The translations under genes and the position numbers were made by a program. From NCBI GenBank assembly GCA_045593685.1, contig JAZNXD010000027.1, positions 29,569 to 93,568 of the forward strand: a stretch of 64,000 nt of DNA. Direction: 5' to 3'. The notes beneath the pieces were generated by a model that ran no database searches, had not been told where the DNA came from, and was given only the letters and a program-made list of their open reading frames with translations. The stretch is from Candidatus Enterousia sp. GTDB taxonomy: Bacteria; Pseudomonadota; Alphaproteobacteria; Rs-D84. This document shows positions 1 to 64,000 of the stretch, piece by piece. Positions within the stretch are counted from its first letter, which is position 1, and each line of letters starts with the position of its first letter.

Positions 1-437
1 AGGGTTGCCTGGGCCAGTTGCTGGGTCAGGTCGTCCACCCTGGTTTGTAATTCTGTGCCGCGGGATTGTAATTGATTTACCTGATTTTCATATGCTGTAA
101 TTAAATCTTCGATGCTTAGATCCATTTCGTTTAATTCGGCATTTAGTTCGGCGTTATCCTGTTCCAGGGATTGCAATTCATTGCGTGCCAGGATTAGTAG
201 GCGTTTGGCCTCTTGTTCGTCCATGGTCATTTGTTGAATCTTTTCGGCCTGTTCGGCGTTTGCCGTGCGCAATTCTGCGACCGTTTTGGCGCCGGTCGTT
301 TTGTTAAATACACTGGTCGTTGTCCACAGAAATACAAAGACAATCAACAGGAATATCAATATGATAACCAAATTTGAAAACAAATCCACGAAGCCGGGCC
401 ATGCATTTGTTGTGCTGCGATAACGAATATTCATCAT
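1..437 (-). CDS. MotB/ExbD-like stator partner, N-terminal part only (gene runs off the left edge)
   Basis: Hand translation of the minus strand from ATG 437 gives MMNIRYRSTTNAWPGFVDLFSNLVIILIFLLIVFVFLW... It has one TM helix preceded by a conserved Asp (FVDLF) as in MotB-type plugs, then a Q/E/L-rich heptad coiled coil. It starts 27 nt downstream of the MotA-like gene. It is absent from the ORF track because it is open at the edge. Confidence 0.5.
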   Translation of the reverse strand, partial: MMNIRYRSTTNAWPGFVDLFSNLVIILIFLLIVFVFLWTTTSVFNKTTGAKTVAELRTANAEQAEKIQQMTMDEQEAKRLLILARNELQSLEQDNAELNAELNEMDLSIEDLITAYENQVNQLQSRGTELQTRVDDLTQQLAQAT

Positions 438-463
438 GTTTTTTCTCTCTCTTGTCGGGTTTA

Positions 464-1216
464 TTATTTCTTGTTTTTTATTTTTGTTATTTCGTGTGTT
501 GTCAAATTTATTTGCGGCAATATCGATGTTGTGTCCACGGGGGTGGCAACGTGTGTGTGTGCGGCCAGGTAATCTTCCAGTTCATGGTATATGGCGTTTT
601 GGGCCGATTGTACCTGAAGTGCCAGGAATCCGACGGTCAAACTGCCCCCCAGGCCAAGTAGCGAACTGGTAAATGCGGTGGCCATGCCCGCCAATGGACG
701 GGATAGACCCGCCTGCATTGAATTAAGTACCGTTTCATCAGAAAAGTTCAGGTTACCAATTAATTCCGCAAAACCGCCAACCGTTAAGATTAATCCCCAA
801 AACGTCCCCAGTAATCCCAAAAATATTAAAGTGTTGGTGATATAGCGTACCGATTCGCGTGAATCTTCGAAACGCAATAAAATCATTTCCATAAAGCCGT
901 TTAGTGTTGTTGCAGATATACGCTTGGGGCGGGATGCCAACATTGTCGCCACGGGGCGCAACAGTCGTGGTGGCAGAACCGTTCCGCGTTTATGTGTGGT
1001 GTACCCATGTAACCATTTATATTCGGGCAGTAATTGGAACATCTGGATGAAACACAGCCCAATTCCAAACAGGGATGTGCCGATAATTACACCGTTTAAC
1101 CAAATGTTAGCGATTGATATTTCAATGAATTCAGCCCAAAAATACAGCAATCCCACAATCAATATTGCGGTAAATAATGCCATGCGGTTAAGGGCCCCGT
1201 GAAAATAACGTGTCAT
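464..1216 (-). CDS. MotA/TolQ/ExbB proton-channel family protein
   Basis: 250 aa. It has N-terminal TM helices and the C-terminal hallmark LGLLGTFWGLI...AGLSRPLAGMATAFTSSLLGLGGSL typical of the MotA/TolQ/ExbB family. Confidence 0.75.
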   Translation of the reverse strand: MTRYFHGALNRMALFTAILIVGLLYFWAEFIEISIANIWLNGVIIGTSLFGIGLCFIQMFQLLPEYKWLHGYTTHKRGTVLPPRLLRPVATMLASRPKRISATTLNGFMEMILLRFEDSRESVRYITNTLIFLGLLGTFWGLILTVGGFAELIGNLNFSDETVLNSMQAGLSRPLAGMATAFTSSLLGLGGSLTVGFLALQVQSAQNAIYHELEDYLAAHTHVATPVDTTSILPQINLTTHEITKIKNKK

Positions 1217-1387
1217 TTTTCTTCCCTGCCTTGTATTATAAGGTTAGTAAATTTTTAAAACCTGTGTCAACAGGTATTGTTGGGATATAAAAAAAGACTT
1301 GATTTTTGTTTGAAAATTGCCATAATTGGTGGCGTTCCTGCTGATGGTAATGGTGCCGTCGGCTGATTTAAGACCAAAGGAAATAAA

Positions 1388-1726
1388 ATGGCTTATTATG
1401 AAAGTGTCTTGGTTTTTCGCCAGGACTTGACCGAGTCGCAGGTAAAAGAAAAAGCGGCAAAATTCGCAGAAATCATCAAAGAATTGGGTGGTGATGTCAA
1501 GGCAACAGAATTCTGGGGCTTGAAAAATTTGGCGTATATCATCCGTAAAAATCGCAAGGCACACTATGTTATGTTGAACATTGAATTGCCGGGCAATCAG
1601 GTTACAGAATTGGAACGTCGTTCACGTATCGATGAAGACGTTATCAGATTCTTGAACGTGCGTGTTGATGAATTGTCATCCACACCTTCTATTATGATGA
1701 AAAAGAATACCGAGGAGGCTGAATAA
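1388..1726 (+). CDS. rpsF: 30S ribosomal protein S6
   Basis: [19 protein letters not shown]...[23 protein letters not shown] is a classic S6 sequence. It is followed by rpsR and rplI in the conserved order. Confidence 0.95.
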
Positions 1727-1953
1727 TGGCAGTTCGTGCAGCAATTTATCGTAAAAAATCTAACCCTTTGAAGGGCAAGGTTATTGATTACAAAGATGTT
1801 AAGACTTTGTCACACTATATCACGGAACGTGGTAAAATCGTGCCAAGTCGTATCAGTGGTGTTTCCCAAAAGGATCAACGTGCGTTGGCAACCGCCATTA
1901 AACGTGCGCGTCATTTGGGGTTGATGCCATTTGTTCGCAACAATTTGGGGTAA
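1726..1953 (+). CDS. rpsR: 30S ribosomal protein S18
   Basis: [38 protein letters not shown]. The start overlaps the rpsF stop in a TAATG junction. Confidence 0.95.
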
Positions 1954-2113
1954 AATTAAATTCTGTGGATGTTGGTTGTGTTTGCTAGTTCTTATGTAGC
2001 ATTTGTACACGGCGAACTATCAAACACTTCCCATCATCTCGCATAATTTAATTTTTGATTCGGTAGAATATTTGGGATTTTTCCCTAACTTAAAAAAACT
2101 AAGGACAGATAAA

Positions 2114-2698
2114 ATGAAAGTTATTTTGACAGAAAAAATTACAAAGTTGGGCAATATCGGTGATGCAGTAGAAGTTAAAACCGGTTATGCACGTAATTAT
2201 TTGTTGCCAAACGGCAAGGCTATGCGTTTTACACGTGAAAATGTTGCGTTGTTTGAAGCGCAGAAGGCAGAATTGACCGCACGTCAGGAAGCGGCGAAAA
2301 AATCTGCCGAAGCAAATGTTGATGCGGTTAAAAATGCAAAATTGTATATGATCCGTCAGGCGGGTGATACCGGTCAGTTGTATGGTTCTGTATCTACACG
2401 TGATATTGCACGTATGTTAAAAGAAGTTGCAAATGTTGCGGTGGAATCGGCCCAGGTTATGTTGGGTGCGCCAATTAAATCTGTTGGTGCGTTTGAAACA
2501 CAAATCGCATTGCATCCAGATGTTATCGTGCCTGTGAAAATTTATGTGGCACAGTCGCAGGATGAAATCGAAGCGTTGGTTGCGGGCAAGACTTTGACAT
2601 TTGGTACCAAAAAGGTAGAAGAAGTTGAAGAAGCACCTGTTGCAGAAGAAAAGGCAGCGGAAGAAGCGGTTGCCGAAGAAACAACAGACGCAGAATAA
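2114..2698 (+). CDS. rplI: 50S ribosomal protein L9 with an acidic C-terminal tail
   Basis: MKVILTEKITKLGNIGDAVEVKTGYARNYLLPNGKA is the L9 N-domain. I chose ATG 2114 behind the aaggacag SD rather than the track start at 2003. Confidence 0.9.
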   Translation: MKVILTEKITKLGNIGDAVEVKTGYARNYLLPNGKAMRFTRENVALFEAQKAELTARQEAAKKSAEANVDAVKNAKLYMIRQAGDTGQLYGSVSTRDIARMLKEVANVAVESAQVMLGAPIKSVGAFETQIALHPDVIVPVKIYVAQSQDEIEALVAGKTLTFGTKKVEEVEEAPVAEEKAAEEAVAEETTDAE

Positions 2699-2715
2699 TG
2701 ATTTTGTGTTAGTGT

Positions 2716-2744
2716 AAAAAATCCCCCAAATGGGGGATTTTTTT
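2716..2744. terminator. Bidirectional intrinsic terminator (AAAAAATCCCCC-AAAT-GGGGGATTTTTTT)
   Basis: Perfect GC-core hairpin flanked by an A-run and a T-run. It lies between convergent rplI and the 2759-2971 ORF. Confidence 0.75.
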
Positions 2745-2758
2745 ATAAATAAATTGTT

Positions 2759-2971
2759 TTATTCTTCTGGGGGCAGGGGGGGCGTTGGTACAGATAGGGT
2801 GCCCGAAATCGAATAATTGCCGGACATAACCTGGGGGCTGGATTGATTGCCTGATATTGTTACGCATGTTTCGTTTACGTACTTCTTGCTGGCCAGGTTA
2901 ATGGTTTGATTTTCGGCGATTGCCGGTGTTATAAGAAATAAAAATGCAAATATTGGTAATATGCGTTTCAT
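2759..2971 (-). CDS. Small secreted protein (70 aa), hypothetical
   Basis: Signal peptide MKRILPIFAFLFLITPAIA. It shares an INLASKKYVNE motif with the 33000-33302 product and has a Pro-rich C-terminus. Confidence 0.5.
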   Translation of the reverse strand: MKRILPIFAFLFLITPAIAENQTINLASKKYVNETCVTISGNQSSPQVMSGNYSISGTLSVPTPPLPPEE

Positions 2972-3063
2972 ATAAAATCTCCCACAGAATTCTATGAGAG
3001 ATATTATACTGGATTTATCCTATAAAGGCAATAAATAAAATACCCACCAAAGTATTGGGGGAT

Positions 3064-4512
3064 TTATTTAGAGTGTTCCGAATTCATAATAAAATGTTTC
3101 ATGCCGGCTTCTTTTTTTATCCGTTCTGCATTAATCGTGGCGGTCGCGCGATTGGATAATTCTATGCGCAGGCCGTCGCTTGTTTCACATATATTTGTTG
3201 CGTGTACGTTATAGCCGCTGAATTTTTGTTTAATATTTGATATGCGAGAGTGCAGTTTGGTATCATATATTTGCCAAATAGGTTTTTGGGGCAGTGATGG
3301 ATTGTCGGTAACGATTCCATGAATTGCCAATAATGTACCACCAAACATTAATTTTACATCTGTATCAAAATGGTTTGATAATATTTTTCTGCCGTTTACA
3401 TAAACATTGTTATATGTGCCGTTCAGTGTCGTTTTTATGGGTTCTATTTTTATTACTAATTCGTTATTGTTGACCGGTGTTCTTATGTGGCCGGTGGTGC
3501 CATGTGAAATATCGGTAATGCGAATTGGTGCGGATTTTGTTTTTTGTGTGCATGTATCCTGTTTTTGGGGGGTGTCAACCGCAGCGTCTGTGTTTGTGGG
3601 ATGATTGATGATGTGTTTTAAAATATTTGTTTCTTTTATGTCGGGTGTTAGTGTCAACAGGGGATGTTTGCTTTCCTGGCCGGTGTGGTCAATTATGATT
3701 GTTTCGTTGGGCCGTAAAGTTTTTGCCCCCAATGGTAATGAGATAACATGGGTTGTCGCAACACCGTTTGATGGGAAGTACAAATAATGGCGAGATGAGT
3801 TTTTACTTTTTTTTGTGTACAGGTCATGGGTGGTGGCGATGTATGAAACGCTTTCAACGCCCGTGGGGATGTCTGAAAAGATTTTTCCGGTGGCGTAATT
3901 TATTAAATAAAGCACATGGTTTTGTGTGCTGGATTTTTTACGAATAACCGCGGTTTTCGTTTGTGTGTCCAACATGTACAATTCATATGGGGTTTTGGAT
4001 GCGGTCAGTATGTTTTTTGTTGTGGTGCCATCATCGAACACCAAACAATAATTTCCGTTTATCGTTTTTTTTGAATAAAGTGGAAATTTTGCACTGTCTT
4101 GTTTGGGTGATGCTTTTTTTGTGCCCTTGGAACGTCCGGAAAATGTCTGGGTTGTTCTATCATAGCCCGGAAAAGTTGTGGCCAAAGCGTTGTCTAATTC
4201 CGGTGATATCGGTAAATTATTTTTTTTGCGGTAATAGAAATGTGCGCGCAAATTGTGTGGAGACATTGCGGAAAAGTCCCTGGTCTTTCCCGTTGATTTA
4301 ATTTTTTTGTTCTTCTTGGGTGTGGTGGGGGTGGTGATATTCATTGCGTCTATAAGAATATCTTCGATGATGTGGTCAGATAGTCTTTTGACAATAATTA
4401 ACGCTATTTGTTTGACTGCTTCGTGCAGTATGGCCAAGGCTTCTGGGTCTTTTAATAATTCTTCCCTTAGGATTGCGTTGAAATCTAGGCGGTTGTTGTT
4501 GTTGTTGGACAT
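3064..4512 (-). CDS. Hypothetical protein (482 aa), N/K/T-rich, no signal peptide
   Basis: Long uninterrupted ORF starting MSNNNNNR. I recognise no family motif. It lies 53 nt downstream of the ABC exporter gene on the same strand. Confidence 0.6.
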   Translation of the reverse strand: MSNNNNNRLDFNAILREELLKDPEALAILHEAVKQIALIIVKRLSDHIIEDILIDAMNITTPTTPKKNKKIKSTGKTRDFSAMSPHNLRAHFYYRKKNNLPISPELDNALATTFPGYDRTTQTFSGRSKGTKKASPKQDSAKFPLYSKKTINGNYCLVFDDGTTTKNILTASKTPYELYMLDTQTKTAVIRKKSSTQNHVLYLINYATGKIFSDIPTGVESVSYIATTHDLYTKKSKNSSRHYLYFPSNGVATTHVISLPLGAKTLRPNETIIIDHTGQESKHPLLTLTPDIKETNILKHIINHPTNTDAAVDTPQKQDTCTQKTKSAPIRITDISHGTTGHIRTPVNNNELVIKIEPIKTTLNGTYNNVYVNGRKILSNHFDTDVKLMFGGTLLAIHGIVTDNPSLPQKPIWQIYDTKLHSRISNIKQKFSGYNVHATNICETSDGLRIELSNRATATINAERIKKEAGMKHFIMNSEHSK

Positions 4513-4565
4513 TATTTATTCCCCTTGTGTTGTCCCCGTTTTTATTCCCCCCCCCATGATAATTA

Positions 4566-6374
4566 TTATTTCTTTTTCTTGTTTTCTGTTTTGAATTGTA
4601 TATCGCGCAGTTTTTTGTATTCTCCGTCAAGCGCACACAGTTCAGCATCTGTGCCCATTTCGACAATTTCGCCATTTTTAATTACACAGATTATGTCCGC
4701 ATCCAAGATAGTGGACAGACGGTGTGCGATAACAAATGTTGTGCGTCCCTGCATCAAATCGTTCAGTGCAGATTGGATTAATTTTTCGCTTTCTGTGTCC
4801 AGGGCGGATGTGGCTTCGTCCAGTAACAGGATTGGTGCATCCTTTAATATTGCGCGTGCGATTGCAATTCGTTGTTTTTGGCCACCGGACAACAGGCCAC
4901 CGCCTTCGCCCACAGGTGTATTATATCCGTCGGGAAATTCGTTAATAAACCCGTCGGCATTTGCCGCCCGTGCGGCGGCAACCACCATTTCGTGTGTGGC
5001 ATCGGGATTGCCGTATTTTATGTTGTCTTCGATTGAGCCATTGAACAGGAACACGGATTGTGAAACCTCGGCTATATTTTCGCGCAGGGATTTTAGTGTG
5101 TATTTCCGGATGTCTGTTTTGTTAATTGTAACCTTGCCAATTTGGGGATCGTAAAAACGTTCCAACAGGTTGAATAATGTTGTTTTGCCGCCACCCGAAG
5201 GACCGACCAGCGCACAAACCTTGCCCGCGGGAACGTGCAGATTCAGGTTTTTTATAACCGGTTCATTTGGATTATAGGCAAATGATACGTCATGGAAACC
5301 GACCGACATTTTTTTTGCCGACAGTTCACGCGCATCAGGTGCATCGGTAATGTCGGGTTTGCTGTCCAAGAAGTTGAATAAGATTTCCGCCGCCAACAGA
5401 CCGTGTTGCAATGTGTCGCCGGTGCCGGTAATACTTTTTGCGGGCTTGTACGCCGCGGTTAACGCCAACAGAAATGCGGTAAAGTCACCGGTTGTGATGG
5501 CGCCCGATGATATAAAGTGGCCACCCATAATCATCGCAATACACAGACCGATAGAAATCATAAATTCCATTAATGGTGAACGCAGGGCGTTGGCCTGGGT
5601 GCTTTTGTAGGAATTGATAACCGATGAATTTAATACGCGGGCAAAGTTTTTTTCTTCGCGTTCTTCGGCGGCAAAGGCCTGGATTGTTTTAATGCCGTGT
5701 AATGTTTGGTTCAGTTGTTGTGATACGTTGTTGGCGATTCCAAATGATTGGCGTGACAACTTGCGACGTTTGCGCATAATTGCAACCATTGGAATCATAA
5801 TTGCAGGTGCCAGGAACATTAACACAATGCACATTTGGTGCGCATAATAAAACATTAATGCCAAGGTCATGATTAGTGTGGCTACATTTTGTACGACCTT
5901 GATCACGGTGCCCGTTACCAGGTTTAATACCGCGCCCGCCTGGACACTAAAATAGTTCAGGTTTTTACCAATGCCGTCGTCATAGAACCGGGCCAGGTTC
6001 ATGTGCGTCATGTGACGATATATTTTCTTTTGCAGATTTGCGCTGGCCAAGAGTCCCCCCTTGGACATGATTAATGCCTTGGCATAGGTAAATGTTCCCT
6101 TGGCACCAAATGCGATGATAACCTGAATTCCCAACCAATAGATGGCGTTCATGCTTTTTTCAATAAACGCCTTGTCCACAACCTGTTGAACCAGGGTGAT
6201 TGTATAGGCTTCGGCGCCGGCGGCCAGGACGGTAAATATTATACCGGCCACCAACCATTTCCAATATGGTGCACCAACTTCGCGCCATACGCGTCCATAC
6301 AGTGACCATTTAATACGACCGTTTGATTCATCGCCTTTGATAAAGGACTTAATTTTATTAGATATCTTTTTCAT
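4566..6374 (-). CDS. ABC exporter, fused permease/ATPase (MsbA/lipid exporter-like)
   Basis: 602 aa. N-terminal 6-TM domain, Walker A GPSGGGKTT, ABC signature LSGGQKQRIAIARA and Walker B ILLLDEATSALD. Confidence 0.85.
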   Translation of the reverse strand: MKKISNKIKSFIKGDESNGRIKWSLYGRVWREVGAPYWKWLVAGIIFTVLAAGAEAYTITLVQQVVDKAFIEKSMNAIYWLGIQVIIAFGAKGTFTYAKALIMSKGGLLASANLQKKIYRHMTHMNLARFYDDGIGKNLNYFSVQAGAVLNLVTGTVIKVVQNVATLIMTLALMFYYAHQMCIVLMFLAPAIMIPMVAIMRKRRKLSRQSFGIANNVSQQLNQTLHGIKTIQAFAAEEREEKNFARVLNSSVINSYKSTQANALRSPLMEFMISIGLCIAMIMGGHFISSGAITTGDFTAFLLALTAAYKPAKSITGTGDTLQHGLLAAEILFNFLDSKPDITDAPDARELSAKKMSVGFHDVSFAYNPNEPVIKNLNLHVPAGKVCALVGPSGGGKTTLFNLLERFYDPQIGKVTINKTDIRKYTLKSLRENIAEVSQSVFLFNGSIEDNIKYGNPDATHEMVVAAARAANADGFINEFPDGYNTPVGEGGGLLSGGQKQRIAIARAILKDAPILLLDEATSALDTESEKLIQSALNDLMQGRTTFVIAHRLSTILDADIICVIKNGEIVEMGTDAELCALDGEYKKLRDIQFKTENKKKK

Positions 6375-6419
6375 AGCATGCGTATTATAAAGCGCCCGTT
6401 GGATGATGTAAAGACGATT

Positions 6420-7382
6420 TTATTTGCCGTGCTTTTGCGCAAAGCGTTTTTGTGATTGTATCAGGCGTAATATCGCACCCCAATCCTTGTATTGGTCAAT
6501 AAAGCTGTGGCGTGAATCCTTGAACACAACAAATTTCCATAGATGACCATTTTTGCCCGCACGCAGGATGTTGTATTTTTTGCGCAGCTCTTCGGGTGGG
6601 GATTTTTTATCGCGACCACCGGCAACCAGTGTGATTGGAATATTATATTTGTCCATTAAATCCGGGTGAAATTCAACACTGTCAATATCATTATAGATTC
6701 TTGGCAGAATTGAAATATGTGGAACCTGGTCGTTTTGCAGTGGTTCGTGGGGGCTCCACATACTGACGGCGGTATTTTTAAATGTTTCGTCGTTGGGTTC
6801 GGAATCGAATTCGTGACGTTTGTAATAGTTGTGTATATATGTTGTAAAATTTTTATCCAAAAATGGCGCAAACATTATAGATGCACTGAAACGTAGTTTT
6901 TTGCGTTCACGAATACGTTTGTTATAGATTTCAAAAGTCGCGGTGGCACCGGCGCTGTGTCCAATTAGACATGAATAATCGAATTTTTTTTCTTTTACAT
7001 CCTTTTCAATGATGTCTAATCCGGCATCAATCAGGTCGATATATTCGGCAAAAGTATGTTTTTCAGCCAGTTCCTGGGATGTGTTGAGTAAAAAGTCGCC
7101 TAAAAAAGTATCCAGGCAATAGATGGCATGTTTGTTCATCAATGCCCAATATGCGATAACCTTCATCAATGGTTCGGTTCTTGTGTTTGACCCCAGCCCC
7201 GGTATCAGAATCAGGCAATTTGATAATGGCGCTTCGTTTATTGCGTAATGCGTTATGTGACCGATGGTTTTGTTTTCGGTGCGTGAACTGTAATTCATTT
7301 CCCAATTAAAGGTTTGTCCCTTTAATTCGGACAAAACATCCGAATAATTGTCGGGAATAAATGTATACTTGTGCGTTTTCAT
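6420..7382 (-). CDS. Alpha/beta-fold hydrolase
   Basis: Nucleophile elbow LIGHSAGAT, with later GGRD and SRHSF segments consistent with a Ser-Asp-His triad. Confidence 0.65.
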   Translation of the reverse strand: MKTHKYTFIPDNYSDVLSELKGQTFNWEMNYSSRTENKTIGHITHYAINEAPLSNCLILIPGLGSNTRTEPLMKVIAYWALMNKHAIYCLDTFLGDFLLNTSQELAEKHTFAEYIDLIDAGLDIIEKDVKEKKFDYSCLIGHSAGATATFEIYNKRIRERKKLRFSASIMFAPFLDKNFTTYIHNYYKRHEFDSEPNDETFKNTAVSMWSPHEPLQNDQVPHISILPRIYNDIDSVEFHPDLMDKYNIPITLVAGGRDKKSPPEELRKKYNILRAGKNGHLWKFVVFKDSRHSFIDQYKDWGAILRLIQSQKRFAQKHGK

Positions 7383-7466
7383 AATAAATTCTTTTATTTT
7401 TTATTGATTGTATATTATACAAATAAATACCGTTGTCAACATTTTAGTGCTCTGGTAATTTTTATG

Positions 7467-7495
7467 TTGACATTTTGTTGGATACGGTATAAAAT
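7467..7495 (+). promoter_or_regulatory. Sigma70-type promoter for tRNA-Ala
   Basis: TTGACA (7467-7472), 17-nt spacer, TAAAAT (7490-7495). It sits about 35 nt upstream of the tRNA. Confidence 0.5.
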
Positions 7496-7528
7496 TCGTT
7501 CGCTTTCGTGATGAGGGTGCAAGGTTTT

Positions 7529-7604
7529 GGGGTCATAGCTCAGTTGGTAGAGCACCTGCTTTGCAAGCAGGGGGTCGTCAGTTCGAGTCTGATTGGCTCC
7601 ACCA
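7529..7604 (+). tRNA. tRNA-Ala (anticodon UGC)
   Basis: Cloverleaf folded by hand. Acceptor stem GGGGTCA/TGGCTCC includes the G3:U70 Ala identity pair. Anticodon loop is cTTTGCAAg, T-loop is GTTCGAG, and CCA is encoded. Confidence 0.95.
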
Positions 7605-7682
7605 AAAATAAAAAGGGAAGGGGACCGCGGTCCCTTTCTTAGGTTAATAATTAAGATAATGCGTTAAAGGGGGTGAATACAT

Positions 7683-7889
7683 ATGGTTAAGGTTCTGGTT
7701 CGCGATAACAACGTCGAACAGGCATTGCGTGTTGCAAAACGTAAATCGCAAAAAGAAGGTCTGTACCGCGAAATGAAGGAACGTCAGCGTTATGAAAAAC
7801 CAACAACAAAACGCAAACGTTTAAAAGAAGAAGCCGTTCGCAACGAAAAGAAACGTCAATCAAAACAGCGTATGGTTTTCGGATTCTAG
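7683..7889 (+). CDS. rpsU: 30S ribosomal protein S21
   Basis: [40 protein letters not shown] is a typical S21. Confidence 0.9.
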
Positions 7890-7992
7890 TAAAAAATCCC
7901 ACCGTTTGGTGGGTTTTTTTGTTTGAAGGCGTTGGGACGATAAATAAAAAAAAACGGGTTGCCCCGTTTTTTTTTTGTGTGTTTGTTTTTGA

Positions 7993-8772
7993 TTATGAAT
8001 CTGCAGTCCAGCTTTCGAACGAAAGTCCCGCAACCTTGGAAATACATTCGCGATCGATTGTAAAGGAACTTCCATAAATGGCGGTTGTGGTTTCTGTTTG
8101 CTGCCAGTCAGATCCCTTGATATATCCCTTTTCGGTGCAGTCAAATTCGACATCGTAACTTCTGCCTTTGCATGCGCTGGTCGAAAGGGCGGATGAAGAT
8201 GTCGCAACAGAAGAATTTTGGACGGTTGTTGTATCCGTGCCGCCGGCAACAGAATAACCTTCGTTACATGTCCATCTACATTTAAAGCCATTGGCATTGG
8301 AGTCATAGTATGGTTCGCTGGCGGTGGCGTTTGCGACCGCGGAGCATGTTGGGTAATATGCACAGCCACTGTTCAATGCCATAACATCACTAAGTCCGGA
8401 TGTCATTACAACCGAGGTTTTTCTTTGGCCATTGACATAGAAATACGCGCCATTTTTACATGTAAATGTACATGTTCCGGAAAGGCCGGTGCTCGTACTA
8501 TTGGGCAGAGAATATCCTGTTGTGCCGCGTGCGGATGAGGCCACGTTTGATGCGGCGGTAAATGTGCATGTATCACTGGCGGCCACTTCCTCGTAATTTG
8601 CGGTAAAGATAGAGTTTTTTGCCTTTTTGTATGTGACGGTGGTGTCTTTGCTGTATTTGGTGCCATAGATAAGATCCGCCGCATCAGCCGAATCGGATAT
8701 AGAATATAATCCAATTGATGAAAGTGTTGCAATTACGTGCGAACACAGGCGTTTGAATTTCTTTGATAACAT
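7993..8772 (-). CDS. Secreted Cys-rich protein (259 aa), hypothetical
   Basis: N-terminal hydrophobic signal-like segment. About 12 Cys occur in C-x-x-G-Y-like contexts (CRWTCNEGYSV, DCTEKGYIKG). Ser/Thr-rich. Confidence 0.6.
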   Translation of the reverse strand: MLSKKFKRLCSHVIATLSSIGLYSISDSADAADLIYGTKYSKDTTVTYKKAKNSIFTANYEEVAASDTCTFTAASNVASSARGTTGYSLPNSTSTGLSGTCTFTCKNGAYFYVNGQRKTSVVMTSGLSDVMALNSGCAYYPTCSAVANATASEPYYDSNANGFKCRWTCNEGYSVAGGTDTTTVQNSSVATSSSALSTSACKGRSYDVEFDCTEKGYIKGSDWQQTETTTAIYGSSFTIDRECISKVAGLSFESWTADS

Positions 8773-8863
8773 CTTTCTCCCTTTCTTTTCTTTTTATCTA
8801 TTTTATAAAATTTTCGTATGTCTGTAAAGTGAAAAATATTTGTGGTTAAATGGCGTTGTTAGT

Positions 8864-9964
8864 TTAGGCGACCTTTTTCATATCGGATTTTATTTGACGG
8901 ACGTATTTGCGCAGTTCGTCAATCGGAACCAATGTGCCATCACGTTTTTGGGCAGACCAATAATCCCACCCATTGTAACTGACACAGCGTTGAATTTTTG
9001 CCGCCATGACATGGATTGATGCGCGGCCGTATAATTGGTGGGTCAGGTTCCCGTCCTGGGTAATCATGACGCGTTCGCCACGTGGGCTGACCAATGTTTG
9101 GCCAACGTACAACAGACCAGATTCGATTAATTCGCGGAACGCAACACGGATTTCGTCGCGTTTTGGTTTTGTAACCTCGATATCGGTCAGGTCGATTGGT
9201 GTTATGTTTTCAATGCGTGCACGTGCGGCGTTAACATATTCGGGTTCGCGTTCAATTCCGATAAATTGACGGCCCAATTCGCGCGCTGCCGCCGCCGTGG
9301 TGCCCGATCCCATAAATGGATCCAGGATAACGTCGCCCGGTTTTGTCGATGCCAAAATAACACGGTGTAGTAAATCCAATGGCTTTTGGGTGTTGTGCAG
9401 ACTTTTGCCGTTGGCACCCTTGATACGTTCTTCGCCCAGGCATATGTTCAAATCCCAATCCGAACGCATTTGTTTGCCACCATTTAATTTTTTCATGGTT
9501 TCGTAATTAAATGTATATTTGCCGGTCTTGGTCGGTGTGGCCCAAATTAATGTTTCATGTGCGTTGGTAAAACGTGTGCCACGAAAGTTTGGCATTGGAT
9601 TGGTCTTGACCCAGACAATATCATTTAAAATCCAAAAACCCATGTCCTGTAAGATTGAACCAACGCGAAAGATGTTATGATAACTGCCGATTGTCCACAT
9701 GGCGCCATTTGGTTTTAAAACACGTTTGCATTCGGCCAGCCAACGACGTGTAAATTCATCATACTCTGCGTTGGATGAAAATGCGTCCCATTCGTCGCGA
9801 ACCGCGCGTGCCGCCGTTTGATCTTCGGGGCGATATAATGTCTTGGCCCCCAGTTGCAAATTGTATGGTGGGTCTGCAAAAACAGCATCAACCGAACCGT
9901 CGGGAATCCCGCGCATTAATTCCAGGCAATCCCCCAGTAAAATTTGGTTCAGGTATTTGTTCAT
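8864..9964 (-). CDS. ccrM: CcrM-like N6-adenine DNA methyltransferase (beta class)
   Basis: ILLGDCLELM...VDAVFADPPYNLQL is motif IV as in CcrM, with C-terminal FMGSGTTAAAA as motif I. I chose ATG 9964 (MNKYLNQ). Confidence 0.8.
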   Translation of the reverse strand: MNKYLNQILLGDCLELMRGIPDGSVDAVFADPPYNLQLGAKTLYRPEDQTAARAVRDEWDAFSSNAEYDEFTRRWLAECKRVLKPNGAMWTIGSYHNIFRVGSILQDMGFWILNDIVWVKTNPMPNFRGTRFTNAHETLIWATPTKTGKYTFNYETMKKLNGGKQMRSDWDLNICLGEERIKGANGKSLHNTQKPLDLLHRVILASTKPGDVILDPFMGSGTTAAAARELGRQFIGIEREPEYVNAARARIENITPIDLTDIEVTKPKRDEIRVAFRELIESGLLYVGQTLVSPRGERVMITQDGNLTHQLYGRASIHVMAAKIQRCVSYNGWDYWSAQKRDGTLVPIDELRKYVRQIKSDMKKVA

Positions 9965-10135
9965 CTCTCTGTTTTCCCCCGTTAATGTATATTTTATCAC
10001 ATTTCGGGCGATAAAAATTTTGATGGGGGGACATTATTTTTAAATAAAGCGCTTGATTTTTTATAAAAATGCATTTTTGCAAAAAAATAAAATTACTTGC
10101 GCAAAGATGATTTGATTGCTACCGTATTGGGTACT

Positions 10136-10636
10136 ATGAGATGTCCATATTGCAATTCAAGGGATAGCAGGGTTACAGATTCACGCCCGGATATAGAAGA
10201 TGCGATTATTCGCCGTCGGCGGGTTTGTGAACAGTGTGGCGCCAAATTTACGACCGTTGAACGCGTGCAAATGCGCGATTTGATGGTGCGTAAAAATAGT
10301 GGCAAGTTAGAGGCTTTTGATCGTGAAAAATTGCGCCGCAGTATTAAATTGGCATGCAGAAACAGAGATGTGGGGGATGAACAAATTGAAAAATTGGTGA
10401 CGTCTATTCATCGCAGATTGGAAACTGAAACCCCGGATGATACGGTGACCAGTGTCCAGGTCGGTCAGATGGTGTCGGATTCTTTGCTGAATTTGGATCC
10501 GATTGCATTTGTGCGTTTTTCTTCGGTGTATCGCAAGTTTTCGCGTATTTCGGATTTTAAGAAGATTATTGCACAAATACCCGAAGATGATGAAGGCGCG
10601 GTTGTGTGTAAATTACCAAAAACGTCATTGTTCTGA
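10136..10636 (+). CDS. nrdR: Transcriptional repressor NrdR
   Basis: MRCPYCNSRDSRVTDSR...RRRRVCEQCGAKFTTVERV is the zinc ribbon, followed by an ATP-cone. Confidence 0.9.
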   Translation: MRCPYCNSRDSRVTDSRPDIEDAIIRRRRVCEQCGAKFTTVERVQMRDLMVRKNSGKLEAFDREKLRRSIKLACRNRDVGDEQIEKLVTSIHRRLETETPDDTVTSVQVGQMVSDSLLNLDPIAFVRFSSVYRKFSRISDFKKIIAQIPEDDEGAVVCKLPKTSLF

Positions 10637-10649
10637 AGTATTTAATAAT

Positions 10650-12374
10650 ATGAAGAAATTTATTTCCTTTTTTATAGGTTTGTTTTTGCCGCTGAATTTG
10701 TTGGCGGTGGATTTGCCACAGATTCTGACCGATGTGGATGCCAGTCTGTATGAACAAATTTTTATGCTGCAGGACAGGGAAAAGATTGATACCGCCATCA
10801 AGGTGGAAAATCAGATTGCGGATAAATTGCTGATGAACGAAGTTTTGTATCAGCGATATATTTCCGATACATATCGTACGCGCGGGGCGGAAATTGCGGC
10901 GTGGATGGAAAAATATTCCGATATGCCGGGCGCGGTGCGTATGGAAAAATTGGCAAAAATAAAGCAGGCCTCGGTCCGCAGGGCGCGTGTGCCAAATATT
11001 ATGACGGCGGCAGAACCGATTGAAACGGCCCAATCTGAAACATGGACGGCAAAAAAATATTCGGGGTCGACGGATAAAAAGATTAATGAGTTCAAGCGTG
11101 CCATTCGAACCGGATCAACCAAAATTGCGCGTCAGATACTAGAAGATAAAAAGTTCCGTAAAAAAATAAGCGAATCGGATTATGGACGTTTGGCGGGGCG
11201 TCTGTCGTATATATACTATACAAATGGTGAAATGGAATTGGCGAAAAAATGGGGCTTTGTTGCATCCGATGCGAATTCCGAGTATGGATTGTGGGCAATG
11301 GGTTTGCTGTATTTCAAAGAAGAAAATTATGCAGAATCGCAAAAGTATTTCAGTCGTATCTTGGATTTGCCACAGATTAATAATGCACGCAAGACCGAGG
11401 CCGCCTTTTGGGCCGGACGTGCCGCGGATTTTGCCGGAAAACGTGATGTGGCGAAAAAGTATTGGCGAATCGCGGCCACATATCCGATGGCCTTCTATGG
11501 GGCGTTGTCGGCGACCATGTTGGGGCAAAAACCGGAATATGAATTCTTTGAAAGTCAGGCGACGGATGAAGACTATGCGGAATTGGCAGAAACAAAATAT
11601 GGACGTATGGCGTTGGCATTGATTCAGGTCGGGCGCAAGGACAGGGCCGAAGAATATCTGAAATATTTAATTACGCCCAAGGCAACGGACCGAGTTTTGC
11701 ATGCGGTAAATTCTGTGGCGACCGAATTTAATATGGCGCGCCTGTCGGTACAATCGGCCAGTGTTATCAAAGACAGGGGAATCTTGGAAATTGATGACGA
11801 TATTATTTATTCGGCCCAGTATCCTTTGCCTGATTGGGAACCGTTGGGTGGGTGGTCTATTGATCGGGCGCTGTTGTTGGCGATTACCAAACAGGAAAGT
11901 AATTTCCGGGTGTCCGCAAAATCGGGGGCGGGCGCAAATGGGGTTATGCAATTAATGCCCAGTACCGCAAAACGTGTCGCACGTGCAAATAAGGTGGACC
12001 TGTCACAGATGGATATGTCAAACCCGGAACATAATATGTTTTTGGGACAACAATATATTGTGGATTTGTTGTCACATGACCGGGTGGAAAACAGCATTAT
12101 AAAAATGTTGGCGGCATATAACGCGGGTATGGGTACAATGGTAAAGTTTGAAAAGACCTTTTATACATACGACCCATTGTTGTATATCGAAAGTTTTCCG
12201 GCATACGAAACGCGCAGTTATATCAAACGCGTGATGTCGAATTTGTGGCTGTATCGTGCGCGATTGAATCAGCCGCTGACGTCCATGGAAGAATTGGCAA
12301 ATGGTAATTGGCCATTGTACAACAGTGAAGATGAATATGTACAACAACAGATATTGGAACGCATGACGATTTAA
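10650..12374 (+). CDS. Soluble lytic murein transglycosylase (Slt70-like)
   Basis: Signal peptide MKKFISFFIGLFLPLNLLAV, a helical repeat N-domain, and the catalytic SLT motif AITKQESNFR...GVMQLMPSTA. I chose start 10650 so it does not overlap nrdR. Confidence 0.85.
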   Translation: MKKFISFFIGLFLPLNLLAVDLPQILTDVDASLYEQIFMLQDREKIDTAIKVENQIADKLLMNEVLYQRYISDTYRTRGAEIAAWMEKYSDMPGAVRMEKLAKIKQASVRRARVPNIMTAAEPIETAQSETWTAKKYSGSTDKKINEFKRAIRTGSTKIARQILEDKKFRKKISESDYGRLAGRLSYIYYTNGEMELAKKWGFVASDANSEYGLWAMGLLYFKEENYAESQKYFSRILDLPQINNARKTEAAFWAGRAADFAGKRDVAKKYWRIAATYPMAFYGALSATMLGQKPEYEFFESQATDEDYAELAETKYGRMALALIQVGRKDRAEEYLKYLITPKATDRVLHAVNSVATEFNMARLSVQSASVIKDRGILEIDDDIIYSAQYPLPDWEPLGGWSIDRALLLAITKQESNFRVSAKSGAGANGVMQLMPSTAKRVARANKVDLSQMDMSNPEHNMFLGQQYIVDLLSHDRVENSIIKMLAAYNAGMGTMVKFEKTFYTYDPLLYIESFPAYETRSYIKRVMSNLWLYRARLNQPLTSMEELANGNWPLYNSEDEYVQQQILERMTI

Positions 12375-12655
12375 TTTATCTTGATTCGTTCATGAAAAAA
12401 TTGTTGATTTTTTAAGATGTAAATTTTATTATCTGTTGTGAATCCAAAGGGATTTGGTTTCGGGGTCGTAAGAAAGCCCGCAAAAAAGCGACGTGACGTT
12501 TGTCATGTTGAATCCGCGACAGGTAAAAGGTGCGCGATGCGCATTTTTTATTGTCAAAAATGCCCCGCATGGTCGGGGGGCCGTCAGTTATATAACAGGG
12601 GTTTCCCAAAGGCTGGCGGGGTCATGCTTTTTTGTGATTTTCTTAACCCACCCGA

Positions 12656-12684
12656 CCGCCAAATTTCTTTGGCGGCATTTTTTT
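12656..12684 (+). terminator. Intrinsic terminator inside the slt/autotransporter intergenic region
   Basis: CCGCCAAA-TTTC-TTTGGCGG followed by a T7 run. No credible CDS lies upstream of it. Confidence 0.6.
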
Positions 12685-12793
12685 AAGAAATCAAGTAGAA
12701 ATAGTATGTTTTTTCTATTGATTATTAAAAATAATGTGGTATGAATAATCCCATAGGGAAGTGGAATTTAATCTTACTTAGAAAGGAGTGGCT

Positions 12794-15700
12794 ATGTCCA
12801 ACAATAAACACTTTGCGGATTTGTTAAAGGTCTGCAGTATTTTGCCAGCCTTGGCGATTATGCCGGCGATGGCAGGCGAGAATATTGTAACTGGTGATGC
12901 ATCTTTATCGTATCAGGATGTTAAAATATCACATACGACAGCGGGGACAGATGATGCACTGGGGGTGAATGCACAGGGCAAGGCAACAATTGATTTTACT
13001 GGTGATATAACAAATATCGCTGTTAATGCAGAAGGAAATCCGAAATATAGTGCGGCGGTCTTTAACTATAACGGCAAGGGGACGGTGTTAAACTTTAATA
13101 CGGATAAGATAATCTTGTCCGCAACGGGATCAAGTAATTCTGTACTGGGGGTTCGTGTAAATGGCGATGGAGATGTTGTTAATTTAAATGGTGAAACAGA
13201 AATTAATGTATCGTCAGACTCGACAGCAATGTTGCGTGCGATTGATGTAACGGATGGCGGGTATGTTTCGTTGAATGATGACACAGTATTGAATTTAACA
13301 GGTGGTAAAGACGCAGCGGAAACTATTGGTATTTTATCCAGTGGTTCAAAAAGTGTAGATTTGGCCCAGGGCAAAGATTTAGCAATAAATGCATCTGGTG
13401 TGCGCGAGGTTTATGGTTTATATGCCCAATATGGTGGCACAATCAATATGGCCCAGGATACCGAAGTAGATATTCATTCAACCGCAACAGGCGGTGATGC
13501 GTATGGTGTTGTCAGTGGTTTTTATGCAGGAGCTGCGGGAACTATTGACAGCAAGGGTGAAATAGATATAGATGTTAGTGGCGATAATGCGTATGGGCTG
13601 TGGAATTTTGGTGGGTCATCTACACATATCGCGGATTTAGATATTGTTGCCACAGCCCAGCAAATAGCCAGAGGTATCTGGGTAACAGATGACAAGGTGG
13701 TGGATGAGAGCAAGGCCGAAACAACAGATGTTGTTATTGGCTCAGAGGGTTCAAAGACTAAAATCATTGCAAAGGGTGCTGATACAACAAATACCGCCGG
13801 CGTTTTGGCAGAAAAGTTAGAAAAAGATGTTGGATTAACAATCCTGGGGGATGTTGATATTGAATCTGATGGTTACGGGGTGTTAGCAAAAGGTGGTGCC
13901 GTTGCCAATATTGGTACAGAATATGCAAAAGAAATCAAAATTCTATCGGAATCGGGCAGAGCATTACGTGCTGAATATGGGGCTGTTTTGAATGTTGGGA
14001 ATGTAGATACAGAATCTGTTGATATTTCTACAAAAGATAACTATGCCATTATGGCTGTGTATGCTGATACTGTAGTTGATATAAAAGGTAAAAATATTGA
14101 TGTTTCCACAAGTGGTGACAAATATATGGCGGCATATGCAGGGCTTGCTGGTACTTTGAATATTGGTACAGAAGATACAGAAAATATTAATTTGTCTGCG
14201 ACTGATTATTCTGCAGTACAAGTATTAGAAGATGAATCCAAAATGGATATTACTGGAAAAAACATCGTTATTTCCAATAATGCAAACACTTGGGGTGCGG
14301 TTCATGTCGCAAATAAAACAGAGGATTCTGATTATGCGGATGTTGCGACGTTGGATATAAAGGGTGAAAATATCTTTATCAAAAACAGCGCGGAAAAGGG
14401 GGTTGGTGTTGCTGCAATGAGCCAGGGTGTTGTAAATATTGAAGGTAATACAACAATTCAGGCGCAAAAGGCCATTGCGGCACGTGGTGGCGCCAAAGTT
14501 AATGTTAATACATCTGGTGAAAATACTGTAAAGATGTTGGGTGATATTGACTTTGACTATGACAAGGCAACATCTGGTACCAGCATTGATGCATATATTG
14601 ATGTGACATTGGCGGGTGATGAGTCTTTCTGGACCGGGAATACTGTCGTGACTTATGACGAAAAGCCAGAAGCAGAAAAGTTAGCGGTTTCAAATGCTAA
14701 ACTGACTATGAAAGATGGTGCGGTTTGGAACGCAACAAAAATCACAGACAATAAAGCAGATGTTAAGGGGCGTTATTATACAGCGTTAAATGACCTGATT
14801 ATCAATGGTGGTACGGTAAATATCGCGGATACAACACGTGGTATCACGATTGATCGTATTGTTGCAAATGACGCGACGTTTACGGGCGGTATGCTGAACG
14901 TAAATGAAAGCATTGATATCGAATCCGGTGAAACGCTATTCAATGGCAACGTGACCGGGGCAGAGGGTGCCACACTGACATTGGCCAGTGGTGCAACCAT
15001 GGATATCGGTACATCTACGATCAAGTTTGATACAATGACACTTAATGGTACGGTTATTGCATCGGTTACAAATGGTCGTCCGTATGGTCATCTGTTTGGT
15101 GATATTACGGCCGGCGAAGATGCATTGTTGAAACTGAATGTCGGTTCGGTTGGTACATATAAAATCTTTAATGATGCAGATGCCAACATGAAAATTGACG
15201 CAGGTTTGGCATATGTTGTGACGAACAATGGTGCGGATGGTATCGTTGTTGAAACCAAATCAATCGAATCCTTGGCCGAAGATGCGGGGATTTCAACCCA
15301 GGCGGCCGGTGCAATCGCAGGTTTGACAATGACCCAGGATCCGGCACTGCAAAAGGTATCGTTGGCCGCACAACAGGCATTGAACAGTGGCGATGCATCA
15401 ATGATTGCAATGGTTGAACGCGAAACCAAAAAACTGAACCCAACGGATAAGCCGGTTGCCCAGGCGGCGGCAACATCTGTTCAGAACCAGGTTCTGTCAT
15501 TGGCGGCGGGCCGTATGTCGGGTGGTGCCGTTATGGGACGCGCCGGTGGTGATGAAATTGCCCAAGAAAATGGTTTCTGGGTCCAGGGATTGTTTAACAA
15601 GTCCAAATTCGCAGACGAATTCCATGGATATACACGTGGGGTTGCGCTGGGGGCGGATACAACAATCGATAAAACATGGACCGTTGGTGCGGGGTTGGCG

Positions 15701-16321
15701 TTTAATAATTCTGATGTTCATGCAGATGGTGTTCATACAGATATTGACAGCAAGACCCTGTTCGTATATGGCCAGTACAAACCAAGTAATTGGTTCGTAA
15801 ATGGTACCGCGACATATACAATGTCCGAATATACAGACAGTAAAACCGTGTTTGATGTTGTGTGGAACGATTCGTATGATGTTAATTCATATGGCGCGCA
15901 GGTTATGGGCGGATATGACTTTGCCGCCGGTATCACAACCGAAGCGGGTCTGCGTTATCTGCACATTGCCCAGGATGCAACCGGCTTTGCCCGGGCGCTG
16001 GATACGGACTTCCTGACGGGGGTTGCGGGTGTGAAATATGCGTTCGCAATTGAAAATGATTGGGCGATTAAACTGCGTCCGGAATTGCGTGCGGCATTGA
16101 CATATGATTGGTTGAATGATTCTGATGCAGCAATCGTTGATATGCCAGGTGTTGCAACTTATAAGGTTGATGGAGAGAACCTGAACCGTCTGGGCGCAGA
16201 ATTGGGGGCAGGTGTGACATTGGATTACAAAGGTCTGAAGGTCACATTGATGTATGATTTGGATTTGCACAAGGAATATACATCACAGACCGGTATGATT
16301 AAGTTCCGCAGTCGGTTCTGA
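12794..16321 (+). CDS. Autotransporter outer-membrane protein (large beta-helix passenger + beta-barrel)
   Basis: About 1175 aa with signal-like LPALAIMPAMAGE. The passenger is G/T/V/N/D-rich and repetitive. The C-terminal roughly 280 aa is an alternating amphipathic barrel ending ...MIKFRSRF. The SD aggag sits 6 nt before ATG 12794. Confidence 0.85.
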   Translation: MSNNKHFADLLKVCSILPALAIMPAMAGENIVTGDASLSYQDVKISHTTAGTDDALGVNAQGKATIDFTGDITNIAVNAEGNPKYSAAVFNYNGKGTVLNFNTDKIILSATGSSNSVLGVRVNGDGDVVNLNGETEINVSSDSTAMLRAIDVTDGGYVSLNDDTVLNLTGGKDAAETIGILSSGSKSVDLAQGKDLAINASGVREVYGLYAQYGGTINMAQDTEVDIHSTATGGDAYGVVSGFYAGAAGTIDSKGEIDIDVSGDNAYGLWNFGGSSTHIADLDIVATAQQIARGIWVTDDKVVDESKAETTDVVIGSEGSKTKIIAKGADTTNTAGVLAEKLEKDVGLTILGDVDIESDGYGVLAKGGAVANIGTEYAKEIKILSESGRALRAEYGAVLNVGNVDTESVDISTKDNYAIMAVYADTVVDIKGKNIDVSTSGDKYMAAYAGLAGTLNIGTEDTENINLSATDYSAVQVLEDESKMDITGKNIVISNNANTWGAVHVANKTEDSDYADVATLDIKGENIFIKNSAEKGVGVAAMSQGVVNIEGNTTIQAQKAIAARGGAKVNVNTSGENTVKMLGDIDFDYDKATSGTSIDAYIDVTLAGDESFWTGNTVVTYDEKPEAEKLAVSNAKLTMKDGAVWNATKITDNKADVKGRYYTALNDLIINGGTVNIADTTRGITIDRIVANDATFTGGMLNVNESIDIESGETLFNGNVTGAEGATLTLASGATMDIGTSTIKFDTMTLNGTVIASVTNGRPYGHLFGDITAGEDALLKLNVGSVGTYKIFNDADANMKIDAGLAYVVTNNGADGIVVETKSIESLAEDAGISTQAAGAIAGLTMTQDPALQKVSLAAQQALNSGDASMIAMVERETKKLNPTDKPVAQAAATSVQNQVLSLAAGRMSGGAVMGRAGGDEIAQENGFWVQGLFNKSKFADEFHGYTRGVALGADTTIDKTWTVGAGLAFNNSDVHADGVHTDIDSKTLFVYGQYKPSNWFVNGTATYTMSEYTDSKTVFDVVWNDSYDVNSYGAQVMGGYDFAAGITTEAGLRYLHIAQDATGFARALDTDFLTGVAGVKYAFAIENDWAIKLRPELRAALTYDWLNDSDAAIVDMPGVATYKVDGENLNRLGAELGAGVTLDYKGLKVTLMYDLDLHKEYTSQTGMIKFRSRF

Positions 16322-16438
16322 TGTGTTGGGTGATAGGTGAAACAAATCCCGCCAAATGGCGGGGTTTGTTTTGTGGTTGTGAATAAACTGTGTAATAGAA
16401 AAACCGCCGGGTGGCGGTTTCGTTTTTTTTTGTTTCGT

Positions 16439-16894
16439 TTAGAACGGGATATCGTCGCCGATGTCTGCAACAGATATTTCTTCGCGTGGGGCGGATGCCG
16501 GGGCAGATGCCGTGTATTCAGAACCCGCGCCGTCCATTGTTTTTGCGCCCGACAAGATTACCATTTGACCACCAAATGGGTTCAGAACAACTTCGGTTGT
16601 AAATACGTCCGCGCCACTTTGGTTTTGCCATTTACGTGTACGAAGCGAGCCCTCTATATATAATTTTGTTCCCTTTTGTAACATGCGTTCTGCAACTTCG
16701 ACCAAATTTGGGTTAAAGATTACAACGCGATGCCATTCGGTTTGTTCCTTTTGTTCACCGGTGGTGCGATCACGCCATCTGTCGGATGTTGCCAGGGAAA
16801 AACTGACCACTTTCTGACCGCTGCACATTGTGCGGACCTGGGGTTCTTGGCCGATGTTGCCGACCAGGATGACTTTATTTATACTGCCTGCCAT
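16439..16894 (-). CDS. ssb: Single-stranded DNA-binding protein
   Basis: [17 protein letters not shown]...TEWHRVVIF is the OB fold, with the acidic tip DDIPF at the C-terminus. Confidence 0.95.
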
Positions 16895-16976
16895 GTTCAC
16901 TTCCTTTGTTTTGTTTTTATCTGCTATGATTTGACCAAGAAAGTATTAAAAAAGCAAGGGCTTTTTGTGTGGTAAT

Positions 16977-18845
16977 TTAAAATTTCACCGTGCCACGTGC
17001 CAGGGCGTAAATTTCATCTGTGCCGTATGGGTTATCGACAAAGCCCGCCGTGATAAATTTGTATGTGGCAGAATATTCAACAGCAGGTGCGCCCGCCAGG
17101 TCGACTTTATGGTTATGATAGGTGTATTCGCCGTTGGCGCGACGTCCGGTCGGTGTGTTCAGGTACATGTTGCCGGATAAAATTGTTTCGGGAATACCCA
17201 CTGACAGTGCCCAGTCGCCATATCGGGCGCCAATTTGTGCGGTTGCCGTTGATATGTTTGAAAATCCGTTAATCATGGATTCTGTTGCGGGGGTGGGCTT
17301 GGTCATACCAATCGTCCATTTTTGGAACAGGGTGGTATTACCAATTTGTATATCGTTTTTATATCCGATAAATGTTGTGGTTGGATTGGTATCAGTTGCC
17401 AAGAATCCAGAACCCTGGAACAGGTTGTTTGCACGAAAACCAAATTCAATGTTTCCCAATTCAATCGATTGATTATACTGTTCCGTCAGGCGTTCATATC
17501 CGATGCCGCGATTTTTGATTGAAATATTGTCGTTCAGTTGTGTCGCAAATGCGCGCCCAAAGGAATCGACAAATGCAAATTGTATTTTCTGTGATTTAAT
17601 TTTGTGCCCAATCGTGCCACCAACGCGTGCGGTCTGTAATTCAACCCGTGTGCCATCCGCCAGGGGAACCAATGCGGCGCCAACCGGTCGTGTTGCACGT
17701 TCCAGGTCCAACATGCCGTGGCCATAAACCGCGTCTATACCGGCGTCGCCCAAATCGCGTGCGGTTGTAAACAGCAGTTGTGTGATTTCCGGGGATGTCA
17801 TATATGGAAAGGCTTCGCGGATAACCGAAATGGCGGCTGAAACGATTGGGGCGGCGAAACTGGTGCCGTCCAATGGGGTGGCGGTCTTGGGGGAATCCAG
17901 TGCCACGCCCGGTGCGGTTATACAATAGTTTTGTGTGATACCACACCCATTACTGAAATCGGCCAGGGTGCCCAGGTTACTGTCCCATGCAACCACATTG
18001 ACAAAGTGGCCGTTTAACTGTGTGATGTGTAATGGCAATGCGGACAGGGCGCTGGATTCCGAATTGTATCCATTGCCCGCGGCCCATACCAGGATTGCAT
18101 CGTTTTGTTCGACGGCATTGATTAAAGAATTTACGAAACCACGACTGGTCAGGTTTATCATGTGCTGGCGATTTTTTACCTGGGATGCGGATACGTTGGT
18201 GATTTCCCAACTAAAATTATAAACGTTTGCGTTTTGGGCTGTTGCCGTGTTTATGGTTTCGCCAATCTTGTTGAACGAATAGAAATTGCCATGTTGGTCT
18301 GTGATTTGGTACGATGCAACATGTGCGTTTGGGGCGATTTGTCCCGATGATAAATATGCGACATTGCCACCGTGCCATGTGTTTTTGCCGAAATCAAAAA
18401 CCGCGACATTGGAACCTGCGCCTGTGTACCCACGTGCCAACGAGTATGCCGCACGAATATCTTCGTATTGGTTGTTATTGCGGATGTATTCAGAATTGTT
18501 TCTGATGGCGGATAATGTGATGTTATCTACATCATTGCCGACCAAGTTATATGTAGTGGACATGGTTGGGGATTTTACCGGTATAACCGTTGATGCAGAA
18601 GAGTGGTTGGAATCATTGGATGATGACAGGCCGATAATTGCAACGGTGCCCCCAATGGCGGCCAATGCGCCACCCGCAATGGCGGCGGTGGTGGCAAAAG
18701 ACAGGCCAGAATCTGTGTCGACCGATACGCATTTGTCGAGGTTGTATCTGCGATAGATTTCGTTGTCGCAATTATCTGCCATGACGGGCATGGCGCAAAT
18801 CACGCCCGATAAAAACGCCGATAAAAATCTTAGTTCCTTGCCCAT
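16977..18845 (-). CDS. Subtilisin-family (S8) serine protease autotransporter
   Basis: Catalytic triad contexts VAVFDFG (Asp), WHGGNVA (His) and GTSFAAPIVSAA (Ser). The C-terminal beta-barrel ends ARGTVKF. Signal peptide MGKELRFLSAFLSGVICAMPVMA follows a ggagg SD. Confidence 0.8.
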   Translation of the reverse strand: MGKELRFLSAFLSGVICAMPVMADNCDNEIYRRYNLDKCVSVDTDSGLSFATTAAIAGGALAAIGGTVAIIGLSSSNDSNHSSASTVIPVKSPTMSTTYNLVGNDVDNITLSAIRNNSEYIRNNNQYEDIRAAYSLARGYTGAGSNVAVFDFGKNTWHGGNVAYLSSGQIAPNAHVASYQITDQHGNFYSFNKIGETINTATAQNANVYNFSWEITNVSASQVKNRQHMINLTSRGFVNSLINAVEQNDAILVWAAGNGYNSESSALSALPLHITQLNGHFVNVVAWDSNLGTLADFSNGCGITQNYCITAPGVALDSPKTATPLDGTSFAAPIVSAAISVIREAFPYMTSPEITQLLFTTARDLGDAGIDAVYGHGMLDLERATRPVGAALVPLADGTRVELQTARVGGTIGHKIKSQKIQFAFVDSFGRAFATQLNDNISIKNRGIGYERLTEQYNQSIELGNIEFGFRANNLFQGSGFLATDTNPTTTFIGYKNDIQIGNTTLFQKWTIGMTKPTPATESMINGFSNISTATAQIGARYGDWALSVGIPETILSGNMYLNTPTGRRANGEYTYHNHKVDLAGAPAVEYSATYKFITAGFVDNPYGTDEIYALARGTVKF

Positions 18846-18966
18846 AAAACCTCCGTCTTGGGTGGCAACAACGCCACACACTATAAATATAGTACAAACG
18901 TTTGCTTTGTCAAGATAAAGGGCGCTTTTGTGGCTATGAAAAATCCCCCGTTTTTGGGGGATTGTC

Positions 18967-19890
18967 TTATGCGGCGCGTTGATTTATGTTGCGTAACATA
19001 AATATGTTAATTTGTCGCTTGATTTGCATTTGTGCCGTGGTAAATGTTGCAACCTTGGATTCTGTTTGTACCTTTGCCTGGGGTGTTATTTGTTTGGCAA
19101 ACTGATTTTCGCGTACAGACATTTCAGGTGCCACGTATGGTTTCTTGGTCTTTGTGGCCTGGGCAATGTTTACGGTTGGTTGAACATATGTTTTTTTCTG
19201 TTGCACAGGTTTTGTAATTTGTGCCGGTTTCATCTGTACGGGTTGTGCCAATGTCCGCTGTTGCGGTTGTTGGGCGGTGATGGTTTTTTGAACCGGTTGG
19301 GCCGCGTGTTGCGCCATACGCTGTGGTTCGGTGACCCTTTGGATTGCGGGCTGTGCCGATTTTGTCAGTGCGGATTGCGCCAATGTCCGCTGTTGGTGCG
19401 CATGTGTGTTTGGGGTGGCCTGCATTGTTGCGGTGGCATCGCGACTGATGTCCAATGTGTATTCGTTATAACGTGATAAAATCAGGTTTATTTTGTCCAT
19501 GGCTTCGCGAATCATGCGTTGGCCGTGTTGACGCAAATTTTTTACATGTGCATCGTTTGGATTTATTGTGTTTTCACGATTTTTGTGCGTCATGATGATT
19601 TGCGACCAATATTTTTTGTGGGCCTTAAATGTTGCCTGCAGGTATTTTGCGGCCGGGTTTTTATTGTTCTTGGGTTCGCAAAAAGCGCCACATTGGGTCA
19701 GGGCCGTTTGCCATGCGCGCCCCAGTGAAAATTTGTTTGTCCAATTCACCCACGCGAATCCAGAAAACATTTGTATATAACACTTGACCAATTCGGTGCG
19801 ATCAAATGGTCGGATGCGATTTAAGGTTTTTGAATCAATTTGGATAATGAATTTTTGTTGCGCGTTTGCAATATTTTGTTGGTTTGTCAT
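18967..19890 (-). CDS. Hypothetical protein with a Q/P/A/K-rich repeat C-terminal half
   Basis: 307 aa. The internal repeat QQRTLAQ.. occurs twice, matching a 17-bp DNA repeat gccaatgtccgctgttg at about 19245 and 19378. No signal peptide. Confidence 0.55.
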   Translation of the reverse strand: MTNQQNIANAQQKFIIQIDSKTLNRIRPFDRTELVKCYIQMFSGFAWVNWTNKFSLGRAWQTALTQCGAFCEPKNNKNPAAKYLQATFKAHKKYWSQIIMTHKNRENTINPNDAHVKNLRQHGQRMIREAMDKINLILSRYNEYTLDISRDATATMQATPNTHAHQQRTLAQSALTKSAQPAIQRVTEPQRMAQHAAQPVQKTITAQQPQQRTLAQPVQMKPAQITKPVQQKKTYVQPTVNIAQATKTKKPYVAPEMSVRENQFAKQITPQAKVQTESKVATFTTAQMQIKRQINIFMLRNINQRAA

Positions 19891-20003
19891 GGCGAACTCC
19901 CTTGGTTAATATGCTTTGAAGTTCTGTGGCATCCCCCACAGCAAATATATATAGGTAACGCGCGATATGTTTTCAAGGGGCACCTGTCAAGAAAAAAGAT
20001 TTT

Positions 20004-20031
20004 TTGACATATATCCTAATGCTGGTAAAAT
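20004..20031 (+). promoter_or_regulatory. Sigma70-type promoter for the OMP gene
   Basis: TTGACA (20004-20009), 16-nt spacer, TAAAAT (20026-20031). This implies a 5' UTR of about 105 nt. Confidence 0.5.
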
Positions 20032-20144
20032 ATAGAACGTTCATATCATAAAAACGTACTGTTGCCAATAATGGGCGGTATGGGTATGAACCCGGGTCTT
20101 GCCAATAATGGGGGCACGGCATTTCATCGAAAACAAGGAGTTAA

Positions 20145-21206
20145 ATGATGAAAAAAACATTAAGTGCAGCAGTTGCATTGGCCGTATTTGCGGCGCCTGC
20201 GGTTGCGGCCAACCTGGAAAACCCACTGTATATGCCAAAGCAGGGTACGGGGTATTCCAAAACATCTGCGGGTGTAATGTACAAAATCGCGGATGATTCA
20301 GATGCACATCAAAAGAAAAATCATGATGGCGCAACAGAATTTCCAATCTGGCGTATTCACGAAGAATTGGGATACGGTATCTTGGATAACCTAGAGGCTT
20401 ATGCAAAGTTCGGGTATACCCACGACGATGATATCGGACGCAAGGGTATGCACCTGGGGCGTGCCGGGGTAAAGTACCGTGCCGTTGATACGACAGATGG
20501 TTTTGTTTGGGATTTATATGCCGACGCTCAGTTGGGCGGTATCAGCGAAATGAGTGGTTCATATGATATAAATGGTTTTACATATGACAATTATTCAAAT
20601 GGTCGCTGGGGCTTTCATGTTGGAACCCAGGTCGGTAAACAATGGTCAAAATTCAGTGCCGCCGGTTTCGTAGAAGTTTTGCGCACATTTGGTAATGACA
20701 ATAACAGTATTGAGTTAAAGGCGATTGATGCTCGTCAATTAGGGGCTGGGATTTTGACTCGTGCGCAGTTGACAGCAATGGGGTTCCCAGATGAGATTTC
20801 TGTTGATTTGAAATCAGCAACGGAAATTAATGCCGGGGTAAAGGCGTTTTATCAGTTGGATGACCGTTGGTCGTTCGGTGGTGGTTTGACATATAAACAT
20901 CACTCGGATAACGGCGTTGAAGGTTTGGCAACAGATTTGATTAAACCAAATACTGGTAATCCGGCAATGGATGTGATGTTATTGGAGAATCAACAAAAGG
21001 TAAAACAGGGCTTGTTGGCGGTTGTTGAAGATATGGAAGATGGGTTTGATGAATATGTGTTGAACCTGACTGCGGCGTATCAGATGACCGATGCCATGCA
21101 GGTTGCCATATACGGCGAATATACATTCGACGATGCACATGAAAATTCACAAAATGGCACAGATGTCAAGGCTGAATTGGGTGTGCGCCTGAATGTTCAG
21201 TTCTAA
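20145..21206 (+). CDS. Outer-membrane beta-barrel protein (porin-like)
   Basis: Signal peptide MMKKTLSAAVALAVFAAPAVA. Alternating aromatic/Gly strands, with C-terminal ...ELGVRLNVQF ending in Phe. Confidence 0.65.
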   Translation: MMKKTLSAAVALAVFAAPAVAANLENPLYMPKQGTGYSKTSAGVMYKIADDSDAHQKKNHDGATEFPIWRIHEELGYGILDNLEAYAKFGYTHDDDIGRKGMHLGRAGVKYRAVDTTDGFVWDLYADAQLGGISEMSGSYDINGFTYDNYSNGRWGFHVGTQVGKQWSKFSAAGFVEVLRTFGNDNNSIELKAIDARQLGAGILTRAQLTAMGFPDEISVDLKSATEINAGVKAFYQLDDRWSFGGGLTYKHHSDNGVEGLATDLIKPNTGNPAMDVMLLENQQKVKQGLLAVVEDMEDGFDEYVLNLTAAYQMTDAMQVAIYGEYTFDDAHENSQNGTDVKAELGVRLNVQF

Positions 21207-21284
21207 TGGACAGAACAAAATAAAAAAACTAACATATATTGGACAAAATCCCCGGCGTGCCGGGGATTTTTTTGAACTGTTTTA

Positions 21285-21593
21285 TTATCGGGTTTTATCA
21301 TTGTTATTTCGGTTTTTGTGGTCGCGGTTTATTTCATATATGCGCTGGGCAGAATAAATAAATGATAACAGCCATAATAATATCAAAATAGTTGTTTGAC
21401 GGTCATAACCATTTTTTATCATGTCTGTGGTATGTGCGATAACCTGGCCGGTGGCAATGCCGTTAATTGTGATATATGTCAACAAAAACCAATGAAAAGC
21501 ATTGTTGTTTTTCTTATCGTTATTATCGTTTCGATTAAGATTATAATTTGTGCTCATGCTTGTAATTGTTGTGCAAAATGTTGCTTTTGTCAA
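21285..21593 (-). CDS. Small membrane protein, hypothetical
   Basis: 102 aa with two hydrophobic helices flanked by N/D/K-rich tails. This is an ORF-only call. Confidence 0.35.
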   Translation of the reverse strand: MTKATFCTTITSMSTNYNLNRNDNNDKKNNNAFHWFLLTYITINGIATGQVIAHTTDMIKNGYDRQTTILILLWLLSFIYSAQRIYEINRDHKNRNNNDKTR

Positions 21594-21639
21594 TATAAAA
21601 AGCCTTTTGTTTGTCTGATTTTTGTTTTATGATGCGCAT

Positions 21640-22266
21640 ATGGCAAAGGATGTTCCGGATTTTAGTTTAGAGATTGAAAGTGGATTTGACCTGGTCGCCG
21701 GTGTGGACGAGGCAGGGCGTGGCCCCCTGTGCGGGCCGGTTGTGGCGGCGGCGGTGATATTTCCAAATCGTGATATTGAAATTCCGGTGGTTATTCGTGA
21801 TTCAAAACAGATGACTGCGCGCCAGCGCGCGGTGGCGTATGACTGGATTGTGGCAAATACAATATGGGCGGTGGCACAATGCACCCCGGCCGAGATTGAT
21901 GAAATGAACATTTTGTGGGCGTCAATGTGTGCAATGGAACGTGCGGTTAAAAAATTGCGGTGCGTGCCGCAATTTTGCCTGGTGGACGGGAACAGATTGC
22001 CGAACGGCTTGGGTGGTGCGCCAATTGTTCATGGGGATGCGCGGTCGCGGTCTATTGCGGCGGCGTCCATTGTGGCCAAGGAAACGCGTGACAAAATTAT
22101 GCATGATTTGGCACAACAGTTCCCACAGTATGGATGGGATAAAAATGCCGGATATCCAACAAAATCCCATTTACAGGCCATTGAAAAATATGGTATAAAT
22201 TCGCATTATCGTAAAAGTTTTGGACCGGTTAAGGAAAGGATAAAAAATGAATCTGAGGACGATTAA
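21640..22266 (+). CDS. rnhB: Ribonuclease HII
   Basis: GVDEAGRGPLCGPVVAAAV is the active-site motif, and SIAAASIVAKETRD is also present. I chose ATG 21640. Confidence 0.9.
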   Translation: MAKDVPDFSLEIESGFDLVAGVDEAGRGPLCGPVVAAAVIFPNRDIEIPVVIRDSKQMTARQRAVAYDWIVANTIWAVAQCTPAEIDEMNILWASMCAMERAVKKLRCVPQFCLVDGNRLPNGLGGAPIVHGDARSRSIAAASIVAKETRDKIMHDLAQQFPQYGWDKNAGYPTKSHLQAIEKYGINSHYRKSFGPVKERIKNESEDD

Positions 22267-23416
22267 AAATTTGGATCTGCGTGGCAAGTATGTTTTGTTG
22301 CGTGATGACTTTAATGTGCAAATTGTGGACGGAAAAATTACGGATGCGTTTCGTATTGAACAAAGTATGCCGACAATAAATGCTTTGCGCAATGCGGGCG
22401 CACGAATTGCGATTGTGGCACATCGTGGCCGGCCCAAGGGTGTGCGTAATATGGAATATACTTTGCGCCCGATTGCGGAATATATGGGTGTGGAATTAAT
22501 ACCGGATTGTTTGGACCGGGACTTTATGCCGAATATGCGCGATGGGGATATTGTACTGTTGGAAAATGTGCGTTTTTATGCGGGTGAAGAAAAAAATGAT
22601 CCGGCCTTTGCGGCGGATTTGGCGCGTGGTTTTGATGTGTTTGTAAACGATGCCTTTGCCGTATCGCATCGCGCACATGCCAGTACCGTTGGCGTGGCGG
22701 AAATATTGCCGTCGTATGCGGGTGATTTGTTGGCATCGGAAATTGAACATTTGTCGGCGGTTATGGAAAATCCGGCGCGTCCTTTGTTGTCAATCGTCGC
22801 CGGCAGCAAGGTTTCAACAAAAATTGGTGTGTTAAAGGCTTTGGCGCGGTTGTCAGATACGCTGATTATTGGTGGGGCGTTGGGTACAACTTTTAACTAT
22901 GCGCAGGGTGGGCGTGTTGGAAATTCGCTGTATGAAGCCGACCAGAAGGATACCGCATTGGAAATCTTGGATTTTGCCGAAAAGAATAATTGCCGGGTAT
23001 TGTTGCCTTTGGACAAGGGGGTGGCCAAGGAATTTGCTCGTGATGCCGTGCGTATGAACAAGGACTTTACCGAAATAGAAGATGATGATGTAATTATCGA
23101 TGCCGGAATTCAAACAACCGCGCGTGATGTTGCAGAAATTCGTAATGCCAAAACGGTTATTTGGAACGGCACGGTTGGTATGGCCGAGTGGCAACCAACA
23201 TGGTCGTATGGTTCGTTTGCGATTGCCAATGCGATTGCCGAACAAACACGCGCCGGTAAATTGGAAAGTATTATTGGGGGCGGGGATACCGTTGCCGCAT
23301 TAGAGGCGTGCGGTGTCAAAGATGATATAACCTATGTTTCAACCGGGGGTGGGGCCTTCCTTGAATTTATCGAAGGGCGGATATTGCCCGGTGTCGCAAT
23401 ACTGGAAGACAAGTAA
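22247..23416 (+). CDS. pgk: Phosphoglycerate kinase
   Basis: LRDDFNV...IVAHRGRPKG...NVRFYAGEEKND...GGGDT are canonical PGK blocks. It overlaps rnhB by 20 nt. Confidence 0.95.
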   Translation: MNLRTIKNLDLRGKYVLLRDDFNVQIVDGKITDAFRIEQSMPTINALRNAGARIAIVAHRGRPKGVRNMEYTLRPIAEYMGVELIPDCLDRDFMPNMRDGDIVLLENVRFYAGEEKNDPAFAADLARGFDVFVNDAFAVSHRAHASTVGVAEILPSYAGDLLASEIEHLSAVMENPARPLLSIVAGSKVSTKIGVLKALARLSDTLIIGGALGTTFNYAQGGRVGNSLYEADQKDTALEILDFAEKNNCRVLLPLDKGVAKEFARDAVRMNKDFTEIEDDDVIIDAGIQTTARDVAEIRNAKTVIWNGTVGMAEWQPTWSYGSFAIANAIAEQTRAGKLESIIGGGDTVAALEACGVKDDITYVSTGGGAFLEFIEGRILPGVAILEDK

Positions 23417-23442
23417 AAAAATCCCCCGGTTGGGGGATTTTT
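23415..23442 (+). terminator. Intrinsic terminator after pgk (ATCCCCC-GGTT-GGGGGAT family)
   Basis: AAAAAAATCCCCCGGTTGGGGGATTTTT lies immediately after the pgk stop. Confidence 0.7.
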
Positions 23443-23473
23443 ATGATATAATCCCTCTGAAAAGGATTTGGGA

Positions 23474-24436
23474 ATGCGTGGAAGTTTTATTTTTTTTTCG
23501 TTGGTATTCTGTCTTGGTCGGGCGTATGCGAATACTGAATTAACGGCGGCGATTGAAAATGTGCGTGAAATGTGTGGTGGCATTGGTGCGGAATTATCTG
23601 ATATGAAAAAGATGGCGGGTATAAATACCGCTGTTACTGCCGTTGGAACGGTCGCGGGTGGTGTTGGACTGGGGACGGGTATTGCCAAGGCAGGGGTTGA
23701 TAAAGAATTGGCACAAAAGGAATCGGAAATAGATAAACTTATGAAGAATGCGGGGTTTGTAAAACTTGAAACAGAAGATGAGTTATTAGAGGTTTTGGGT
23801 GGAATGTTTGGGCAGACCCAAACAGAGATCGGAAAACAAATTGCGGATTCTATTGCTGTGCGACGTGATGAAATTTCAAAACTGGAACAGAAATCCAAAA
23901 ATTTGGGTAACTGGCGTACGGGTATGATGGCGACCGCAACGGCGGCCAATATTGCCGGCGCGGTTATTGGGGGTAATAATCGGGTCAAGGGTGATTTGAA
24001 AACGCAAATTGATGGGTGTTTGACCTCTGTTAAAACATTGTCGAATGTTCGTATGCAGGCGCGTATGACGGGTGATGTATCCGAAGCACAGTTGGCGCGT
24101 GCAGAAAATATAGTTCGTGCATGCGAGGAATGGTCAATGGTTGATATCGGCAGTATAAATAAAAAGGCATCTGGGGCCGCAATTTCCAGTGGAATTGGTG
24201 CGGGGCTTGGGTTGGTTGGAACCGTCACCAGTGCCATGGCAAATACGGATGGCACGCGTAATGACAACAGTGATTTGGGCAAGTCAAAAGAAAAGAATCT
24301 GAATACCGCATCAAATATATTGGCGGGAGGCACAACGGTTGCCGGTGGTGTTGCGACTGTATTTAATGCAACGCAGATAGGTGCAGTTAAACGCGCGGTT
24401 GAAACAGCAGAAAAGTGCGAGGGGGCGTTACGATAA
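23474..24436 (+). CDS. Secreted protein with four Gly/Ala-rich glycine-zipper-like hydrophobic segments, hypothetical
   Basis: Signal peptide MRGSFIFFSLVFCLGRAYA. Segments include AGINTAVTAVGTVAGGVGLGTGIA, TGMMATATAANIAGAVIGG, ASGAAISSGIGAGLGLVGTV and ILAGGTTVAGGVATV, separated by charged helical linkers. Confidence 0.6.
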   Translation: MRGSFIFFSLVFCLGRAYANTELTAAIENVREMCGGIGAELSDMKKMAGINTAVTAVGTVAGGVGLGTGIAKAGVDKELAQKESEIDKLMKNAGFVKLETEDELLEVLGGMFGQTQTEIGKQIADSIAVRRDEISKLEQKSKNLGNWRTGMMATATAANIAGAVIGGNNRVKGDLKTQIDGCLTSVKTLSNVRMQARMTGDVSEAQLARAENIVRACEEWSMVDIGSINKKASGAAISSGIGAGLGLVGTVTSAMANTDGTRNDNSDLGKSKEKNLNTASNILAGGTTVAGGVATVFNATQIGAVKRAVETAEKCEGALR

Positions 24437-25611
24437 TGAAAAGATTATTTGGGCTGTTTTTATGTTGTTTTTGTTTTGTGGGGTATGGTAACGTTGCGCG
24501 TGCGGATGATATTGCAGATGTTATTGTGTTTCAGTATGGTGGAAAAGATTATTACTATGATAACATAGATGAATTAAGGGGGGTGTTTGAGCGTCTTATA
24601 ACAGCCGAGCCATGCTTGCAAAATCAAGACGGATTGACTGTAGATATGATGTTTGGGGCTTTGATTGATGTGTGCAGACAACGTCGGGGCACATTGGATG
24701 ATTTGCTAAGAAAGCAATATGGTGTTGCGCCCTCGGTTTCTCCAACATTGGGAAGGTGGGGGGTCGACAATATGTGGGATGATAGAAAAAGTAAAGAGAA
24801 TTCGTTGAGAGCTTGTATTGTTGATATATCTACCTTGGCGCAGGATTTGAAAAAGTTGACACGAGATAAGGTTGTGTTGAGCGTAGGAACGGATTTGGAT
24901 GCCTGTATTAATAGTATTAAGGTTGACCCAAATATATACACTTTTGGTTTAGGAGGGGGGTATTATGGTGATAAACCTGTGATGCGGCATATAGCAGATA
25001 CCCATTTTTTCTGTCCGCTAGATGTTGTGGTTGAGAGTGAGGCCGATTTGGCAAACGTTAGGAATTTAAATCAAGAATATACGGGTAAGAAATTTACATT
25101 TATGGATGAGTATGTTAAGCAAGCAGAGGGACAAGAGAAGTCAAGCGCAGATATGAAGGCCGATACGGTAATGGTGTTTAATGGAAGTATGTTGGTTATG
25201 TGTCAGGGTGGGCATGCCGTTCAGATGGGGCGTCCCGTGTATTCCGGGTACGATGGGTGTTTGGGGGGGGATAGTCAGGATTTACCGGCTTATGGTTCAT
25301 TGCCGGATGGGGTATATCTGATGAATGTTGGAAGGAATGTTCAAAATCTTGATGGAAATGATGATTTGGCTGGTTTTGGAAAATATAGAATTCCGTTGAA
25401 ACCATCAAATGAGTCCAAGACATATGGGCGCAATAATTTCTATTTGCATGGAACCTATGATCCTGCTAAACGTCGTTCATCGGGTTGTATTACATTGGGT
25501 GTGAATATTGATGAATTTATTGAAACAGAATGGTTCCAGAATCAGATAAAAAGTGGAAATAACATATTAGTTATCGTGAAAAACCAACTGAATTCAGCGG
25601 TAGATAAGTGA
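24436..25611 (+). CDS. Secreted protein with a C-terminal YkuD/Tlde1-like L,D-transpeptidase-fold motif
   Basis: The start overlaps the upstream stop (TAATG). Signal peptide MKRLFGLFLCCFCFVGYGNVARA. The C-terminus reads GSLPDGVYLMN...YRIPLKP...NNFYLHGTYDPAKRRSSGCITLG, matching the HGT...S-x-GC-I catalytic signature. Confidence 0.6.
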   Translation: MKRLFGLFLCCFCFVGYGNVARADDIADVIVFQYGGKDYYYDNIDELRGVFERLITAEPCLQNQDGLTVDMMFGALIDVCRQRRGTLDDLLRKQYGVAPSVSPTLGRWGVDNMWDDRKSKENSLRACIVDISTLAQDLKKLTRDKVVLSVGTDLDACINSIKVDPNIYTFGLGGGYYGDKPVMRHIADTHFFCPLDVVVESEADLANVRNLNQEYTGKKFTFMDEYVKQAEGQEKSSADMKADTVMVFNGSMLVMCQGGHAVQMGRPVYSGYDGCLGGDSQDLPAYGSLPDGVYLMNVGRNVQNLDGNDDLAGFGKYRIPLKPSNESKTYGRNNFYLHGTYDPAKRRSSGCITLGVNIDEFIETEWFQNQIKSGNNILVIVKNQLNSAVDK

Positions 25612-25632
25612 TTTATAGAATCTTTCTATGAT

Positions 25633-25660
25633 AAAAAATCCCCCGTATAGGGGATTTTTT
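25633..25660. terminator. Bidirectional terminator (ATCCCC-CGTATA-GGGGAT)
   Basis: Hairpin with A- and T-runs between the convergent 24436-25611 and 25659-26063 genes. Confidence 0.65.
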
Positions 25661-26063
25661 ATCGTTCATTTTCGCGGCGTTTTGCCAGAATGATGCCTGC
25701 GCCACCCAGTGCAATCGCGCCGGTAAGACCGCCCAGGGCCATTACGCTGTATGTTGCGTATGGCGATGCTAGGTAATATTCACGCGTTGTTTCATGATCT
25801 TTTTCGTATCCGTTGATAACAGGGGTTGAATAATAATATTTGTGTTCTTTTGGTGTGTTAAAACTGTATGCGGTCTCAAAGCGGTTCTTTAACGAATAAT
25901 TTTCTAATTTTTCGTCGCCTAGATACTTTACACCATGTGCTGCCAGTCCCATAATCGGTATGATGATCGCCGTTGCCAATGTGCCACCCAATGCACCCAA
26001 TGTACCATATTTCACAGCAGATGATGCACGTTTAAAATTCTTTTTTATATCTTTCTTGTTCAT
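25659..26063 (-). CDS. Small membrane protein with two glycine-zipper TM segments, hypothetical
   Basis: 134 aa. GTLGALGGTLATAIIIPIMGLAAHG and MALGGLTGAIALGGAGIILA flank a Tyr-rich loop. Confidence 0.5.
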   Translation of the reverse strand: MNKKDIKKNFKRASSAVKYGTLGALGGTLATAIIIPIMGLAAHGVKYLGDEKLENYSLKNRFETAYSFNTPKEHKYYYSTPVINGYEKDHETTREYYLASPYATYSVMALGGLTGAIALGGAGIILAKRRENER

Positions 26064-26190
26064 AATTCAATCTCCTTTGGTTAGTGTTCTTATAACGACC
26101 CAACACTATTTATATAGTACAAAAAAAATAAAAGTCAAGGAATAGACGTTAAAAAAATCCCCCGATTGGGGGATTTTTGTGGGAAGGGAT

Positions 26191-27270
26191 TTAATTAATT
26201 GCGACCGGCAGGATTGTTTGGCGCTTGGCCGCATCCAGTTGGTGATACTGGAACGGGACGGTTGCAAAATCGATTGATTTCATATCCAGACTGCGAATCG
26301 TGCGATTATACATGGTGTGATAGTATATTGTCATGTTCTTTAAATCCGTTGCCACCGTCCACTGGGTCGCAGATGGCATGTTGTTTGGTGCGCCACCGAC
26401 GGCGAACTGAACGCCCAACGGAACATCAAAATTGTTCAGGATATGAAACGCCTGGTTCACGGTGTCAAGTGCGGTGTCTTGTTCCAATGAATAGGTTTTC
26501 AGGAACGCCGCGCGGACAAAGCGCGATACGGGTGTAAAGTCACCCGGCAGCCCCAGGAAGCCCGAGCCCGAGCCAAATGAACGCAGCGTTATTGGGCCGA
26601 ACTTGGTTGGGCCCGCGCCGCCGGGATGCAGATTTACATAATTGTTCAGGTTGGTCATTTGCCACGGAAAGCCCGGCGCATTGGTCAGAACGCCAATTTC
26701 ATTTTCATAGAAGTTCGGGACACCGTTTACGATTTCCAGGACAACCTGGCGACCGTTGGGTTCGGTTATGCGCCAATGGACGGTACCGGCACTTTTGTCC
26801 ACGTTGATAATGCGGACGTTGTTAATGGCAGCCTTGACCTGGTCAATGGTGGAAAAGCGGGACAGTATCCATGATACAACCTGAAAATCGGCCAGGGAAA
26901 TGTCTTTGTTGTCTTCGTTGTATGGTTGGTATTTGCCATATTCCGGGAAATAGAACAGGGCGGCCGACAGGCCCGCTTCGTTGGTGCCGTCGATTATAAA
27001 TTCGGGTTCGGCGGCGGCCAGGCCCGCATATCCATAAAGTGATACGAATTCCAGGCCGTCCATCGTTCCGTCGGGTAATAAGGATTGGTGTGTGCGCCCG
27101 CGTGGTACGATGACGTACATGCTGTTGTTTTCGGTGCGTGACCAATCCATGGTACGTGCAACGACGGTTGCATTATCGCGCGATTTTAGTGTTATGCCTG
27201 TGCATGCGTCCGCCGACTGAATCAGCCCCAGGCATACGGTCAGTGTTGCAAATAATTTTATTTTGTGCAT
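26191..27270 (-). CDS. Choloylglycine hydrolase family (Ntn) linear amide C-N hydrolase, secreted
   Basis: The signal peptide ends ..QSADA, followed by CTGITLKSRDNATVVARTMDW. This N-terminal nucleophile Cys context is typical of PVA/BSH-type Ntn hydrolases. Confidence 0.75.
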   Translation of the reverse strand: MHKIKLFATLTVCLGLIQSADACTGITLKSRDNATVVARTMDWSRTENNSMYVIVPRGRTHQSLLPDGTMDGLEFVSLYGYAGLAAAEPEFIIDGTNEAGLSAALFYFPEYGKYQPYNEDNKDISLADFQVVSWILSRFSTIDQVKAAINNVRIINVDKSAGTVHWRITEPNGRQVVLEIVNGVPNFYENEIGVLTNAPGFPWQMTNLNNYVNLHPGGAGPTKFGPITLRSFGSGSGFLGLPGDFTPVSRFVRAAFLKTYSLEQDTALDTVNQAFHILNNFDVPLGVQFAVGGAPNNMPSATQWTVATDLKNMTIYYHTMYNRTIRSLDMKSIDFATVPFQYHQLDAAKRQTILPVAIN

Positions 27271-27390
27271 TTTGCTCTCTCTTGGGTTGAATTAATTATT
27301 TCTGTTTTAGGGGAAAATTGCACTAGGGTTGATTTCACATAAGATTTTATTTGCAATTTATAAATCAAGGGTATATAATACGCGTCGCAT

Positions 27391-27464
27391 TGGGGCATAG
27401 TTTAATGGTAGAACTCCGGACTCTGACTCCGTCAGTGTTGGTTCGAATCCAGCTGCCCCAACCA
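27391..27464 (+). tRNA. tRNA-Gln (anticodon CUG)
   Basis: Hand fold: U1-A72 acceptor TGGGGCA/TGCCCCA, anticodon loop cTCTGAc, T-arm GTTGG-TTCGAAT-CCAGC, and CCA encoded. There is one C-U mismatch at the top of the anticodon stem. Confidence 0.85.
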
Positions 27465-27503
27465 AGATAGACAAACCCGCCGATAAAGGCGGGGTTTTGT
27501 TTG
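27441..27503 (+). repeat. Direct repeat copy 1: tRNA-Gln 3' half plus its terminator
   Basis: gttcgaatccagctgccccaaccaagatagacaaacccgcc...ggcggggttttgttt. It is repeated at 28021-28087. Confidence 0.75.
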
Positions 27504-27571
27504 GTTCCTAATATTTTCAGCGAGTTCGAAAGTTAAAATCAAAAAAGTGGTGAAAAATCACCACTTTAGAA

Positions 27572-27934
27572 CTAATTTAATTTTTCTGCATAGCATCCAA
27601 TAACAGCCCAATTTTCGTCCGCAACCGGTTGTGCAACCATTGTGCGAATTGTGAAATCTTGGTCATGACAATAGTTTGGGTCATTCAATGACACTTCAAT
27701 ATAAGAATGTTCTGTATCTGCGTACAATTCTTCTAGATTTAATTCGCCACCACTAGTGAATTGACCGTTCGGTTCCATTTGTTTAGTAATTTCGTCCACG
27801 GGACATTTATAAACCAGATGAAATTCTGTTGTTTCTATTCTTTCGCAACCTTCAAAAATAGAATCGTATTTGCTGTAATCCTGGGCACATGCAGTTAATG
27901 TGATGATTGGCAAAATAAAAAATAATTTTTTCAT
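27572..27934 (-). CDS. Lipoprotein (120 aa), hypothetical
   Basis: Lipobox MKKLFFILPIITLTAC. This is the only gene between the two tRNA-Gln 3'-end copies. Confidence 0.6.
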   Translation of the reverse strand: MKKLFFILPIITLTACAQDYSKYDSIFEGCERIETTEFHLVYKCPVDEITKQMEPNGQFTSGGELNLEELYADTEHSYIEVSLNDPNYCHDQDFTIRTMVAQPVADENWAVIGCYAEKLN

Positions 27935-28020
27935 ACAATCTCCTTTGTTGTGTTCGTTGTTATAATATCATAAACTTGTTTCTAAAATCTATTATTTCTT
28001 GTCCAATCTCCGCCAATTCT

Positions 28021-28087
28021 GTTCGCGAATTGCACAGGCTGCTCCAACCAAGATAGACAAACCCGCCGGTTGGCGGGGTTTTGTTTT
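28021..28087 (+). repeat. Direct repeat copy 2: degenerate tRNA-Gln 3' end plus terminator (relic att-like site)
   Basis: gttcgCGaatTGcAcagGctgcTccaaccaagatagacaaacccgccggttggcggggttttgttttt. A core of about 30 bp is near-identical to 27452-27481, and the upstream part carries indels. Confidence 0.7.
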
Positions 28088-28101
28088 TATAAGCGTGGGA
28101 T

Positions 28102-28605
28102 TTATTTTGCGACGATGACCATTGCCGTGCGCAGGATTGTGTCGCCGTATAAATAACCGGCCTGCATTTCGTCAATAATCGTATTTGATTTTGCGTCCGG
28201 GGTGTCGATAACCTGAATCGCATTGTGGTGCATTGGTTTTAATGTTTCACCAATCGATTTGATGCGCGTTATGCCAATTTGGTCAAAGGCGGATTCCATG
28301 GCGCGTGCCATTGACTGAATCCCCGTATCGTCGGGATTGTGTTTTAGGGCCGCATCCACCGCATCCATCACCGGCAGAATTTTTTCAATCACGCCCATTG
28401 CGCGATTGCGGGCGCGTGATTCCGCATCCAATGCCGCGCGACGGCGTGTGTTTTCCAATTCCGCCGCCAGGCGCAGGTATTTATCATTCATTTCCGCCAG
28501 TTGTGTAGTCAGTTTTTCTGTTTCTGTTGGTGTGTCCGCTGTGTTTTGTGCGTTGGCATCGTCAATGGACACGGATTCAACTGTTACATCTTTTTCTTCG
28601 TTCAT
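28102..28605 (-). CDS. grpE: Nucleotide exchange factor GrpE
   Basis: YLRLAAELENTRRRA...ILPVMDAVDAAL...GYLYGDTILRTAMVIV are typical GrpE blocks. Confidence 0.9.
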   Translation of the reverse strand: MNEEKDVTVESVSIDDANAQNTADTPTETEKLTTQLAEMNDKYLRLAAELENTRRRAALDAESRARNRAMGVIEKILPVMDAVDAALKHNPDDTGIQSMARAMESAFDQIGITRIKSIGETLKPMHHNAIQVIDTPDAKSNTIIDEMQAGYLYGDTILRTAMVIVAK

Positions 28606-28633
28606 AATATATTCCGTTTTTCGTACTATATAC

Positions 28634-29338
28634 TTATTTCACACTGGTTATTATAGGTATGAAGTCGTCGCTTTTCAAGGATGCACCACCAACCAACACG
28701 CCATCGACGTTTGGTATGGACATAATTTCGGCGGCATTTGATCCCTTGACCGATGCGCCGTATAGTACCGGTGTGCCGCCCAGCCCCATATCGGATAATG
28801 TGTTCGCAATCAGTGTGTGTGCCGTTGCGATTTCTTCGGCCGTTGGGGTCAGACCCGCACCGATTGCCCAGCGGGGTTCGTATGCAATTATGATTGGGGT
28901 GTTGACGTCGGAAGGGATGCTTTCGCGGACGCCCGATTCGATTACGGCCATGGTTTTGCCGGCCTGTTTTTCGTCCATGGTTTCGCCAACGCAGATAATT
29001 GGAATCAGTCCGTTTGCCAGGGCCAAGGTCACCTTTTGTCGTACGGTTGAATTTGTGTCGCCATGGTATTGGCGGCATTCACTGTGTCCAACAATTACGT
29101 ATTTTGCACCCGTTTCTGCGACCATTTGGGCGGAAACTTCGCCGGTGTATGCGCCATGTGTGTGGGTGCTGATATCCTGGGCGCCGATGGATATGCGGCC
29201 CGGGGTTGTGCCCAGCATTGTATATGGAACGCATAATATAATGGTGTTTTGTGTGTCGACGGATGATAAATCGGCTATCATTGATTCAAGATTAGAGCGG
29301 GTGCCGTTCATCTTCCAATTTCCTGCAATAATTTTCAT
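28634..29338 (-). CDS. tpiA: Triosephosphate isomerase
   Basis: MKIIAGNWKMNG...VGHSECR...ICVGET...AYEPRWAIGAG...YGASV are canonical TIM motifs. Confidence 0.95.
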   Translation of the reverse strand: MKIIAGNWKMNGTRSNLESMIADLSSVDTQNTIILCVPYTMLGTTPGRISIGAQDISTHTHGAYTGEVSAQMVAETGAKYVIVGHSECRQYHGDTNSTVRQKVTLALANGLIPIICVGETMDEKQAGKTMAVIESGVRESIPSDVNTPIIIAYEPRWAIGAGLTPTAEEIATAHTLIANTLSDMGLGGTPVLYGASVKGSNAAEIMSIPNVDGVLVGGASLKSDDFIPIITSVK

Positions 29339-29407
29339 TGTAATTTCCCCTTTTTTTTATTGCTTTTTGATATTTCGTTTTGCTATGTTAGCGCAAAAGG
29401 GGAACAA

Positions 29408-30823
29408 ATGCTAGAATATTTAAGAAACGCATCAGAAAAACCAGTTGCAAAAATTTTAATTGGAATATTGTCTTTTTCCTTTGTTGGATGGGGCGTGGCC
29501 GAGTGGATCTTTGGCGGGGGCAGTACGGAAACATCTTTGATGAAGATTGGTGGTAACGATGTTACGGTACAGCAGTTTAATAGTGTAAAATCAAACGAAT
29601 TGGCAAAGATGTCGCGTGATGAGCAACGTGCCATTTATACCGATGCAGAAAGTCAGGATAAATTTAATCAGCAGGTATTGCAACAAATGGCAAGTGAACG
29701 CATGGTGCAAAATCGTGCGGATGATTTGGGCTTTGTGGTGACCGACAGACGAATCGCCCAGGAAATTCGTCAATATCCAGAATTTCAGGTAAATGGACAG
29801 TTTTCAACGTTGGCGTTTGACCAGGTGTTGATGAATTCTGGGTTAAGCGAGGCCGATTTTGCGGCGTATCTGCGAAGTCAGGTGATGCGCTCTATGGTTT
29901 TGGGGGCGGTTGCAGAACCCGTAAAGGTGCCCGAATTTGTACAACAGGCGACCTATAATGCGCGATATGGTCAACGTGACATAGAATATGCGACTGTTAA
30001 ATATTCTGATTTCACGGTCGGGGTGCCTTCGGATGATCAGTTGGCCGAATATTATAGGCAAAATCCACAAATTGTGCCGGAAACACGTACCGTTTCCTAT
30101 GTTATGGTTGATGCCGATATGTCACAGCCCGATAAGTATGACGAGGGGTATGCAATCGCGATTAAGGTTGAAGATGATATTATTGCCGGTGAATCAATGG
30201 CGGATGCCGCAAAAAAGCATGGTGCCCGGTATGTAACCTTGGGGGCCTTTGGGCGTGATAACCGTCCCGTGGACAAGATTTTGACCGATTCCATGGTTGC
30301 AAAAATCTTTGATATGGATGAGGGGTTGGAAAGTGAAATGATTGAAACCAAGGATGGATTTTTGTTCGTTCGTGTGGATAAGGTTAATCCATCGCATACC
30401 GCAGATTTTGAAACCGTAAAGAAATCGTTGGTTGCGGATTGGAAGAAGTCCGAACAGAAAAAACAGGCCTATGTTCGTGCAAATGAATTATTGGTCGAAT
30501 TAAACAATGGGGGCAGGTTGGCCAACGCCAAGGTGGCAACTGTGTCACGCGCATCGGGTGCACCGGTAGAGGTTTTGGTGCCTGCATTTCGTAATAATGT
30601 TGGTCAAAAATCTATTGAAGAAGGCGCAGATGCTTTTTATGTGTTAAAGGTAAACAAGGCAATTGCGCCAGCGGTTGATACCAAAAAAATGGCGGATTTG
30701 CGTGATGAAGTGCAAAATATGTCTGATTTGGGTGTGGCCGCAGATTATGATGCCTTTTTAAAGCGTGAATATCCAATCGAGATAAACGAAAAAGTCTATG
30801 ACAGATTTTTGGGGCATAAGTAA
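29408..30823 (+). CDS. PpiD/SurA-N-like periplasmic chaperone (membrane-anchored)
   Basis: MLEYLRNASEKPVAKILIGILSFSFVGWGV is the characteristic PpiD N-terminus and anchor. I chose ATG 29408 after the aaagggga SD. Confidence 0.7.
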   Translation: MLEYLRNASEKPVAKILIGILSFSFVGWGVAEWIFGGGSTETSLMKIGGNDVTVQQFNSVKSNELAKMSRDEQRAIYTDAESQDKFNQQVLQQMASERMVQNRADDLGFVVTDRRIAQEIRQYPEFQVNGQFSTLAFDQVLMNSGLSEADFAAYLRSQVMRSMVLGAVAEPVKVPEFVQQATYNARYGQRDIEYATVKYSDFTVGVPSDDQLAEYYRQNPQIVPETRTVSYVMVDADMSQPDKYDEGYAIAIKVEDDIIAGESMADAAKKHGARYVTLGAFGRDNRPVDKILTDSMVAKIFDMDEGLESEMIETKDGFLFVRVDKVNPSHTADFETVKKSLVADWKKSEQKKQAYVRANELLVELNNGGRLANAKVATVSRASGAPVEVLVPAFRNNVGQKSIEEGADAFYVLKVNKAIAPAVDTKKMADLRDEVQNMSDLGVAADYDAFLKREYPIEINEKVYDRFLGHK

Positions 30824-30866
30824 AAAAATAAAAACCGCCGTTTGGCGGTTTTTTTGAAGTTATTCT

Positions 30867-31685
30867 TTATTGCAGGAATTGTGTCAGGTTGCCCCCCAGG
30901 GATTTTAATGCGCCCATGCCACCACTGTTGGCAGAGCCCTGGACAACCTGCATGATGTTGCCGGTGTTGGTTTTTTGCCCCAAATTTCCGATTGTGCCGA
31001 CCAGGAATTCACCCCACATTGCACGTTTTTTTGCATTTAATTTCGAATTAGAACATTGTTCAATTTTGGCCGTCAGGTTACCCGCCATTTTTGCTTCTTG
31101 TTCGGTATAGTCGGCGGTTGTGAAATCGACCAGGTTGAATATGTCGTATATATTTGAAACCTCTTGGCGGTTTTTGCCGGTGCAACTGCTGTTGGTGGGG
31201 TCGTCGGTACAGTAATGCACGGTTTTTGCGATTGGATACCCCGCCCAAATCATGTCATCGTTGCCCGATCCCGCATAATAATCAAAACAAACAATAGAGT
31301 CTTCTTCGGTTGCCTGGGCAATGCGTACGGATGTTTCGTATCCACCACTGGGCGTTGAACATTTTTTGTTCAGGCCACCCAGGCTGGTATAAACTTCGTT
31401 TTCGGTCATTGCGCCGGTTTTTATCCACTCTTTGAACGTGTCGTTTACAAATTTTAGTTCCGTAGATGTCGGTTTACATTCTTCGGTCAGGGCTTTTTCT
31501 TTTTTGGTTATTTCCTGAACGCTGCTGACCAGGCCGATTACGGTTGGTATCAAACTGGCCCCGGTTTCTTTGACACTGTTATCCTTGGTTGCGACGGGTG
31601 CCGCCTTTTTAATGGTAATGGCATGCGCCGGCACAAATTGTGTCATGCATAGCAAGGGGGCAAAAAGCAGTAATTTTCTGTTCAT
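30867..31685 (-). CDS. Secreted protein (272 aa), hypothetical
   Basis: Signal peptide MNRKLLLFAPLLCMTQFVPAHA. It has 8 Cys and a Gly/Asn-rich C-terminal segment. Confidence 0.6.
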   Translation of the reverse strand: MNRKLLLFAPLLCMTQFVPAHAITIKKAAPVATKDNSVKETGASLIPTVIGLVSSVQEITKKEKALTEECKPTSTELKFVNDTFKEWIKTGAMTENEVYTSLGGLNKKCSTPSGGYETSVRIAQATEEDSIVCFDYYAGSGNDDMIWAGYPIAKTVHYCTDDPTNSSCTGKNRQEVSNIYDIFNLVDFTTADYTEQEAKMAGNLTAKIEQCSNSKLNAKKRAMWGEFLVGTIGNLGQKTNTGNIMQVVQGSANSGGMGALKSLGGNLTQFLQ

Positions 31686-31770
31686 CTCTCTTGGGATGAT
31701 TATATCATATTTTTTGGGTGTTATAAATATAAAAATTGCATTTTTGTTATTGGCGCGCTAAACTGGGGGT

Positions 31771-32250
31771 GTGCAAGGCGATAAACGAAATTTTATTATT
31801 TTGACTAAGCACAAACGATTAAAGCGTTTGTGGCAGTTCTTTTTTACAGGTTGGGGATTGGTTATGGTTGCGGCCCTGGTGGCGGGGGCTTTGTTTACCA
31901 AGCAGTTGTTGTGGACGCCTATTTCTGCCATTAATATGACGGATATTGTTACAAATCAATTTAAAATGACCGGCGCATCCTTTGTTGGAACCGATAAAAA
32001 TGGTGAACCATTTAAATTGCGGGCCAAGGTGGGGTATCAGGAATATGACAACCCGGATGTTGTGTTTATGGATTCTGTTGCCGGTACCATCAGTCGGGTT
32101 ACCGGTGGAACCAAGGTTGTTGATAATATAACCGCAAATCAGGGGCAATATAATCGTGTGCACAAGAAAATAACCCTGACCGGGAATGTTCGGGTGGATT
32201 CCAGTAATGGGGACAAGGTCAGAACAGAAGAATTGGTGATAAGATTATGA
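31771..32250 (+). CDS. LptC-like LPS export protein (membrane-anchored OstA-fold)
   Basis: N-terminal TM WQFFFTGWGLVMVAALVAGALF, then a beta-rich region (ANQGQYNRVHKKITLTGNVRVDS). The stop overlaps the lptB start (ATGA). It uses a GTG start. Confidence 0.55.
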   Translation: MQGDKRNFIILTKHKRLKRLWQFFFTGWGLVMVAALVAGALFTKQLLWTPISAINMTDIVTNQFKMTGASFVGTDKNGEPFKLRAKVGYQEYDNPDVVFMDSVAGTISRVTGGTKVVDNITANQGQYNRVHKKITLTGNVRVDSSNGDKVRTEELVIRL

Positions 32251-32975
32251 AACAGTCAATATTGAAAGTTCAGCATTTATCAAAGTCGTACGGTAAACGT
32301 ATGGTTATCAAGGATGTGTCATTAGAGGCACGACAGGGGGAATCGGTTGGACTGTTGGGGCCAAATGGTGCGGGTAAAACGACGGCTTTCTATTGTATTA
32401 CGGGGCAGTTGGCGGCGACCGGTGGGCAAATCTTTTTAAATTCCCAGGATATTACGCATTTGCCTTTTTATCAACGTGCACGTTTGCATATTGGGTATCT
32501 GCCCCAGGAAAACAGTGTTTTTCGTGGTTTGACGGTGGAACAGAATATCATGGCGATTTTGGAGGTCGTTGAACCGGACAAAAAGAAACGTAAAAAGAAA
32601 TTAGATTCTTTGTTAGAAGAATTTTCTATATCCAGTTTGCGTAACAGTCCGGCGACCGCATTATCGGGTGGGGAACGCAGACGTGTTGAAATTGCGCGTG
32701 CGTTGGCCAATGATCCGAAATTTATTTTGTTGGATGAACCCTTTGCCGGGATTGATCCGATTGCGGTTAATGAAATTCGTGGATTGGTGTCGCAGTTAAA
32801 AAATCGTGGGCTGGGGGTTATTATTACCGACCACAATGTTCGTGAAACATTGGGGATTACCGATCGCAGTTATGTTTTGCATGATGGCAAGATTTTAAAA
32901 CACGGAACCACCGCGGAAATCGTTCAGGACGAAATGGTCAAGAAGGTTTACCTGGGCGAAGATTTTGTGATGTAA
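32247..32975 (+). CDS. lptB: LPS export ABC transporter ATP-binding protein LptB
   Basis: LSKSYGKRMVIKDVSL...GLLGPNGAGKTT...LSGGERRRVEIARAL...LLDEPFAGIDP. Confidence 0.9.
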   Translation: MKQSILKVQHLSKSYGKRMVIKDVSLEARQGESVGLLGPNGAGKTTAFYCITGQLAATGGQIFLNSQDITHLPFYQRARLHIGYLPQENSVFRGLTVEQNIMAILEVVEPDKKKRKKKLDSLLEEFSISSLRNSPATALSGGERRRVEIARALANDPKFILLDEPFAGIDPIAVNEIRGLVSQLKNRGLGVIITDHNVRETLGITDRSYVLHDGKILKHGTTAEIVQDEMVKKVYLGEDFVM

Positions 32976-32999
32976 AAAACGGGGCCTTGCCCCGTTTTT

Positions 33000-33302
33000 T
33001 TATTCAATCCAAACCAATACGCGGTCGTGTGGGGTGTTGGTTGTTTCGGGACGGCCAATAGGAATGGTGTTGAAACGTGCATCGTCCCCGGCGGCGACGG
33101 TATTTGAGTGTGTGCCAATAGGTAAAACCTTGGTGTCGATTGTGCCGGTTTTTAAATTAGTGGCATCGTTTACATATGAAGTTGATGCAAGTGACACTTT
33201 TGTGTTTGCATAACACGAAGTGTTGATTAATACAAGTGCGAAAATGGTTACAATAGACAATGTGGCAGAATATTTGTAAAAATTGTTGATACCCTTTGGC
33301 AT
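33000..33302 (-). CDS. Small secreted protein (100 aa), hypothetical
   Basis: N-terminal hydrophobic anchor or signal. It shares the VSLASTSYVNDA motif with the 2759-2971 product. Confidence 0.5.
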   Translation of the reverse strand: MPKGINNFYKYSATLSIVTIFALVLINTSCYANTKVSLASTSYVNDATNLKTGTIDTKVLPIGTHSNTVAAGDDARFNTIPIGRPETTNTPHDRVLVWIE

Positions 33303-33393
33303 GTTTTTATCCCCCCATAAAAATTCAGCCCAATGATTTTATAAATATCCCACTTATGCGCATTATATCATTTTTATGTGTTTATTACAAATT

Positions 33394-34317
33394 TTATTTA
33401 GAAAATTGATTTTCCAATTCAGTGATATGTGCCATTTGTTCGCGCATAAATGCGATTTTGTTTTCGTTATTGGTTATACTTTTTTGTGTTGTTGGGTTGT
33501 TGCGCAGGTCGTCTGATGCCTTGATAAATCGTTTTAACAGGGCGACCATGATGCGATATTTCATAATGTTACGCAGATTGGTGTTTTGTATGCTGGGCAT
33601 ATTGTATTCCGAATTATTGTGTAATTTACAATATGTTTCGTATACGGGTCTGAAAATCTTTAATTCAATTTGCAGTGGCGCAAAAATATCACGATAGATA
33701 AAGCGATAGTTTGCTTCGGCAAAATCGATAAAGGACAGGGTGCTGGTTTCGGGGTCGTATAAGACGTTACCTGGGTTCAGGTCGCAATGTGACCATGCGG
33801 GTCGTGTGTCGTATTCAAATGTGCCGATTTTGTCACGAATTTTTGACATCTGGGTGACTTCGTTGGGGGTAAACCACTGTGACATTTTGTTGCTTACAAA
33901 GTTATCCAGTCGATTAAATTTTAATTCTGATGCGATGCGGTGTCGTTGTATTGGTTGAACCGGTTTTAATTCGTTCATATCAACCAAAAATGCTGCGATT
34001 CCGTCAATGATTTCATAACGTTGGCGACGTGAAACGGTCGCAAACAGTTCGCGTGTCAGCGGAAGCCCGTGGGCGCGTTCTTCCAACAGTTGGAATTCGT
34101 CATCCTTGATAAAGCGCATGCGCGGAATATTATAGCGCGGATTGCCGACGTTATAGATTTCGTCGATAATTTCTTTGGTTCTGTGTTGTTTGGCCAACCA
34201 TTGATTGCGCGCATCCGGCCCCAATGTGGGCAATGGGCGTTTCATAACGAAGTCGTTGCCAAAATCGGCAATGTATGTTTCGCGACCGTGAATAAGATTG
34301 TTTATGTTTTGTGTCAT
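33394..34317 (-). CDS. Protein-kinase-like phosphotransferase (APH/ChoK fold)
   Basis: FVMKRP is a Lys context, WSHCDLNPGNVLYD is an HxDxxxxN catalytic loop, and SFIDFAEA is a DFG-like metal-binding Asp. Confidence 0.7.
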   Translation of the reverse strand: MTQNINNLIHGRETYIADFGNDFVMKRPLPTLGPDARNQWLAKQHRTKEIIDEIYNVGNPRYNIPRMRFIKDDEFQLLEERAHGLPLTRELFATVSRRQRYEIIDGIAAFLVDMNELKPVQPIQRHRIASELKFNRLDNFVSNKMSQWFTPNEVTQMSKIRDKIGTFEYDTRPAWSHCDLNPGNVLYDPETSTLSFIDFAEANYRFIYRDIFAPLQIELKIFRPVYETYCKLHNNSEYNMPSIQNTNLRNIMKYRIMVALLKRFIKASDDLRNNPTTQKSITNNENKIAFMREQMAHITELENQFSK

Positions 34318-34332
34318 TTTAGTTATCCCGTG

Positions 34333-35382
34333 TCAGCGTGTCTTTATGTTTAGTTTCATGCATATTTGTTGCCCACGTTTTTTAAAGAAATTAAAATCGT
34401 AATCTTCGTTTGGGGCGCAAATTAACTTTGGTATTGTTGGAATTGGTCTGTTCGCAAGCATGGCGTGGGTGCCTTCCAGTAATGCATTACGTTCTGTGGC
34501 AAATAATATCTTTCCGCTTTCTGTTAATGTGTGTTCATCCCTTGGGTCGCCACTAAGACCAACTTGGCTGTGTTCTTTGGTTATGTCTTCTTTTATCCGG
34601 CTTGTAATCATTACGTTTCCGAATTTTTGACCGAAAAATGCGGGTTTGAATTCGTGCGCAGACATGCGCATATGATAACTAAGTTCATTGTAATAGTTTA
34701 TTTGTGAATCAGATGCGCTGGTAAATGATAGGGCGGAAAATTTGCATTGTTCCAATGGTGCAAATGGTGCGTGGTTTATTGCTAATATACTTTTTTGTAT
34801 GTCGTACATGTCTTGTAAACTGTACGTAAATTTATTGGATTCTTGGTGCAGGTATTTTTCTATCATTCGCAGTACGTATGCGCCATGGCAATGTGTGAAA
34901 ACAATCATTTTTCTGAAGTTTTCTTTTATTCGTTTGGAACTTAACATTTGTTCGTTGCGGCCGACCATGCGTGGTATAAATGCAAAGTTAAGAATGTCAT
35001 ATATGTAACTTGGGTATGTATTGCTTAGTGGATAAGACTGGTTCATATATGTGACCTCGGTTATCGTTAGACCTTTGCCGTAATCAAACAGGCTTTTGGT
35101 GTTGCGAAATTCTCGAAACAGGTTTAGACGATCAAGGCCGCTGTTTCGGTCGCGTAATTTGTAACATGTCGAATATATGTCCAAACCATTTTTTGTGCCG
35201 TTTAAATATAATGTTTTGGCAACGGTAATGCAATAATTGCGTGCCCATTCTTGGGTGTCTGTGTTTTCTCCACCAAGTATTAATATGCACGGCCTTGATA
35301 AATCCATACTGGTTACGTATTCCAGTTTGTTTGGATTTTCTAGTGGTATTTTGATAAAAGTTGCCTTGCTAATGTCTTTCAT
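34333..35382 (-). CDS. Hypothetical protein, possible Cys-nucleophile alpha/beta-hydrolase-like
   Basis: I chose ATG 35382 (MKDISKATF...) because the track start at 35577 would overlap ctpA. ILILGGEN and VFTHCHGAYV resemble an oxyanion strand and a nucleophile elbow. This is weak. Confidence 0.5.
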   Translation of the reverse strand: MKDISKATFIKIPLENPNKLEYVTSMDLSRPCILILGGENTDTQEWARNYCITVAKTLYLNGTKNGLDIYSTCYKLRDRNSGLDRLNLFREFRNTKSLFDYGKGLTITEVTYMNQSYPLSNTYPSYIYDILNFAFIPRMVGRNEQMLSSKRIKENFRKMIVFTHCHGAYVLRMIEKYLHQESNKFTYSLQDMYDIQKSILAINHAPFAPLEQCKFSALSFTSASDSQINYYNELSYHMRMSAHEFKPAFFGQKFGNVMITSRIKEDITKEHSQVGLSGDPRDEHTLTESGKILFATERNALLEGTHAMLANRPIPTIPKLICAPNEDYDFNFFKKRGQQICMKLNIKTR

Positions 35383-35389
35383 AGTTTTT

Positions 35390-35417
35390 ATTGTAGTACA
35401 AAAAATATAAATGTCAA
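35390..35417 (-). promoter_or_regulatory. Sigma70-type promoter placed for a near-leaderless transcript of the 34333-35382 gene
   Basis: The minus strand reads TTGACA (35417-35412), 16-nt spacer, TACAAT (35395-35390). ATG 35382 begins 8 nt after the -10 and has no SD. Confidence 0.4.
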
Positions 35418-35512
35418 GGTTTTGTGCGTTTTTTTGTTTTGATAAAAAATCGTGTTGAAATGTGCGGTGGATTTGTTTTATGCTGTGCTTGGTAACAGTC
35501 AAGGGGTTTGTA

Positions 35513-36931
35513 ATGTTAAAATATTTATTAGTATTATCAATAATATGTACGCCGTTTGTTGCAGATGCGGCGCCCAAGAAGAAAAAAGAAGAGCCGATTG
35601 TGCATCTGACCGATGAACAGATTTATGAGGAATTAAAGAAATTGGCCCTGGTGTTCGAGGTTGCACGTGATAATTTTGTTGAAGAAGCCGATGAGAAAAA
35701 GATGTTAGAGGCTGCAATGAACGGTATGTTGGGGGCATTGGACCCACATTCGTCATATTTGTCGGCAGATGACTTCAAGGAATTTAACGATAAATCGCAT
35801 GGTGAATTTGGTGGTTTGGGAATTCAAATTACCAGTGATCGTGGTGCGGTGCGTGTGATTTCCCCGATTGATGATACCCCCGCGGACAAGGCCGGGATTA
35901 AGGCTGGGGACTATATAACACATATTGATGGCGAACAGGTGTTTGATTTGACACTGAACCAGGCGGTAAAAAAGATGAAGGGGCGCCCCGGGACCAAGGT
36001 TAAGTTGACGGTTATATCCGATGATGGAGAGTCTAAGGAATTGACCCTTAAACGTGCGATTATCAAGGTGGAATCGGTTAAGTCTGCCGAAAAAATGTTG
36101 GCCGATGCGGATCCTGATGACAAAGAAACGCCACGTGTGGGCTATATTCGTATTTCCGATTTTGGGGCAACAACCGCACGTGATTTGAAAAAAGCATTGG
36201 AAAAATTGGAAAAAAAGGATGTCGTTGGGTATGTCTTGGATGTGCGTAACAATCCCGGTGGATATTTGACCGCTGCGATTGATGTGTCGGATGCTTTCTT
36301 GGATGCGGGGGAAATTGTTTCCACCCGGGGCAAGGAAAAGTCAGATATTGAACGCGTCTATGCCAAGCCGGGGGATTTAGCCAATGGCAAGCCGGTTGTG
36401 GTTCTGATTAACCATGGTTCGGCATCTGCGTCGGAAATTGTTGCGGGCGCGTTGCAGGATAATGGGCGTGGTATTGTTATGGGATCTCAGTCTTTTGGCA
36501 AGGGCAGTGTGCAACAGCAAAAACCACTGGGGGATGGTACGGCCATACATATCACGATTGCCCGTTATTATACACCTTCGGGGCGTTCCATCCAGAACGA
36601 GGGCATTACACCAGACGTTGAGGTGTTGCAGTCCAAGGTAGAGGTACTGGAAAAGAAGGACAGTTTGTATTCCGAGGCTTCGTTTAAAAATTCGTTGAAA
36701 AACGACAAGGCCAAGAAAAAAGATAAAAAGAAGGCCGACAAAGACGAATCGGATGCCGATGAAGAAACGCCATTTGAAGAATTGACGGACGAAGAAAAAG
36801 ATGCGCGTGACTATCAATTACAACGTGCAATGGGGATGGTGATTGCAATGGGAAAAATGCAGTCGCGTATATCGGCAATCCCGTTGGAATTTGATGAAGA
36901 TTTAGAAGAAGTGGACGATATAGAGGAATAA
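35513..36931 (+). CDS. ctpA: Carboxy-terminal processing protease (S41), with a K/D/E-rich C-terminal extension
   Basis: FGGLGIQI, a PDZ segment (PADKAGIKAGDYITHIDGE), and S41 catalytic blocks VVLINHGSASASEIVAGALQD...GKGSVQ. Confidence 0.9.
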   Translation: MLKYLLVLSIICTPFVADAAPKKKKEEPIVHLTDEQIYEELKKLALVFEVARDNFVEEADEKKMLEAAMNGMLGALDPHSSYLSADDFKEFNDKSHGEFGGLGIQITSDRGAVRVISPIDDTPADKAGIKAGDYITHIDGEQVFDLTLNQAVKKMKGRPGTKVKLTVISDDGESKELTLKRAIIKVESVKSAEKMLADADPDDKETPRVGYIRISDFGATTARDLKKALEKLEKKDVVGYVLDVRNNPGGYLTAAIDVSDAFLDAGEIVSTRGKEKSDIERVYAKPGDLANGKPVVVLINHGSASASEIVAGALQDNGRGIVMGSQSFGKGSVQQQKPLGDGTAIHITIARYYTPSGRSIQNEGITPDVEVLQSKVEVLEKKDSLYSEASFKNSLKNDKAKKKDKKKADKDESDADEETPFEELTDEEKDARDYQLQRAMGMVIAMGKMQSRISAIPLEFDEDLEEVDDIEE

Positions 36932-36935
36932 TAAG

Positions 36936-36962
36936 AAAAAACCGCCCAAACGGGCGGTTTGT
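36936..36962. terminator. Bidirectional terminator shared by ctpA and the small Cys-rich ORF
   Basis: AAAAAACCGCCC-AAA-CGGGCGGTTTGTT lies between the convergent stops. Confidence 0.65.
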
Positions 36963-37069
36963 TATTTGTCGCATGTTTTTTTGTCGCAGTTTGGTTTCTT
37001 GTTGCAGCCACCGTCGTGTGCGTTTGAACAATTTTTACATTTACAATTTTTATTTTCTGATTTTGACAT
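36962..37069 (-). CDS. Unannotated 35-aa Cys/Lys/Asn-rich peptide (metallothionein-like composition)
   Basis: Hand translation gives MSKSENKNCKCKNCSNAHDGGCNKKPNCDKKTCDK*. The SD aaggaag lies 5 nt upstream. It has its own terminator and a TTGTCG-N17-TATCAT promoter-like element. It falls below the ORF-track size cut-off. Confidence 0.45.
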   Translation of the reverse strand: MSKSENKNCKCKNCSNAHDGGCNKKPNCDKKTCDK

Positions 37070-37161
37070 GTTTTCTTCCTTTGTTTGTTATTGTTTTGTC
37101 CGGACACATTAATGATACATTGGATGTGGGGTGACGACAATACGTGTCTTTTCCCAAAAAA

Positions 37162-37196
37162 ATAATGGACGGGATTGCCGTCCATTATTTTTTTTT
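37162..37196. terminator. Bidirectional terminator after the HTH gene
   Basis: ATAATGGACGG-GATTG-CCGTCCATTAT is an 11-bp stem flanked by A7 and T9 runs. Confidence 0.7.
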
Positions 37197-37197
37197 G

Positions 37198-37446
37198 CTA
37201 TCGGTCAGCGCTTAAATCCACCGGGCGGTAAAATTTAAGAAAGTCATTTATGTTGCAGCCGGTTGCAATTAAAATTTTTGCAATGCTGCCCGTGGAAGGC
37301 CAACGGGGCTGGCCATACTTGGAATAGCGTTTGGATTTGTTAAATGTGGTTGGGTCCAAACCGCTGTATTTCGCCAGGCCGGAACAGGTCATGTGATGGG
37401 CGCTTGCAAATTTGTCGATTGCACCCCAAACGTCGTTATGTGTCAT
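37198..37446 (-). CDS. XRE/phage-repressor-type HTH protein (82 aa, no S24 peptidase domain)
   Basis: VWGAIDKFASAHHMTCSGLAKYSGLDPTTFNKSKRYSKYGQPRWPSTGSIAKIL matches the N-terminal HTH domain of alphaproteobacterial LexA-like/S24 repressors as I recall it. Confidence 0.65.
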   Translation of the reverse strand: MTHNDVWGAIDKFASAHHMTCSGLAKYSGLDPTTFNKSKRYSKYGQPRWPSTGSIAKILIATGCNINDFLKFYRPVDLSADR

Positions 37447-37718
37447 TTTTTTTCCTTTTGGTTATTGTTCTTGTGAACATGTTCCAATTATAAAACATGT
37501 TGTTTGTGTATTTTTATTGCTGTTTTTGTGCCGGGGTATGTATAAAAAAGGGGTGGTAATGTGGTGGGTGGCTGGGATTCCTGGGATTTTTTCCGGTTGT
37601 TTGTGGGGTAAAATGAGTTTTTTTTCTTAAATTTTAGGGATTTTTTCCCAGTTTTTTGTGTGCTTTTTTGGTGTTTTTTCCCAAAAATGGGTGTATTGTA
37701 TATAAAAAGAGGCAAAAA

Positions 37719-38615
37719 ATGGCGACGATAAAAACAAAAGTGGCGTTTCTGCGTGAATTGTTGGCATTAAAAGAGGTTATAGATATAGGTCAGATTCAGG
37801 CGGCGGCCGAACGTAATGGAATCAAGCATTCTAATTTATCAAAAATGATTGCGGATTTAGAGGCGCGTTTTAAAACAACGTTGTTGATTCGCAGTTCCGC
37901 CGGCAGTGTGCCGACAAATACAACGCGACAACTGTACAGTGATATCGAGGTTATTTCAGATGCGCTGGATAATTTGTTGCAGAATTTAACCGCGCCCGAA
38001 GAATTGACCGGTTTTCTGTCTGTTTGGACAGAAGAGGGCTTTGCCAGTTGTGGGATGTTGGCCGAACTGTCCAAGTTCTATGCAAAGTATCCCAAATTGC
38101 GTTTGGATATTTTAACGAACTGTCATATGCATATGTCCAGTCCCGATATAACAATAATTGATGCGCGCACACTGACCAAGTTGCCGGGCAAGGCATTGTT
38201 TAAATTTACAACCAAGGCAAAGTTTTACAGTACACCGGAATATCTGTATCGACGTGGTGCCCCAAAAGATATGGATGATATGTTGGAAAACTATGACCTG
38301 TGTATTCGGCAAAAGTTTTTGCAGTTTCCGGAATTTAATTTCCTGTTAAAACGGGCCAAGAAATTAAATACAACGGCGGATTCGGCTTCGATTATATACC
38401 AGTTGGTGTGTGATGGGGCGGGAATTTCGTTGATGCCGGAATGGTGTGCGAATCGCAAATTGGTCGAAGTTCCAAATATTGATTTCTTTTATGAATATAC
38501 CCTGACCGGATTTGGTAATCCGTTAAAGGTAAAAAGCGCCAAGGTTCAGGCGTTTTTAGAATTCTTTTATGAATTTTGCGCCGAACATGATATTACATTG
38601 GAAATGTTTGAATAA
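37719..38615 (+). CDS. LysR-family transcriptional regulator
   Basis: N-terminal wHTH (IGQIQAAAERNGIKHSNLSKMIADLEARFKTTLLIR) with a substrate-binding domain of about 200 aa. I chose ATG 37719. Confidence 0.75.
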   Translation: MATIKTKVAFLRELLALKEVIDIGQIQAAAERNGIKHSNLSKMIADLEARFKTTLLIRSSAGSVPTNTTRQLYSDIEVISDALDNLLQNLTAPEELTGFLSVWTEEGFASCGMLAELSKFYAKYPKLRLDILTNCHMHMSSPDITIIDARTLTKLPGKALFKFTTKAKFYSTPEYLYRRGAPKDMDDMLENYDLCIRQKFLQFPEFNFLLKRAKKLNTTADSASIIYQLVCDGAGISLMPEWCANRKLVEVPNIDFFYEYTLTGFGNPLKVKSAKVQAFLEFFYEFCAEHDITLEMFE

Positions 38616-38669
38616 AATGTAAAAAGTATTTGTGTTTTTGTGGTTTGTGCATTAATATCGTGTCGTTGT

Positions 38670-38746
38670 CGGGGTGTAGCTCAGCCTGGTAGAGTACTTG
38701 CATGGGGTGCAAGGGGTCGCAGGTTCGAATCCTGTCACCCCGACCA
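38670..38746 (+). tRNA. tRNA-Pro (anticodon GGG)
   Basis: Hand fold: acceptor CGGGGTG/CACCCCG, anticodon arm CTTGC-ATGGGGT-GCAAG, T-arm GCAGG-TTCGAAT-CCTGT, and CCA encoded. Confidence 0.9.
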
Positions 38747-38813
38747 TTAAAATAAAAAGTGACCCATGGGTCAGTTTTTATTTTAATAAGTGGGTATAAT
38801 AGTTCGGTTTCTT

Positions 38814-38842
38814 GGCATTGAAAATGCCCGGGTTCGAGCCCG
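38814..38842 (+). pseudogene. tRNA-like fragment (anticodon-arm-like plus T-arm-like)
   Basis: ggca-ttgaaaa-tgcc is followed directly by cggg-ttcgagc-ccg. No acceptor or D arm can be completed. Confidence 0.3.
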
Positions 38843-38887
38843 TAGGGCGAAAGGGGCCCATAAAGCGTAAGCGCATATGGGAATTAC

Positions 38888-38922
38888 AATCCTGTCACCC
38901 CGACCATTAAAAATAAAAAGTG
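38888..38922 (+). repeat. Duplicate of the tRNA-Pro 3' end plus flank (relic att-like site)
   Basis: aatcctgtcaccccgaccattaaaaataaaaagtg equals 38728-38761 except for one extra A. Each copy is followed by its own hairpin terminator. Confidence 0.75.
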
Positions 38923-38990
38923 GCCAAAGGCCCTTTTTTTATTGTGTTTGCGGTTGACTGTAAAATAATTTGTGTTAATTTTATCGTGTT

Positions 38991-39746
38991 ATGATTCAAG
39001 ATGGTGATTTATTTTCGGTAAAAGATTTAAAGGAATCTGTGCAACAGGTTACGGATATGGATTTATTACGCTGTGAACGGGGGCGGGCGTTTGATGTGTT
39101 AAATATGACCCCGAATCAATACGCAGATAAAATGATTGGTTTGTATGCCGATGTTAAATCCAGTGCGGTTGATTTGGATAAAAATTTGCGGGATTTGGGA
39201 TTGCGTACAACGTATAGGTTTTCCCACAAGTATAACATTCCGGGATTGACATATGATGAAATTGTTCACGATGCATATAAGTTAGAGTTCTTATATAAAT
39301 TGGCATCCAGTCCCTTGCAGATTCATGTGCCGATTCGCAAAAGTGGTGTCTTTGATGATGCCGCGCGTGTTTCATATTATTATGCCCAATATATTTGGGC
39401 GGCCAATCCGTCGGCCCGATTCGATTATGCAGCGCATATTATGCCATACCTTGATTGGGGACGTGTGTTGTGTTTCCTGTTGGGGGTGGGGTTTAAATTT
39501 CATCCGCGTGATGTTTATGAATTTGTAATGGTTTATAATAACCCAGAATTGGATGAAGCGGGGTTGCGTAAAAAACGTCAGGAACAGGAAGTCTTTAAAA
39601 AGTGGTGTGCAAAGCATAACGTGGATACGGGCTGTTTGGTTCTGTGCCCGGGGCATCAGGAAAAATTGCGGAAAATTATTAACCGCACGGATACCCCGTA
39701 TGCAATTCAGTGGTTGCAACAACTGTTCAAAGTTCGTAAATATTAA
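38991..39746 (+). CDS. Hypothetical protein (251 aa)
   Basis: ORF-only call. No signal peptide and no motif I recognise. Confidence 0.5.
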   Translation: MIQDGDLFSVKDLKESVQQVTDMDLLRCERGRAFDVLNMTPNQYADKMIGLYADVKSSAVDLDKNLRDLGLRTTYRFSHKYNIPGLTYDEIVHDAYKLEFLYKLASSPLQIHVPIRKSGVFDDAARVSYYYAQYIWAANPSARFDYAAHIMPYLDWGRVLCFLLGVGFKFHPRDVYEFVMVYNNPELDEAGLRKKRQEQEVFKKWCAKHNVDTGCLVLCPGHQEKLRKIINRTDTPYAIQWLQQLFKVRKY

Positions 39747-40192
39747 TCTGTTGTATCTTTGCAATTTACACGTATCAGGTCCGCGGTGTGTATTTCCATT
39801 GCGTATGCACGTGCCGATGGTACCGCGCATGGGTCGCAATCGCGGCGCAGTTGGCCAACGTGACATGTAAAGGCAACGTCCTGGCATATGCCATAGGTTG
39901 GGGTTTGGATGGCCTGGTTTAAATACTGGGTGGCGATTTCCCAATATTTTTGTGGTACCGCGCGCGGGTCGTATGCCCACATTTGGGCGACTGTATTACG
40001 GGTACGGGCGACACAGGGATCGGTTTCCCGGATTTGTATTATGTTTTGGGATACGTTATTGGCGGGATTGTTATTGTTGCGTGTTATCATTATCCATGCA
40101 ATTATTGATATGCACAGTCCAACAACCAAAAATAACAGTATGTAGTGTGCGATGGAAAATGCGCTGGTGTTGTGTGTGAATTTTTTTGCCAT
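39743..40192 (-). CDS. Membrane-anchored Cys-containing protein (149 aa), hypothetical
   Basis: N-terminal TM AHYILLFLVVGLCISIIAWIMI and 6 Cys in the extracytoplasmic part. It converges on the previous ORF with a 4-nt overlap. Confidence 0.5.
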   Translation of the reverse strand: MAKKFTHNTSAFSIAHYILLFLVVGLCISIIAWIMITRNNNNPANNVSQNIIQIRETDPCVARTRNTVAQMWAYDPRAVPQKYWEIATQYLNQAIQTPTYGICQDVAFTCHVGQLRRDCDPCAVPSARAYAMEIHTADLIRVNCKDTTD

Positions 40193-40333
40193 AATGATAG
40201 TTCCTTTGATTAATTATTATTTCGATTTTATCATTTTTTGGGTGTAAAAAATACGTGTTTGTTTTCCCAGAATTTATTGCAAAATGGAAAAAAATAGGGT
40301 ATTATTTAGCCCATAAAACCAAAGGAGGATGTG

Positions 40334-41218
40334 ATGTTTGTAACGGAAAAATTAAAGACATTCTCGTGGGTTAATGTTGGAAATCCCGATCACGAGGATT
40401 TTGAAAAACTGCAAACTGAATATAAAATTGATGAAGATACTATTTCGGATATTTTGGATCCGGATGAACAGCCACGCCTGGAAATCGAAGACGATTACAA
40501 GGTTATTATTGTGCGCTTTCCAATTATTAATCGTGAAACAGATACTTTGTGGCACACGGAACCATTGTCTATTATTTATACGTCCAGTCGTGTTATTACA
40601 GTATGCAGAAAAAGGTGCGATTTGCTGGACAGAATAAAGAAATCTGAAAAGACTTCGCGTGAAGAATTTATTTTGAATATTATGTACTATATCGCGGAAT
40701 CTTATCTGCGTATGTTAAAGGAATTGAACAAGCGTGTTTTGGCGTCAAAACGTGTTTTGCTGGAACGTATCCGTAAAAAAGAATTAATGGATTTGTTAGA
40801 AGTTGAAAACAGTTATACGTTGTATATGGCGGGTATTCGTGGAAATGTGGCCGTGTTGGATAAATTGGAAAAAGTCCGCGGGTTTGTAAAAACCGACGAT
40901 GCCCAGGAATTGGCCGAAGATGCACGAATCGAATTGGCCCAGGCGACCGAGGTTGTGACTTCGTACAGCAAGATGTTAAAGTCGATTAAGGAAACGTTTG
41001 AAAGTGTGATTAATATGGATTCCAATACCAATATTAATCGTTTGACAATGTGGAATATTATCTTGGTCGTACCGACGGTTATTGTTGGATACTATGGGAT
41101 GAATATGAAGTTACCTTTTGCAGAACATGATGAAACCGCAATCGCAATATTTCTGTTTATTATGATTTTGCTGATGGGGTTTGCGTTGTTTGGGGCAATT
41201 CGCCGACGTATTGTCTAG
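40334..41218 (+). CDS. corA: CorA-family magnesium/cobalt transporter
   Basis: The C-terminal two TMs carry the YGMN signature (VIVGYYGMNMKLPF). The SD aaaggagga precedes ATG 40334. Confidence 0.8.
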   Translation: MFVTEKLKTFSWVNVGNPDHEDFEKLQTEYKIDEDTISDILDPDEQPRLEIEDDYKVIIVRFPIINRETDTLWHTEPLSIIYTSSRVITVCRKRCDLLDRIKKSEKTSREEFILNIMYYIAESYLRMLKELNKRVLASKRVLLERIRKKELMDLLEVENSYTLYMAGIRGNVAVLDKLEKVRGFVKTDDAQELAEDARIELAQATEVVTSYSKMLKSIKETFESVINMDSNTNINRLTMWNIILVVPTVIVGYYGMNMKLPFAEHDETAIAIFLFIMILLMGFALFGAIRRRIV

Positions 41219-41312
41219 GGCTGGGCAAAGAATCCTGTGAGATTTATGTTGATATTTGATATACTGATATTTAGAATTAATATTGTTAACAATAAAACCA
41301 AAAGGGGAAAAC

Positions 41313-41714
41313 ATGAAGATTTTTTCTGCAATTCTTTTAACCAGTGTTTTTGCAATGGGGGCCGCATCGGCGGAGTTCGTGGAACCTGTGCATGAAGAAG
41401 CAAAACCGGTCGCAACAACAAAAGCGAACCCCAAGGGCGGATTCGTGGGTGGTGCGGAAACCATCGTTACAGTTAAACAGGTAAATGAAATGCGTGATGA
41501 TGTGCCTGTTATTGTCAAGGGCCATATTGTTCAACGTATGGGGGACGAAAAGTATCTGTTCGAAGATTCGACCGGGTCCATAACAGTTGAAATTGATGAT
41601 GATAATTGGCGTGGTCAAACGGTTACACCGACCGATACCGTTAAATTGTACGGCGATGTGGATCGTGGTATCTTTAAAACAGAAATTGAAATAGATTATG
41701 TTGAAAAGATTTAA
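41313..41714 (+). CDS. YgiW/YdeI-family periplasmic OB-fold (BOF) protein
   Basis: Signal peptide MKIFSAILLTSVFAMGAASA, then TVKQVNEMRDDVPVIVKGHIVQRMGDEKYLFEDSTGSITVEIDDDNW, which is typical of the family. Confidence 0.75.
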   Translation: MKIFSAILLTSVFAMGAASAEFVEPVHEEAKPVATTKANPKGGFVGGAETIVTVKQVNEMRDDVPVIVKGHIVQRMGDEKYLFEDSTGSITVEIDDDNWRGQTVTPTDTVKLYGDVDRGIFKTEIEIDYVEKI

Positions 41715-41767
41715 TAAATCCCCCATGTGGGGATTTTTTTGGGGGAAAATATAAGAACACAAACCTG

Positions 41768-41795
41768 TTGACAAAAGAATTTTGTGTGTTATTAT
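41768..41795 (+). promoter_or_regulatory. Strong sigma70 promoter with an extended -10, in front of the 90-aa peptide gene
   Basis: TTGACA (41768-41773), 16-nt spacer ending TGT, TATTAT (41790-41795). Confidence 0.55.
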
Positions 41796-41829
41796 TGTGC
41801 CCGGTTAAATAAAAACAAAAGGATTTATT

Positions 41830-42102
41830 ATGTCTTTGGTATGTGATATGTGTGCCCATTTGGGTAAAGAAGCCGGCAAGCCCTGTACTTTTTCGGGGAA
41901 TTGCATTGTAAATACGTATAATTTACATGGTACGGGGTCATTTGAAAAATTTATGACACCTGTATCCCAGGAAGTTGAGGCAGAAGAGGTAGTAACAGAA
42001 GAAATTGCACCGGCAGAAGTTGCGCCGGCTGTGGTTGCCTTTAATCCGTTCCAGCGTGGAAATGGTTGCCTGTTGGAAGATATGAACGTGCATACCCGCT
42101 AA
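41830..42102 (+). CDS. 90-aa Cys-containing acidic peptide (candidate RiPP precursor or rSAM partner)
   Basis: MSLVCDMCAHLGKEAGKPCTFSGNC..., then an E/V/A-rich linker, then ...NPFQRGNGCLLEDMNVHTR. It has SD-like aaaagga and a double stop TAATAA. Confidence 0.55.
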   Translation: MSLVCDMCAHLGKEAGKPCTFSGNCIVNTYNLHGTGSFEKFMTPVSQEVEAEEVVTEEIAPAEVAPAVVAFNPFQRGNGCLLEDMNVHTR

Positions 42103-42123
42103 TAATTTGTGTATGTTTGATGT

Positions 42124-42145
42124 AAAATCCCCGTTTGGGGATTTT
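42124..42145 (+). terminator. Attenuator-like hairpin between the peptide gene and the radical SAM gene
   Basis: AAAATCCCC-GTTT-GGGGATTTT uses the same stem family as the bona fide terminators. It has only 4 T and abuts ATG 42146. Confidence 0.5.
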
Positions 42146-43228
42146 ATGTTTAGGTTGGGAAAGTTACAAATGTGCCAAGAAGATTTTGTTTCTTTGGAAG
42201 ATTTTGCGGATTATGCCGCAGCCGCCGTTTACGACAATCAGAATTATGAAATTGATTTGCAATTCTATTTGACGCGTCGTTGTAATTTGTCGTGTGATGG
42301 GTGTTATATGTCTGCGTCACCAGGTGCATCCGGGGACAGATTGCCCGGGCATGATATTGCGTTTTATTTAAATGAATTCCAAAAAGAGCCGCAGTTTACC
42401 CATAATGTTGTGTTTTCTGGGGGCGAAATTTTTACAGCGCCGATTTCATATCTGGAATATAATATAAATCGTGTTTTGGCACATGATTGTGCGCTGCAAT
42501 TAAAAACAAATGGTTCGTGGATTCAAGATGAAAATACACGTGAAGCAGTGCTGGGGATGTTGCGGCGATTAAAGCCTGGGCGCGGATTAATGGCCGGCAC
42601 ACAGCAGGTGGAAACATTTTTGGCCAACAAACCCCGTTGGTTGTTGCGTTTGTTGGGGCGCGATGTTGTGCGTCGATGGTTATATTGGAAATTACCGACG
42701 GTGTCTTTGTTGAGTATGGCTGTATCGGTTGATGATAAATTGCACCCAAAAAAATCTGCCCAATGGTTTTTGGATATTGTCAATAGTTTCGCAGAAGATA
42801 CGCGATTGAAGCAAAGTATTGATTTGAAAACTTTTACTGTGTCCGGGTCTAAGGCTTTTTTTGGGAAAAATGTACTGAACCGTCCGGGATGTGTCCTGGA
42901 AGATAAAAAGGCCGATAAAAATTTGTTAAAGTACACTTTAAATGGGGTACCGGTTGAATCTTATTTTGGGGATTTTGTTGATGTTAATCAGATAACGCAC
43001 CGGGAAAAATTGGAAAATTTTGTTTTGCCAGCGTTGGGGAATGCGCGGGGACGTTTGGTATATTGCTTTTACCCGGATAAAACGGTTGGTTTGAATTCGT
43101 GCTATTTACAATCTGTGGGGCGTGTGCCGTACACAGGGCGTGATGGGGCACCCAAAAGTTTTGATGCGATTCGTCATGATATTTTGGTCCAGTTGGTGTT
43201 GGATTATCAGCGTGCGATTAGTAAATAA
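42146..43228 (+). CDS. Radical SAM enzyme (no SPASM-type Cys cluster evident)
   Basis: FYLTRRCNLSCDGCYM is the CxxxCxxC motif, and VVFSGGEIF is a GGE-type SAM motif. I chose the start after the hairpin, but ATG 42170 is also possible. Confidence 0.8.
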   Translation: MFRLGKLQMCQEDFVSLEDFADYAAAAVYDNQNYEIDLQFYLTRRCNLSCDGCYMSASPGASGDRLPGHDIAFYLNEFQKEPQFTHNVVFSGGEIFTAPISYLEYNINRVLAHDCALQLKTNGSWIQDENTREAVLGMLRRLKPGRGLMAGTQQVETFLANKPRWLLRLLGRDVVRRWLYWKLPTVSLLSMAVSVDDKLHPKKSAQWFLDIVNSFAEDTRLKQSIDLKTFTVSGSKAFFGKNVLNRPGCVLEDKKADKNLLKYTLNGVPVESYFGDFVDVNQITHREKLENFVLPALGNARGRLVYCFYPDKTVGLNSCYLQSVGRVPYTGRDGAPKSFDAIRHDILVQLVLDYQRAISK

Positions 43229-43295
43229 AATTTTTTGTGTTTCTTGCATAGCACGCAAATGCGTGCTATTATTTTTCTGATAAAAGGGTATCATT

Positions 43296-44519
43296 ATGCA
43301 AAATGAATTATTGGTTGAATTGCAGGCGCGCGGTTTTATTAACCAAACGTCAAATTTAGATGGATTGAACGATGCGTTAAATGCGGGAAAAATTACGGCA
43401 TATTTGGGGTCTGATCCGACGGCGGATTCTTTGCATGTTGGGCATTTGGTGCCGGTTATGATGATGCGTTGGTTGCAAAAGTATGGTCATAAACCAATTA
43501 CTTTGGTTGGTGGTGCAACGGGGCGCATTGGTGACCCATCTGGGCGCGATTCGGGACGACCAATGATGACCGAAGAAACGTTGGCAAAAAATGTAGCGGG
43601 GTTGAAAAAATCTTTTTCAAAATTCTTTAAGTTTGGTGATGGGGCATCTGATGCAATTATGGTTGATAACTATGATTGGATGAAAAATTACAGTCATTTG
43701 GACTTTTTGCGTGATTTTGGTACAGATTTTACGGTGCCGCGTATGTTGTCAATGGATTCGGTGAAACGGCGACTGGATAACGGTATGACGTTCTTGGAAT
43801 TTAATTATATGACTTTCCAGGCGGTGGACTTTTTGGCATTGTATCGCGAACATAATTGCATATTGCAGACATGTGGGGCCGATCAATGGGGTAATGCCAT
43901 TATGGGAATAGAATTAATCCGTAAAAAGTTGGGCAAAGAGGCGTTTGTATTGTCTACGTCCCTGATAACGGATGCAAATGGTAATAAAATTGGTAAGTCC
44001 GCCGGGAACGCGGTTTGGGTTAACGAAGACAAGACAAGTCCATATGAATATTATCAATATTTCCGCAATATTTCGGACGATTTGGTGGAAAAATTCTTGA
44101 AAATCTTTACGGAAATTCCATTGGATGAAATTGCGCGTCTGTCGGCGTTGCAGGGTGCAGAATTGAACGAGGCAAAGAAAATTTTGGCGTTTGCGGCAAC
44201 CGAAATTGCGCACGGACATGATGCGGCGGTTGTGGCCCAGGAAACGGCAAATGCACTGTTTGGTGGTGGGATAAATACGGATAATATGCCAACGGTTGAA
44301 ATTCAGCCCAGATGTGAAGAAGTAAGTTTGCTGGAATTGATTACAGAGGTTGGATTGGTCGAATCTAAGTCCGAGGGGCGTCGACTGATACAACAGGGTG
44401 GATTGAAATTGGATGGAAGGAAGGCAGAGGGTACAGAACGCTTTGAATTAGGGGGGCAACCATTTGATGTCGTATTGCAAAAGGGTAAAAAAGTATTCCT
44501 GAGGGTTGTCAGAAAATAA
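43296..44519 (+). CDS. tyrS: Tyrosine--tRNA ligase
   Basis: HIGH-type HVGHLVP, KMSKS-type KIGKSAGN, and a C-terminal S4 domain. Confidence 0.95.
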   Translation: MQNELLVELQARGFINQTSNLDGLNDALNAGKITAYLGSDPTADSLHVGHLVPVMMMRWLQKYGHKPITLVGGATGRIGDPSGRDSGRPMMTEETLAKNVAGLKKSFSKFFKFGDGASDAIMVDNYDWMKNYSHLDFLRDFGTDFTVPRMLSMDSVKRRLDNGMTFLEFNYMTFQAVDFLALYREHNCILQTCGADQWGNAIMGIELIRKKLGKEAFVLSTSLITDANGNKIGKSAGNAVWVNEDKTSPYEYYQYFRNISDDLVEKFLKIFTEIPLDEIARLSALQGAELNEAKKILAFAATEIAHGHDAAVVAQETANALFGGGINTDNMPTVEIQPRCEEVSLLELITEVGLVESKSEGRRLIQQGGLKLDGRKAEGTERFELGGQPFDVVLQKGKKVFLRVVRK

Positions 44520-45592
44520 TGAAGAAACTGTTTTTGATATTTTCTTTGTTATTTGTTTGTGCGTCCCCCGTATATGGGGCCAGTGAATTATCCAAAATTA
44601 ATGCCCAAATCAAACAGACCGAACAGCAAAATAAAAAGTTGGAACAACAGGTTAAGTCGTCTGAACGTGAAGTGTCCAGAACAAAAAAGGACCTGGTAAG
44701 AACCGCGGATAAGGTAAGTGATTTGGAAGAACAGCGGGCACAGATGGCAAAAAAAATTGCCGAATTGGATGCGCAACGTGACAAGATTAATCGTGAGATA
44801 GAGCAAAATCATGGGCGGATTGCCGATGCCGCGGGCAGTATTTTGTTTGTTGCCGCGCATCCCAGTTTCGATTCAGACAGTATGCGGGACTTTGTTTTGA
44901 CTTCGGCGGTTTTGTCGGGGGTGGCCAATAACCTGGATGAACAAATCGAACGGGCGGAACAACAGGTTAAAGAATTGGAGAAGATTCGTTCGGCACGTGC
45001 AATCGAAAAAGAAAAGTTGGACAGAACCGCGAAAAAGTATACCAAACAAAGGAACGAATTGGATAAGTTGTTGCGTACGCGCAGTGCACAGAATGAAAAG
45101 TTAAAAAGCCAACATTCTGCCCTGCAAAAGAAATTGCGTGATTTGTCGGCGCGTGCAAAAAGTATTTCAGAATTGTCTGCGGGGGTGGGCAGTTCGGAAA
45201 TGTCGGGTGATGCGCATTTTTCGCGTCGCAAGTTAAATTTGCCGGTGCGTGGACGGGTTGTTGTACGTTTTGCAGAAAAAACGGCCCTGGGGTTAAAATC
45301 TGATGGGTGGCGTGTGCGTACGCGTGGGGATGCATTGGTGATGGCGCCGGCCGATGGTGTGGTGAAATTTGCGGACAGTTTTCGTGGCTTTGGTCGTGTG
45401 GTGATTATGTCGCATAAAAATGGATATAATACCGTTATGACAAACCTGGGGCAGATTGATGTTATGTTGGAACAAGAGGTTTTGGCGGGCGAGCCCATTG
45501 GGCGCATGAACCCGGACAAGCCAGAGATGTATTTAGAGGTGCGACGTGGCAACAAGGCGGTTGATCCCGCACGATTGTTCAAAGATGAATAA
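44519..45592 (+). CDS. EnvC-like murein hydrolase activator (coiled coil + LytM/M23 domain)
   Basis: Signal peptide, a long Q/E/K coiled coil, and C-terminal ...MAPADGVVKFADSFRGFGRVVIMSHKNGYNTVMTNLG. The start overlaps the tyrS stop. Confidence 0.8.
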   Translation: MKKLFLIFSLLFVCASPVYGASELSKINAQIKQTEQQNKKLEQQVKSSEREVSRTKKDLVRTADKVSDLEEQRAQMAKKIAELDAQRDKINREIEQNHGRIADAAGSILFVAAHPSFDSDSMRDFVLTSAVLSGVANNLDEQIERAEQQVKELEKIRSARAIEKEKLDRTAKKYTKQRNELDKLLRTRSAQNEKLKSQHSALQKKLRDLSARAKSISELSAGVGSSEMSGDAHFSRRKLNLPVRGRVVVRFAEKTALGLKSDGWRVRTRGDALVMAPADGVVKFADSFRGFGRVVIMSHKNGYNTVMTNLGQIDVMLEQEVLAGEPIGRMNPDKPEMYLEVRRGNKAVDPARLFKDE

Positions 45593-45615
45593 AAAAACGC
45601 CCAAAATGGGCGTTT

Positions 45616-45870
45616 TTATTTCTGTTTTTGGTTATCCAGGGTGGCTGCTTTGGCAATGTCTTGTACTTTTTTCCTGGAAAATAATTTTTTAATTTTATCA
45701 ATTCCGTTTAAAAACGAATCGATTATGTCTTTTTTTTCTATCCATTCCTCTTCGCGAATGCGTGAATACTCGGCTTTTTCTTGGTCATATTTTTTTAGGC
45801 GTTCTTCCATCGTTGTCCCTGGGACTTCGATGTTTGGATCGGTGATGATTGGACGTTGTTTTTTTGCCAT
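45616..45870 (-). CDS. Small charged protein (84 aa), hypothetical
   Basis: It lies 16 nt downstream of the VirB11-like gene on the same strand. K/E-rich, with no TM helix. Confidence 0.45.
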   Translation of the reverse strand: MAKKQRPIITDPNIEVPGTTMEERLKKYDQEKAEYSRIREEEWIEKKDIIDSFLNGIDKIKKLFSRKKVQDIAKAATLDNQKQK

Positions 45871-45886
45871 TTTATTTTCCTTTGTT

Positions 45887-46846
45887 TTAAACTACTTCGG
45901 TTACGGCGCGCAAAGCACCATCGCGTGATAATTGCACAACGCGGATTTTCTTTTTCATTTCCGATATTAAATCGGAACGGTTGTATGCCGGTTGTGTGTG
46001 CAGGATACGGTCCGCAAAAGCGGCATATGCGGCATCCGCGCTTTCTGCATGAATTGTTGTATAAAAGTGATCGTGCCCGGTCCCCAACATTTCCCACAGT
46101 ATGGATGCGTTGTCGGTTGATATTTCCCCGCCGATAATAACATCCGGCGTCATTCGCACAACCAGGTCCAATAAACGCGCATAGTTAAAATTGTTGGATT
46201 GTTCCGTACGCGACAGTACAAAATGCACGCGATTAGCCTGGGGGACACGAATTTCACGGGCGTCTTCGACCGTTATAACACGACTGTTTTTATCAATCAG
46301 TGTCAGCATGTGGTTTAAAAATGTTGTTTTTCCGGTTGCGGTTGCGCCCGATATTAAAATAGGGCTGCCATCATTAATTGCAGACATTAATCGATCGTAT
46401 GGATCGTCGGGACGAATATTTTCGCGTGGTTTTACACGCATCAATTTTTGTCCGCGCTTAAGGTGATAGTTTTCAAAACTGGTATCATGGGCGCCACCGC
46501 CACGAATATTTAGTGCAACGCCACCGGTGATATCGCGTTCGTCGTATTGAACATTTGGACCCGCGATTGCGGTAAAACGATGATTGCCGGGCAGGGTTGC
46601 ATACACAACCGGGATGCCATGAATTGGGTCAAATGGACGTTCATAGATGTTTGCAACCGTGTGTATCAGGTCAACCAAATATTGTTTGCTTAATATTTCC
46701 GCATTATAAGAAACCCATGGAACACGTGCCCCGTGCAGGCGCATCCAAACTTCGCCCGCGTGGTTGATGGCAATTTCTTCTACAAACGATGGTTTATAGA
46801 ATTCTTCCAGTGGTTTTAGCAAAGATTCCAGTACTACATTTGACAT
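45887..46846 (-). CDS. VirB11/TrbB-family secretion ATPase (orphan)
   Basis: VEEIAINHAGEVWM is the N-domain, Walker A is ILISGATATGKTT, followed by ITVEDAREI, the Asp box PDVIIGGEI and the His box GTGHDHFYTTIHAES. The start is ambiguous (46846 ATG or 46882 TTG). Confidence 0.75.
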   Translation of the reverse strand: MSNVVLESLLKPLEEFYKPSFVEEIAINHAGEVWMRLHGARVPWVSYNAEILSKQYLVDLIHTVANIYERPFDPIHGIPVVYATLPGNHRFTAIAGPNVQYDERDITGGVALNIRGGGAHDTSFENYHLKRGQKLMRVKPRENIRPDDPYDRLMSAINDGSPILISGATATGKTTFLNHMLTLIDKNSRVITVEDAREIRVPQANRVHFVLSRTEQSNNFNYARLLDLVVRMTPDVIIGGEISTDNASILWEMLGTGHDHFYTTIHAESADAAYAAFADRILHTQPAYNRSDLISEMKKKIRVVQLSRDGALRAVTEVV

Positions 46847-46924
46847 CAAGGCAATTTTACCATAAATCGTGACTTGAATCAAAAATGTTTATTTGTTAAA
46901 ATCAAAAAAAAGAGAGAAAAAGAT

Positions 46925-47488
46925 ATGAAAAAAAATTTGCTGTTTTTAATGCTGGGGGCCTTGGTTTTGGTGGGGTGTGGCGGTGGTTCTGATGCGCCAT
47001 ATAATCAGCAGGATTTTGCCCAGGGTGGTGAAGATGCGCCACTGTATAATGAACGTACCAGTGAATTTATGCAATCTGATAATCAGTATGCAAATATCGA
47101 TTCGTATAAGCCCAAGACGGCCGCGGAAAAGGAACAAAATTCAAATCGTTGGAACACATCGCGTATGGAAACACGTTGGCAAGAGTACAGGGGAACCATG
47201 GTGCGTGTTCAAATTCTGTTGGGAAATACCGATTTACGTGAAATGCGTTTGCGTTTGATGCAAAATGCGGATGGTATGGATGTCGATGGTGATGCACGTA
47301 CGGTTTTGGCCGCAGTTGCCGATTTTGAAATGAAGCGTGTTTGTGGGCGTAATGCAGACAGTATTGTTATGGTGTATGACAAGCCATCTTTTGATGCAAT
47401 GCGACCAACACCATACTTTGATTACAGGATCGAGGCCGAAGGCGCAACCATGCGTGAATACGGGTTCAGATGTGTTTATAACAACTAA
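46925..47488 (+). CDS. Lipoprotein (187 aa), hypothetical
   Basis: Lipobox MKKNLLFLMLGALVLVGC followed by GGGS. Confidence 0.6.
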   Translation: MKKNLLFLMLGALVLVGCGGGSDAPYNQQDFAQGGEDAPLYNERTSEFMQSDNQYANIDSYKPKTAAEKEQNSNRWNTSRMETRWQEYRGTMVRVQILLGNTDLREMRLRLMQNADGMDVDGDARTVLAAVADFEMKRVCGRNADSIVMVYDKPSFDAMRPTPYFDYRIEAEGATMREYGFRCVYNN

Positions 47489-47509
47489 ACAAAACAAAAG
47501 GAAAGAAAA

Positions 47510-47842
47510 ATGAAGAAAGTAGCATCTATTATGGGAATTTGTGCAATGTTGGGATTGGCGGGTTGTGGCGAAAAAACACAGGTCGCAGAAAATGGTGATA
47601 CGGTTGTTATCAACTTTGCGGGATATTTGGATGGTGTTCAGTTCCCGGGTGGTACGGCCGAAAACTTTCCTTTAAAATTGGGCAGTGGTCAGTTTGTGCC
47701 GGGCTTTGAAGAACAGGTTGTCGGTATGAGTGAAGGTGAAGAACGTGATATCAATATCACTTTCCCAACAGAATATGTGCCGGAATTGGCGGGTAAATCT
47801 GTTGTGTTCAAAGTAAAAGTTGTTGATATCGTAGAAGAATAA
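47510..47842 (+). CDS. FKBP-type peptidyl-prolyl isomerase lipoprotein
   Basis: Lipobox [48 protein letters not shown] is a trigger-factor/FKBP-type PPIase block. Confidence 0.8.
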
Positions 47843-47944
47843 TTTTTGCATGAAAAACGGGGCGCCCCGATTGGGGCGCTTTTTTATTGTTTTCGTATAT
47901 GGTTTTAGATACAATGGCGGTGTGTAAATATAGGGGTGTGTATT

Positions 47945-48256
47945 ATGGCGATGATTTATTGTCGTGATTGTGGTGCAAAACATTCGGATCGGGCGCGTGC
48001 GTGTCCAAAGTGTGGGCGGGCATTTGGTATGGATAAGTCCGCGTTGGTTTATGCGTTGTTGGCGTTCTTTTTGGGTATGTTTGGTGTGCATAAGTTTTAT
48101 GCCGGACAAAATGGCCAGGGGATTGCGATGCTTATAATGGGGACGATTGGATGGATTTTTATTATCCCTGGGATTGTTGTGTGTATATGGGCATTTGTTG
48201 ATTTTATTATCGGTTTGGTAAATATTAACAGTCCAGAAAAGATTTTTGTAAAATAA
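47945..48256 (+). CDS. Zinc-ribbon + TM2 domain membrane protein
   Basis: CRDCGAKHSDRARACPKCG, then ALLAFFLGMFGVHKFYAGQ...AFVDFI, which is the TM2 signature. Confidence 0.75.
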   Translation: MAMIYCRDCGAKHSDRARACPKCGRAFGMDKSALVYALLAFFLGMFGVHKFYAGQNGQGIAMLIMGTIGWIFIIPGIVVCIWAFVDFIIGLVNINSPEKIFVK

Positions 48257-48382
48257 AAAAGTCCCCTTATGGGGATTTTTTTTTATTTACTGCCCGACAC
48301 AAAAAAAGAGTTTTGTGTCGTTTTTTGTTGCGTATATTTTTTTCTGATGTATCATTGCCGATGTATAAAAAGGTGTATAAAA

Positions 48383-48721
48383 ATGCCAGAGCATGATTGG
48401 GCCAGAAAATGGGGACGCGAAAAAGAGTTTAGGCGCCAGGAAAATGAGAGCCTGGGCTTGGTTTTTTGTATGATTTTTGGGCCGTTGATTTTTGTTGCCA
48501 CGTGTTGTGGACTTAATGATTACGCGCATACGGTGTCGGGGGGGTGTGGTTGCGTTAATGTTCGTTCGGCCAATGGTGTGAAAAAAGACGCGAAGGTTGC
48601 GGCGCCGGATACAGGAACTGTTTCTTATGATGAATATGTGCGTGCAAATGCGCGTCGTTTACAGTTACAACGACAAATCGATTCGTTGCAAAACGAAAAA
48701 CGGTTGTTGAATACAAAATAA
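48383..48721 (+). CDS. Hypothetical membrane protein (112 aa)
   Basis: I moved the start downstream of the preceding terminator, which the track ORF start overlapped. It has one TM helix and a C-terminal coiled segment. Confidence 0.4.
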   Translation: MPEHDWARKWGREKEFRRQENESLGLVFCMIFGPLIFVATCCGLNDYAHTVSGGCGCVNVRSANGVKKDAKVAAPDTGTVSYDEYVRANARRLQLQRQIDSLQNEKRLLNTK

Positions 48722-48895
48722 AAAATGCCCCAAGTGGGGCATTTTTAGATTGGGTAGTTTTTTCTGCGAAGATGTTCGACATAGGATAAAAAAATCCCCA
48801 TATGCGTTGTCGCTCTATGAGCCCCAGTTGTTACGTAAAGTTCAAACATCGTTACATAAATAAAAATATCCCACAAGGGGATATTTTCATTTATC

Positions 48896-48980
48896 TGGTG
48901 GCCCTGGTCGGACTCGAACCGACACTCATTGCTGAACTTGATTTTGAGTCAAGCGCGTCTACCAATTCCGCCACGGGGCC
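48896..48980 (-). tRNA. tRNA-Leu (anticodon CAA), long variable arm
   Basis: The reverse complement reads GGCCCCG-TG-GCGGAATTGGTAGACGC-G-CTTGA-CTCAAAA-TCAAG-(variable arm)-GTCGG-TTCGAGT-CCGAC-CAGGGCC-ACCA. There is one C-A mismatch in the acceptor stem. Confidence 0.9.
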
Positions 48981-49000
48981 AAAGCACAAACTGCGTTTAT

Positions 49001-49369
49001 TTAGGCAGCCTGTTTTGCTTCAACTTTTTTGACCAAACGTGCACTGCGATTCGCCTTGTGAACAGGTTTTTTCGCAGGGGCGGCAGGTTTGCCGGCCTTT
49101 TTTTCAATGGCTTTCTTAATTGCGGCCATCTCAGCAGTCAAACGTGATACAGGTTTGGACATTACATAGGCATCCAAACCGCCATGCTTGGTCAATGTGC
49201 GCAGACCAGCGGTCGAAATGCGTAATGAAAAATCACGTCCCAAAATATCACTGTGGAATTTTAATGTTTGCAGATTCGGCAAGAACGTACGTTTTGTACG
49301 ACGATGCGAGTGGGAAACGTTCATCCCAACTTCTGTTTTCTTACCTGTAACTTTACATACACGTGGCAT
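49001..49369 (-). CDS. rpmB: 50S ribosomal protein L28 with a K/A-rich C-terminal extension
   Basis: MPRVCKVTGKKTEVGMNVSHSHRRTKRTFLPNLQ is a typical L28 N-terminus. Confidence 0.9.
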   Translation of the reverse strand: MPRVCKVTGKKTEVGMNVSHSHRRTKRTFLPNLQTLKFHSDILGRDFSLRISTAGLRTLTKHGGLDAYVMSKPVSRLTAEMAAIKKAIEKKAGKPAAPAKKPVHKANRSARLVKKVEAKQAA

Positions 49370-49456
49370 AATACTTAAACCTTTAATTAATAGCGACGCT
49401 AAATTTATAACAAAATTAAGAAAAAGTCAAGTGTTGTTTTCATTTTTTTCTTTATT

Positions 49457-50881
49457 TTATTTGTGTGACGCGTTTAGCAGGTCGGTAATCACCTTGACCG
49501 GGGTAAAGGTGGTCAGTGGCGTTTCAACAAATATTGTGTTCCATTTTGCCATTGCGCCGTTCCACAGGCCGGGGCGCTCCATCGCGCGCAGTGTGCGTCC
49601 GTTTTTTGATTTTTCGGATATAAAGCCGGTGCGGGGGTCTGTGAATTGCGTTAAGTCAAATTTTTCCCCATTTACGTCGTATGGCATGCAGATAATATCC
49701 GTTGGACTGAAAAATTCACCGTCGTGCAAAATATGTTTTTGTTCGGGGGATATTTGACCGGGTTCAACGATTTGCAGACTGGATATATTTCCCGCGCTTT
49801 GTACCCAAAATGGTCCACCGCCGGGTTCACCCGTATTCTTGATAATTCCGCAGATGCGCAAAGGGCGGTTCAGGATGTCGCGCAGATTTGTGCTTTCTGG
49901 TACCACGATACCCAATGTGTTGCATATGTATTTATGTATTTCCCGGCGATTGGCGGTGCCGTTGTCGATGGCGCGAATATATTTAAATATTTGTTCCTGG
50001 GTTTGTATGGCCAGTCCCGCCAGCATTTGTTTATGCAGTATTGTGTCGGCGCGCGCATGTTCGGGGCATACATTATCAATGTTTTTTATAAATATGATGT
50101 CCGCATCCAGGTCGTTCAGATTTTCAATCAAAGCGCCATGTCCCGCCGGTCGGAACAGTAATGTTCCGTCGTCATTTCTAAACGGGGTGTTGTCGGGGTT
50201 GACCGCGATTGTGTCTGTTTCGGGTTTTTGGGTGGACATTGTTATGTTGTATTTTTTGTCCGTTTGCGATTCGAATTGTGGTACCAGTTTTTCAAACAGT
50301 GCCCGAAAGCCGGCGATATGTTCGGGCGATACGGTAAAGTGTAAATTAACGGCGCCGTTGGCACATGCGTATTGCGCCCCTTCGGCCAGGTGTTCGGCCG
50401 CACCGGTTTGGGGGATGTTGTTGTATTTATGGAATTGGATTAGTCCCTTGGGCGAATTGCCATAGTTTAAACCGCGGTCGGTTACGATGCACTCTATGAT
50501 ATCGTGCGCGGTTGGGTTTTCGGGCAGATATTGTGTCAGGTCATCATAAAATGCGAATTTATCCAAATTGTCCAGGACCGTTTGGGTGGTTTTGTTCATT
50601 GTGTTTGTGGACAGGTATTCAAACAGGTCCTTGAACATGCGGGTTGCCGCACCGGATGCCGGGACAAATTTAATGATTTTAAAGTTGTTGCATTTGTCCG
50701 TATAGTATTTGGCGTATGATGCATCCAACATTGGTAATACGCCGTCGTTGATTGTGGCGGGGCGAATTATTTGTGTGTATGGAAACCCGGTTATGAAGTC
50801 CGCCATTTGTTGGTTAATTGCATCAATGGTCAGGCCATGTTCCCGTATTTGTGTGATGTCTTGGTCGCTGAAATGTGTCAT
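49457..50881 (-). CDS. DUF4301-like protein (nucleotidyltransferase-like?)
   Basis: FSDQDITQIREHGLT...KFVPASGAATRMFKDLF matches my recollection of the DUF4301 family N-terminus. This is unverified. I chose ATG 50881. Confidence 0.55.
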   Translation of the reverse strand: MTHFSDQDITQIREHGLTIDAINQQMADFITGFPYTQIIRPATINDGVLPMLDASYAKYYTDKCNNFKIIKFVPASGAATRMFKDLFEYLSTNTMNKTTQTVLDNLDKFAFYDDLTQYLPENPTAHDIIECIVTDRGLNYGNSPKGLIQFHKYNNIPQTGAAEHLAEGAQYACANGAVNLHFTVSPEHIAGFRALFEKLVPQFESQTDKKYNITMSTQKPETDTIAVNPDNTPFRNDDGTLLFRPAGHGALIENLNDLDADIIFIKNIDNVCPEHARADTILHKQMLAGLAIQTQEQIFKYIRAIDNGTANRREIHKYICNTLGIVVPESTNLRDILNRPLRICGIIKNTGEPGGGPFWVQSAGNISSLQIVEPGQISPEQKHILHDGEFFSPTDIICMPYDVNGEKFDLTQFTDPRTGFISEKSKNGRTLRAMERPGLWNGAMAKWNTIFVETPLTTFTPVKVITDLLNASHK

Positions 50882-50957
50882 AGTGCCCCGTCCTTTTTTT
50901 TGATGATAAAACAATTTTTATTTAATCGCAAGTGGCGCCGGGGATTTGTTCCTGTGT

Positions 50958-50986
50958 CTTGAAAGGTGGTTTTGTGGCACTATATA
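50958..50986 (+). promoter_or_regulatory. Heat-shock (sigma32-like) or sigma70 promoter for clpB
   Basis: CTTGAAA (50958-50964), about 13-16 nt spacer, CACTATAT/TATATA (50978-50986). The -35 matches the sigma32 CTTGAA core. Confidence 0.4.
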
Positions 50987-51017
50987 TGGGATAACAAAAC
51001 AACCAAGGAGTTATTGG

Positions 51018-53075
51018 ATGAATCCAGATGATTTACAGGAAACGCCACAACAGGCAATAGAAAAGTATACTACGGATTTTACCAAGTTGGCATCTGACGG
51101 CAAACTGGACCCGGTGATTGGGCGTGATGAAGAAATTCGTCGTGCAATTCAGGTGTTAAGTCGTCGTACAAAAAATAATCCCGTTTTAATTGGTAATCCG
51201 GGGGTGGGTAAGACCGCCATTGTCGAAGGCTTGGCCAATCGTATTATTTCGGGCGATGTGCCGGAAAATCTGTTAAAAAAACAGTTGTTAAGCCTGGATA
51301 TGGGGGCGTTGATGGCCGGGGCTTCGTTTCGTGGTCAGTTCGAAGGACGATTGAAGGCCATATTAAAGGCGGTGAAAGAGTCGGATGGTAAAATAATTTT
51401 GTTTATTGATGAATTGCATACCCTGGTCGGGGCGGGCAAGGGCGAAGGCAGCATGGATGCGGCGAATCTGTTAAAACCGATGTTGGCACGTGGTGAATTG
51501 CACTGTTTGGGGGCGACCACGCTGGACGAATATCGCCAGTATATTGAAAAAGATCCGGCATTGGCACGACGTTTTCAGCCCGTATATGTGGATGAACCGA
51601 CCGTTGATGATACTATATCAATCCTGCGTGGATTAAAGGAAAAATACGAAGGGCATCATGGGGTGCGTATTGCGGATGCGGCATTGGTGTCGGCGGTAAA
51701 GTTGTCTAACCGTTATATCACAGACAGGTTTTTACCGGACAAGGCCATCGATTTAATTGATGAAGCGGCCGCACGTGTTCGAATTGAAATTGCATCAAAA
51801 CCAGACAGATTGGACGAAGTTGATAGACACCTGATGCAGTTAAAGATAGAACAGCAGGCTTTGAAAAAGGAAAAAGATGAAGAATCTAAAAAGCGCCTGA
51901 AAGATTTGGAAAATATAATCAAGGGGGTTGAAGAAGAATCGCGCGCCCTGACAGCAGAGTGGCAGGCAGAACAGCAGAAGATGCGTGGTTTATCGGATGC
52001 GATGGCGGCGCTGGATGCGGCCAAGGCCGAAGTCGCAACTGCGATGCGTAACGGGGACTATGAAAAGGCGTCGGCATTGCAATATGGGAAAATTCCGGAA
52101 CTGGAAGAAAAGATTGCAAAAATGAACGCCGATGCGCGCGAGTATAAAACGGTATTGCCGGAACATATTGCCGCAGTGGTCAGCAAATGGACCGGTGTGC
52201 CCGCCGACAGATTAAATGCCGAAGAGCAGTCAAAACTGATGAATATCGAAGATGAGTTGCGTAAACGCGTTGTCGGCCAGGATCATGCGCTGGGGGTTAT
52301 TGCGCGTGCAATTCGCCGCAGTCGGGCGGGGTTATCTGATCCGCGCAGACCAATGGGCAGTTTTATGTTCCTGGGGCCGACGGGTGTGGGCAAGACCGAA
52401 GTGGCCAAGGCCCTGGCAGAATATCTGTTTAATGATGATGCGGCCATGACACGTATTGATATGAGTGAATATATGGAACCGCATTCTGTTTCGCGCCTGA
52501 TTGGCAGTCCCCCGGGTTATGTTGGATATGAACAGGGCGGGGTGCTGACCGAAAGCGTTAGACGCAGACCGTATCAAGTATTGTTATTTGATGAAATAGA
52601 AAAGGCAAATCCGGATGTCTTTAATGTATTCTTGCAGATATTAGATGATGGACGTTTGACCGATGGGCAGGGGCATGTGGTGAACTTTACCAACACCATC
52701 ATTATTATGACCAGTAATTTGCCCGATATGGAAGCAGTGAAAAAGAATTTTAGGCCCGAATTTATCAATCGTATTGATGAAATTGTGTTCTTTAATTCGC
52801 TGGGCAAGGATGTGATGGCGGGAATCGTACGGATTCAATTACAGGGTCTGGAAAAGAGATTGGCAGAACGTCGTATGGGGTTGTCCGTTACCGACAAGGC
52901 GATTAAGTGGCTGGGGGATAATGGGTATGATGCCGTGTTTGGTGCCCGTCCGTTGAAACGTTTGATTACGTCGGCGGTGGAAGACAAGATTGCCGATTTA
53001 ATCCTGACCGGTGCGGTTGGTGAAGGCAGTACCGTATACATAGATGTCAAGGGCAAGGATTTGACAGTTGGTTAA
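51018..53075 (+). CDS. clpB: ClpB-type AAA+ disaggregase lacking the N-terminal domain
   Basis: [38 protein letters not shown] is NBD1. It is followed by a long coiled-coil M-domain, then NBD2 [11 protein letters not shown] and ...GARPLKR. AAGGAG lies 7 nt before ATG 51018. Confidence 0.9.
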
Positions 53076-53107
53076 GAAAAACGCCCGGTTGGGCGTTTTT
53101 TTTGTTC

Positions 53108-54910
53108 CTATTTCCAGATGCTGGGCATTGTTGCATAGTCGTTCAGACCGCGTGCATCGCGGTACATGTCACCCACCTGGGTTGCGGTGGCGGATGGCCA
53201 AATTTCATACAGGTATTTGCCATTTATTTTTGCAGAATCTCCGGTTAGTGCGGTACAACCATAAAACATTTCTTTTAGCGAGTATCCATCCGGTGTTCCC
53301 GATAATTCGCCAAATAAATTTTCGGGGATACCCTTAAGGGCATAGTTTTTGAAGAAGGTTTGATAAAACGAACGGTTTAAAGGTTGGCCATAAATTCCGC
53401 CGAATAAATTTTCTGGTATTGTTTCCAGGTTTTGGCAAAATGAAAATGTTCCGTTGAACATGTCATTTGCGGTTGGACCCTGGATTCGCGCAAATAACCC
53501 CGATGGTACAGATTTTAATGCGTTCATGGATGAAAAGGTGGTTTTAAACATTGCGTATGCGGGTGCGCCATGGATTCCGGCAAATAAATCTGCGGAAATG
53601 GATGGTATGTTTGAACAACCGCTGAATGTATTTTCAAACATGTTGTTTGCGGGGGCACCATCAAGACCGGCAAACAGATTCCCGGGAATTGGTTTGTTTA
53701 TGCCTGTGCAACCATAAAAGGTGTTTGCGAATATGTATGGGGCGGGTTCACCCGTTATGCTTGCAAACAGGCCGTCGGGAATTTCGGTCAGGGCGGTGCA
53801 TCTGCTGAACGTATGCATAAACATGTTGTTTGCAGGTGCGCCACGCAGTGTGGCAAATAAATTTTTGTTTATTGATGTAATGCCGCCACAATTTGAAAAT
53901 GTCTCTTCAAATACAGATGGCGCCATGTCACCATGCAATCCTGCAAACAGTTTTGCCGGGATTTCGCCCGTCAGACCAGAACAATTTGTAAATGTGCGGT
54001 AAAATAATTTTTCGGTTGGGTTACCATAGATTTTTCCAAATAGATTTTCGGGAATTTGACCGGTCAGTCCATTGCATCCATTAAATGTATAGGCAAATGT
54101 TTGTGTGCCGGGTTGTCCCGAAATGTTCGCAAAAAGTGTTTCGGGTATGTTGCCGGATATTTGTGATGCCCCGAAAAATGTCCCGTTGAACATATTACTG
54201 ACGGGGGTGCCGTGTATGCCGGCAAACAAGTTGCCCGGAATAGAACTTGTTATATTAGAACAACTGCGAAATGTTTGGTAAAAGCGTGGCTGGGTACCAT
54301 CGGATAGTGTGGGGAATATTTTTCCAAGGCTGCCAGAAATGCCGGTTATGTTTCGATTGCTTTTAAAACTGATTGCGGCGGTTTCTTCGTTGGTACTGTA
54401 TTCTGTTGCCAGACCACCGATTTTTATTGTGTATGTGCCTGTGACGTCATAGGGATGTGTGTACGTAATTGTATCTGTGTTGGTTTTTATTTTCTTTTCC
54501 GTTTGGCCGTCGCCCCAATCGACATAGAAGGTGCCGGCGGCAGATATGCTGAAATTAAAACTGGATATGGCAGACGTGGTTAATGAAAAACTGAACTGGC
54601 CCTGTTTAATAAGTGTTTGTATTGCGGTGTCTGTGGCGATTGTATCTGCGGCGGCGGTGGTTGCGTATGTGCCAGTGCCATAAGTGGATGTTTGTTCGCC
54701 GTTTAATATCTTGTTGGCGCGGTCAATCGTTGTTAACAGATATTTCATGTTTGCCGCAATTTGTGGATTGGATAACTGGGGGTTGTATGGAATCGTGATG
54801 TCCCAATGCTGTTGTATTGCATCGTGGATGTATTTTACATTAACAACCTGGGCTGCGTGGGCATTCAACGCAAATAATGTACCAAAGATAGTTGCCAAAA
54901 ATTTTTTCAT
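53108..54910 (-). CDS. Secreted protein with at least 11 tandem ~31-aa leucine-rich-like repeats (BspA/DUF285-like)
   Basis: Signal peptide MKKFLATIFGTLFALNAHA. The repeat unit is NLFAGIHGxPxxxMFxxTFxxCxxLTGxIPE, iterated from about residue 225 to 560. Confidence 0.7.
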   Translation of the reverse strand: MKKFLATIFGTLFALNAHAAQVVNVKYIHDAIQQHWDITIPYNPQLSNPQIAANMKYLLTTIDRANKILNGEQTSTYGTGTYATTAAADTIATDTAIQTLIKQGQFSFSLTTSAISSFNFSISAAGTFYVDWGDGQTEKKIKTNTDTITYTHPYDVTGTYTIKIGGLATEYSTNEETAAISFKSNRNITGISGSLGKIFPTLSDGTQPRFYQTFRSCSNITSSIPGNLFAGIHGTPVSNMFNGTFFGASQISGNIPETLFANISGQPGTQTFAYTFNGCNGLTGQIPENLFGKIYGNPTEKLFYRTFTNCSGLTGEIPAKLFAGLHGDMAPSVFEETFSNCGGITSINKNLFATLRGAPANNMFMHTFSRCTALTEIPDGLFASITGEPAPYIFANTFYGCTGINKPIPGNLFAGLDGAPANNMFENTFSGCSNIPSISADLFAGIHGAPAYAMFKTTFSSMNALKSVPSGLFARIQGPTANDMFNGTFSFCQNLETIPENLFGGIYGQPLNRSFYQTFFKNYALKGIPENLFGELSGTPDGYSLKEMFYGCTALTGDSAKINGKYLYEIWPSATATQVGDMYRDARGLNDYATMPSIWK

Positions 54911-54994
54911 AATTTGTCTCTCCGTAATCATATGCGTTTAGTATATTAAAAATGTTGCCAGGATTGCAATCTGTTTATTAAGTTGTTTTTCTGC

Positions 54995-55023
54995 TTTACT
55001 AAATTTTGAAAAAATCGTATAAT
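54995..55023 (+). promoter_or_regulatory. Sigma70-type promoter for the OmpA-family gene
   Basis: TTTACT, 17-nt spacer, TATAAT (55018-55023). The SD aaggaagga precedes ATG 55058. Confidence 0.5.
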
Positions 55024-55057
55024 AAAAGGGATTAAAAAGTAAGGAAGGATTTTACAA

Positions 55058-56707
55058 ATGAAAAATAAATCTTGTGTGGCGACATGGGTTATTTCACGTA
55101 TGTTAATGGTCGCGGGCGTTTTGGTCGTTACGGCGTGTGCAAATTCTGGAAACGACATGGCCGAATATGTTGGTGATGTTTCGACGCCAACCGTTGATTA
55201 TGTCGAAGCATTGGATGTTTATTCCGCCCCGCACAAGGATTCCTTTCTGAATCAGTTGGCGATGAATTATCGTTCGTATGCAATTTATAATGCCCGGACC
55301 AGTGGATATGCGGATATGGGGGAATTGTTTGCGAATAAAGCGGTTGCTGCTTTTAGTGGCGATGTGCCTTTCCCTGAATCTTTGGATAATTGGCCGGTGG
55401 AAAATGAACAGGAAGCATTTGAATTGTATACCGCATATAATGAATTGATGGATCAGTTGAAAAATGATGCATCATATGCAAATCCCGAATTGGCGGCCGA
55501 AGCCCAGGCCAAATTTGATTGTTGGTTGTCTGCCACCGCCAGTGGTCAGGTTGCAACCGCACAACAATGCCGTGACAGATTTAATAAAACTATGACGGCG
55601 TTGCGTGATTGCGAGGGGGGCAAGATCGTTAAGAAAGATTCAACAACCCAAGAAACTGTTATTGATCAGGAAACCGTTATTGAACAATTTTCATCCGAGG
55701 CACCTGCGCGCAGTGCGGGTAAATATTATCCGGATACACGCAGTTTGAACGCAATGAACAAAGGTGTAAAAAATCGCGAAGGTGTAATTATTGTTAACAA
55801 TGTAAATGTGCCAGAGCATTTGATAAAACCGGAACCTGTTCAGCCAATGGTGTTTAATCAAAACATCTATGGTGGCGATAAGTCATTTACAAAAAGCCAG
55901 GCGGATAATAGTGTCAGAAACAGTAATAACAATGTGACCGCGCAAATGGATTGTCCAAATGCTGATGGAAAGTGCGAACGTGTGATGGAACCTGTGATGC
56001 AACCGCAACCTGCGGCGCCGTCTGTGGCAGTATATGTGGCCGAGAAGGAACATGCCCAACAGCCTTGTCCGGATTGCCCAAGTTGTCCGGACTGTGTTGT
56101 TGATGAAATACCGATGATTGGTGACGAGTTGGTTACACGTGAAGAATTTATCAATATGATGATGGCAATGCGTCAGGAATTACAGGCGATAAATGCGCGT
56201 TTGGACCAAATTCAGGCGACACAGGGTGAAAAAACCATGATCAAGGTTCAACAGATTCCATTAGAACCCAAACAGCATGTCATGGAAGAGGTGTTTGAAG
56301 TGCGCTTTGATTTTAACAAGGCGACCATTAAACCCGAATATCAGGAATTGATCCAGAAATTGGCAACCGCGACCCAGGAAAATAAAAATATCAAGGTTTC
56401 TGTGGTTGGGCATACCGATACGGCAGGGACCAGTAATTATAATTATGCCCTGGGTGGGCGTCGTGCCGAAGCCGTACAGAAGATGTTGATTAAGTATGGT
56501 ATCCCGGCCAGTCAGATTGTTGCGGTTTCTGCGGGTGAAGAAGATTTGGCGGTTCCGACCCCGGACAATACGCCAAATGCGGCGAATCGTCGTGTTCGTG
56601 TGGTCAAGGAAGTTCACTATACCGAAGAAGCGAAGCCCGTGCCGATGGCAATCGAGGTGGAAGAGGTGTCTTGGGGCGAATGTGGTGAATATGGCTGTGA
56701 ACAGTAA
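55058..56707 (+). CDS. OmpA-family peptidoglycan-associated lipoprotein, extended
   Basis: Lipobox-like VLVVTAC. The C-terminal OmpA domain is FDFNKATIKPEY...VVGHTDTAGTSNYNYALGGRRAEAV. It also has a PCPDCPSCPDC segment and a C-terminal CGEYGC. Confidence 0.8.
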   Translation: MKNKSCVATWVISRMLMVAGVLVVTACANSGNDMAEYVGDVSTPTVDYVEALDVYSAPHKDSFLNQLAMNYRSYAIYNARTSGYADMGELFANKAVAAFSGDVPFPESLDNWPVENEQEAFELYTAYNELMDQLKNDASYANPELAAEAQAKFDCWLSATASGQVATAQQCRDRFNKTMTALRDCEGGKIVKKDSTTQETVIDQETVIEQFSSEAPARSAGKYYPDTRSLNAMNKGVKNREGVIIVNNVNVPEHLIKPEPVQPMVFNQNIYGGDKSFTKSQADNSVRNSNNNVTAQMDCPNADGKCERVMEPVMQPQPAAPSVAVYVAEKEHAQQPCPDCPSCPDCVVDEIPMIGDELVTREEFINMMMAMRQELQAINARLDQIQATQGEKTMIKVQQIPLEPKQHVMEEVFEVRFDFNKATIKPEYQELIQKLATATQENKNIKVSVVGHTDTAGTSNYNYALGGRRAEAVQKMLIKYGIPASQIVAVSAGEEDLAVPTPDNTPNAANRRVRVVKEVHYTEEAKPVPMAIEVEEVSWGECGEYGCEQ

Positions 56708-56728
56708 ATATATTTGATACAAAAATAC

Positions 56729-56757
56729 TTGACAAAAAGTTTTTTGTAGTATATATT
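56729..56757 (+). promoter_or_regulatory. Sigma70-type promoter of a short independent transcription unit
   Basis: TTGACA (56729-56734), 17-nt spacer, TATATT (56752-56757). Confidence 0.5.
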
Positions 56758-56797
56758 GGCTGGCGTCAGAGAGATGTTTTGATAAAGGGCATTTGAA

Positions 56798-56956
56798 ATG
56801 ACTGATATGGTAAAAAAATTTAGTGTTGGTACAGAAAATCTTGGGGCGGATATGCGTGCGCAGGGTTTTAAAAAGGGTGCCGAGGCAATTAATCTGGCGG
56901 CGATATTCCGTGCGCGAAATATCGTTTTTGATGATAACGGTGAAAATAATTTGTAA
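56798..56956 (+). CDS. Unannotated 52-aa ORF (or sRNA) between ompA-like and PFOR
   Basis: Hand translation gives MTDMVKKFSVGTENLGADMRAQGFKKGAEAINLAAIFRARNIVFDDNGENNL*. It is bracketed by the promoter at 56729 and the terminator at 56976. The SD is weak. Confidence 0.35.
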   Translation: MTDMVKKFSVGTENLGADMRAQGFKKGAEAINLAAIFRARNIVFDDNGENNL

Positions 56957-56975
56957 TTCATCGAATTTGGTTTTG

Positions 56976-57002
56976 ACCGCATGGTGTTCCATGCGGTTTT
57001 TT
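56976..57002 (+). terminator. Intrinsic terminator of the short unit
   Basis: ACCGCATGG-TGTT-CCATGCGGT followed by a T6 run. Confidence 0.65.
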
Positions 57003-57058
57003 ATTTTATATACTGAATAAGTATTGGCTGTGGATGATAAATTTTATGTTTATAACCC

Positions 57059-57102
57059 TTGCCTTGGGGGGATTTTGGGGGTATGATAACACCATTGTTA
57101 TC
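57059..57102 (+). promoter_or_regulatory. Putative PFOR promoter with an overlapping 18-bp palindrome (Fur-box-like operator)
   Basis: TTGCCT, 17-nt spacer, TATGAT (57082-57087). The perfect inverted repeat GATAACA-CCAT-TGTTATC (57085-57102) overlaps the -10. Confidence 0.4.
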
Positions 57103-57135
57103 GATGGTTTATTGTTTATATAAAGGAAGGTTTTT

Positions 57136-60100
57136 ATGTCTAAATTAATTGTTGATGGTAACTGGGCGGCGGCCGATGTCGCGTACAGATGTGTTGATTT
57201 TGCGGCGATTTATCCGATTACCCCCAGCAGTACCATGGGTGAATTGGCGGACGAGTGGTCCTTTCAGCACAAGAAAAATATTTGGGGTGCAATTCCACAG
57301 ATTATTGAAATGCAGTCCGAGGCGGGGGCGGCCGGTGCCATGCATGGTGCCCTGCAGATGGGCAGTTTGGCAACAACCTTTACCGCGTCCCAGGGGTTGT
57401 TGTTAATGATTCCGAATATGTATAAAATTGCCGGGGAACAGACGCCTTTTGTTATGCATGTGGCGGCACGTGCATTGGCAACGCATGCATTGTCCATTTT
57501 TGGGGATCACAGTGATGTTATGTCGGTGCGTTCGGTCGGGTTTGCCATGCTGTCTTCGCATAATGTGCAGCAGGCGCATGATATGGCGGCGATTGCGCAT
57601 GCGGCAACTTTGCGGTCGCGTGTACCCTTTTTACATTTCTTTGATGGTTTTCGTACCAGTCACGAAGAATCGCGTTTAATTCGTATCGAAGATGAAGTGT
57701 TGAACAAATTAATTCCAAATGATTTGGTGTTGGCAAATCGTGCGCGTGGGATGAGTCCCGATAAGCCGACGATTCGTGGTACCGCACAAAATCCGGATGT
57801 TTATTTCCAGGGGCGTGAAGCGGCCAATCCATTGTATGCAAAGACACCCGAAATTGTGCAACAGTGTATGGATGAATTTGCAGAATTGACGGGGCGTAAA
57901 TATGGCTTGGTGGATTATGTGGGGGATGAAAGCGCGGAAAATGTTATTGTTGCCATGGGCAGTGCGGTGGAAACCATCGAAGAAACATTGGCGCATTTGC
58001 CCGCGGGATTGGGGGTGTTAAAGGTGCGGTTGTATCGTCCTTTCCCTGTCGATGCCTTCTTGGCGGCGTTGCCGAAAAGTGTGAAACGAATCGCTGTATT
58101 GGATAGGACCAAGGAACCCGGCAGTATTGGTGAGCCGTTGTATCAGGATGTTAAATCGATTGTGCCGGATGGGGTTGCGGTCTTGGGCGGTCGATATGGA
58201 TTAGGGTCCAAGGAATTTAAACCACGTGACGTCAAAGCGATATATGAAAATTTAATGCGTGGCACGTTACATCATAACTTTACCGTTGGAATTGACGACG
58301 ACCTAAGCGGTTTGTCTTTAAAGACCGATCCGGCTTTTTCTGTTGAAGATCCGAATTTTAAAACCGCTATTTTGTATGGTATTGGCAGTGACGGTACCGT
58401 TGGGGCGGTAAAAAATATTGTTAAAATTGTTGGGGAAAATTCTGATTTGTATCCCCAGTCCTATGCCGTTTATGATTCCAAGAAGTCGGGCGGACTGACC
58501 GCGTCGCATATACGTTTTTCGGATGCGCCAATAAAAAGCCAGTATTTGGTCGAAGTGGCGGACTTTATCAGCGTTTCAAATTTTATGATTGCCCAGCGTT
58601 TTGACATATTCCGTGGATTGCGTGCGGGGGGGACGGTTATGATTAATACATCCCTGGCACCGGATGTTGCGTTCGCGAATTTGCCACGTGATACCCAGGA
58701 ACATTTAATTCGAATTCGTGCAAATGTTTATTTCCTGGACGCGAATCGTGCGGCGGCTGAATTGGGGTTGGGAAATCGTATTAATACCTTTATTATGTTG
58801 AATTTCTTTAATTTGACAAAGGTTATTGATCCGGCCCAGGCCGCAATTAGTGCCAAGACCGCAATAGAAAAAACATACAAGAAAAAGGGTATGGATGTGG
58901 TTCAGGCAAACTGGGCCGCGGTGGACAAGGCCGCCGAATATTTACATAAATATGACGTGCCGTCTTCGGTGTCGAATTTTGCGCCGGACTTTATCCCGGC
59001 GATGACGTTGGATACGCCCGCCGAAATTGCAGGTACCCTGGGGGAAATGGCGGCACAACGTGGTGATGCAATTCCGGTGTCGCGTTTTCGCATAGATGGT
59101 GAATTTGGTGGCGGACAATATCCGGTGGGGACGTCGCGCTATGAAAAGCGGGCGGTGTCCGATCGGGTCGCAACTGTTGATTTGGACAAGTGTATACAAT
59201 GTGGCAAATGTTCCATGTTGTGTCCGCATGCGGTTATTCGTATCAAGGCCATGACAGAGCAACAGGCCGAACAGGCGCGTGCGCATGGCGTGCGTGTGGT
59301 GCCAATGAAAACGCCTGAGTTGGGACCGAATATGTACTTTACAATTAATATTTCGCCGGCGGATTGTACGGGATGTAATATTTGTGTCAAAAATTGTCCG
59401 ACGGGGGCTTTGTCTATGGTGCCGGCACGGGATGTTATGACAGAACAACAGGCGGCCTTTGATGCGGCGGAACAATTACCGGATATTTCGCGGGAAAAAT
59501 TAAATTTGAATATCCCAAAACATGTCGAATTATTGCCGCATTATTTTGAATTCCCGGGGGCCTGTGCCGGGTGTGGTGAAACGCCGTATGTGAAATTGTT
59601 GGCGCATTTGTTTGGCGATCGTATGGTGGTTGCCAATGCAACGGGATGTTCGTCTATTTATGGCGCGAATTTGCCAACAACACCATGGACCAAGGATAAG
59701 CATGGACGTGGGCCGGCGTGGTCAAATTCTTTGTTTGAAGATAATGCGGAATATGGTTTGGGTATGCGTTTGGCATTGAATCAGAAACGTCAGTCTTTAA
59801 AGGGATTGTTGTTCGAATTGGGAATTGAAAACGTAGAAGAAATGTTTGACGAAACCGATTCGAAAAAACAACGCGAAATAGAAGAAAAATTGCGGGCACA
59901 GTTGGCAAAAATAGAAGGTCCACGTGCACGTTTGGCGGAAAGTCAAATTGGTGAAATTGTTGATAAATCTGTTTGGATTATCGGTGGTGATGGCTGGGCG
60001 TATGATATAGGTTATGGTGGCGTGGATCATATTTTACACAGTGGCGAAAATGTGAATATTTTGGTTTTGGACACCGAAGGATATTCAAATACCGGTGGAC

Positions 60101-60645
60101 AACAGTCCAAATCAACACCTTTTGGGGCCAGTATGAAGTTCGCAATCGGTGGCAAGAATCATGCCAAAAAGGATTTGGGGATGATTGCGATGATGTCTGG
60201 GGCGTATGTGGCGCAAATTGCAATGGGGGCAAATCAGGCCCAGGCGATTCGTGCATTTCGCGAAGCAGAATCTTTTAATGGACCATCGATTATATTGGCG
60301 TATGCGCCGTGTATTGCGCATGGGTTTGCATTGCAAAATGGGCCTGCGCATCAAATGCAAATGGTTCAGACCGGTGCGTGGCCATTGTTCAGATTTGATC
60401 CACGGTTGATTGCAGACGGTCATAATCCATTGACAATGGATTCAAGTGTTGATAATCCGTTGCCATTGGAAGAGTTCTTGAAAACGGAAAGCCGATTCGG
60501 TGCGGCGCGTGCGGCGAATCCCCAGTTCAATAAATTGGTTGATTTGGCCAAGGCAAATAATGCATATAAAAGTGAGTTAAAAAAACATATTGCACAGTTT
60601 GCCATGTTAAATAAACCGGTTGTTAAAGAAAACGGAGAAGGTTAG
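57136..60645 (+). CDS. nifJ: Pyruvate:ferredoxin (flavodoxin) oxidoreductase, single-polypeptide NifJ type
   Basis: 1169 aa. YPITPSS is at the N-terminus. Two ferredoxin motifs are present (CIQCGKCSMLCPHAV and CTGCNICVKNCPTGA), with the TPP block GGDGWAYDIGYGG. Confidence 0.95.
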   Translation: MSKLIVDGNWAAADVAYRCVDFAAIYPITPSSTMGELADEWSFQHKKNIWGAIPQIIEMQSEAGAAGAMHGALQMGSLATTFTASQGLLLMIPNMYKIAGEQTPFVMHVAARALATHALSIFGDHSDVMSVRSVGFAMLSSHNVQQAHDMAAIAHAATLRSRVPFLHFFDGFRTSHEESRLIRIEDEVLNKLIPNDLVLANRARGMSPDKPTIRGTAQNPDVYFQGREAANPLYAKTPEIVQQCMDEFAELTGRKYGLVDYVGDESAENVIVAMGSAVETIEETLAHLPAGLGVLKVRLYRPFPVDAFLAALPKSVKRIAVLDRTKEPGSIGEPLYQDVKSIVPDGVAVLGGRYGLGSKEFKPRDVKAIYENLMRGTLHHNFTVGIDDDLSGLSLKTDPAFSVEDPNFKTAILYGIGSDGTVGAVKNIVKIVGENSDLYPQSYAVYDSKKSGGLTASHIRFSDAPIKSQYLVEVADFISVSNFMIAQRFDIFRGLRAGGTVMINTSLAPDVAFANLPRDTQEHLIRIRANVYFLDANRAAAELGLGNRINTFIMLNFFNLTKVIDPAQAAISAKTAIEKTYKKKGMDVVQANWAAVDKAAEYLHKYDVPSSVSNFAPDFIPAMTLDTPAEIAGTLGEMAAQRGDAIPVSRFRIDGEFGGGQYPVGTSRYEKRAVSDRVATVDLDKCIQCGKCSMLCPHAVIRIKAMTEQQAEQARAHGVRVVPMKTPELGPNMYFTINISPADCTGCNICVKNCPTGALSMVPARDVMTEQQAAFDAAEQLPDISREKLNLNIPKHVELLPHYFEFPGACAGCGETPYVKLLAHLFGDRMVVANATGCSSIYGANLPTTPWTKDKHGRGPAWSNSLFEDNAEYGLGMRLALNQKRQSLKGLLFELGIENVEEMFDETDSKKQREIEEKLRAQLAKIEGPRARLAESQIGEIVDKSVWIIGGDGWAYDIGYGGVDHILHSGENVNILVLDTEGYSNTGGQQSKSTPFGASMKFAIGGKNHAKKDLGMIAMMSGAYVAQIAMGANQAQAIRAFREAESFNGPSIILAYAPCIAHGFALQNGPAHQMQMVQTGAWPLFRFDPRLIADGHNPLTMDSSVDNPLPLEEFLKTESRFGAARAANPQFNKLVDLAKANNAYKSELKKHIAQFAMLNKPVVKENGEG

Positions 60646-60647
60646 AT

Positions 60648-61082
60648 ATGAAAAAAATTATTATCGCATGGGCTGTTTTGGTGTGTTTTGGTGGGTGTAC
60701 CTTTCAGACCAAGCACAGGGGGTATGTGTTCCCGTCTGATTTGGATGGTCAGGTTGCCAATATAAAAACAACATCAGAATTGATTGAAAAAATTGGTGCC
60801 CCCCAGGTAAAAACCGTTTATGGGGAACCGGTATGGATTTATTTTGGTGCCGATGAAAATTATCGTGGGCCATTGGCGCCAACCTTTACCGATGAAACGG
60901 TATTGTTGGCGTGGGTCAAGGGGGAACGGGTTATTAAAACCCAGGTCTTGCGCGATCGGGATTTGCCGGATGTGAAAATCGCAGAAGGCGAAACCCAAAT
61001 TCCTGCGGCGATTGAATTAAATGCACTGGAAGAACTGTTTAATAATATTGGACGTTTCAGCCCCGCAGGATTGGGACAGTAA
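60648..61082 (+). CDS. bamE: BamE/OmlA-like outer-membrane lipoprotein
   Basis: Lipobox VCFGGC, then HRGYVFPSDLDGQV...IEKIGAPQ, as in alphaproteobacterial SmpA/OmlA proteins. Confidence 0.65.
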   Translation: MKKIIIAWAVLVCFGGCTFQTKHRGYVFPSDLDGQVANIKTTSELIEKIGAPQVKTVYGEPVWIYFGADENYRGPLAPTFTDETVLLAWVKGERVIKTQVLRDRDLPDVKIAEGETQIPAAIELNALEELFNNIGRFSPAGLGQ

Positions 61083-61135
61083 ATGTATGTTTTTTTATCT
61101 TGTTTAAAAGTCTTAAATAATGTAAAATAATAAGC

Positions 61136-61672
61136 ATGAGAAAAAGAATTGCTTTTTTTGCCCTGGTGGCGTTTTTATCCCCGTTTGTTGCAAATGCGGC
61201 GTTCACGTCATGTGGACCGGGGTATGTTTTAATCGAATCACGTAAAAAAATTGATGGTGTTCCGGCTGCCGAGTGCCAAAAACTGTGGTGCCGTGATTTG
61301 GAAAATGGTCGTACCATGGGGACGGATGATAAACCAAATAGTGGGTATCAGGCCACGTCAATGCCGGTCGAATTGTGTGATGCCGATGGTAATTGTGTGG
61401 AATGTTGGGGAACGCGTAAGTGGTGCGCGGGCGAGGCACGTGGGGATTGGAATCCGGAATATGGGGCCTATACCCGTGGTGGTGATAATGCGACATATTT
61501 GTCCTATCAAAAGGGGAGTTGTTTTGCATGGCGCCTGGAAAAGCCAGAGTGTGAATCGGGGGAAACCGCGGTTCTGCAGGATGGCAAATGGGTGTGTGCG
61601 ACGTCTTCGGGGACAAGTGAAGCCAGTCGCGCATCGGGTGTACGCAGAACGGGTACACTGCGACGTTTGTAA
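61136..61672 (+). CDS. Secreted Cys-rich protein (178 aa), hypothetical
   Basis: Signal peptide MRKRIAFFALVAFLSPFVANA. It has 12 Cys (SCGPGYV, CQKLWC, CDADGNCVECW...) and a basic C-terminus. Confidence 0.6.
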   Translation: MRKRIAFFALVAFLSPFVANAAFTSCGPGYVLIESRKKIDGVPAAECQKLWCRDLENGRTMGTDDKPNSGYQATSMPVELCDADGNCVECWGTRKWCAGEARGDWNPEYGAYTRGGDNATYLSYQKGSCFAWRLEKPECESGETAVLQDGKWVCATSSGTSEASRASGVRRTGTLRRL

Positions 61673-61741
61673 TGTGATTTTATATCCCGGATGTTTCCGG
61701 GATTTTTTTTGTGTCAATTATTTGTTTTTCTGTTTTTTTTG

Positions 61742-61750
61742 TGGTATAAT
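61742..61750 (+). promoter_or_regulatory. Extended -10 promoter element for carD
   Basis: TGgTATAAT lies about 40 nt upstream of ATG 61792. No good -35 is present. Confidence 0.4.
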
Positions 61751-61791
61751 GTCACGGACGAGAGGATGGCAACCGTAAAAGGGTATCCATA

Positions 61792-62355
61792 ATGCCAAGT
61801 AAAAAATTAGATTTTAAAGCGGGACAATATGTTGTTTATCCAACCCAGGGCGTTGGAAAGTTGTTGCGTATAGAAGAACAAACAGTCGCCGGTCAAAAGA
61901 TAAAAATGTTGGTGATTGATTTTGAACGTAATCATATGACATTGCGCGTTCCGGTTGAACGTGCGGAAATTTCGGGATTACGTCCGTTGACGTCTGCCAA
62001 GAAAATGGACGAAGCGATTGCTTCTGCCAAGGGCAAGGCCGGTGCCAAGCGTATGATTTGGGCACGTCGTGCGGCACAGTACGAAGAAAATATTAATTCG
62101 GGCGATCCGATGCGGTTGGCCGAAGTGGTGCGTGATTTGCAGCGGCGCAGTGCGGCGGATACTATGACTTTTTCTGCGCGACAGTTGTATTTACGTGCCT
62201 TGGAACGTATGGCCCAGGAATTTGCCGTTTTGCACAAGATTGATTTGGATGCGGCTTCGGATAAAATTGAAGATATTTTGGGTGTGCCCAAGGAAATAGA
62301 TTTAAATGCCGTCGAAGTGGAAGATGAAGAAGATATTGAAGACGAAGAAGTTTAA
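61792..62355 (+). CDS. carD: CarD/CdnL-family RNA-polymerase-binding regulator with an acidic tail
   Basis: FKAGQYVVYPTQGVGKLLRIEEQTVAGQKIKMLVIDF is the Tudor-like RNAP-interaction domain. Confidence 0.9.
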   Translation: MPSKKLDFKAGQYVVYPTQGVGKLLRIEEQTVAGQKIKMLVIDFERNHMTLRVPVERAEISGLRPLTSAKKMDEAIASAKGKAGAKRMIWARRAAQYEENINSGDPMRLAEVVRDLQRRSAADTMTFSARQLYLRALERMAQEFAVLHKIDLDAASDKIEDILGVPKEIDLNAVEVEDEEDIEDEEV

Positions 62356-62390
62356 ACATTAACCGTCCATTTTGGACGGTTTTTTATTAA

Positions 62391-62416
62391 GAAATCCCCC
62401 GGTTGGGGGATTTTTT
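62391..62416. terminator. Terminator of typA (ATCCCCC-GGTT-GGGGGAT family), next to the carD terminator at 62361-62388
   Basis: GAAATCCCCCGGTTGGGGGATTTTTT overlaps the typA stop. The adjacent hairpin AACCGTCCA-TTT-TGGACGGTT plus a T-run serves carD. Confidence 0.65.
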
Positions 62417-64000
62417 ATTCTTCGGTATGTTTCTTTAATTTTTTACGTGTATTGCTGTCCAGTTCTTTTTTACGCAGACGAATAGTATCCGGTGTTACTT
62501 CGACCAATTCGTCGTCCAGGATATAGGACAGCGCTTCTTCCAATGAAATGCGACGTGGTGGCGCCAGGAACAATTTTTCATCCGCCGTAACCGATCGCAT
62601 GTTTGTTAATTCTTTTCCCTTGATCGGATTTACTTCCAGGTCATTTTCTTTGCTGTGTTCGCCGATAATCATGCCGGAGTAAACTTCGGTCTGGGGGTCG
62701 ATGAACAGTGTGCCGCGGGGTTGCAGATTAAATAAAGCATACGTGGCGGCGGAACCTTTTTCCATCGATACCAATACGCCCGGGCGATATTGTTGGATTG
62801 CACCACGATATAAATCATATTTGTCAAATACGCGGTTCATAATACCTGTGCCGCGTGTGTCGGTGCGGAATTCTGACAGATATCCAATCAGACCACGTGA
62901 AGGTGCCGAAAATACAATGCGTGTCTTGCCGGCGCCCGAAGCCTTCATTTCTGTGATTGTTGCCTTGCGCTTGGTCATTTTTTCAATGACAACGCCGGAA
63001 AATTCGTCGTCAACGTCAATAACAACATCTTCGATTGGTTCCAGTTTTTCGCCATTTTCGTTTGTTTGCATAACAACGCGTGGGCGACTGACGCTTAATT
63101 CAAAACCTTCGCGACGCATTGTTTCAATTAGAATACCCAGTTGTAATTCTCCGCGGCCGGAAACTTCGAATGCTTCGTTGTTTTCGCTTTGTTCAACACG
63201 CAGGGCGATGTTTGTTTCTGCTTCTTTGAACAGGCGTTCACCAATCATGCGGGATGTTAATTTTTTACCGGATTTACCCGCCAGGGGTGATGTGTTTACG
63301 AAAAATGTCATGGTCAGGGTTGGTGGGTCAATCGGCATTGCCGGGATTGGTTCGGTAACGGATGGATCGCATAATGTGTCCGCCACGGTTGCCTTGGAAA
63401 AGCCCGCAACGACAACGATGTCGCCCGCGGATGCGGTGTCGCGTGATACCTTTTCTACACCGCGATGTTCAATAATTTTTGTGATTTTGGCATTTTCAAT
63501 AAATTCGCCGTTGCGATTGATTGCCTTGACCGATTGGCCGACGCGAACCGTACCGGATTCAATTTTTCCGGTCAGAATACGTCCGACGTATGGGTCGGCC
63601 TCTAATGTTGTGGCCAGCATGGTAAACGGTGCGTCTAGTTGACAGCGCGTACCATTGCAATCAGGGGCGGGGACATGATCCACAATTAATTGAAACAGTG
63701 GTGTTAAATCTTTGCGTTCGTCATTTAAATCGCGTACCGCCCATCCGTCGCGGCCGACAGAATACAGGTACGGAAAGTCCAGTTGGGAATCTGTTGCGCC
63801 CAGTTTGTCGAATAAATCAAACGTTTCAGACAGAACTTCGTCGGGGCGTGCATCCGAACGATCAATTTTGTTGATGCAAACTATTGGACGTAGCCCCAGT
63901 TTTAATGCCTTGAATAATACGAACTTGGTTTGGGGCAGGGGACCTTCGGAACTGTCCACCAACAGGACCACGCCATCGACCATGGACAAGATACGTTCTA
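62415..64000 (-). CDS. typA: Translational GTPase TypA/BipA (N-terminus beyond the right edge)
   Basis: ..ERILSMVDGVVLLVDSSEGPLPQTKFV...NKIDR are G-domain blocks, followed by EF-G-like domains. The frame stays open to position 64000. Confidence 0.9.
   Translation of the reverse strand, partial: ERILSMVDGVVLLVDSSEGPLPQTKFVLFKALKLGLRPIVCINKIDRSDARPDEVLSETFDLFDKLGATDSQLDFPYLYSVGRDGWAVRDLNDERKDLTPLFQLIVDHVPAPDCNGTRCQLDAPFTMLATTLEADPYVGRILTGKIESGTVRVGQSVKAINRNGEFIENAKITKIIEHRGVEKVSRDTASAGDIVVVAGFSKATVADTLCDPSVTEPIPAMPIDPPTLTMTFFVNTSPLAGKSGKKLTSRMIGERLFKEAETNIALRVEQSENNEAFEVSGRGELQLGILIETMRREGFELSVSRPRVVMQTNENGEKLEPIEDVVIDVDDEFSGVVIEKMTKRKATITEMKASGAGKTRIVFSAPSRGLIGYLSEFRTDTRGTGIMNRVFDKYDLYRGAIQQYRPGVLVSMEKGSAATYALFNLQPRGTLFIDPQTEVYSGMIIGEHSKENDLEVNPIKGKELTNMRSVTADEKLFLAPPRRISLEEALSYILDDELVEVTPDTIRLRKKELDSNTRKKLKKHTEE

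Follow-up and report, generated by a model that had tools for sequence, protein, structure and literature searches.

The DNA analysed here (the window, a stretch of 64,000 nucleotides from Candidatus Enterousia) carries two overlapping genes, ORF1 and ORF2. They form one cassette of a large, unannotated and undescribed family in which ORF1 stays constant and the second gene varies from copy to copy. The ORF2 protein ends in an L,D-transpeptidase-fold domain that is closest to Tlde1/DUF2778 and has its catalytic His, Cys and Arg intact, and near-identical strains carry exchanged alleles of mature ORF2. We give about even weight to the reading that ORF1-ORF2 is one copy of a polymorphic, bicistronic 'carrier + cargo' secreted effector cassette, specific to the Rs-D84 lineage, that exports a peptidoglycan L,D-peptidase. 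The host is a genome-reduced gut bacterium of the gut Alphaproteobacteria, order Rs-D84, whose genomes measure 0.75-1.0 Mb and whose members have been proposed to be obligate symbionts or parasites drawing metabolites from other cells (PMC12306168). The neighbours of the locus are the housekeeping genes pgk, RNase HII, tpiA and grpE, and no mobile-element genes were found around it.

The ORF1-ORF2 junction and the ORF1 protein

The upstream part of the locus contains the following features.

23417..23442, no strand: palindromic terminator hairpin, AAAAATCCCCCnnnnGGGGGATTTTT, which ends pgk and forms the upstream edge of the cassette
23444..23452, + strand: extended -10 promoter-like element TGATATAAT, 21 nt 5' of the ORF1 start codon, by direct reading
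23462-23466, + strand: ORF1 Shine-Dalgarno sequence AAGGA
23474..24436, + strand: ORF1, 320 aa from ATG; secreted, all-helical; the constant 'carrier' gene of the cassette family
23615..23695, + strand: ORF1 Gly-zipper segment 1, aa 48-74, column conservation 0.90
23906..23983, + strand: ORF1 Gly-zipper segment 2, aa 145-170, containing ..GNWRTG.., conservation 0.81
24167..24244, + strand: ORF1 Gly-zipper segment 3, aa 232-257, conservation 0.86
24302..24388, + strand: ORF1 Gly-zipper segment 4, aa 277-305, conservation 0.86
24419..24438, + strand: coupling junction: Shine-Dalgarno sequence GAGGGGG in the final codons of ORF1, then the stop/start overlap TAATG

This overlap is genuine: the last A of the ORF1 stop codon TAA (24434-24436) is the first A of the ORF2 ATG (24436-24438). 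Nor is it a product of chance, since a close partner start recurs throughout the homologous cassettes: in 33/33 cassettes examined, the distance from the ORF1 stop to the ATG of the partner, which has a signal peptide each time, is -14 to +1 nt. The Shine-Dalgarno sequence of the junction is encoded by conserved ORF1 C-terminal codons (..CEGAL.). The same arrangement of ORF1 and partner is found at three more metagenome loci, and ORF1 lies directly 5' of the Tlde1-type gene in all 15 such genes with 5' flank. Translation of the second gene is coupled to that of the first in every copy examined. The preliminary description of this DNA had proposed a translationally coupled secreted pair, joined by TAATG and with a Sec signal peptide on each protein, and this is upheld.

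ORF1 starts at ATG 23474, an alternative TTG at 23468 being without the AAGGA Shine-Dalgarno spacing. The promoter-like element upstream is a putative one for ORF1; it is absent from the listing of a consensus promoter scan, which demands a -35 element. The leaders of ORF1 (aa 1-19, MRGSFIFFSLVFCLGRAYA, then NT) and ORF2 (MKRLFGLFLCCFCFVGYGNVARA, then DD) were judged by inspection, and both show a basic n-region followed by a hydrophobic core and an AxA site, a layout that is kept in relatives. Both proteins have Sec-type leaders and conserved cysteines and therefore act outside the cytoplasm. Four Cys residues are invariant in ORF1 (C34, C182, C217 and C315), which probably holds two disulfides.

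The four Gly/Ala-rich segments reported earlier are all present in ORF1. These Gly/Ala/Thr-rich segments are its most conserved regions (mean column conservation 0.81-0.90 vs 0.45 in the charged region 75-140) and are marginally hydrophobic, with a maximum 19-residue Kyte-Doolittle value of 1.46. There are weak matches of segment 1 to a bacterial dynamin-like protein, in its paddle region, and of ORF1 to other membrane hairpins. In ORF1 relatives, segment 2 and the helix preceding it align weakly and locally with the NCBIfam XaxA model (NF033928, positions 172-250). This match covers 60-80 residues, occurs in 11/43 members (best E=4e-5, 23.1 bits) and falls in a consistent register in several of them. 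The cut-off of this model, 125 bits, is far above these scores, and the match may be a reflection of composition. ORF1 belongs to no Pfam or NCBIfam family at threshold, a profile search of PDB sequences gave no XaxA match, and Foldseek returned nothing significant (best E=0.17) with a model that is unusable (pLDDT 46).

ORF1 resembles the XaxAB/YaxAB and ClyA-family pore-forming toxins in its size class (~300-400 aa) and in its all-helical build, with a variable-length coiled coil and conserved hydrophobic Gly-rich helices; like XaxAB/YaxAB it is also encoded beside an obligate partner. It differs in its sub-threshold profile scores and lack of a structural match, in a partner that is an enzyme or other Cys-rich protein rather than a second pore subunit, and in its Sec leader and probable disulfides. 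ORF1 may be a membrane-active helper, with the putative mechanism given below; pore formation, as hinted at earlier for its glycine zippers, is likewise a putative property.

The catalytic domain of ORF2

24436..25611, + strand: ORF2, 391 aa; the secreted 'cargo', ending in an L,D-peptidase domain
25153..25590, + strand: Tlde1/YkuD-like catalytic domain of ORF2 (Pfam PF10908 at residues 268-358; Foldseek)
25447..25491, + strand: catalytic motif H338-G-T-Y-D-P-A-K-R-R-S348-S-G350-C351-I352 of ORF2, with invariant R332 six residues before the His

ORF2 consists of a signal peptide (aa 1-23), a Cys-rich N-domain (~aa 24-235) and an L,D-peptidase domain (~aa 240-385); no LysM or peptidoglycan-binding domain was detected in it. 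Against Pfam Tlde1_dom (PF10908) it scores 30.1 bits (E=7e-7), which is exactly the gathering cut-off of 30.1. Six of its relatives score 20-29 bits, under the cut-off, and a precomputed PF10908 match is present in P0001-P0006. Tlde1_dom, not YkuD, is the best Pfam match in 12/12 ORF2 relatives checked; YkuD (PF03734) gives ORF2 18.5 bits, below its cut-off of 23.4, and the relatives 16-19 bits. When the ORF2 model, which is of low confidence (pLDDT 58.7), was compared with the PDB by Foldseek, L,D-transpeptidases made up 50/50 of the matches listed, the best being 1Y7M (E=8.5e-5, probability 1.0). A profile of the ORF2 family reaches none of the PDB sequences, Tlde1a included.

The C-terminus of ORF2 reads GSLPDGVYL...YRIPL.P...FYLHGT...RRSSGCITLG. 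In an alignment of 13 ORF2-family sequences that share 28-65% identity, G287, P290, G292, Y294, R318, L321, P323, R332, Y336, H338, G339, S348, G350, C351 and I352 are invariant. The His-to-Cys spacing in the family is 13 residues. The second His of the (S/T)HGC motif is absent and is replaced by Ser in the window and by Gly or Ala in relatives, giving S-[S/G]-G-C-I. The YkuD/Tlde1-like fold and the catalytic His/Cys pair that had been recognised at this C-terminus are thus borne out, by the Tlde1_dom score and the Foldseek matches for the former and by the invariance of H338 and C351 for the latter.

Tlde1/Tae5 proteins (DUF2778, PF10908) are T6SS effectors with L,D-carboxypeptidase or D-amino-acid exchange activity, e.g., Salmonella Tlde1a (PMC9638812; bioRxiv 10.1101/2020.02.18.954545), in which the corresponding residues are R115/H121/S128/G130/C131 (PMC9638812). 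ORF2 shares with them its best Pfam family, the catalytic His and Cys (H121 and C131 in Tlde1a) at a short spacing (13 residues in ORF2, 10 in Tlde1a), the Arg six residues before the His, the Ser-x-Gly-Cys-hydrophobic motif and the periplasm as target compartment. As the preliminary description had already held, it is unlike T6SS Tlde1 in having a Sec signal peptide in place of T6SS delivery and an extra Cys-rich N-domain of ~210 aa; no T6SS domains were found among the 42 window ORFs scanned. Further differences are that ORF2 lacks the second His (H129) of the full (S/T)-H-G-C-h motif, that no DUF2195/Tldi1-type immunity gene adjoins it, that ORF1 always precedes the ORF2-type gene and that the family profile misses the Tlde1a sequence. 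With the YkuD-type L,D-transpeptidases (PF03734; B. subtilis YkuD 1Y7M, LdtMt2, YcbB) ORF2 has in common the fold, the catalytic His/Cys and export to the cell-wall compartment. It differs from them in a His-Cys spacing too short for HXX14-17(S/T)HGCh (>=19), in its sub-threshold Pfam score, in the domains that it lacks and in a gene that is hypervariable between strains. ORF2 would be a peptidoglycan enzyme, either an L,D-carboxypeptidase or one of D-amino-acid exchange, that is exported and acts on other cells. With it, a Tlde1-type peptidoglycan L,D-peptidase is found in a setting other than the T6SS, as a Sec-exported two-domain protein that is always accompanied by a dedicated partner.

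The cassette family and its allelic divergence

The ORF1 family in Rs-D84 gut Alphaproteobacteria comprises at least 1989 clusters at 90% identity and 431 at 50%, so that a large unannotated family forms the constant half of diversifying secreted cassettes in an uncultured gut lineage. Every named genome with an ORF1 relative is either Enterousia or a gut MAG, alphaproteobacterial with one exception that is labelled an uncultured proteobacterium. The second-gene partners form eight BLAST groups, all of them Cys-rich, and about one third of the cassettes examined (n=33) carry Tlde1-type partners. The seven other groups are unrelated by BLAST and have a ~100-aa N-terminal domain in common, their C-terminal parts being different; in leave-one-family-out HMM searches this domain scores 12.5-53 bits vs 8-14 bits for the best shuffles. 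Apart from the Tlde1-type, no partner has a significant Pfam match. At least two classes of protein can take the partner position: Tlde1-type proteins, and proteins that have this N-domain in common and vary in their C-terminal parts.

More than one cassette can be present per genome (two each in L012 and L014; L013 and L034 come from the same MAG), and the pgk..CBAH locus of a related species (L020) carries an unrelated cargo. Between the window and L010, ORF1 is 70% identical and the cargo 27.6%. It should be noted that the closest relatives of each ORF1 mostly carry the same cargo family, and hence much of the partner diversity could be old paralogy rather than ongoing cassette swapping.

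Polymorphic toxins (Maf/CDI/Rhs) likewise combine a constant trafficking part with variable effector parts, several loci per genome and allelic replacement; in the ORF1 cassettes, the constant part is a separate coupled protein, plus the shared N-domain in seven partner groups. The Neisseria MafA-MafB-MafI system (PMC4287609) is similar in having a conserved, genus-restricted gene directly 5' of a Sec-dependent secreted protein, which consists of a conserved N-domain and a variable C-terminal part, and in occupying several loci per genome. It differs in that ORF1 is no lipoprotein and is unrelated in sequence, there is no DUF1020 domain, no consistent downstream immunity gene and no orphan C-terminal cassettes were seen, and the Tlde1-type cargo carries its own N-domain.

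Comparison with strains L001 and L008 delimits one further feature.

24530..25900, no strand: divergent allele block vs strains L001 and L008; it covers mature ORF2 and extends over two thirds of ORF3 (the C-terminal part)

DNA identity within this block is 35-64% over 24600-25699 and 73-78% over 25700-25899, and the flanks are mostly 95-100% identical to L001/L008. At the amino-acid level, the window and L001 share 96.6% identity in ORF1 and 53.7% in the cargo. The window allele of ORF2 recurs in contigs of independent gut metagenomes. Mosaic recombination is also seen in neighbouring housekeeping genes, though at 70-90% identity. Neither the constant role of ORF1 among variable cassettes nor the allelic exchange of mature ORF2 was part of the preliminary description.

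ORF3 and the competing explanations

25628..25665, no strand: bidirectional terminator hairpin between the convergent ORF2 and ORF3
25659..26063, - strand: ORF3, 134 aa; two predicted transmembrane segments with both ends cytoplasmic; conserved Tyr-rich periplasmic loop
26155..26176, no strand: hairpin that terminates the choloylglycine-hydrolase gene and bounds the locus on its downstream side

ORF3 had been described as a convergent 134-aa protein with two Gly-rich membrane segments, and both are there (Kyte-Doolittle 1.9 and 1.85), together with a basic N-terminus and a KRRENER tail; no family of Pfam or NCBIfam reaches threshold with it. Flanked by a terminator on either side, it forms a transcription unit of its own, and it is only a facultative neighbour of the cassette. 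A homologue is present at 7/18 Tlde1-type loci with 3' flank (window/L001-L003/L008, which are one syntenic locus, and L004/L009) and missing at 11/18 (L005-L007, L010, L011, L012b, L017, L041-L044). In L020 and L031 a homologue stands 3' of a partner from an unrelated family, and in L036-L040 homologues are remote from any cassette; family members of 45-58% identity have housekeeping genes around them and no ORF1 within 5 kb. Co-occurrence of all three genes, named beforehand as a test, breaks down at those 11 loci, and Tlde1-type loci have no conserved third gene. Of the earlier reading as a whole, the coupled pair and the Tlde1/YkuD-like domain stand and the three-gene association with ORF3 falls. 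Because only some cassettes have it, because these include two unrelated types of partner and because it is also found by itself, ORF3 is a weak candidate for the immunity or partner protein it was suggested to be; we infer that it is at most an accessory membrane protein.

A three-gene toxin-immunity module, with ORF3 as membrane-anchored immunity protein or obligate partner of an ORF2 toxin, is accordingly unlikely in our judgement. ORF3 homologues do lie convergent just 3' of the cargo in three flank contexts (window/L001/L008/L020; L004/L009; L031), and ORF3 partly co-diverges with ORF2, the divergent block reaching its periplasmic loop and second transmembrane segment with amino-acid changes clustered in loop residues 67-94. 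This is outweighed by the loci that lack ORF3, its association with unrelated cargo, its relatives at housekeeping loci and its separate transcription unit. Across loci, no consistent immunity gene was found 3' of Tlde1-type cargo. A toxin whose route leads through the periplasm of its producer would not usually lack such a gene, and this counts against the effector reading.

A housekeeping envelope module needs no such gene. Here ORF2 would be a periplasmic L,D-transpeptidase/carboxypeptidase that remodels the cell's own peptidoglycan or attaches envelope proteins, ORF1 a structural protein of the envelope or outer membrane that is produced in constant ratio to it, and the other cassettes paralogous envelope modules. 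Sec export of both proteins, the setting among housekeeping genes free of mobile elements, the retention of several copies in a reduced genome, which suggests a core function, and ORF1 clades that largely track cargo families, as old paralogues would, all fit this explanation. We nevertheless regard it as unlikely, given that mature ORF2 is 54% identical between strains with 95-100% identical flanks, that in a related species the partner found at this locus is an unrelated one, that an effector family beats YkuD as best Pfam match and that the second His of the transpeptidase motif is missing. The absent immunity gene would also be explained if ORF1 were a chaperone- or immunity-like periplasmic holder or inhibitor that keeps the cargo inactive in the producer, rather than a membrane-active delivery subunit; strict coupling with ORF1 first implies one-to-one co-export, and the tracking of cargo families by ORF1 clades agrees with such a role. 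However, one conserved protein (60-80% identity) serves partners that are non-homologous in their active parts, its most conserved features are the Gly-zipper hydrophobic helices and not a variable binding surface, and it is still 96.6% identical where the cargo allele fell to 54%, which makes a holder very unlikely.

Under the 'carrier + cargo' explanation, ORF1 would insert into a membrane through its four conserved, marginally hydrophobic glycine-zipper helices and, once inserted, might help the cargo to exit the producer or to cross the target outer membrane. Exported ORF2 could then edit the peptidoglycan of other cells, in antagonism or in the proposed partner-dependent lifestyle. A possible, though doubtful, extension is that the ORF1 family represents a previously unrecognised Sec-dependent two-component delivery system, in which a disulfide-stapled four-glycine-zipper-helix protein inserts in the membrane and carries interchangeable cargo, including the Tlde1-like peptidoglycan editor, from the producer into or onto neighbours; Rs-D84 bacteria, in whose reduced genomes most transporters and biosynthetic pathways are missing, would deploy whole sets of such cassettes to attack or tap the cells they need. 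If ORF1 is a delivery or secretion subunit, the cassettes would offer a simple new route of protein export or interbacterial delivery and a tangible way into the interactions of these sub-1-Mb bacteria with other cells. If they are envelope modules instead, they still mark a lineage-specific cell-wall system under strong diversifying pressure. At the upstream edge of the locus, the pgk terminator hairpin motif is present in 5 copies in the window vs 0 expected.

Locus layout and the cassette family

The coupling of two secreted proteins proposed in the preliminary description is upheld, since the TAATG overlap between the two genes is real and the arrangement is kept in 33/33 cassettes, each consisting of an ORF1 homologue and its directly downstream partner gene. 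The elements of the locus in the window are as follows.

23474-24436, +, ORF1, secreted Gly-rich helical protein (the carrier), 320 aa
24436-25611, +, ORF2, coupled secreted partner (the cargo), 391 aa
25659-26063, minus strand, ORF3, membrane protein converging on ORF2, 134 aa
24434-24438, TAATG overlap of the ORF1 stop and ORF2 start
24419-24425, Shine-Dalgarno sequence GAGGGGG for ORF2, within the final ORF1 codons
23419-23440, 25636-25657 and 26155-26176, copies of the palindromic hairpin AAATCCCCCnnnnGGGGGATTT bracketing the units
2719-2740 and 62392-62413, further copies of the same hairpin motif

The hairpin has the form AAATCCCCC-nnnn-GGGGGATTT, with five near-identical copies in the window versus none expected by chance. 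Every copy checked sits at a gene end, and the motif looks like a genome-wide bidirectional terminator. The bracketing by three of these hairpins indicates that ORF1 and ORF2 form one operon and ORF3 a separate unit. The neighbours of the cassette are housekeeping genes, namely those for a porin-like outer-membrane protein, RNase HII, pgk, choloylglycine hydrolase (CBAH), grpE, tpiA and a PpiD-like gene, and no paralogues of ORF1 or ORF2 were found elsewhere in the window. An open frame of 333 aa runs antisense to ORF1 (23332-24333, minus strand); rather than being a gene, it most likely arises artefactually from the Gly/Ala-rich coding strand.

The 33 ORF1 cassettes comprise the window, loci reached via ORF2 relatives and 28 genome loci reached via ORF1. 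In all of them the partner gene encodes an MKK-type signal peptide and its start lies between -14 and +1 nt relative to the ORF1 stop, so the second gene is obligatorily coupled to the first. The first gene is conserved and the second variable: full-length ORF2 relatives (Tlde1-type) account for 12 of the partners, and the remainder form seven groups without BLAST similarity to one another (217-1269 aa), all Cys-rich, for which there was neither a significant Pfam match nor a PDB sequence match. Leave-one-family-out HMMs show that these seven groups have a common N-terminal domain of ~100 aa, with strong support in four groups, moderate in two and marginal in one, containing a W-containing helix, two Cys and a C-x2-F-x3-hh-x2-HN helix. 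An N-terminal domain common to Tlde1-type and other partners was ruled out, with scores of at most 6 bits falling under those of shuffled controls. A metagenome scan with ORF2 motifs recovered three more complete Tlde1-type loci, each with ORF1 upstream. Cassettes also occur together: the contigs L012 (468-4912) and L014 (6001-9405) each carry two within a few kb, the first partner in L012 being of class B and the second Tlde1-type, and one MAG has at least two cassettes (L013 and L034). The window pair is best seen as belonging to an undescribed family of carrier-cargo cassettes; literature searches on Tlde1, DUF2778, Enterousia, Rs-D84 and glycine zippers with interbacterial toxins found no account of the cassette.

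Two further observations concern the surroundings of individual cassettes. The flanks of the Tlde1-type cassette L006 (1808-6918) contain a resolvase fragment, a Fic-domain gene and a tyrosine recombinase, a possible sign of mobility in that genome. In addition, a 97-aa gene that is highly conserved and lacks a signal peptide (MNKNDLENLVEDYGYFDA...) lies 3' of the cargo in four cassettes with two partner families (L018, 7746-8039; L023, 5581-5874; L024, 8350-8643; L029, 8038-8331).

The two exported proteins

Both proteins have export signals and conserved cysteines. For ORF1, none of the curated families in Pfam and NCBIfam reaches threshold, and scans of individual family members gave sub-threshold matches only (DUF7937, DUF3852, formate_TAT, EbpS and XaxA). 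ORF1 is nonetheless very common: its relatives form at least 1989 clusters at 90% identity, and its profile matches 431 clusters at 50% identity, 188 of these below 1e-30. An all-helical structure is predicted for the protein, and four of its cysteines are invariant. The parts conserved best are four Gly/Ala/Thr-rich segments of only marginal hydrophobicity (conservation 0.81-0.90 vs 0.45 in the charged middle). Long relatives of 521-708 aa (P0237, P0284, P0303, P0305 and P0316) retain the conserved ends and Gly-rich segments, with segments 1 and 2 separated by an additional 200-400 aa of coiled coil, implying a stalk of variable length; that they are domain fusions was ruled out, as the ends are the same, the coiled coil is expanded and no Pfam domain is present.

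An AlphaFold2 model of ORF1 built from a 43-sequence alignment was unusable (pLDDT 46), and Foldseek with this model gave no significant match; ClyA-family toxins appeared only among the non-significant ones, beside chemoreceptors and designed helical bundles. In 11 of the 43 members, a weak local match in consistent register was seen to the XaxA binary-toxin model, in its hydrophobic region (best E=4e-5, 23 bits). Against PDB sequences, the ORF1 profile matched only a bacterial dynamin-like protein, weakly and in the membrane paddle (E=1e-3), which was judged compositional, and other weak local similarities were to further membrane hairpins. These local sequence matches suggest membrane-inserting helices in ORF1 and do not establish family membership.

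The C-terminus of ORF2 had been read as a Tlde1/YkuD-like domain, and this reading is supported with reservations, membership in Tlde1 being borderline. Residues 268-358 match Pfam Tlde1_dom (PF10908) at 30.1 bits (E=7e-7), a score equal to the gathering threshold, and the YkuD model reaches 18.5 bits, under its cut-off. Six more distant relatives all match Tlde1_dom below the cut-off, and five of them also match YkuD, more weakly. The catalytic set of an L,D-peptidase is intact: across 13 ORF2-type sequences (28-65% identity) the proposed catalytic H338 and C351 are invariant, together with R332, Y336, G339, S348, G350, I352 and seven further cysteines. In Salmonella Tlde1a the corresponding set is R115, H121, S128, H129, G130 and C131 (PMC9638812). 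The Arg-to-His spacing is the same (6 residues), whereas His and Cys lie 13 residues apart in ORF2, against 10 for Tlde1a and at least 19 for YkuD enzymes, and the second His of Tlde1a is replaced by Ser or Gly in the ORF2 family. Foldseek with a weak AlphaFold model (pLDDT 58.7) returned L,D-transpeptidases for all 50 PDB matches listed, the best among them being YkuD 1Y7M (E=8.5e-5); against PDB sequences, the single ORF2 sequence gave no meaningful match and the family profile reached none. Judged from sequence and model, the predicted domain belongs to the YkuD superfamily of L,D-peptidases with Tlde1 nearest, and ORF2 is a borderline, atypical Tlde1 member that is Sec-exported, has two domains and lacks a T6SS link. 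It should be noted that a count of 10 matches, which made the family appear very rare, is unfit as a rarity measure because the word-indexed search missed L010, L011, L017 and L042-L044, relatives recovered later via ORF1 or motifs.

Diversification of the cargo and the role of ORF3

Alleles have been replaced between near-identical strains. The window and its homologous locus L001 have 95-100% DNA identity over pgk, ORF1 and the ORF2 signal peptide; identity drops from ~24530, to 35-64% across 24600-25699 and 73-78% across 25700-25899, and is back at 96-100% from 25900. Protein identities are 96.6% for ORF1, 53.7% for ORF2 and 86.6% for ORF3. At the same site between pgk and CBAH, a species with ~80% DNA identity (L010) has an ORF1 at 70%, a Tlde1-type partner at 27.6% and no ORF3, and another species (L020) has an unrelated 497-aa partner. 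Each ORF1 and its nearest ORF1 relatives usually have a common partner family, suggesting that the cassettes reflect partly old paralogues and partly allele exchange. The ORF1 homologue of L020 (6001-6995) is divided between two frames, and its coiled-coil region contains a divergent insert; either a pseudogene or faulty assembly of the MAG may account for this. Short blocks of 70-90% identity relative to L001/L008 also occur within housekeeping genes that are otherwise 95-100% identical (pgk, 22400-22700; choloylglycine hydrolase, 27000-27300), indicating frequent mosaic recombination among Enterousia strains, independent of the cassette.

ORF3, for which an immunity or partner role had been proposed, is a protein with two clear transmembrane segments; its ends are basic, its Tyr-rich loop is conserved, and its family comprises 39 clusters. 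Homologues lie 3' of the cargo in three different flank contexts. The immunity idea is weakened by their distribution: they accompany both Tlde1-type cargo (window/L001/L008; L004/L009) and unrelated cargo (L020/L031), are absent from the remaining Tlde1-type loci, and have more distant family members that are surrounded by housekeeping genes, ORF1 being absent from the nearest 5 kb. Part of ORF3 falls in the divergent block between the window and L001, with its substitutions concentrated in the loop, and this is the sole point for an immunity role.

Proposed action, hosts and other features of the window

We propose that ORF2 would edit the peptidoglycan stems of non-producer cells, acting like Tlde1 as an L,D-carboxypeptidase or exchange enzyme, and that ORF1 may enter a membrane via its glycine-zipper helices, helping the cargo to exit the producer or to cross the outer membrane of the target. 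In gene organisation, the closest parallel is offered by mafA-mafB-mafI of Neisseria (PMC4287609). According to the main rival reading, the pair would be an envelope-maintenance module working on the producer's own wall. The missing immunity gene and the housekeeping surroundings favour this rival; replacement of the enzyme at strain level, and the presence of a different partner at the same locus in a related species, argue against it.

The nearest public contig is a Candidatus Enterousia MAG, with flanking blocks at 91-97% DNA identity to the window, and all ORF1-bearing genomes found are Enterousia or proteobacterial MAGs (mostly alphaproteobacterial) from animal and human guts. Enterousia belongs to the order Rs-D84, with genomes of 0.75-1.0 Mb that lack the TCA cycle, respiration and the usual transporters, and its members have been proposed as obligate symbionts or parasites of other cells (PMC12306168). 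The ORF2 allele of the window was found in several independent gut metagenomes; the runs with the locus are DNA metagenomes only, whose contigs confirm the allele and are silent on expression.

Elsewhere in the window, a VirB11/T2SSE-type secretion ATPase (45887-46882, minus strand; PF00437, E=1.5e-22) adjoins a small lipoprotein-like gene and stands alone, with no other secretion-system genes recognised nearby. For an N6/N4 DNA methyltransferase with a RAMA domain (8864-10000, minus strand), the ORFs scanned include no obvious partner restriction enzyme. An autotransporter-type protein of 1177 aa (12788-16321, plus strand) combines an unannotated passenger with a C-terminal autotransporter beta-domain (type V secretion).

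Follow-up and report, generated by a model that had tools for sequence, protein, structure and literature searches.

The described system closest to the locus analysed here is the Bacillus subtilis epipeptide pair formed by the RiPP epimerase EpeE (YydG) and EpeX (YydF). The C-terminal T-SPASM domain of EpeE, an extended twitch, houses an auxiliary [4Fe-4S] cluster, and Cys223 acts as the hydrogen-atom donor (PMC13012085). Epipeptides are restricted to Bacillota, and their epeXEPAB genes include a peptidase and an ABC transporter. Another two-gene cassette, SCIFF (CteA-CteB), combines a conserved cysteine-containing small protein with a radical SAM (rSAM) enzyme across the whole of the Clostridia, and its spread through the taxon argues against an antibiotic role (PMC8326336). 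The SCIFF maturase is a SPASM enzyme in which two auxiliary clusters are present and the N-terminal domain is of the RRE type; the peptide has six cysteines in 45 residues with no long linker. In the mycofactocin (MftA/MftC) and PQQ (PqqA/PqqE) systems, an rSAM enzyme modifies a small precursor whose C-terminal segment is invariant, and the product acts within the cell instead of being an exported toxin. As SPASM enzymes, MftC and PqqE each depend on an RRE chaperone (MftB and PqqD, respectively) and on further tailoring enzymes acting downstream. Glycyl-radical activases, with GrcA or NrdD as partners, are single-cluster rSAM enzymes acting on a glycine-containing protein loop. The glycyl-radical fingerprint is R-V-x-G-[FWY], and in NrdD a four-cysteine zinc site precedes the radical loop.

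The locus lies in a stretch of 64,000 nucleotides of Candidatus Enterousia DNA, which was analysed as a whole and is referred to as the window. It comprises a gene for a small protein followed by a gene for an rSAM enzyme, both of which are conserved and, as judged from comparative sequence data, protein-coding. EpeE is the best match of the enzyme by NCBIfam, PDB profile and full-length fold (TM about 0.5); neither enzyme has an RRE, and both adjoin a small ribosomally made protein. However, the window enzyme reaches 36 bits, far under the 300 set as cut-off for the family, EpeX and the small protein share no sequence similarity, and the peptidase and ABC transporter are absent. The enzyme family also differs from EpeE with its auxiliary cluster in having no conserved cysteine outside CxxxCxxC (other columns at most 76%). 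The SCIFF cassette shares the combination of a conserved cysteine-containing small protein and an rSAM enzyme spread across a whole taxon, and CteB (5why) is among the structural matches of the window enzyme. In contrast to SCIFF, the enzyme has neither the SPASM and auxiliary-cluster equipment nor the RRE-type domain, the small protein has a different cysteine content and a linker, and the two genes are often unlinked. With regard to the SCIFF models TIGR03973 and TIGR03974, the small protein has no NCBIfam match, and the SCIFF maturase is absent among the best 25 of the 31 matches of the enzyme. The mycofactocin maturase is one of the weak NCBIfam matches of the enzyme, whereas the RRE chaperones and tailoring enzymes of the mycofactocin and PQQ systems are missing here and the tail motifs are unrelated. 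The likeness to the glycyl-radical systems lies in the single-cluster enzyme and, for NrdD, in an Arg-x-x-Gly spacing preceded by a four-cysteine site; here, however, a cysteine replaces the aromatic residue, there is no detectable sequence similarity, and the enzyme does not fall in the activase family.

The features of the locus are the following.

41768..41795, + strand: small-gene promoter, sigma-70-type (-35 TTGACA at 41768-41773, 16-nt spacer, TG at 41787-41788, -10 TATTAT at 41790-41795)
41818..41823, + strand: Shine-Dalgarno sequence AAAGGA of the small gene, read from the sequence; AAAGGA or AAGGA at an equal distance from the start in 13 of 13 loci
41830..42105, + strand: small-protein gene, 90 aa, ending in the double stop TAATAA (ORF 41830-42102; 82 homologous clusters)
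41842..41904, + strand: N-terminal four-cysteine module C5-x2-C8-x10-C19-x5-C25, a candidate metal or Fe-S site, each cysteine at least 90% conserved in 69 family members
41959..42039, + strand: variable linker, residues ~44-70, not conserved in sequence, acidic in the window protein
42040..42069, + strand: invariant tail motif FNPFQRGNGC, residues 71-80, a candidate modification or docking site
42124..42151, + strand: terminator-like hairpin AAAATCCCC-GTTT-GGGGATTTT (hairpin 42124-42145), then ATGTTT; a weak intrinsic terminator between the small gene and the rSAM gene
42157..42163, + strand: probable Shine-Dalgarno sequence GGGAAAG of the rSAM gene, read from the sequence, 6 nt before ATG 42170
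42170..43228, + strand: rSAM enzyme gene, 352 aa, start ATG 42170 (alternative upstream starts ATG 42146 and TTG 42107; 64 homologous clusters)
42281..42304, + strand: CxxxCxxC (C38, C42, C45), CNLSCDGC in the window, the predicted ligands of the radical SAM [4Fe-4S] cluster and the only invariant cysteine columns in 50 family members
42419..42427, + strand: GGE motif, residues 84-86, for SAM binding, invariant in the family
43248..43269, + strand: terminator-like hairpin after the rSAM gene and before tyrS (terminator scan: 9 pairs, then TATTTTTCTG)

The original prediction described a 90-residue ORF with four early cysteines, an acidic linker rich in Glu, Val and Ala, a tail and a double stop, and all of these elements are present. 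The cysteines occupy positions 5, 8, 19, 25 and 80, and the tail reads NPFQRGNGCLLEDMNVHTR. The protein has no match in Pfam, NCBIfam, PDB or PADLOC, and its profile retrieved nothing meaningful from the PDB sequences. The concern that the ORF might not be conserved is answered by its 82 homologous clusters. Across 69 aligned sequences, N72, F74, Q75, G77, G79 and C80 are invariant, and F71, P73, R76 and N78 reach at least 90%. All ten tail codons vary synonymously among 17 DNA versions, the peptide staying fixed except for one Pro-to-Gln change. In comparison with the closest relative (L001), the dN/dS of the small gene is 0.24 overall, 0.60 in the linker (residues 46-70) and 0.036 in the tail (residues 71-90). 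From these substitution patterns, the FNPFQRGNGC tail is judged to be held by protein-level selection. The fast-evolving linker varies widely in length among family members, with total protein lengths of 61-99 aa. The four-cysteine module may bind metal, and the protein has, by its sequence organization, a precursor-like layout. AlphaFold gave it no confident fold (pLDDT ~50), and with a pLDDT of 53 it was therefore left out of the fold search. A GC[LV]LED string that had been pointed out in both the tail and the enzyme is a coincidence, the enzyme stretch not being conserved among homologues.

The rSAM gene most likely starts at ATG 42170 rather than at ATG 42146. The closest relative has ATA at the position equivalent to 42146, and homologues begin at the equivalent of 42170. 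The earlier picture of a hairpin running straight into ATG 42146 is thus disfavoured, and the hairpin would be wholly intergenic, ending 24 nt before the start. The dN/dS of the rSAM gene is 0.17, so that the two genes, at 0.17-0.24, evolve several-fold faster than their housekeeping neighbours (0.02-0.07). The anticipated CNLSCDGC and GGE motifs, the latter having a SAM-binding role in radical SAM enzymes, are both found, whereas the number of further cysteines is five and not four as first counted. None of the five is invariant; the best, C299, occurs in 76% of the 50 members, the others having F, Y or S at this position. The predicted lack of a 7-Cys SPASM cluster holds across the family: SPASM models are unmatched in 50 of 50 members, and no SPASM or twitch cysteine is conserved in their C-terminal half. 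Similarly, the N-terminus is, as proposed, too short for an RRE, with 37 residues before the first cluster cysteine and no match to the PqqD/RRE Pfam model in the 50 members. The AlphaFold model (pLDDT 93, pTM 0.90) places one helix there, followed by the core strand. Pfam PF04055 is matched by 49 of the 50 members at E <=0.01, and the window protein itself scores 22 bits against a gathering score of 29.5. With its invariant motifs and a fold like that of many rSAM structures, the enzyme is predicted to be a single-cluster member of the radical SAM superfamily.

Its closest relative, on sequence and predicted fold, is EpeE/YydG. The best NCBIfam match is YydG (TIGR04078; 36.2 bits against a cut-off of 300), covering residues 41-141 only, and the best PDB sequence match, again YydG (E = 7e-8), is confined to the N-terminal core; relatives of the C-terminal half were not found among the PDB sequences. 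In Foldseek, the best nine hits are EpeE chains (E 2e-11 to 3e-10, TM 0.45-0.53, 327-352 aligned columns). Over the sequence and fold comparisons, the peptide maturases SuiB, SkfB and CteB come next, after MoaA. Other NCBIfam matches below cut-off include viperin (25 of 180 bits) and NrdG (13 of 131 bits), and the PADLOC pVip match reaches 24 bits. QueE, MiaB, RimO, anSME and MoaA are absent among the best 25 of the 31 NCBIfam matches at E <=1. The enzyme could have proved to be a plain QueE, anSME or methylthiotransferase, an outcome that would have counted against the original prediction; instead, all curated matches lie far below their cut-offs. The statement that it fits no nameable class agrees with the Pfam, NCBIfam and PADLOC families, which give no assignment, and by these searches neither the small protein nor the enzyme belongs to a curated family. 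The distant rSAM relatives from Terasakiella and Rhodospirillales, generic enzymes with a polysaccharide-related gene context, were set aside as uninformative.

Both families are confined to one lineage of gut Alphaproteobacteria, Ca. Enterousia of the order Rs-D84, with 64 homologous clusters for the rSAM enzyme and 82 for the small protein. The organism-labelled homologues come from MAGs of uncultured gut Alphaproteobacteria or Ca. Enterousia, the exceptions being one Muribaculaceae-binned contig and a few entries labelled only 'bacterium'. Genomes of Rs-D84 and Ca. Enterousia are below 1 Mb and have shed most biosynthetic capacity (PMC12306168). A single-sequence search had recovered just 29 small-protein clusters; 82 were reached with a profile built from divergent members, and the early impression that the small gene is missing from most rSAM genomes was therefore dropped. 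When 1.84 billion representatives were searched exhaustively with a profile, genuine relatives of the small protein of any other kind did not appear. The multi-repeat matches from this search (P0100, P0110, P0112, P0114, P0117, P0123 and others) had initially hinted at a repeat family but were all rejected; most resemble translations of CRISPR arrays or repeat-rich sequence of probable eukaryotic origin, and in P0110, a repeat protein, the motif is only similar to the small-protein tail. The scan of viral contigs gave no relatives, Rfam gave no riboswitch or leader over 41200-43800, and a literature search gave nothing on the tail motif or on radical SAM enzymes in Rs-D84.

The order ygiW, small gene, rSAM gene, tyrS and M23 gene recurs in 10 distinct loci, with enzymes down to 47-48% identity to that of the window. 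Whether homologues of the small ORF always sit upstream of the enzyme had been posed as a check, and this is not so. In approximately 18 of the 28 rSAM loci, the small gene is not within 6-10 kb, and the constant neighbour of the rSAM gene is tyrS, not the small gene. The small gene, in turn, occurs in five further contexts without the rSAM gene (beside clpX, an M23 peptidase, SLT or a P-type ATPase). In a sixth context (L068/L069, with TfoX, TK and M48, from a different lineage), a distant rSAM gene lies just downstream; its product scores 44-47 bits and has the motifs CxxxCxxC, GGE, KTNxSW, SVDxxH and PY.D.G..K in common with the rSAM group. This distant gene carries a separate promoter, and behind it lies a 43-aa ORF, possibly its real partner. 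In one MAG, both genes are present but unlinked (J6Q44_00705, MBO5946649.1, and J6Q44_01305, MBO5946764.1), so that a missing neighbour does not equal a missing gene; it is the only case of genome-level co-occurrence without linkage in the cluster-member look-ups. An inversion model for L063, which placed the small gene on the same contig as the rSAM gene, was abandoned after extension to 21 kb, where the gene is not present. Synteny in the clade is generally high, and adjacency alone is therefore weak evidence.

Upstream of the small gene, the promoter elements noted in the original prediction are all in place, with a score of 11 out of 12 plus the TG extension. Its rank as best in the window has to be softened to joint best, because ten other sites also score 11 out of 12; of these ten, just one shares the TG extension. 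A TTGACAAA box and the extended -10 precede the small gene in 13 of 13 loci, linked or unlinked. Judged by the near-consensus promoter, the good ribosome-binding site and the terminator, the small gene is predicted to be its own strongly expressed transcription unit. The hairpin at 42124 begins, as described before, 21 nt past the second stop of the small gene, and it belongs to a local stem family with eight members in the window (2716, 18939, 23415, 25633, 26151, 41716, 42124 and 62392). It is the weakest of the eight, with 4 G-C pairs against 5 and 4 T against 5-7, and may therefore be leaky. Folding of the intergenic region gives -23 kcal/mol (z-score -2.3). An equivalent hairpin lies 3' of the small gene in 10 of 10 linked loci. 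There is no space for a promoter of its own between the hairpin and the start of the window rSAM gene, whereas unlinked rSAM copies carry their own TTGACA promoters. The layout of promoter, terminator and enzyme gene, first proposed to act as an attenuator, is thus kept in every linked locus but is not an obligatory design.

We tentatively read the locus as encoding a lineage-specific enzyme/substrate pair, with slightly less than even confidence. In favour of this reading, two orphan families share the same narrow clade, and the gene order recurs, also with the distant rSAM of L068/L069. Furthermore, the nearest relatives of the enzyme are peptide maturases, the small protein has a precursor-like layout with a selected tail, its promoter and terminator are conserved, and the window enzyme has no space for a separate promoter. 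The faster evolution of both genes relative to their housekeeping neighbours and the MAG with the two genes unlinked also count in favour. Against it stand the unlinked rSAM loci with their own promoters and the small gene found alone. Known peptide cross-linking or EpeE-type rSAM enzymes use an auxiliary cluster or an enzyme cysteine, neither of which is invariant here; AlphaFold offers no confident small-protein structure; and the 43-aa ORF provides an alternative partner in L068/L069.

The main rival, which we regard as rather unlikely, is that the genes are functionally unlinked and neighbours by descent. The small protein would then be an independent, abundant metal-binding or regulatory protein whose tail docks another partner, and the rSAM enzyme would act on another substrate, be it a metabolite, an RNA or another protein. 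This explanation accounts for the small gene lying directly after clpX, or one gene (ygiW) further, in several relatives, and for its position differing even in relatives with 87-91% identical housekeeping proteins. The layout of a domain, a flexible linker and a terminal peptide resembles adaptor proteins such as SspB, and the small gene always has its own promoter, with a terminator in every locus checked. The rSAM gene keeps tyrS and M23 while its upstream neighbour varies (rplI, tsf, a two-TM protein and others), and in one sub-clade there is an overlap of 7-11 nt between its start and another small membrane protein. On the other hand, the shared taxonomic range of the two orphan families, the adjacency recurring in unrelated surroundings with another, distant rSAM subgroup, the lack of a separate promoter for the window enzyme and its kinship with peptide maturases all speak against unlinked genes.

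Under the preferred enzyme/substrate reading, four steps can be proposed, of which the first two draw on sequence and comparative evidence and the last two are ones that we infer. With the start 24 nt past the weakened hairpin and no room for a promoter, the enzyme would be expressed from a minority of read-through transcripts, giving much substrate and little enzyme. The enzyme would bind one [4Fe-4S] cluster through C38, C42 and C45, hold SAM through GGE, and generate a 5'-deoxyadenosyl radical. By way of the flexible linker, the FNPFQRGNGC tail may then reach the EpeE-like C-terminal domain, and one of the tail residues would lose a hydrogen atom there. Because the enzyme has no auxiliary cluster or invariant cysteine, the radical would most likely be resolved with the help of Cys80 of the substrate, so that either a residue nearby would be epimerised or a small C-S ring would form within the molecule. 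Finally, the four-cysteine module would serve as a metal-binding handle, and the modified protein would stay in the cell, since a protease or exporter occurs at no locus.

The absence of an adjacent protease, exporter or immunity gene, noted at the outset for the window, extends to the roughly 40 related loci read. Together with the spread across a whole reduced-genome order, this makes a classical secreted RiPP unlikely, and the pair reads as closer to housekeeping modification of a small protein than to an exported natural product. The proposal of a two-gene rSAM-modified peptide system is accordingly retained in part: the orphan enzyme is nearest to peptide-modifying rSAM enzymes and the small protein has the layout of a precursor, but the genes are often unlinked and have no RiPP accessory genes. 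In a more specific version, to which we attach little probability, the FQRGNGC tail would receive from the EpeE-like, single-cluster enzyme a new modification that the protein carries inside the cell (be it a cross-link, a D-residue or a radical/redox site), the four-cysteine module would supply a metal or Fe-S centre in place of the auxiliary cluster of related enzymes, and the product would be an essential housekeeping factor across the order.

The small protein could instead be a redox or metallocluster partner, in which the four-cysteine module reduces the cluster of the enzyme or supplies an auxiliary cluster in trans and the tail serves for docking; we consider this improbable. The metal-binding partner offered as an alternative in the original prediction draws on the four well-conserved cysteines, and an acidic small protein (pI 4.7 in the window) would face a basic enzyme (pI 8.0) that has no auxiliary-cluster cysteines, although its nearest structural relative needs one such cluster. 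Additionally, the genomes are extremely reduced and no other candidate reductant was seen in the loci read. One family member weakly matches the Fe-S domain LRV_FeS (E = 0.002), but this is a single member out of 30. In the small protein, conservation is highest in the tail rather than at the cysteine ligands, whose spacing fits none of the standard ferredoxin or rubredoxin motifs. The expected role of an electron donor is to supply many enzymes, and it would therefore leave the pairing unexplained.

That the small protein is a free-standing glycyl-radical carrier activated by the rSAM enzyme appears very improbable: R76-G-N-G79 has the Arg-to-Gly spacing of the fingerprint, invariant Gly77 and Gly79 lie beside invariant Cys80, the enzyme is single-cluster as is PFL activase (rank 50 among its distant structural matches), and one third of its family weakly matches Fer4_12, a Pfam 4Fe-4S single-cluster model, but the tail reads R-G-N-G-C with a cysteine rather than an aromatic residue after the glycine, the PDB-chain profile search gave no GrcA, NrdD or PFL even at E = 10, the enzyme is far nearer to EpeE than to any activase, and a partner enzyme using such a radical was not identified.

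Despite its losses, the Ca. Enterousia/Rs-D84 lineage keeps a small, probably abundant protein whose tail of ten residues is absolutely conserved, along with one to two orphan rSAM enzymes. If the pair is functional, it would represent a new radical SAM/small-protein family outside the SPASM and RRE frameworks of current genome-mining tools, show what the EpeE-like scaffold is capable of without an auxiliary cluster, and point to a post-translationally modified protein relevant to a partner-dependent gut lifestyle. If it is not, the small protein remains an unexplained, probably strongly expressed and lineage-defining gene, and the locus warns that conserved synteny should not be taken for RiPP logic.

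The metagenome scan returned one locus, on a contig equal in length to that of L011. For the M23 gene that follows tyrS, Pfam gives only the M23 peptidase model and, faintly, DUF3450, and the gene stays after tyrS in loci without the small gene.

The most likely reading of this region, though a tentative one, is that the small protein and the radical SAM enzyme encoded downstream form an enzyme/substrate pair. The region agrees with the original description, with a promoter, a 90-aa ORF ending in a double stop, a hairpin and a radical SAM gene at the expected coordinates. The features of the locus are the following:

41768-41795: promoter-like site of the small gene, TTGACA-16 nt-TATTAT with TG upstream, scoring 11 of 12
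Between promoter and small ORF: ribosome-binding site AAAGGA
41830-42102: small ORF, 90 codons, stop TAATAA
42124-42145: hairpin AAAATCCCC-GTTT-GGGGATTTT, between the small gene and the radical SAM gene
42170 (ATG) to 43228: radical SAM ORF
43248-43269: hairpin between the radical SAM gene and tyrS
Upstream of the small gene: corA and a YgiW/BOF-family gene (Pfam/NCBIfam searches)
Downstream of tyrS: M23 peptidase gene (Pfam/NCBIfam searches)

The promoter had been ranked as the best in the window; its score is the highest but is tied with other sites, and the TG extension occurs in only two sites including this one. The enzyme had been started at ATG 42146, abutting the hairpin. The starts of its homologues correspond to ATG 42170, and L001, the closest relative, has ATA in place of ATG 42146. 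The enzyme is therefore 352 aa long and starts 24 nt past the hairpin, which is intergenic. As proposed, this hairpin belongs to a terminator stem family, being one of eight near-identical terminator-like copies in the window, of which it is the weakest. The eight palindromes (2716-2744, 18939-18963, 23415-23442, 25633-25660, 26151-26178, 41716-41740, 42124-42145 and 62392-62416) consist of an A-run, TCCCC(C), a 4-5 nt loop, (G)GGGGA and a T-run, are terminator-like on both strands, and appear to be the standard bidirectional terminator of this genome. Hairpins of this design were also found 3' of the small gene in related loci.

A common architecture was observed in 69 small-protein sequences: a four-Cys N-terminus, a linker highly variable in length and sequence, a tail, and a short C-terminal segment whose last residue is Arg. 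Each of the four cysteines, spaced C-x2-C-x10-C-x5-C in the window, is kept in at least 90% of the sequences. In the tail, F-N-P-F-Q-R-G-N-G-C, the residues N72, F74, Q75, G77, G79 and C80 are invariant. Among 17 distinct DNA versions of this motif, synonymous variation occurs at every codon, while the peptide FNPFQRGNGC is fixed except for one Pro-to-Gln change. The small protein has no match in Pfam, NCBIfam, PADLOC or PDB, and AlphaFold gave no confident fold. The GC[LV]LED string reported in both peptide and enzyme proved coincidental, since the enzyme stretch is not conserved.

An exhaustive profile search with the tail identified genuine divergent members down to 63 aa. Multi-repeat matches were rejected, most of them resembling translated CRISPR arrays or repetitive sequence of probably eukaryotic origin. 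The database matches P0112, P0114, P0123, P0126, P0131 and P0135 look like translated CRISPR arrays in public protein collections, whose repeat units (FQSPFHRGNGCY or FKPHQRGGGCCS) score by chance against the profile. After the motif, the tail takes a short form, GC[LM]L[AES]D..TR, which includes the window's protein, or a long form, GC.LAGY[TS]..EI..H.R. In L073-L075, loci of a close relative, the MTase-NrdR-SLT block is 87-91% identical in amino acids to the window (8867-12374, 12788-16321); past SLT, a long-tail small gene with a 242-aa ORF on either side stands where the window carries a 1177-aa ORF. That small protein shares only 38% identity with its counterpart in the window, so the two tail forms may be paralogous types.

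The enzyme lies outside every curated Pfam and NCBIfam family, as had been anticipated: it scores 22 bits against Radical_SAM, under the gathering score, and its best NCBIfam match is the YydG epimerase (36 bits, where the cut-off is 300). The predicted lack of a SPASM cluster and RRE was borne out among 50 members, in which no SPASM, twitch or RRE model matched and only C38, C42 and C45 are invariant (next column, 76%). With the confident AlphaFold model (pLDDT 93, pTM 0.90), the best nine Foldseek matches were all EpeE/YydG chains (E to 2e-11, TM ~0.5, full length), followed by MoaA and then the RiPP maturases SuiB, SkfB and CteB. A PDB profile search agreed, with a match to YydG (E = 7e-8) that was confined to the N-terminal core; by PDB sequence search, the C-terminal half has no relative among solved structures. 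EpeE has an auxiliary cluster, housed in a T-SPASM domain, and its hydrogen donor is Cys223 (PMC13012085); neither is an invariant trait of the present family. The enzyme has an EpeE-like scaffold but is not an EpeE family member.

Further distant orphan radical SAM subgroups (23-30% identity) occur in Rs-D84 genomes (L025-L031, L034; L007:5604-6839; L068:4099-5187), with KTNxxW and S(V/L)DxxH in common and, in most, PY.D..G..K. One is flanked by pnp and gpsA, another immediately follows the main-family enzyme in tandem (L007), and another comes after the small gene (L068/L069).

The central question is whether the two genes are linked, and here the evidence points both ways. The main rival explanation, that their adjacency is merely inherited synteny of two independent lineage-specific genes, seems somewhat unlikely to us. 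In favour of a link, the order ygiW-small-rSAM-tyrS-M23 recurs in 10 distinct loci, some with enzymes that share just 47-48% identity with that of the window, and with clpP-clpX or corA upstream wherever the locus extends far enough. Moreover, in L068/L069, of a different lineage and neighbourhood, the small gene again precedes a radical SAM gene, a distant relative (44-47 bits, ~25% identity) with the group's motifs. All 10 linked loci have a terminator hairpin after the small gene; in the window, the 24 nt between hairpin and enzyme are too few to hold a promoter, and the spacing in the other linked loci is similarly short. Whether the small ORF always sits upstream of the enzyme had been posed as a check; against a link, in ~18 radical SAM loci it was not found within 6-10 kb. 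There the upstream neighbours include rplI, tsf and a small two-TM protein, and in most cases the enzyme follows the upstream gene's terminator with its own promoter-like site (perfect TTGACA -35 box in six). Also against a link, the small gene occurs alone downstream of clpX or of an M23 peptidase, near SLT or next to a P-type ATPase, and its position differs even between genomes with housekeeping proteins 87-91% identical. A missing neighbour does not mean absence from the genome, since the J6Q44 MAG has both genes apart (enzyme J6Q44_00705, small protein J6Q44_01305).

In one sub-clade (L006, L008, L018, L020), the gene for a conserved ~100-aa protein with several Cys and, judged from its sequence, apparently two transmembrane segments shares 7-11 nt with the start of the radical SAM gene, an overlap suggestive of translational coupling with another small protein; the J6Q44 enzyme, with its FQRGNGC gene elsewhere, is of this type. 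Directly after the distant radical SAM gene, L068 (5305-5436) and L069 (3033-3164) carry a conserved 43-aa ORF (MNPAPTNHFDLMIAIIEKKGSVLSPEQIAQYYNTLMNTIRQNH), which could be that enzyme's own partner, and then a family-6 glycosyltransferase.

In the enzyme/substrate reading, the small protein would be produced in bulk from its own strong promoter and, where linked, the enzyme by terminator read-through. The enzyme would take a hydrogen atom from the invariant tail. As it has no auxiliary cluster or further invariant Cys, the substrate's Cys80 is the obvious candidate for quenching or capturing the radical, and the outcome may be epimerisation or a small thioether ring. Consistent with the original observation, no protease, exporter or immunity gene was present at any locus read, and both genes are spread through the whole order. 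The system looks more like housekeeping modification of a small protein, as with SCIFF or protein-derived cofactors, than like a secreted antibiotic (PMC8326336). A role for the small protein as redox or cluster-donating partner is improbable, and one as glycyl-radical carrier highly so.

Systems that pair a radical SAM enzyme with a cognate small protein are already known. This one varies in that the enzyme is EpeE-like with a single cluster, the precursor bears a four-Cys module itself, the two genes are often unlinked, and both are retained in minimal genomes. Neither family has a curated model in Pfam or NCBIfam, and we found no paper on the tail motif or on radical SAM enzymes in Rs-D84.

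The two genes are genuine and restricted to one lineage. Homologues formed 64 enzyme and 82 small-protein clusters, and the named or organism-labelled ones derive almost always from uncultured gut Alphaproteobacteria MAGs. A scan of species-representative genomes found the enzyme in Candidatus Enterousia and relatives, members of Rs-D84, an order in which most genomes are smaller than 1 Mb (PMC12306168). Relative to the near-identical L001, dN/dS was 0.24 for the whole small gene, 0.60 for its linker (residues 46-70), 0.036 for its tail (residues 71-90) and 0.17 for the enzyme, against 0.02-0.07 for corA, ygiW, tyrS and M23. Both genes are therefore under purifying selection, yet evolve several times faster than their neighbours.

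From the small gene through the 5' half of the enzyme gene (41800-42600), nucleotide identity to L001 falls to 0.73-0.84, while the CorA, TyrS and M23 proteins are 99% identical. At 0.95, dS in that half of the enzyme gene exceeds both the 0.28 of the 3' half and the 0.07-0.3 of corA, tyrS and M23; this looks like a recombination patch across the junction of the two genes. Further along, ~600 bp of the window (47800-48400) have no counterpart in L001. Within 45500-45900, a minus-strand 84-aa ORF (45616-45870), adjoining a VirB11/T2SSE-type ATPase gene (45887-46882), has only 0.67-0.81 nucleotide identity to L001, against 0.95-1.0 around it.
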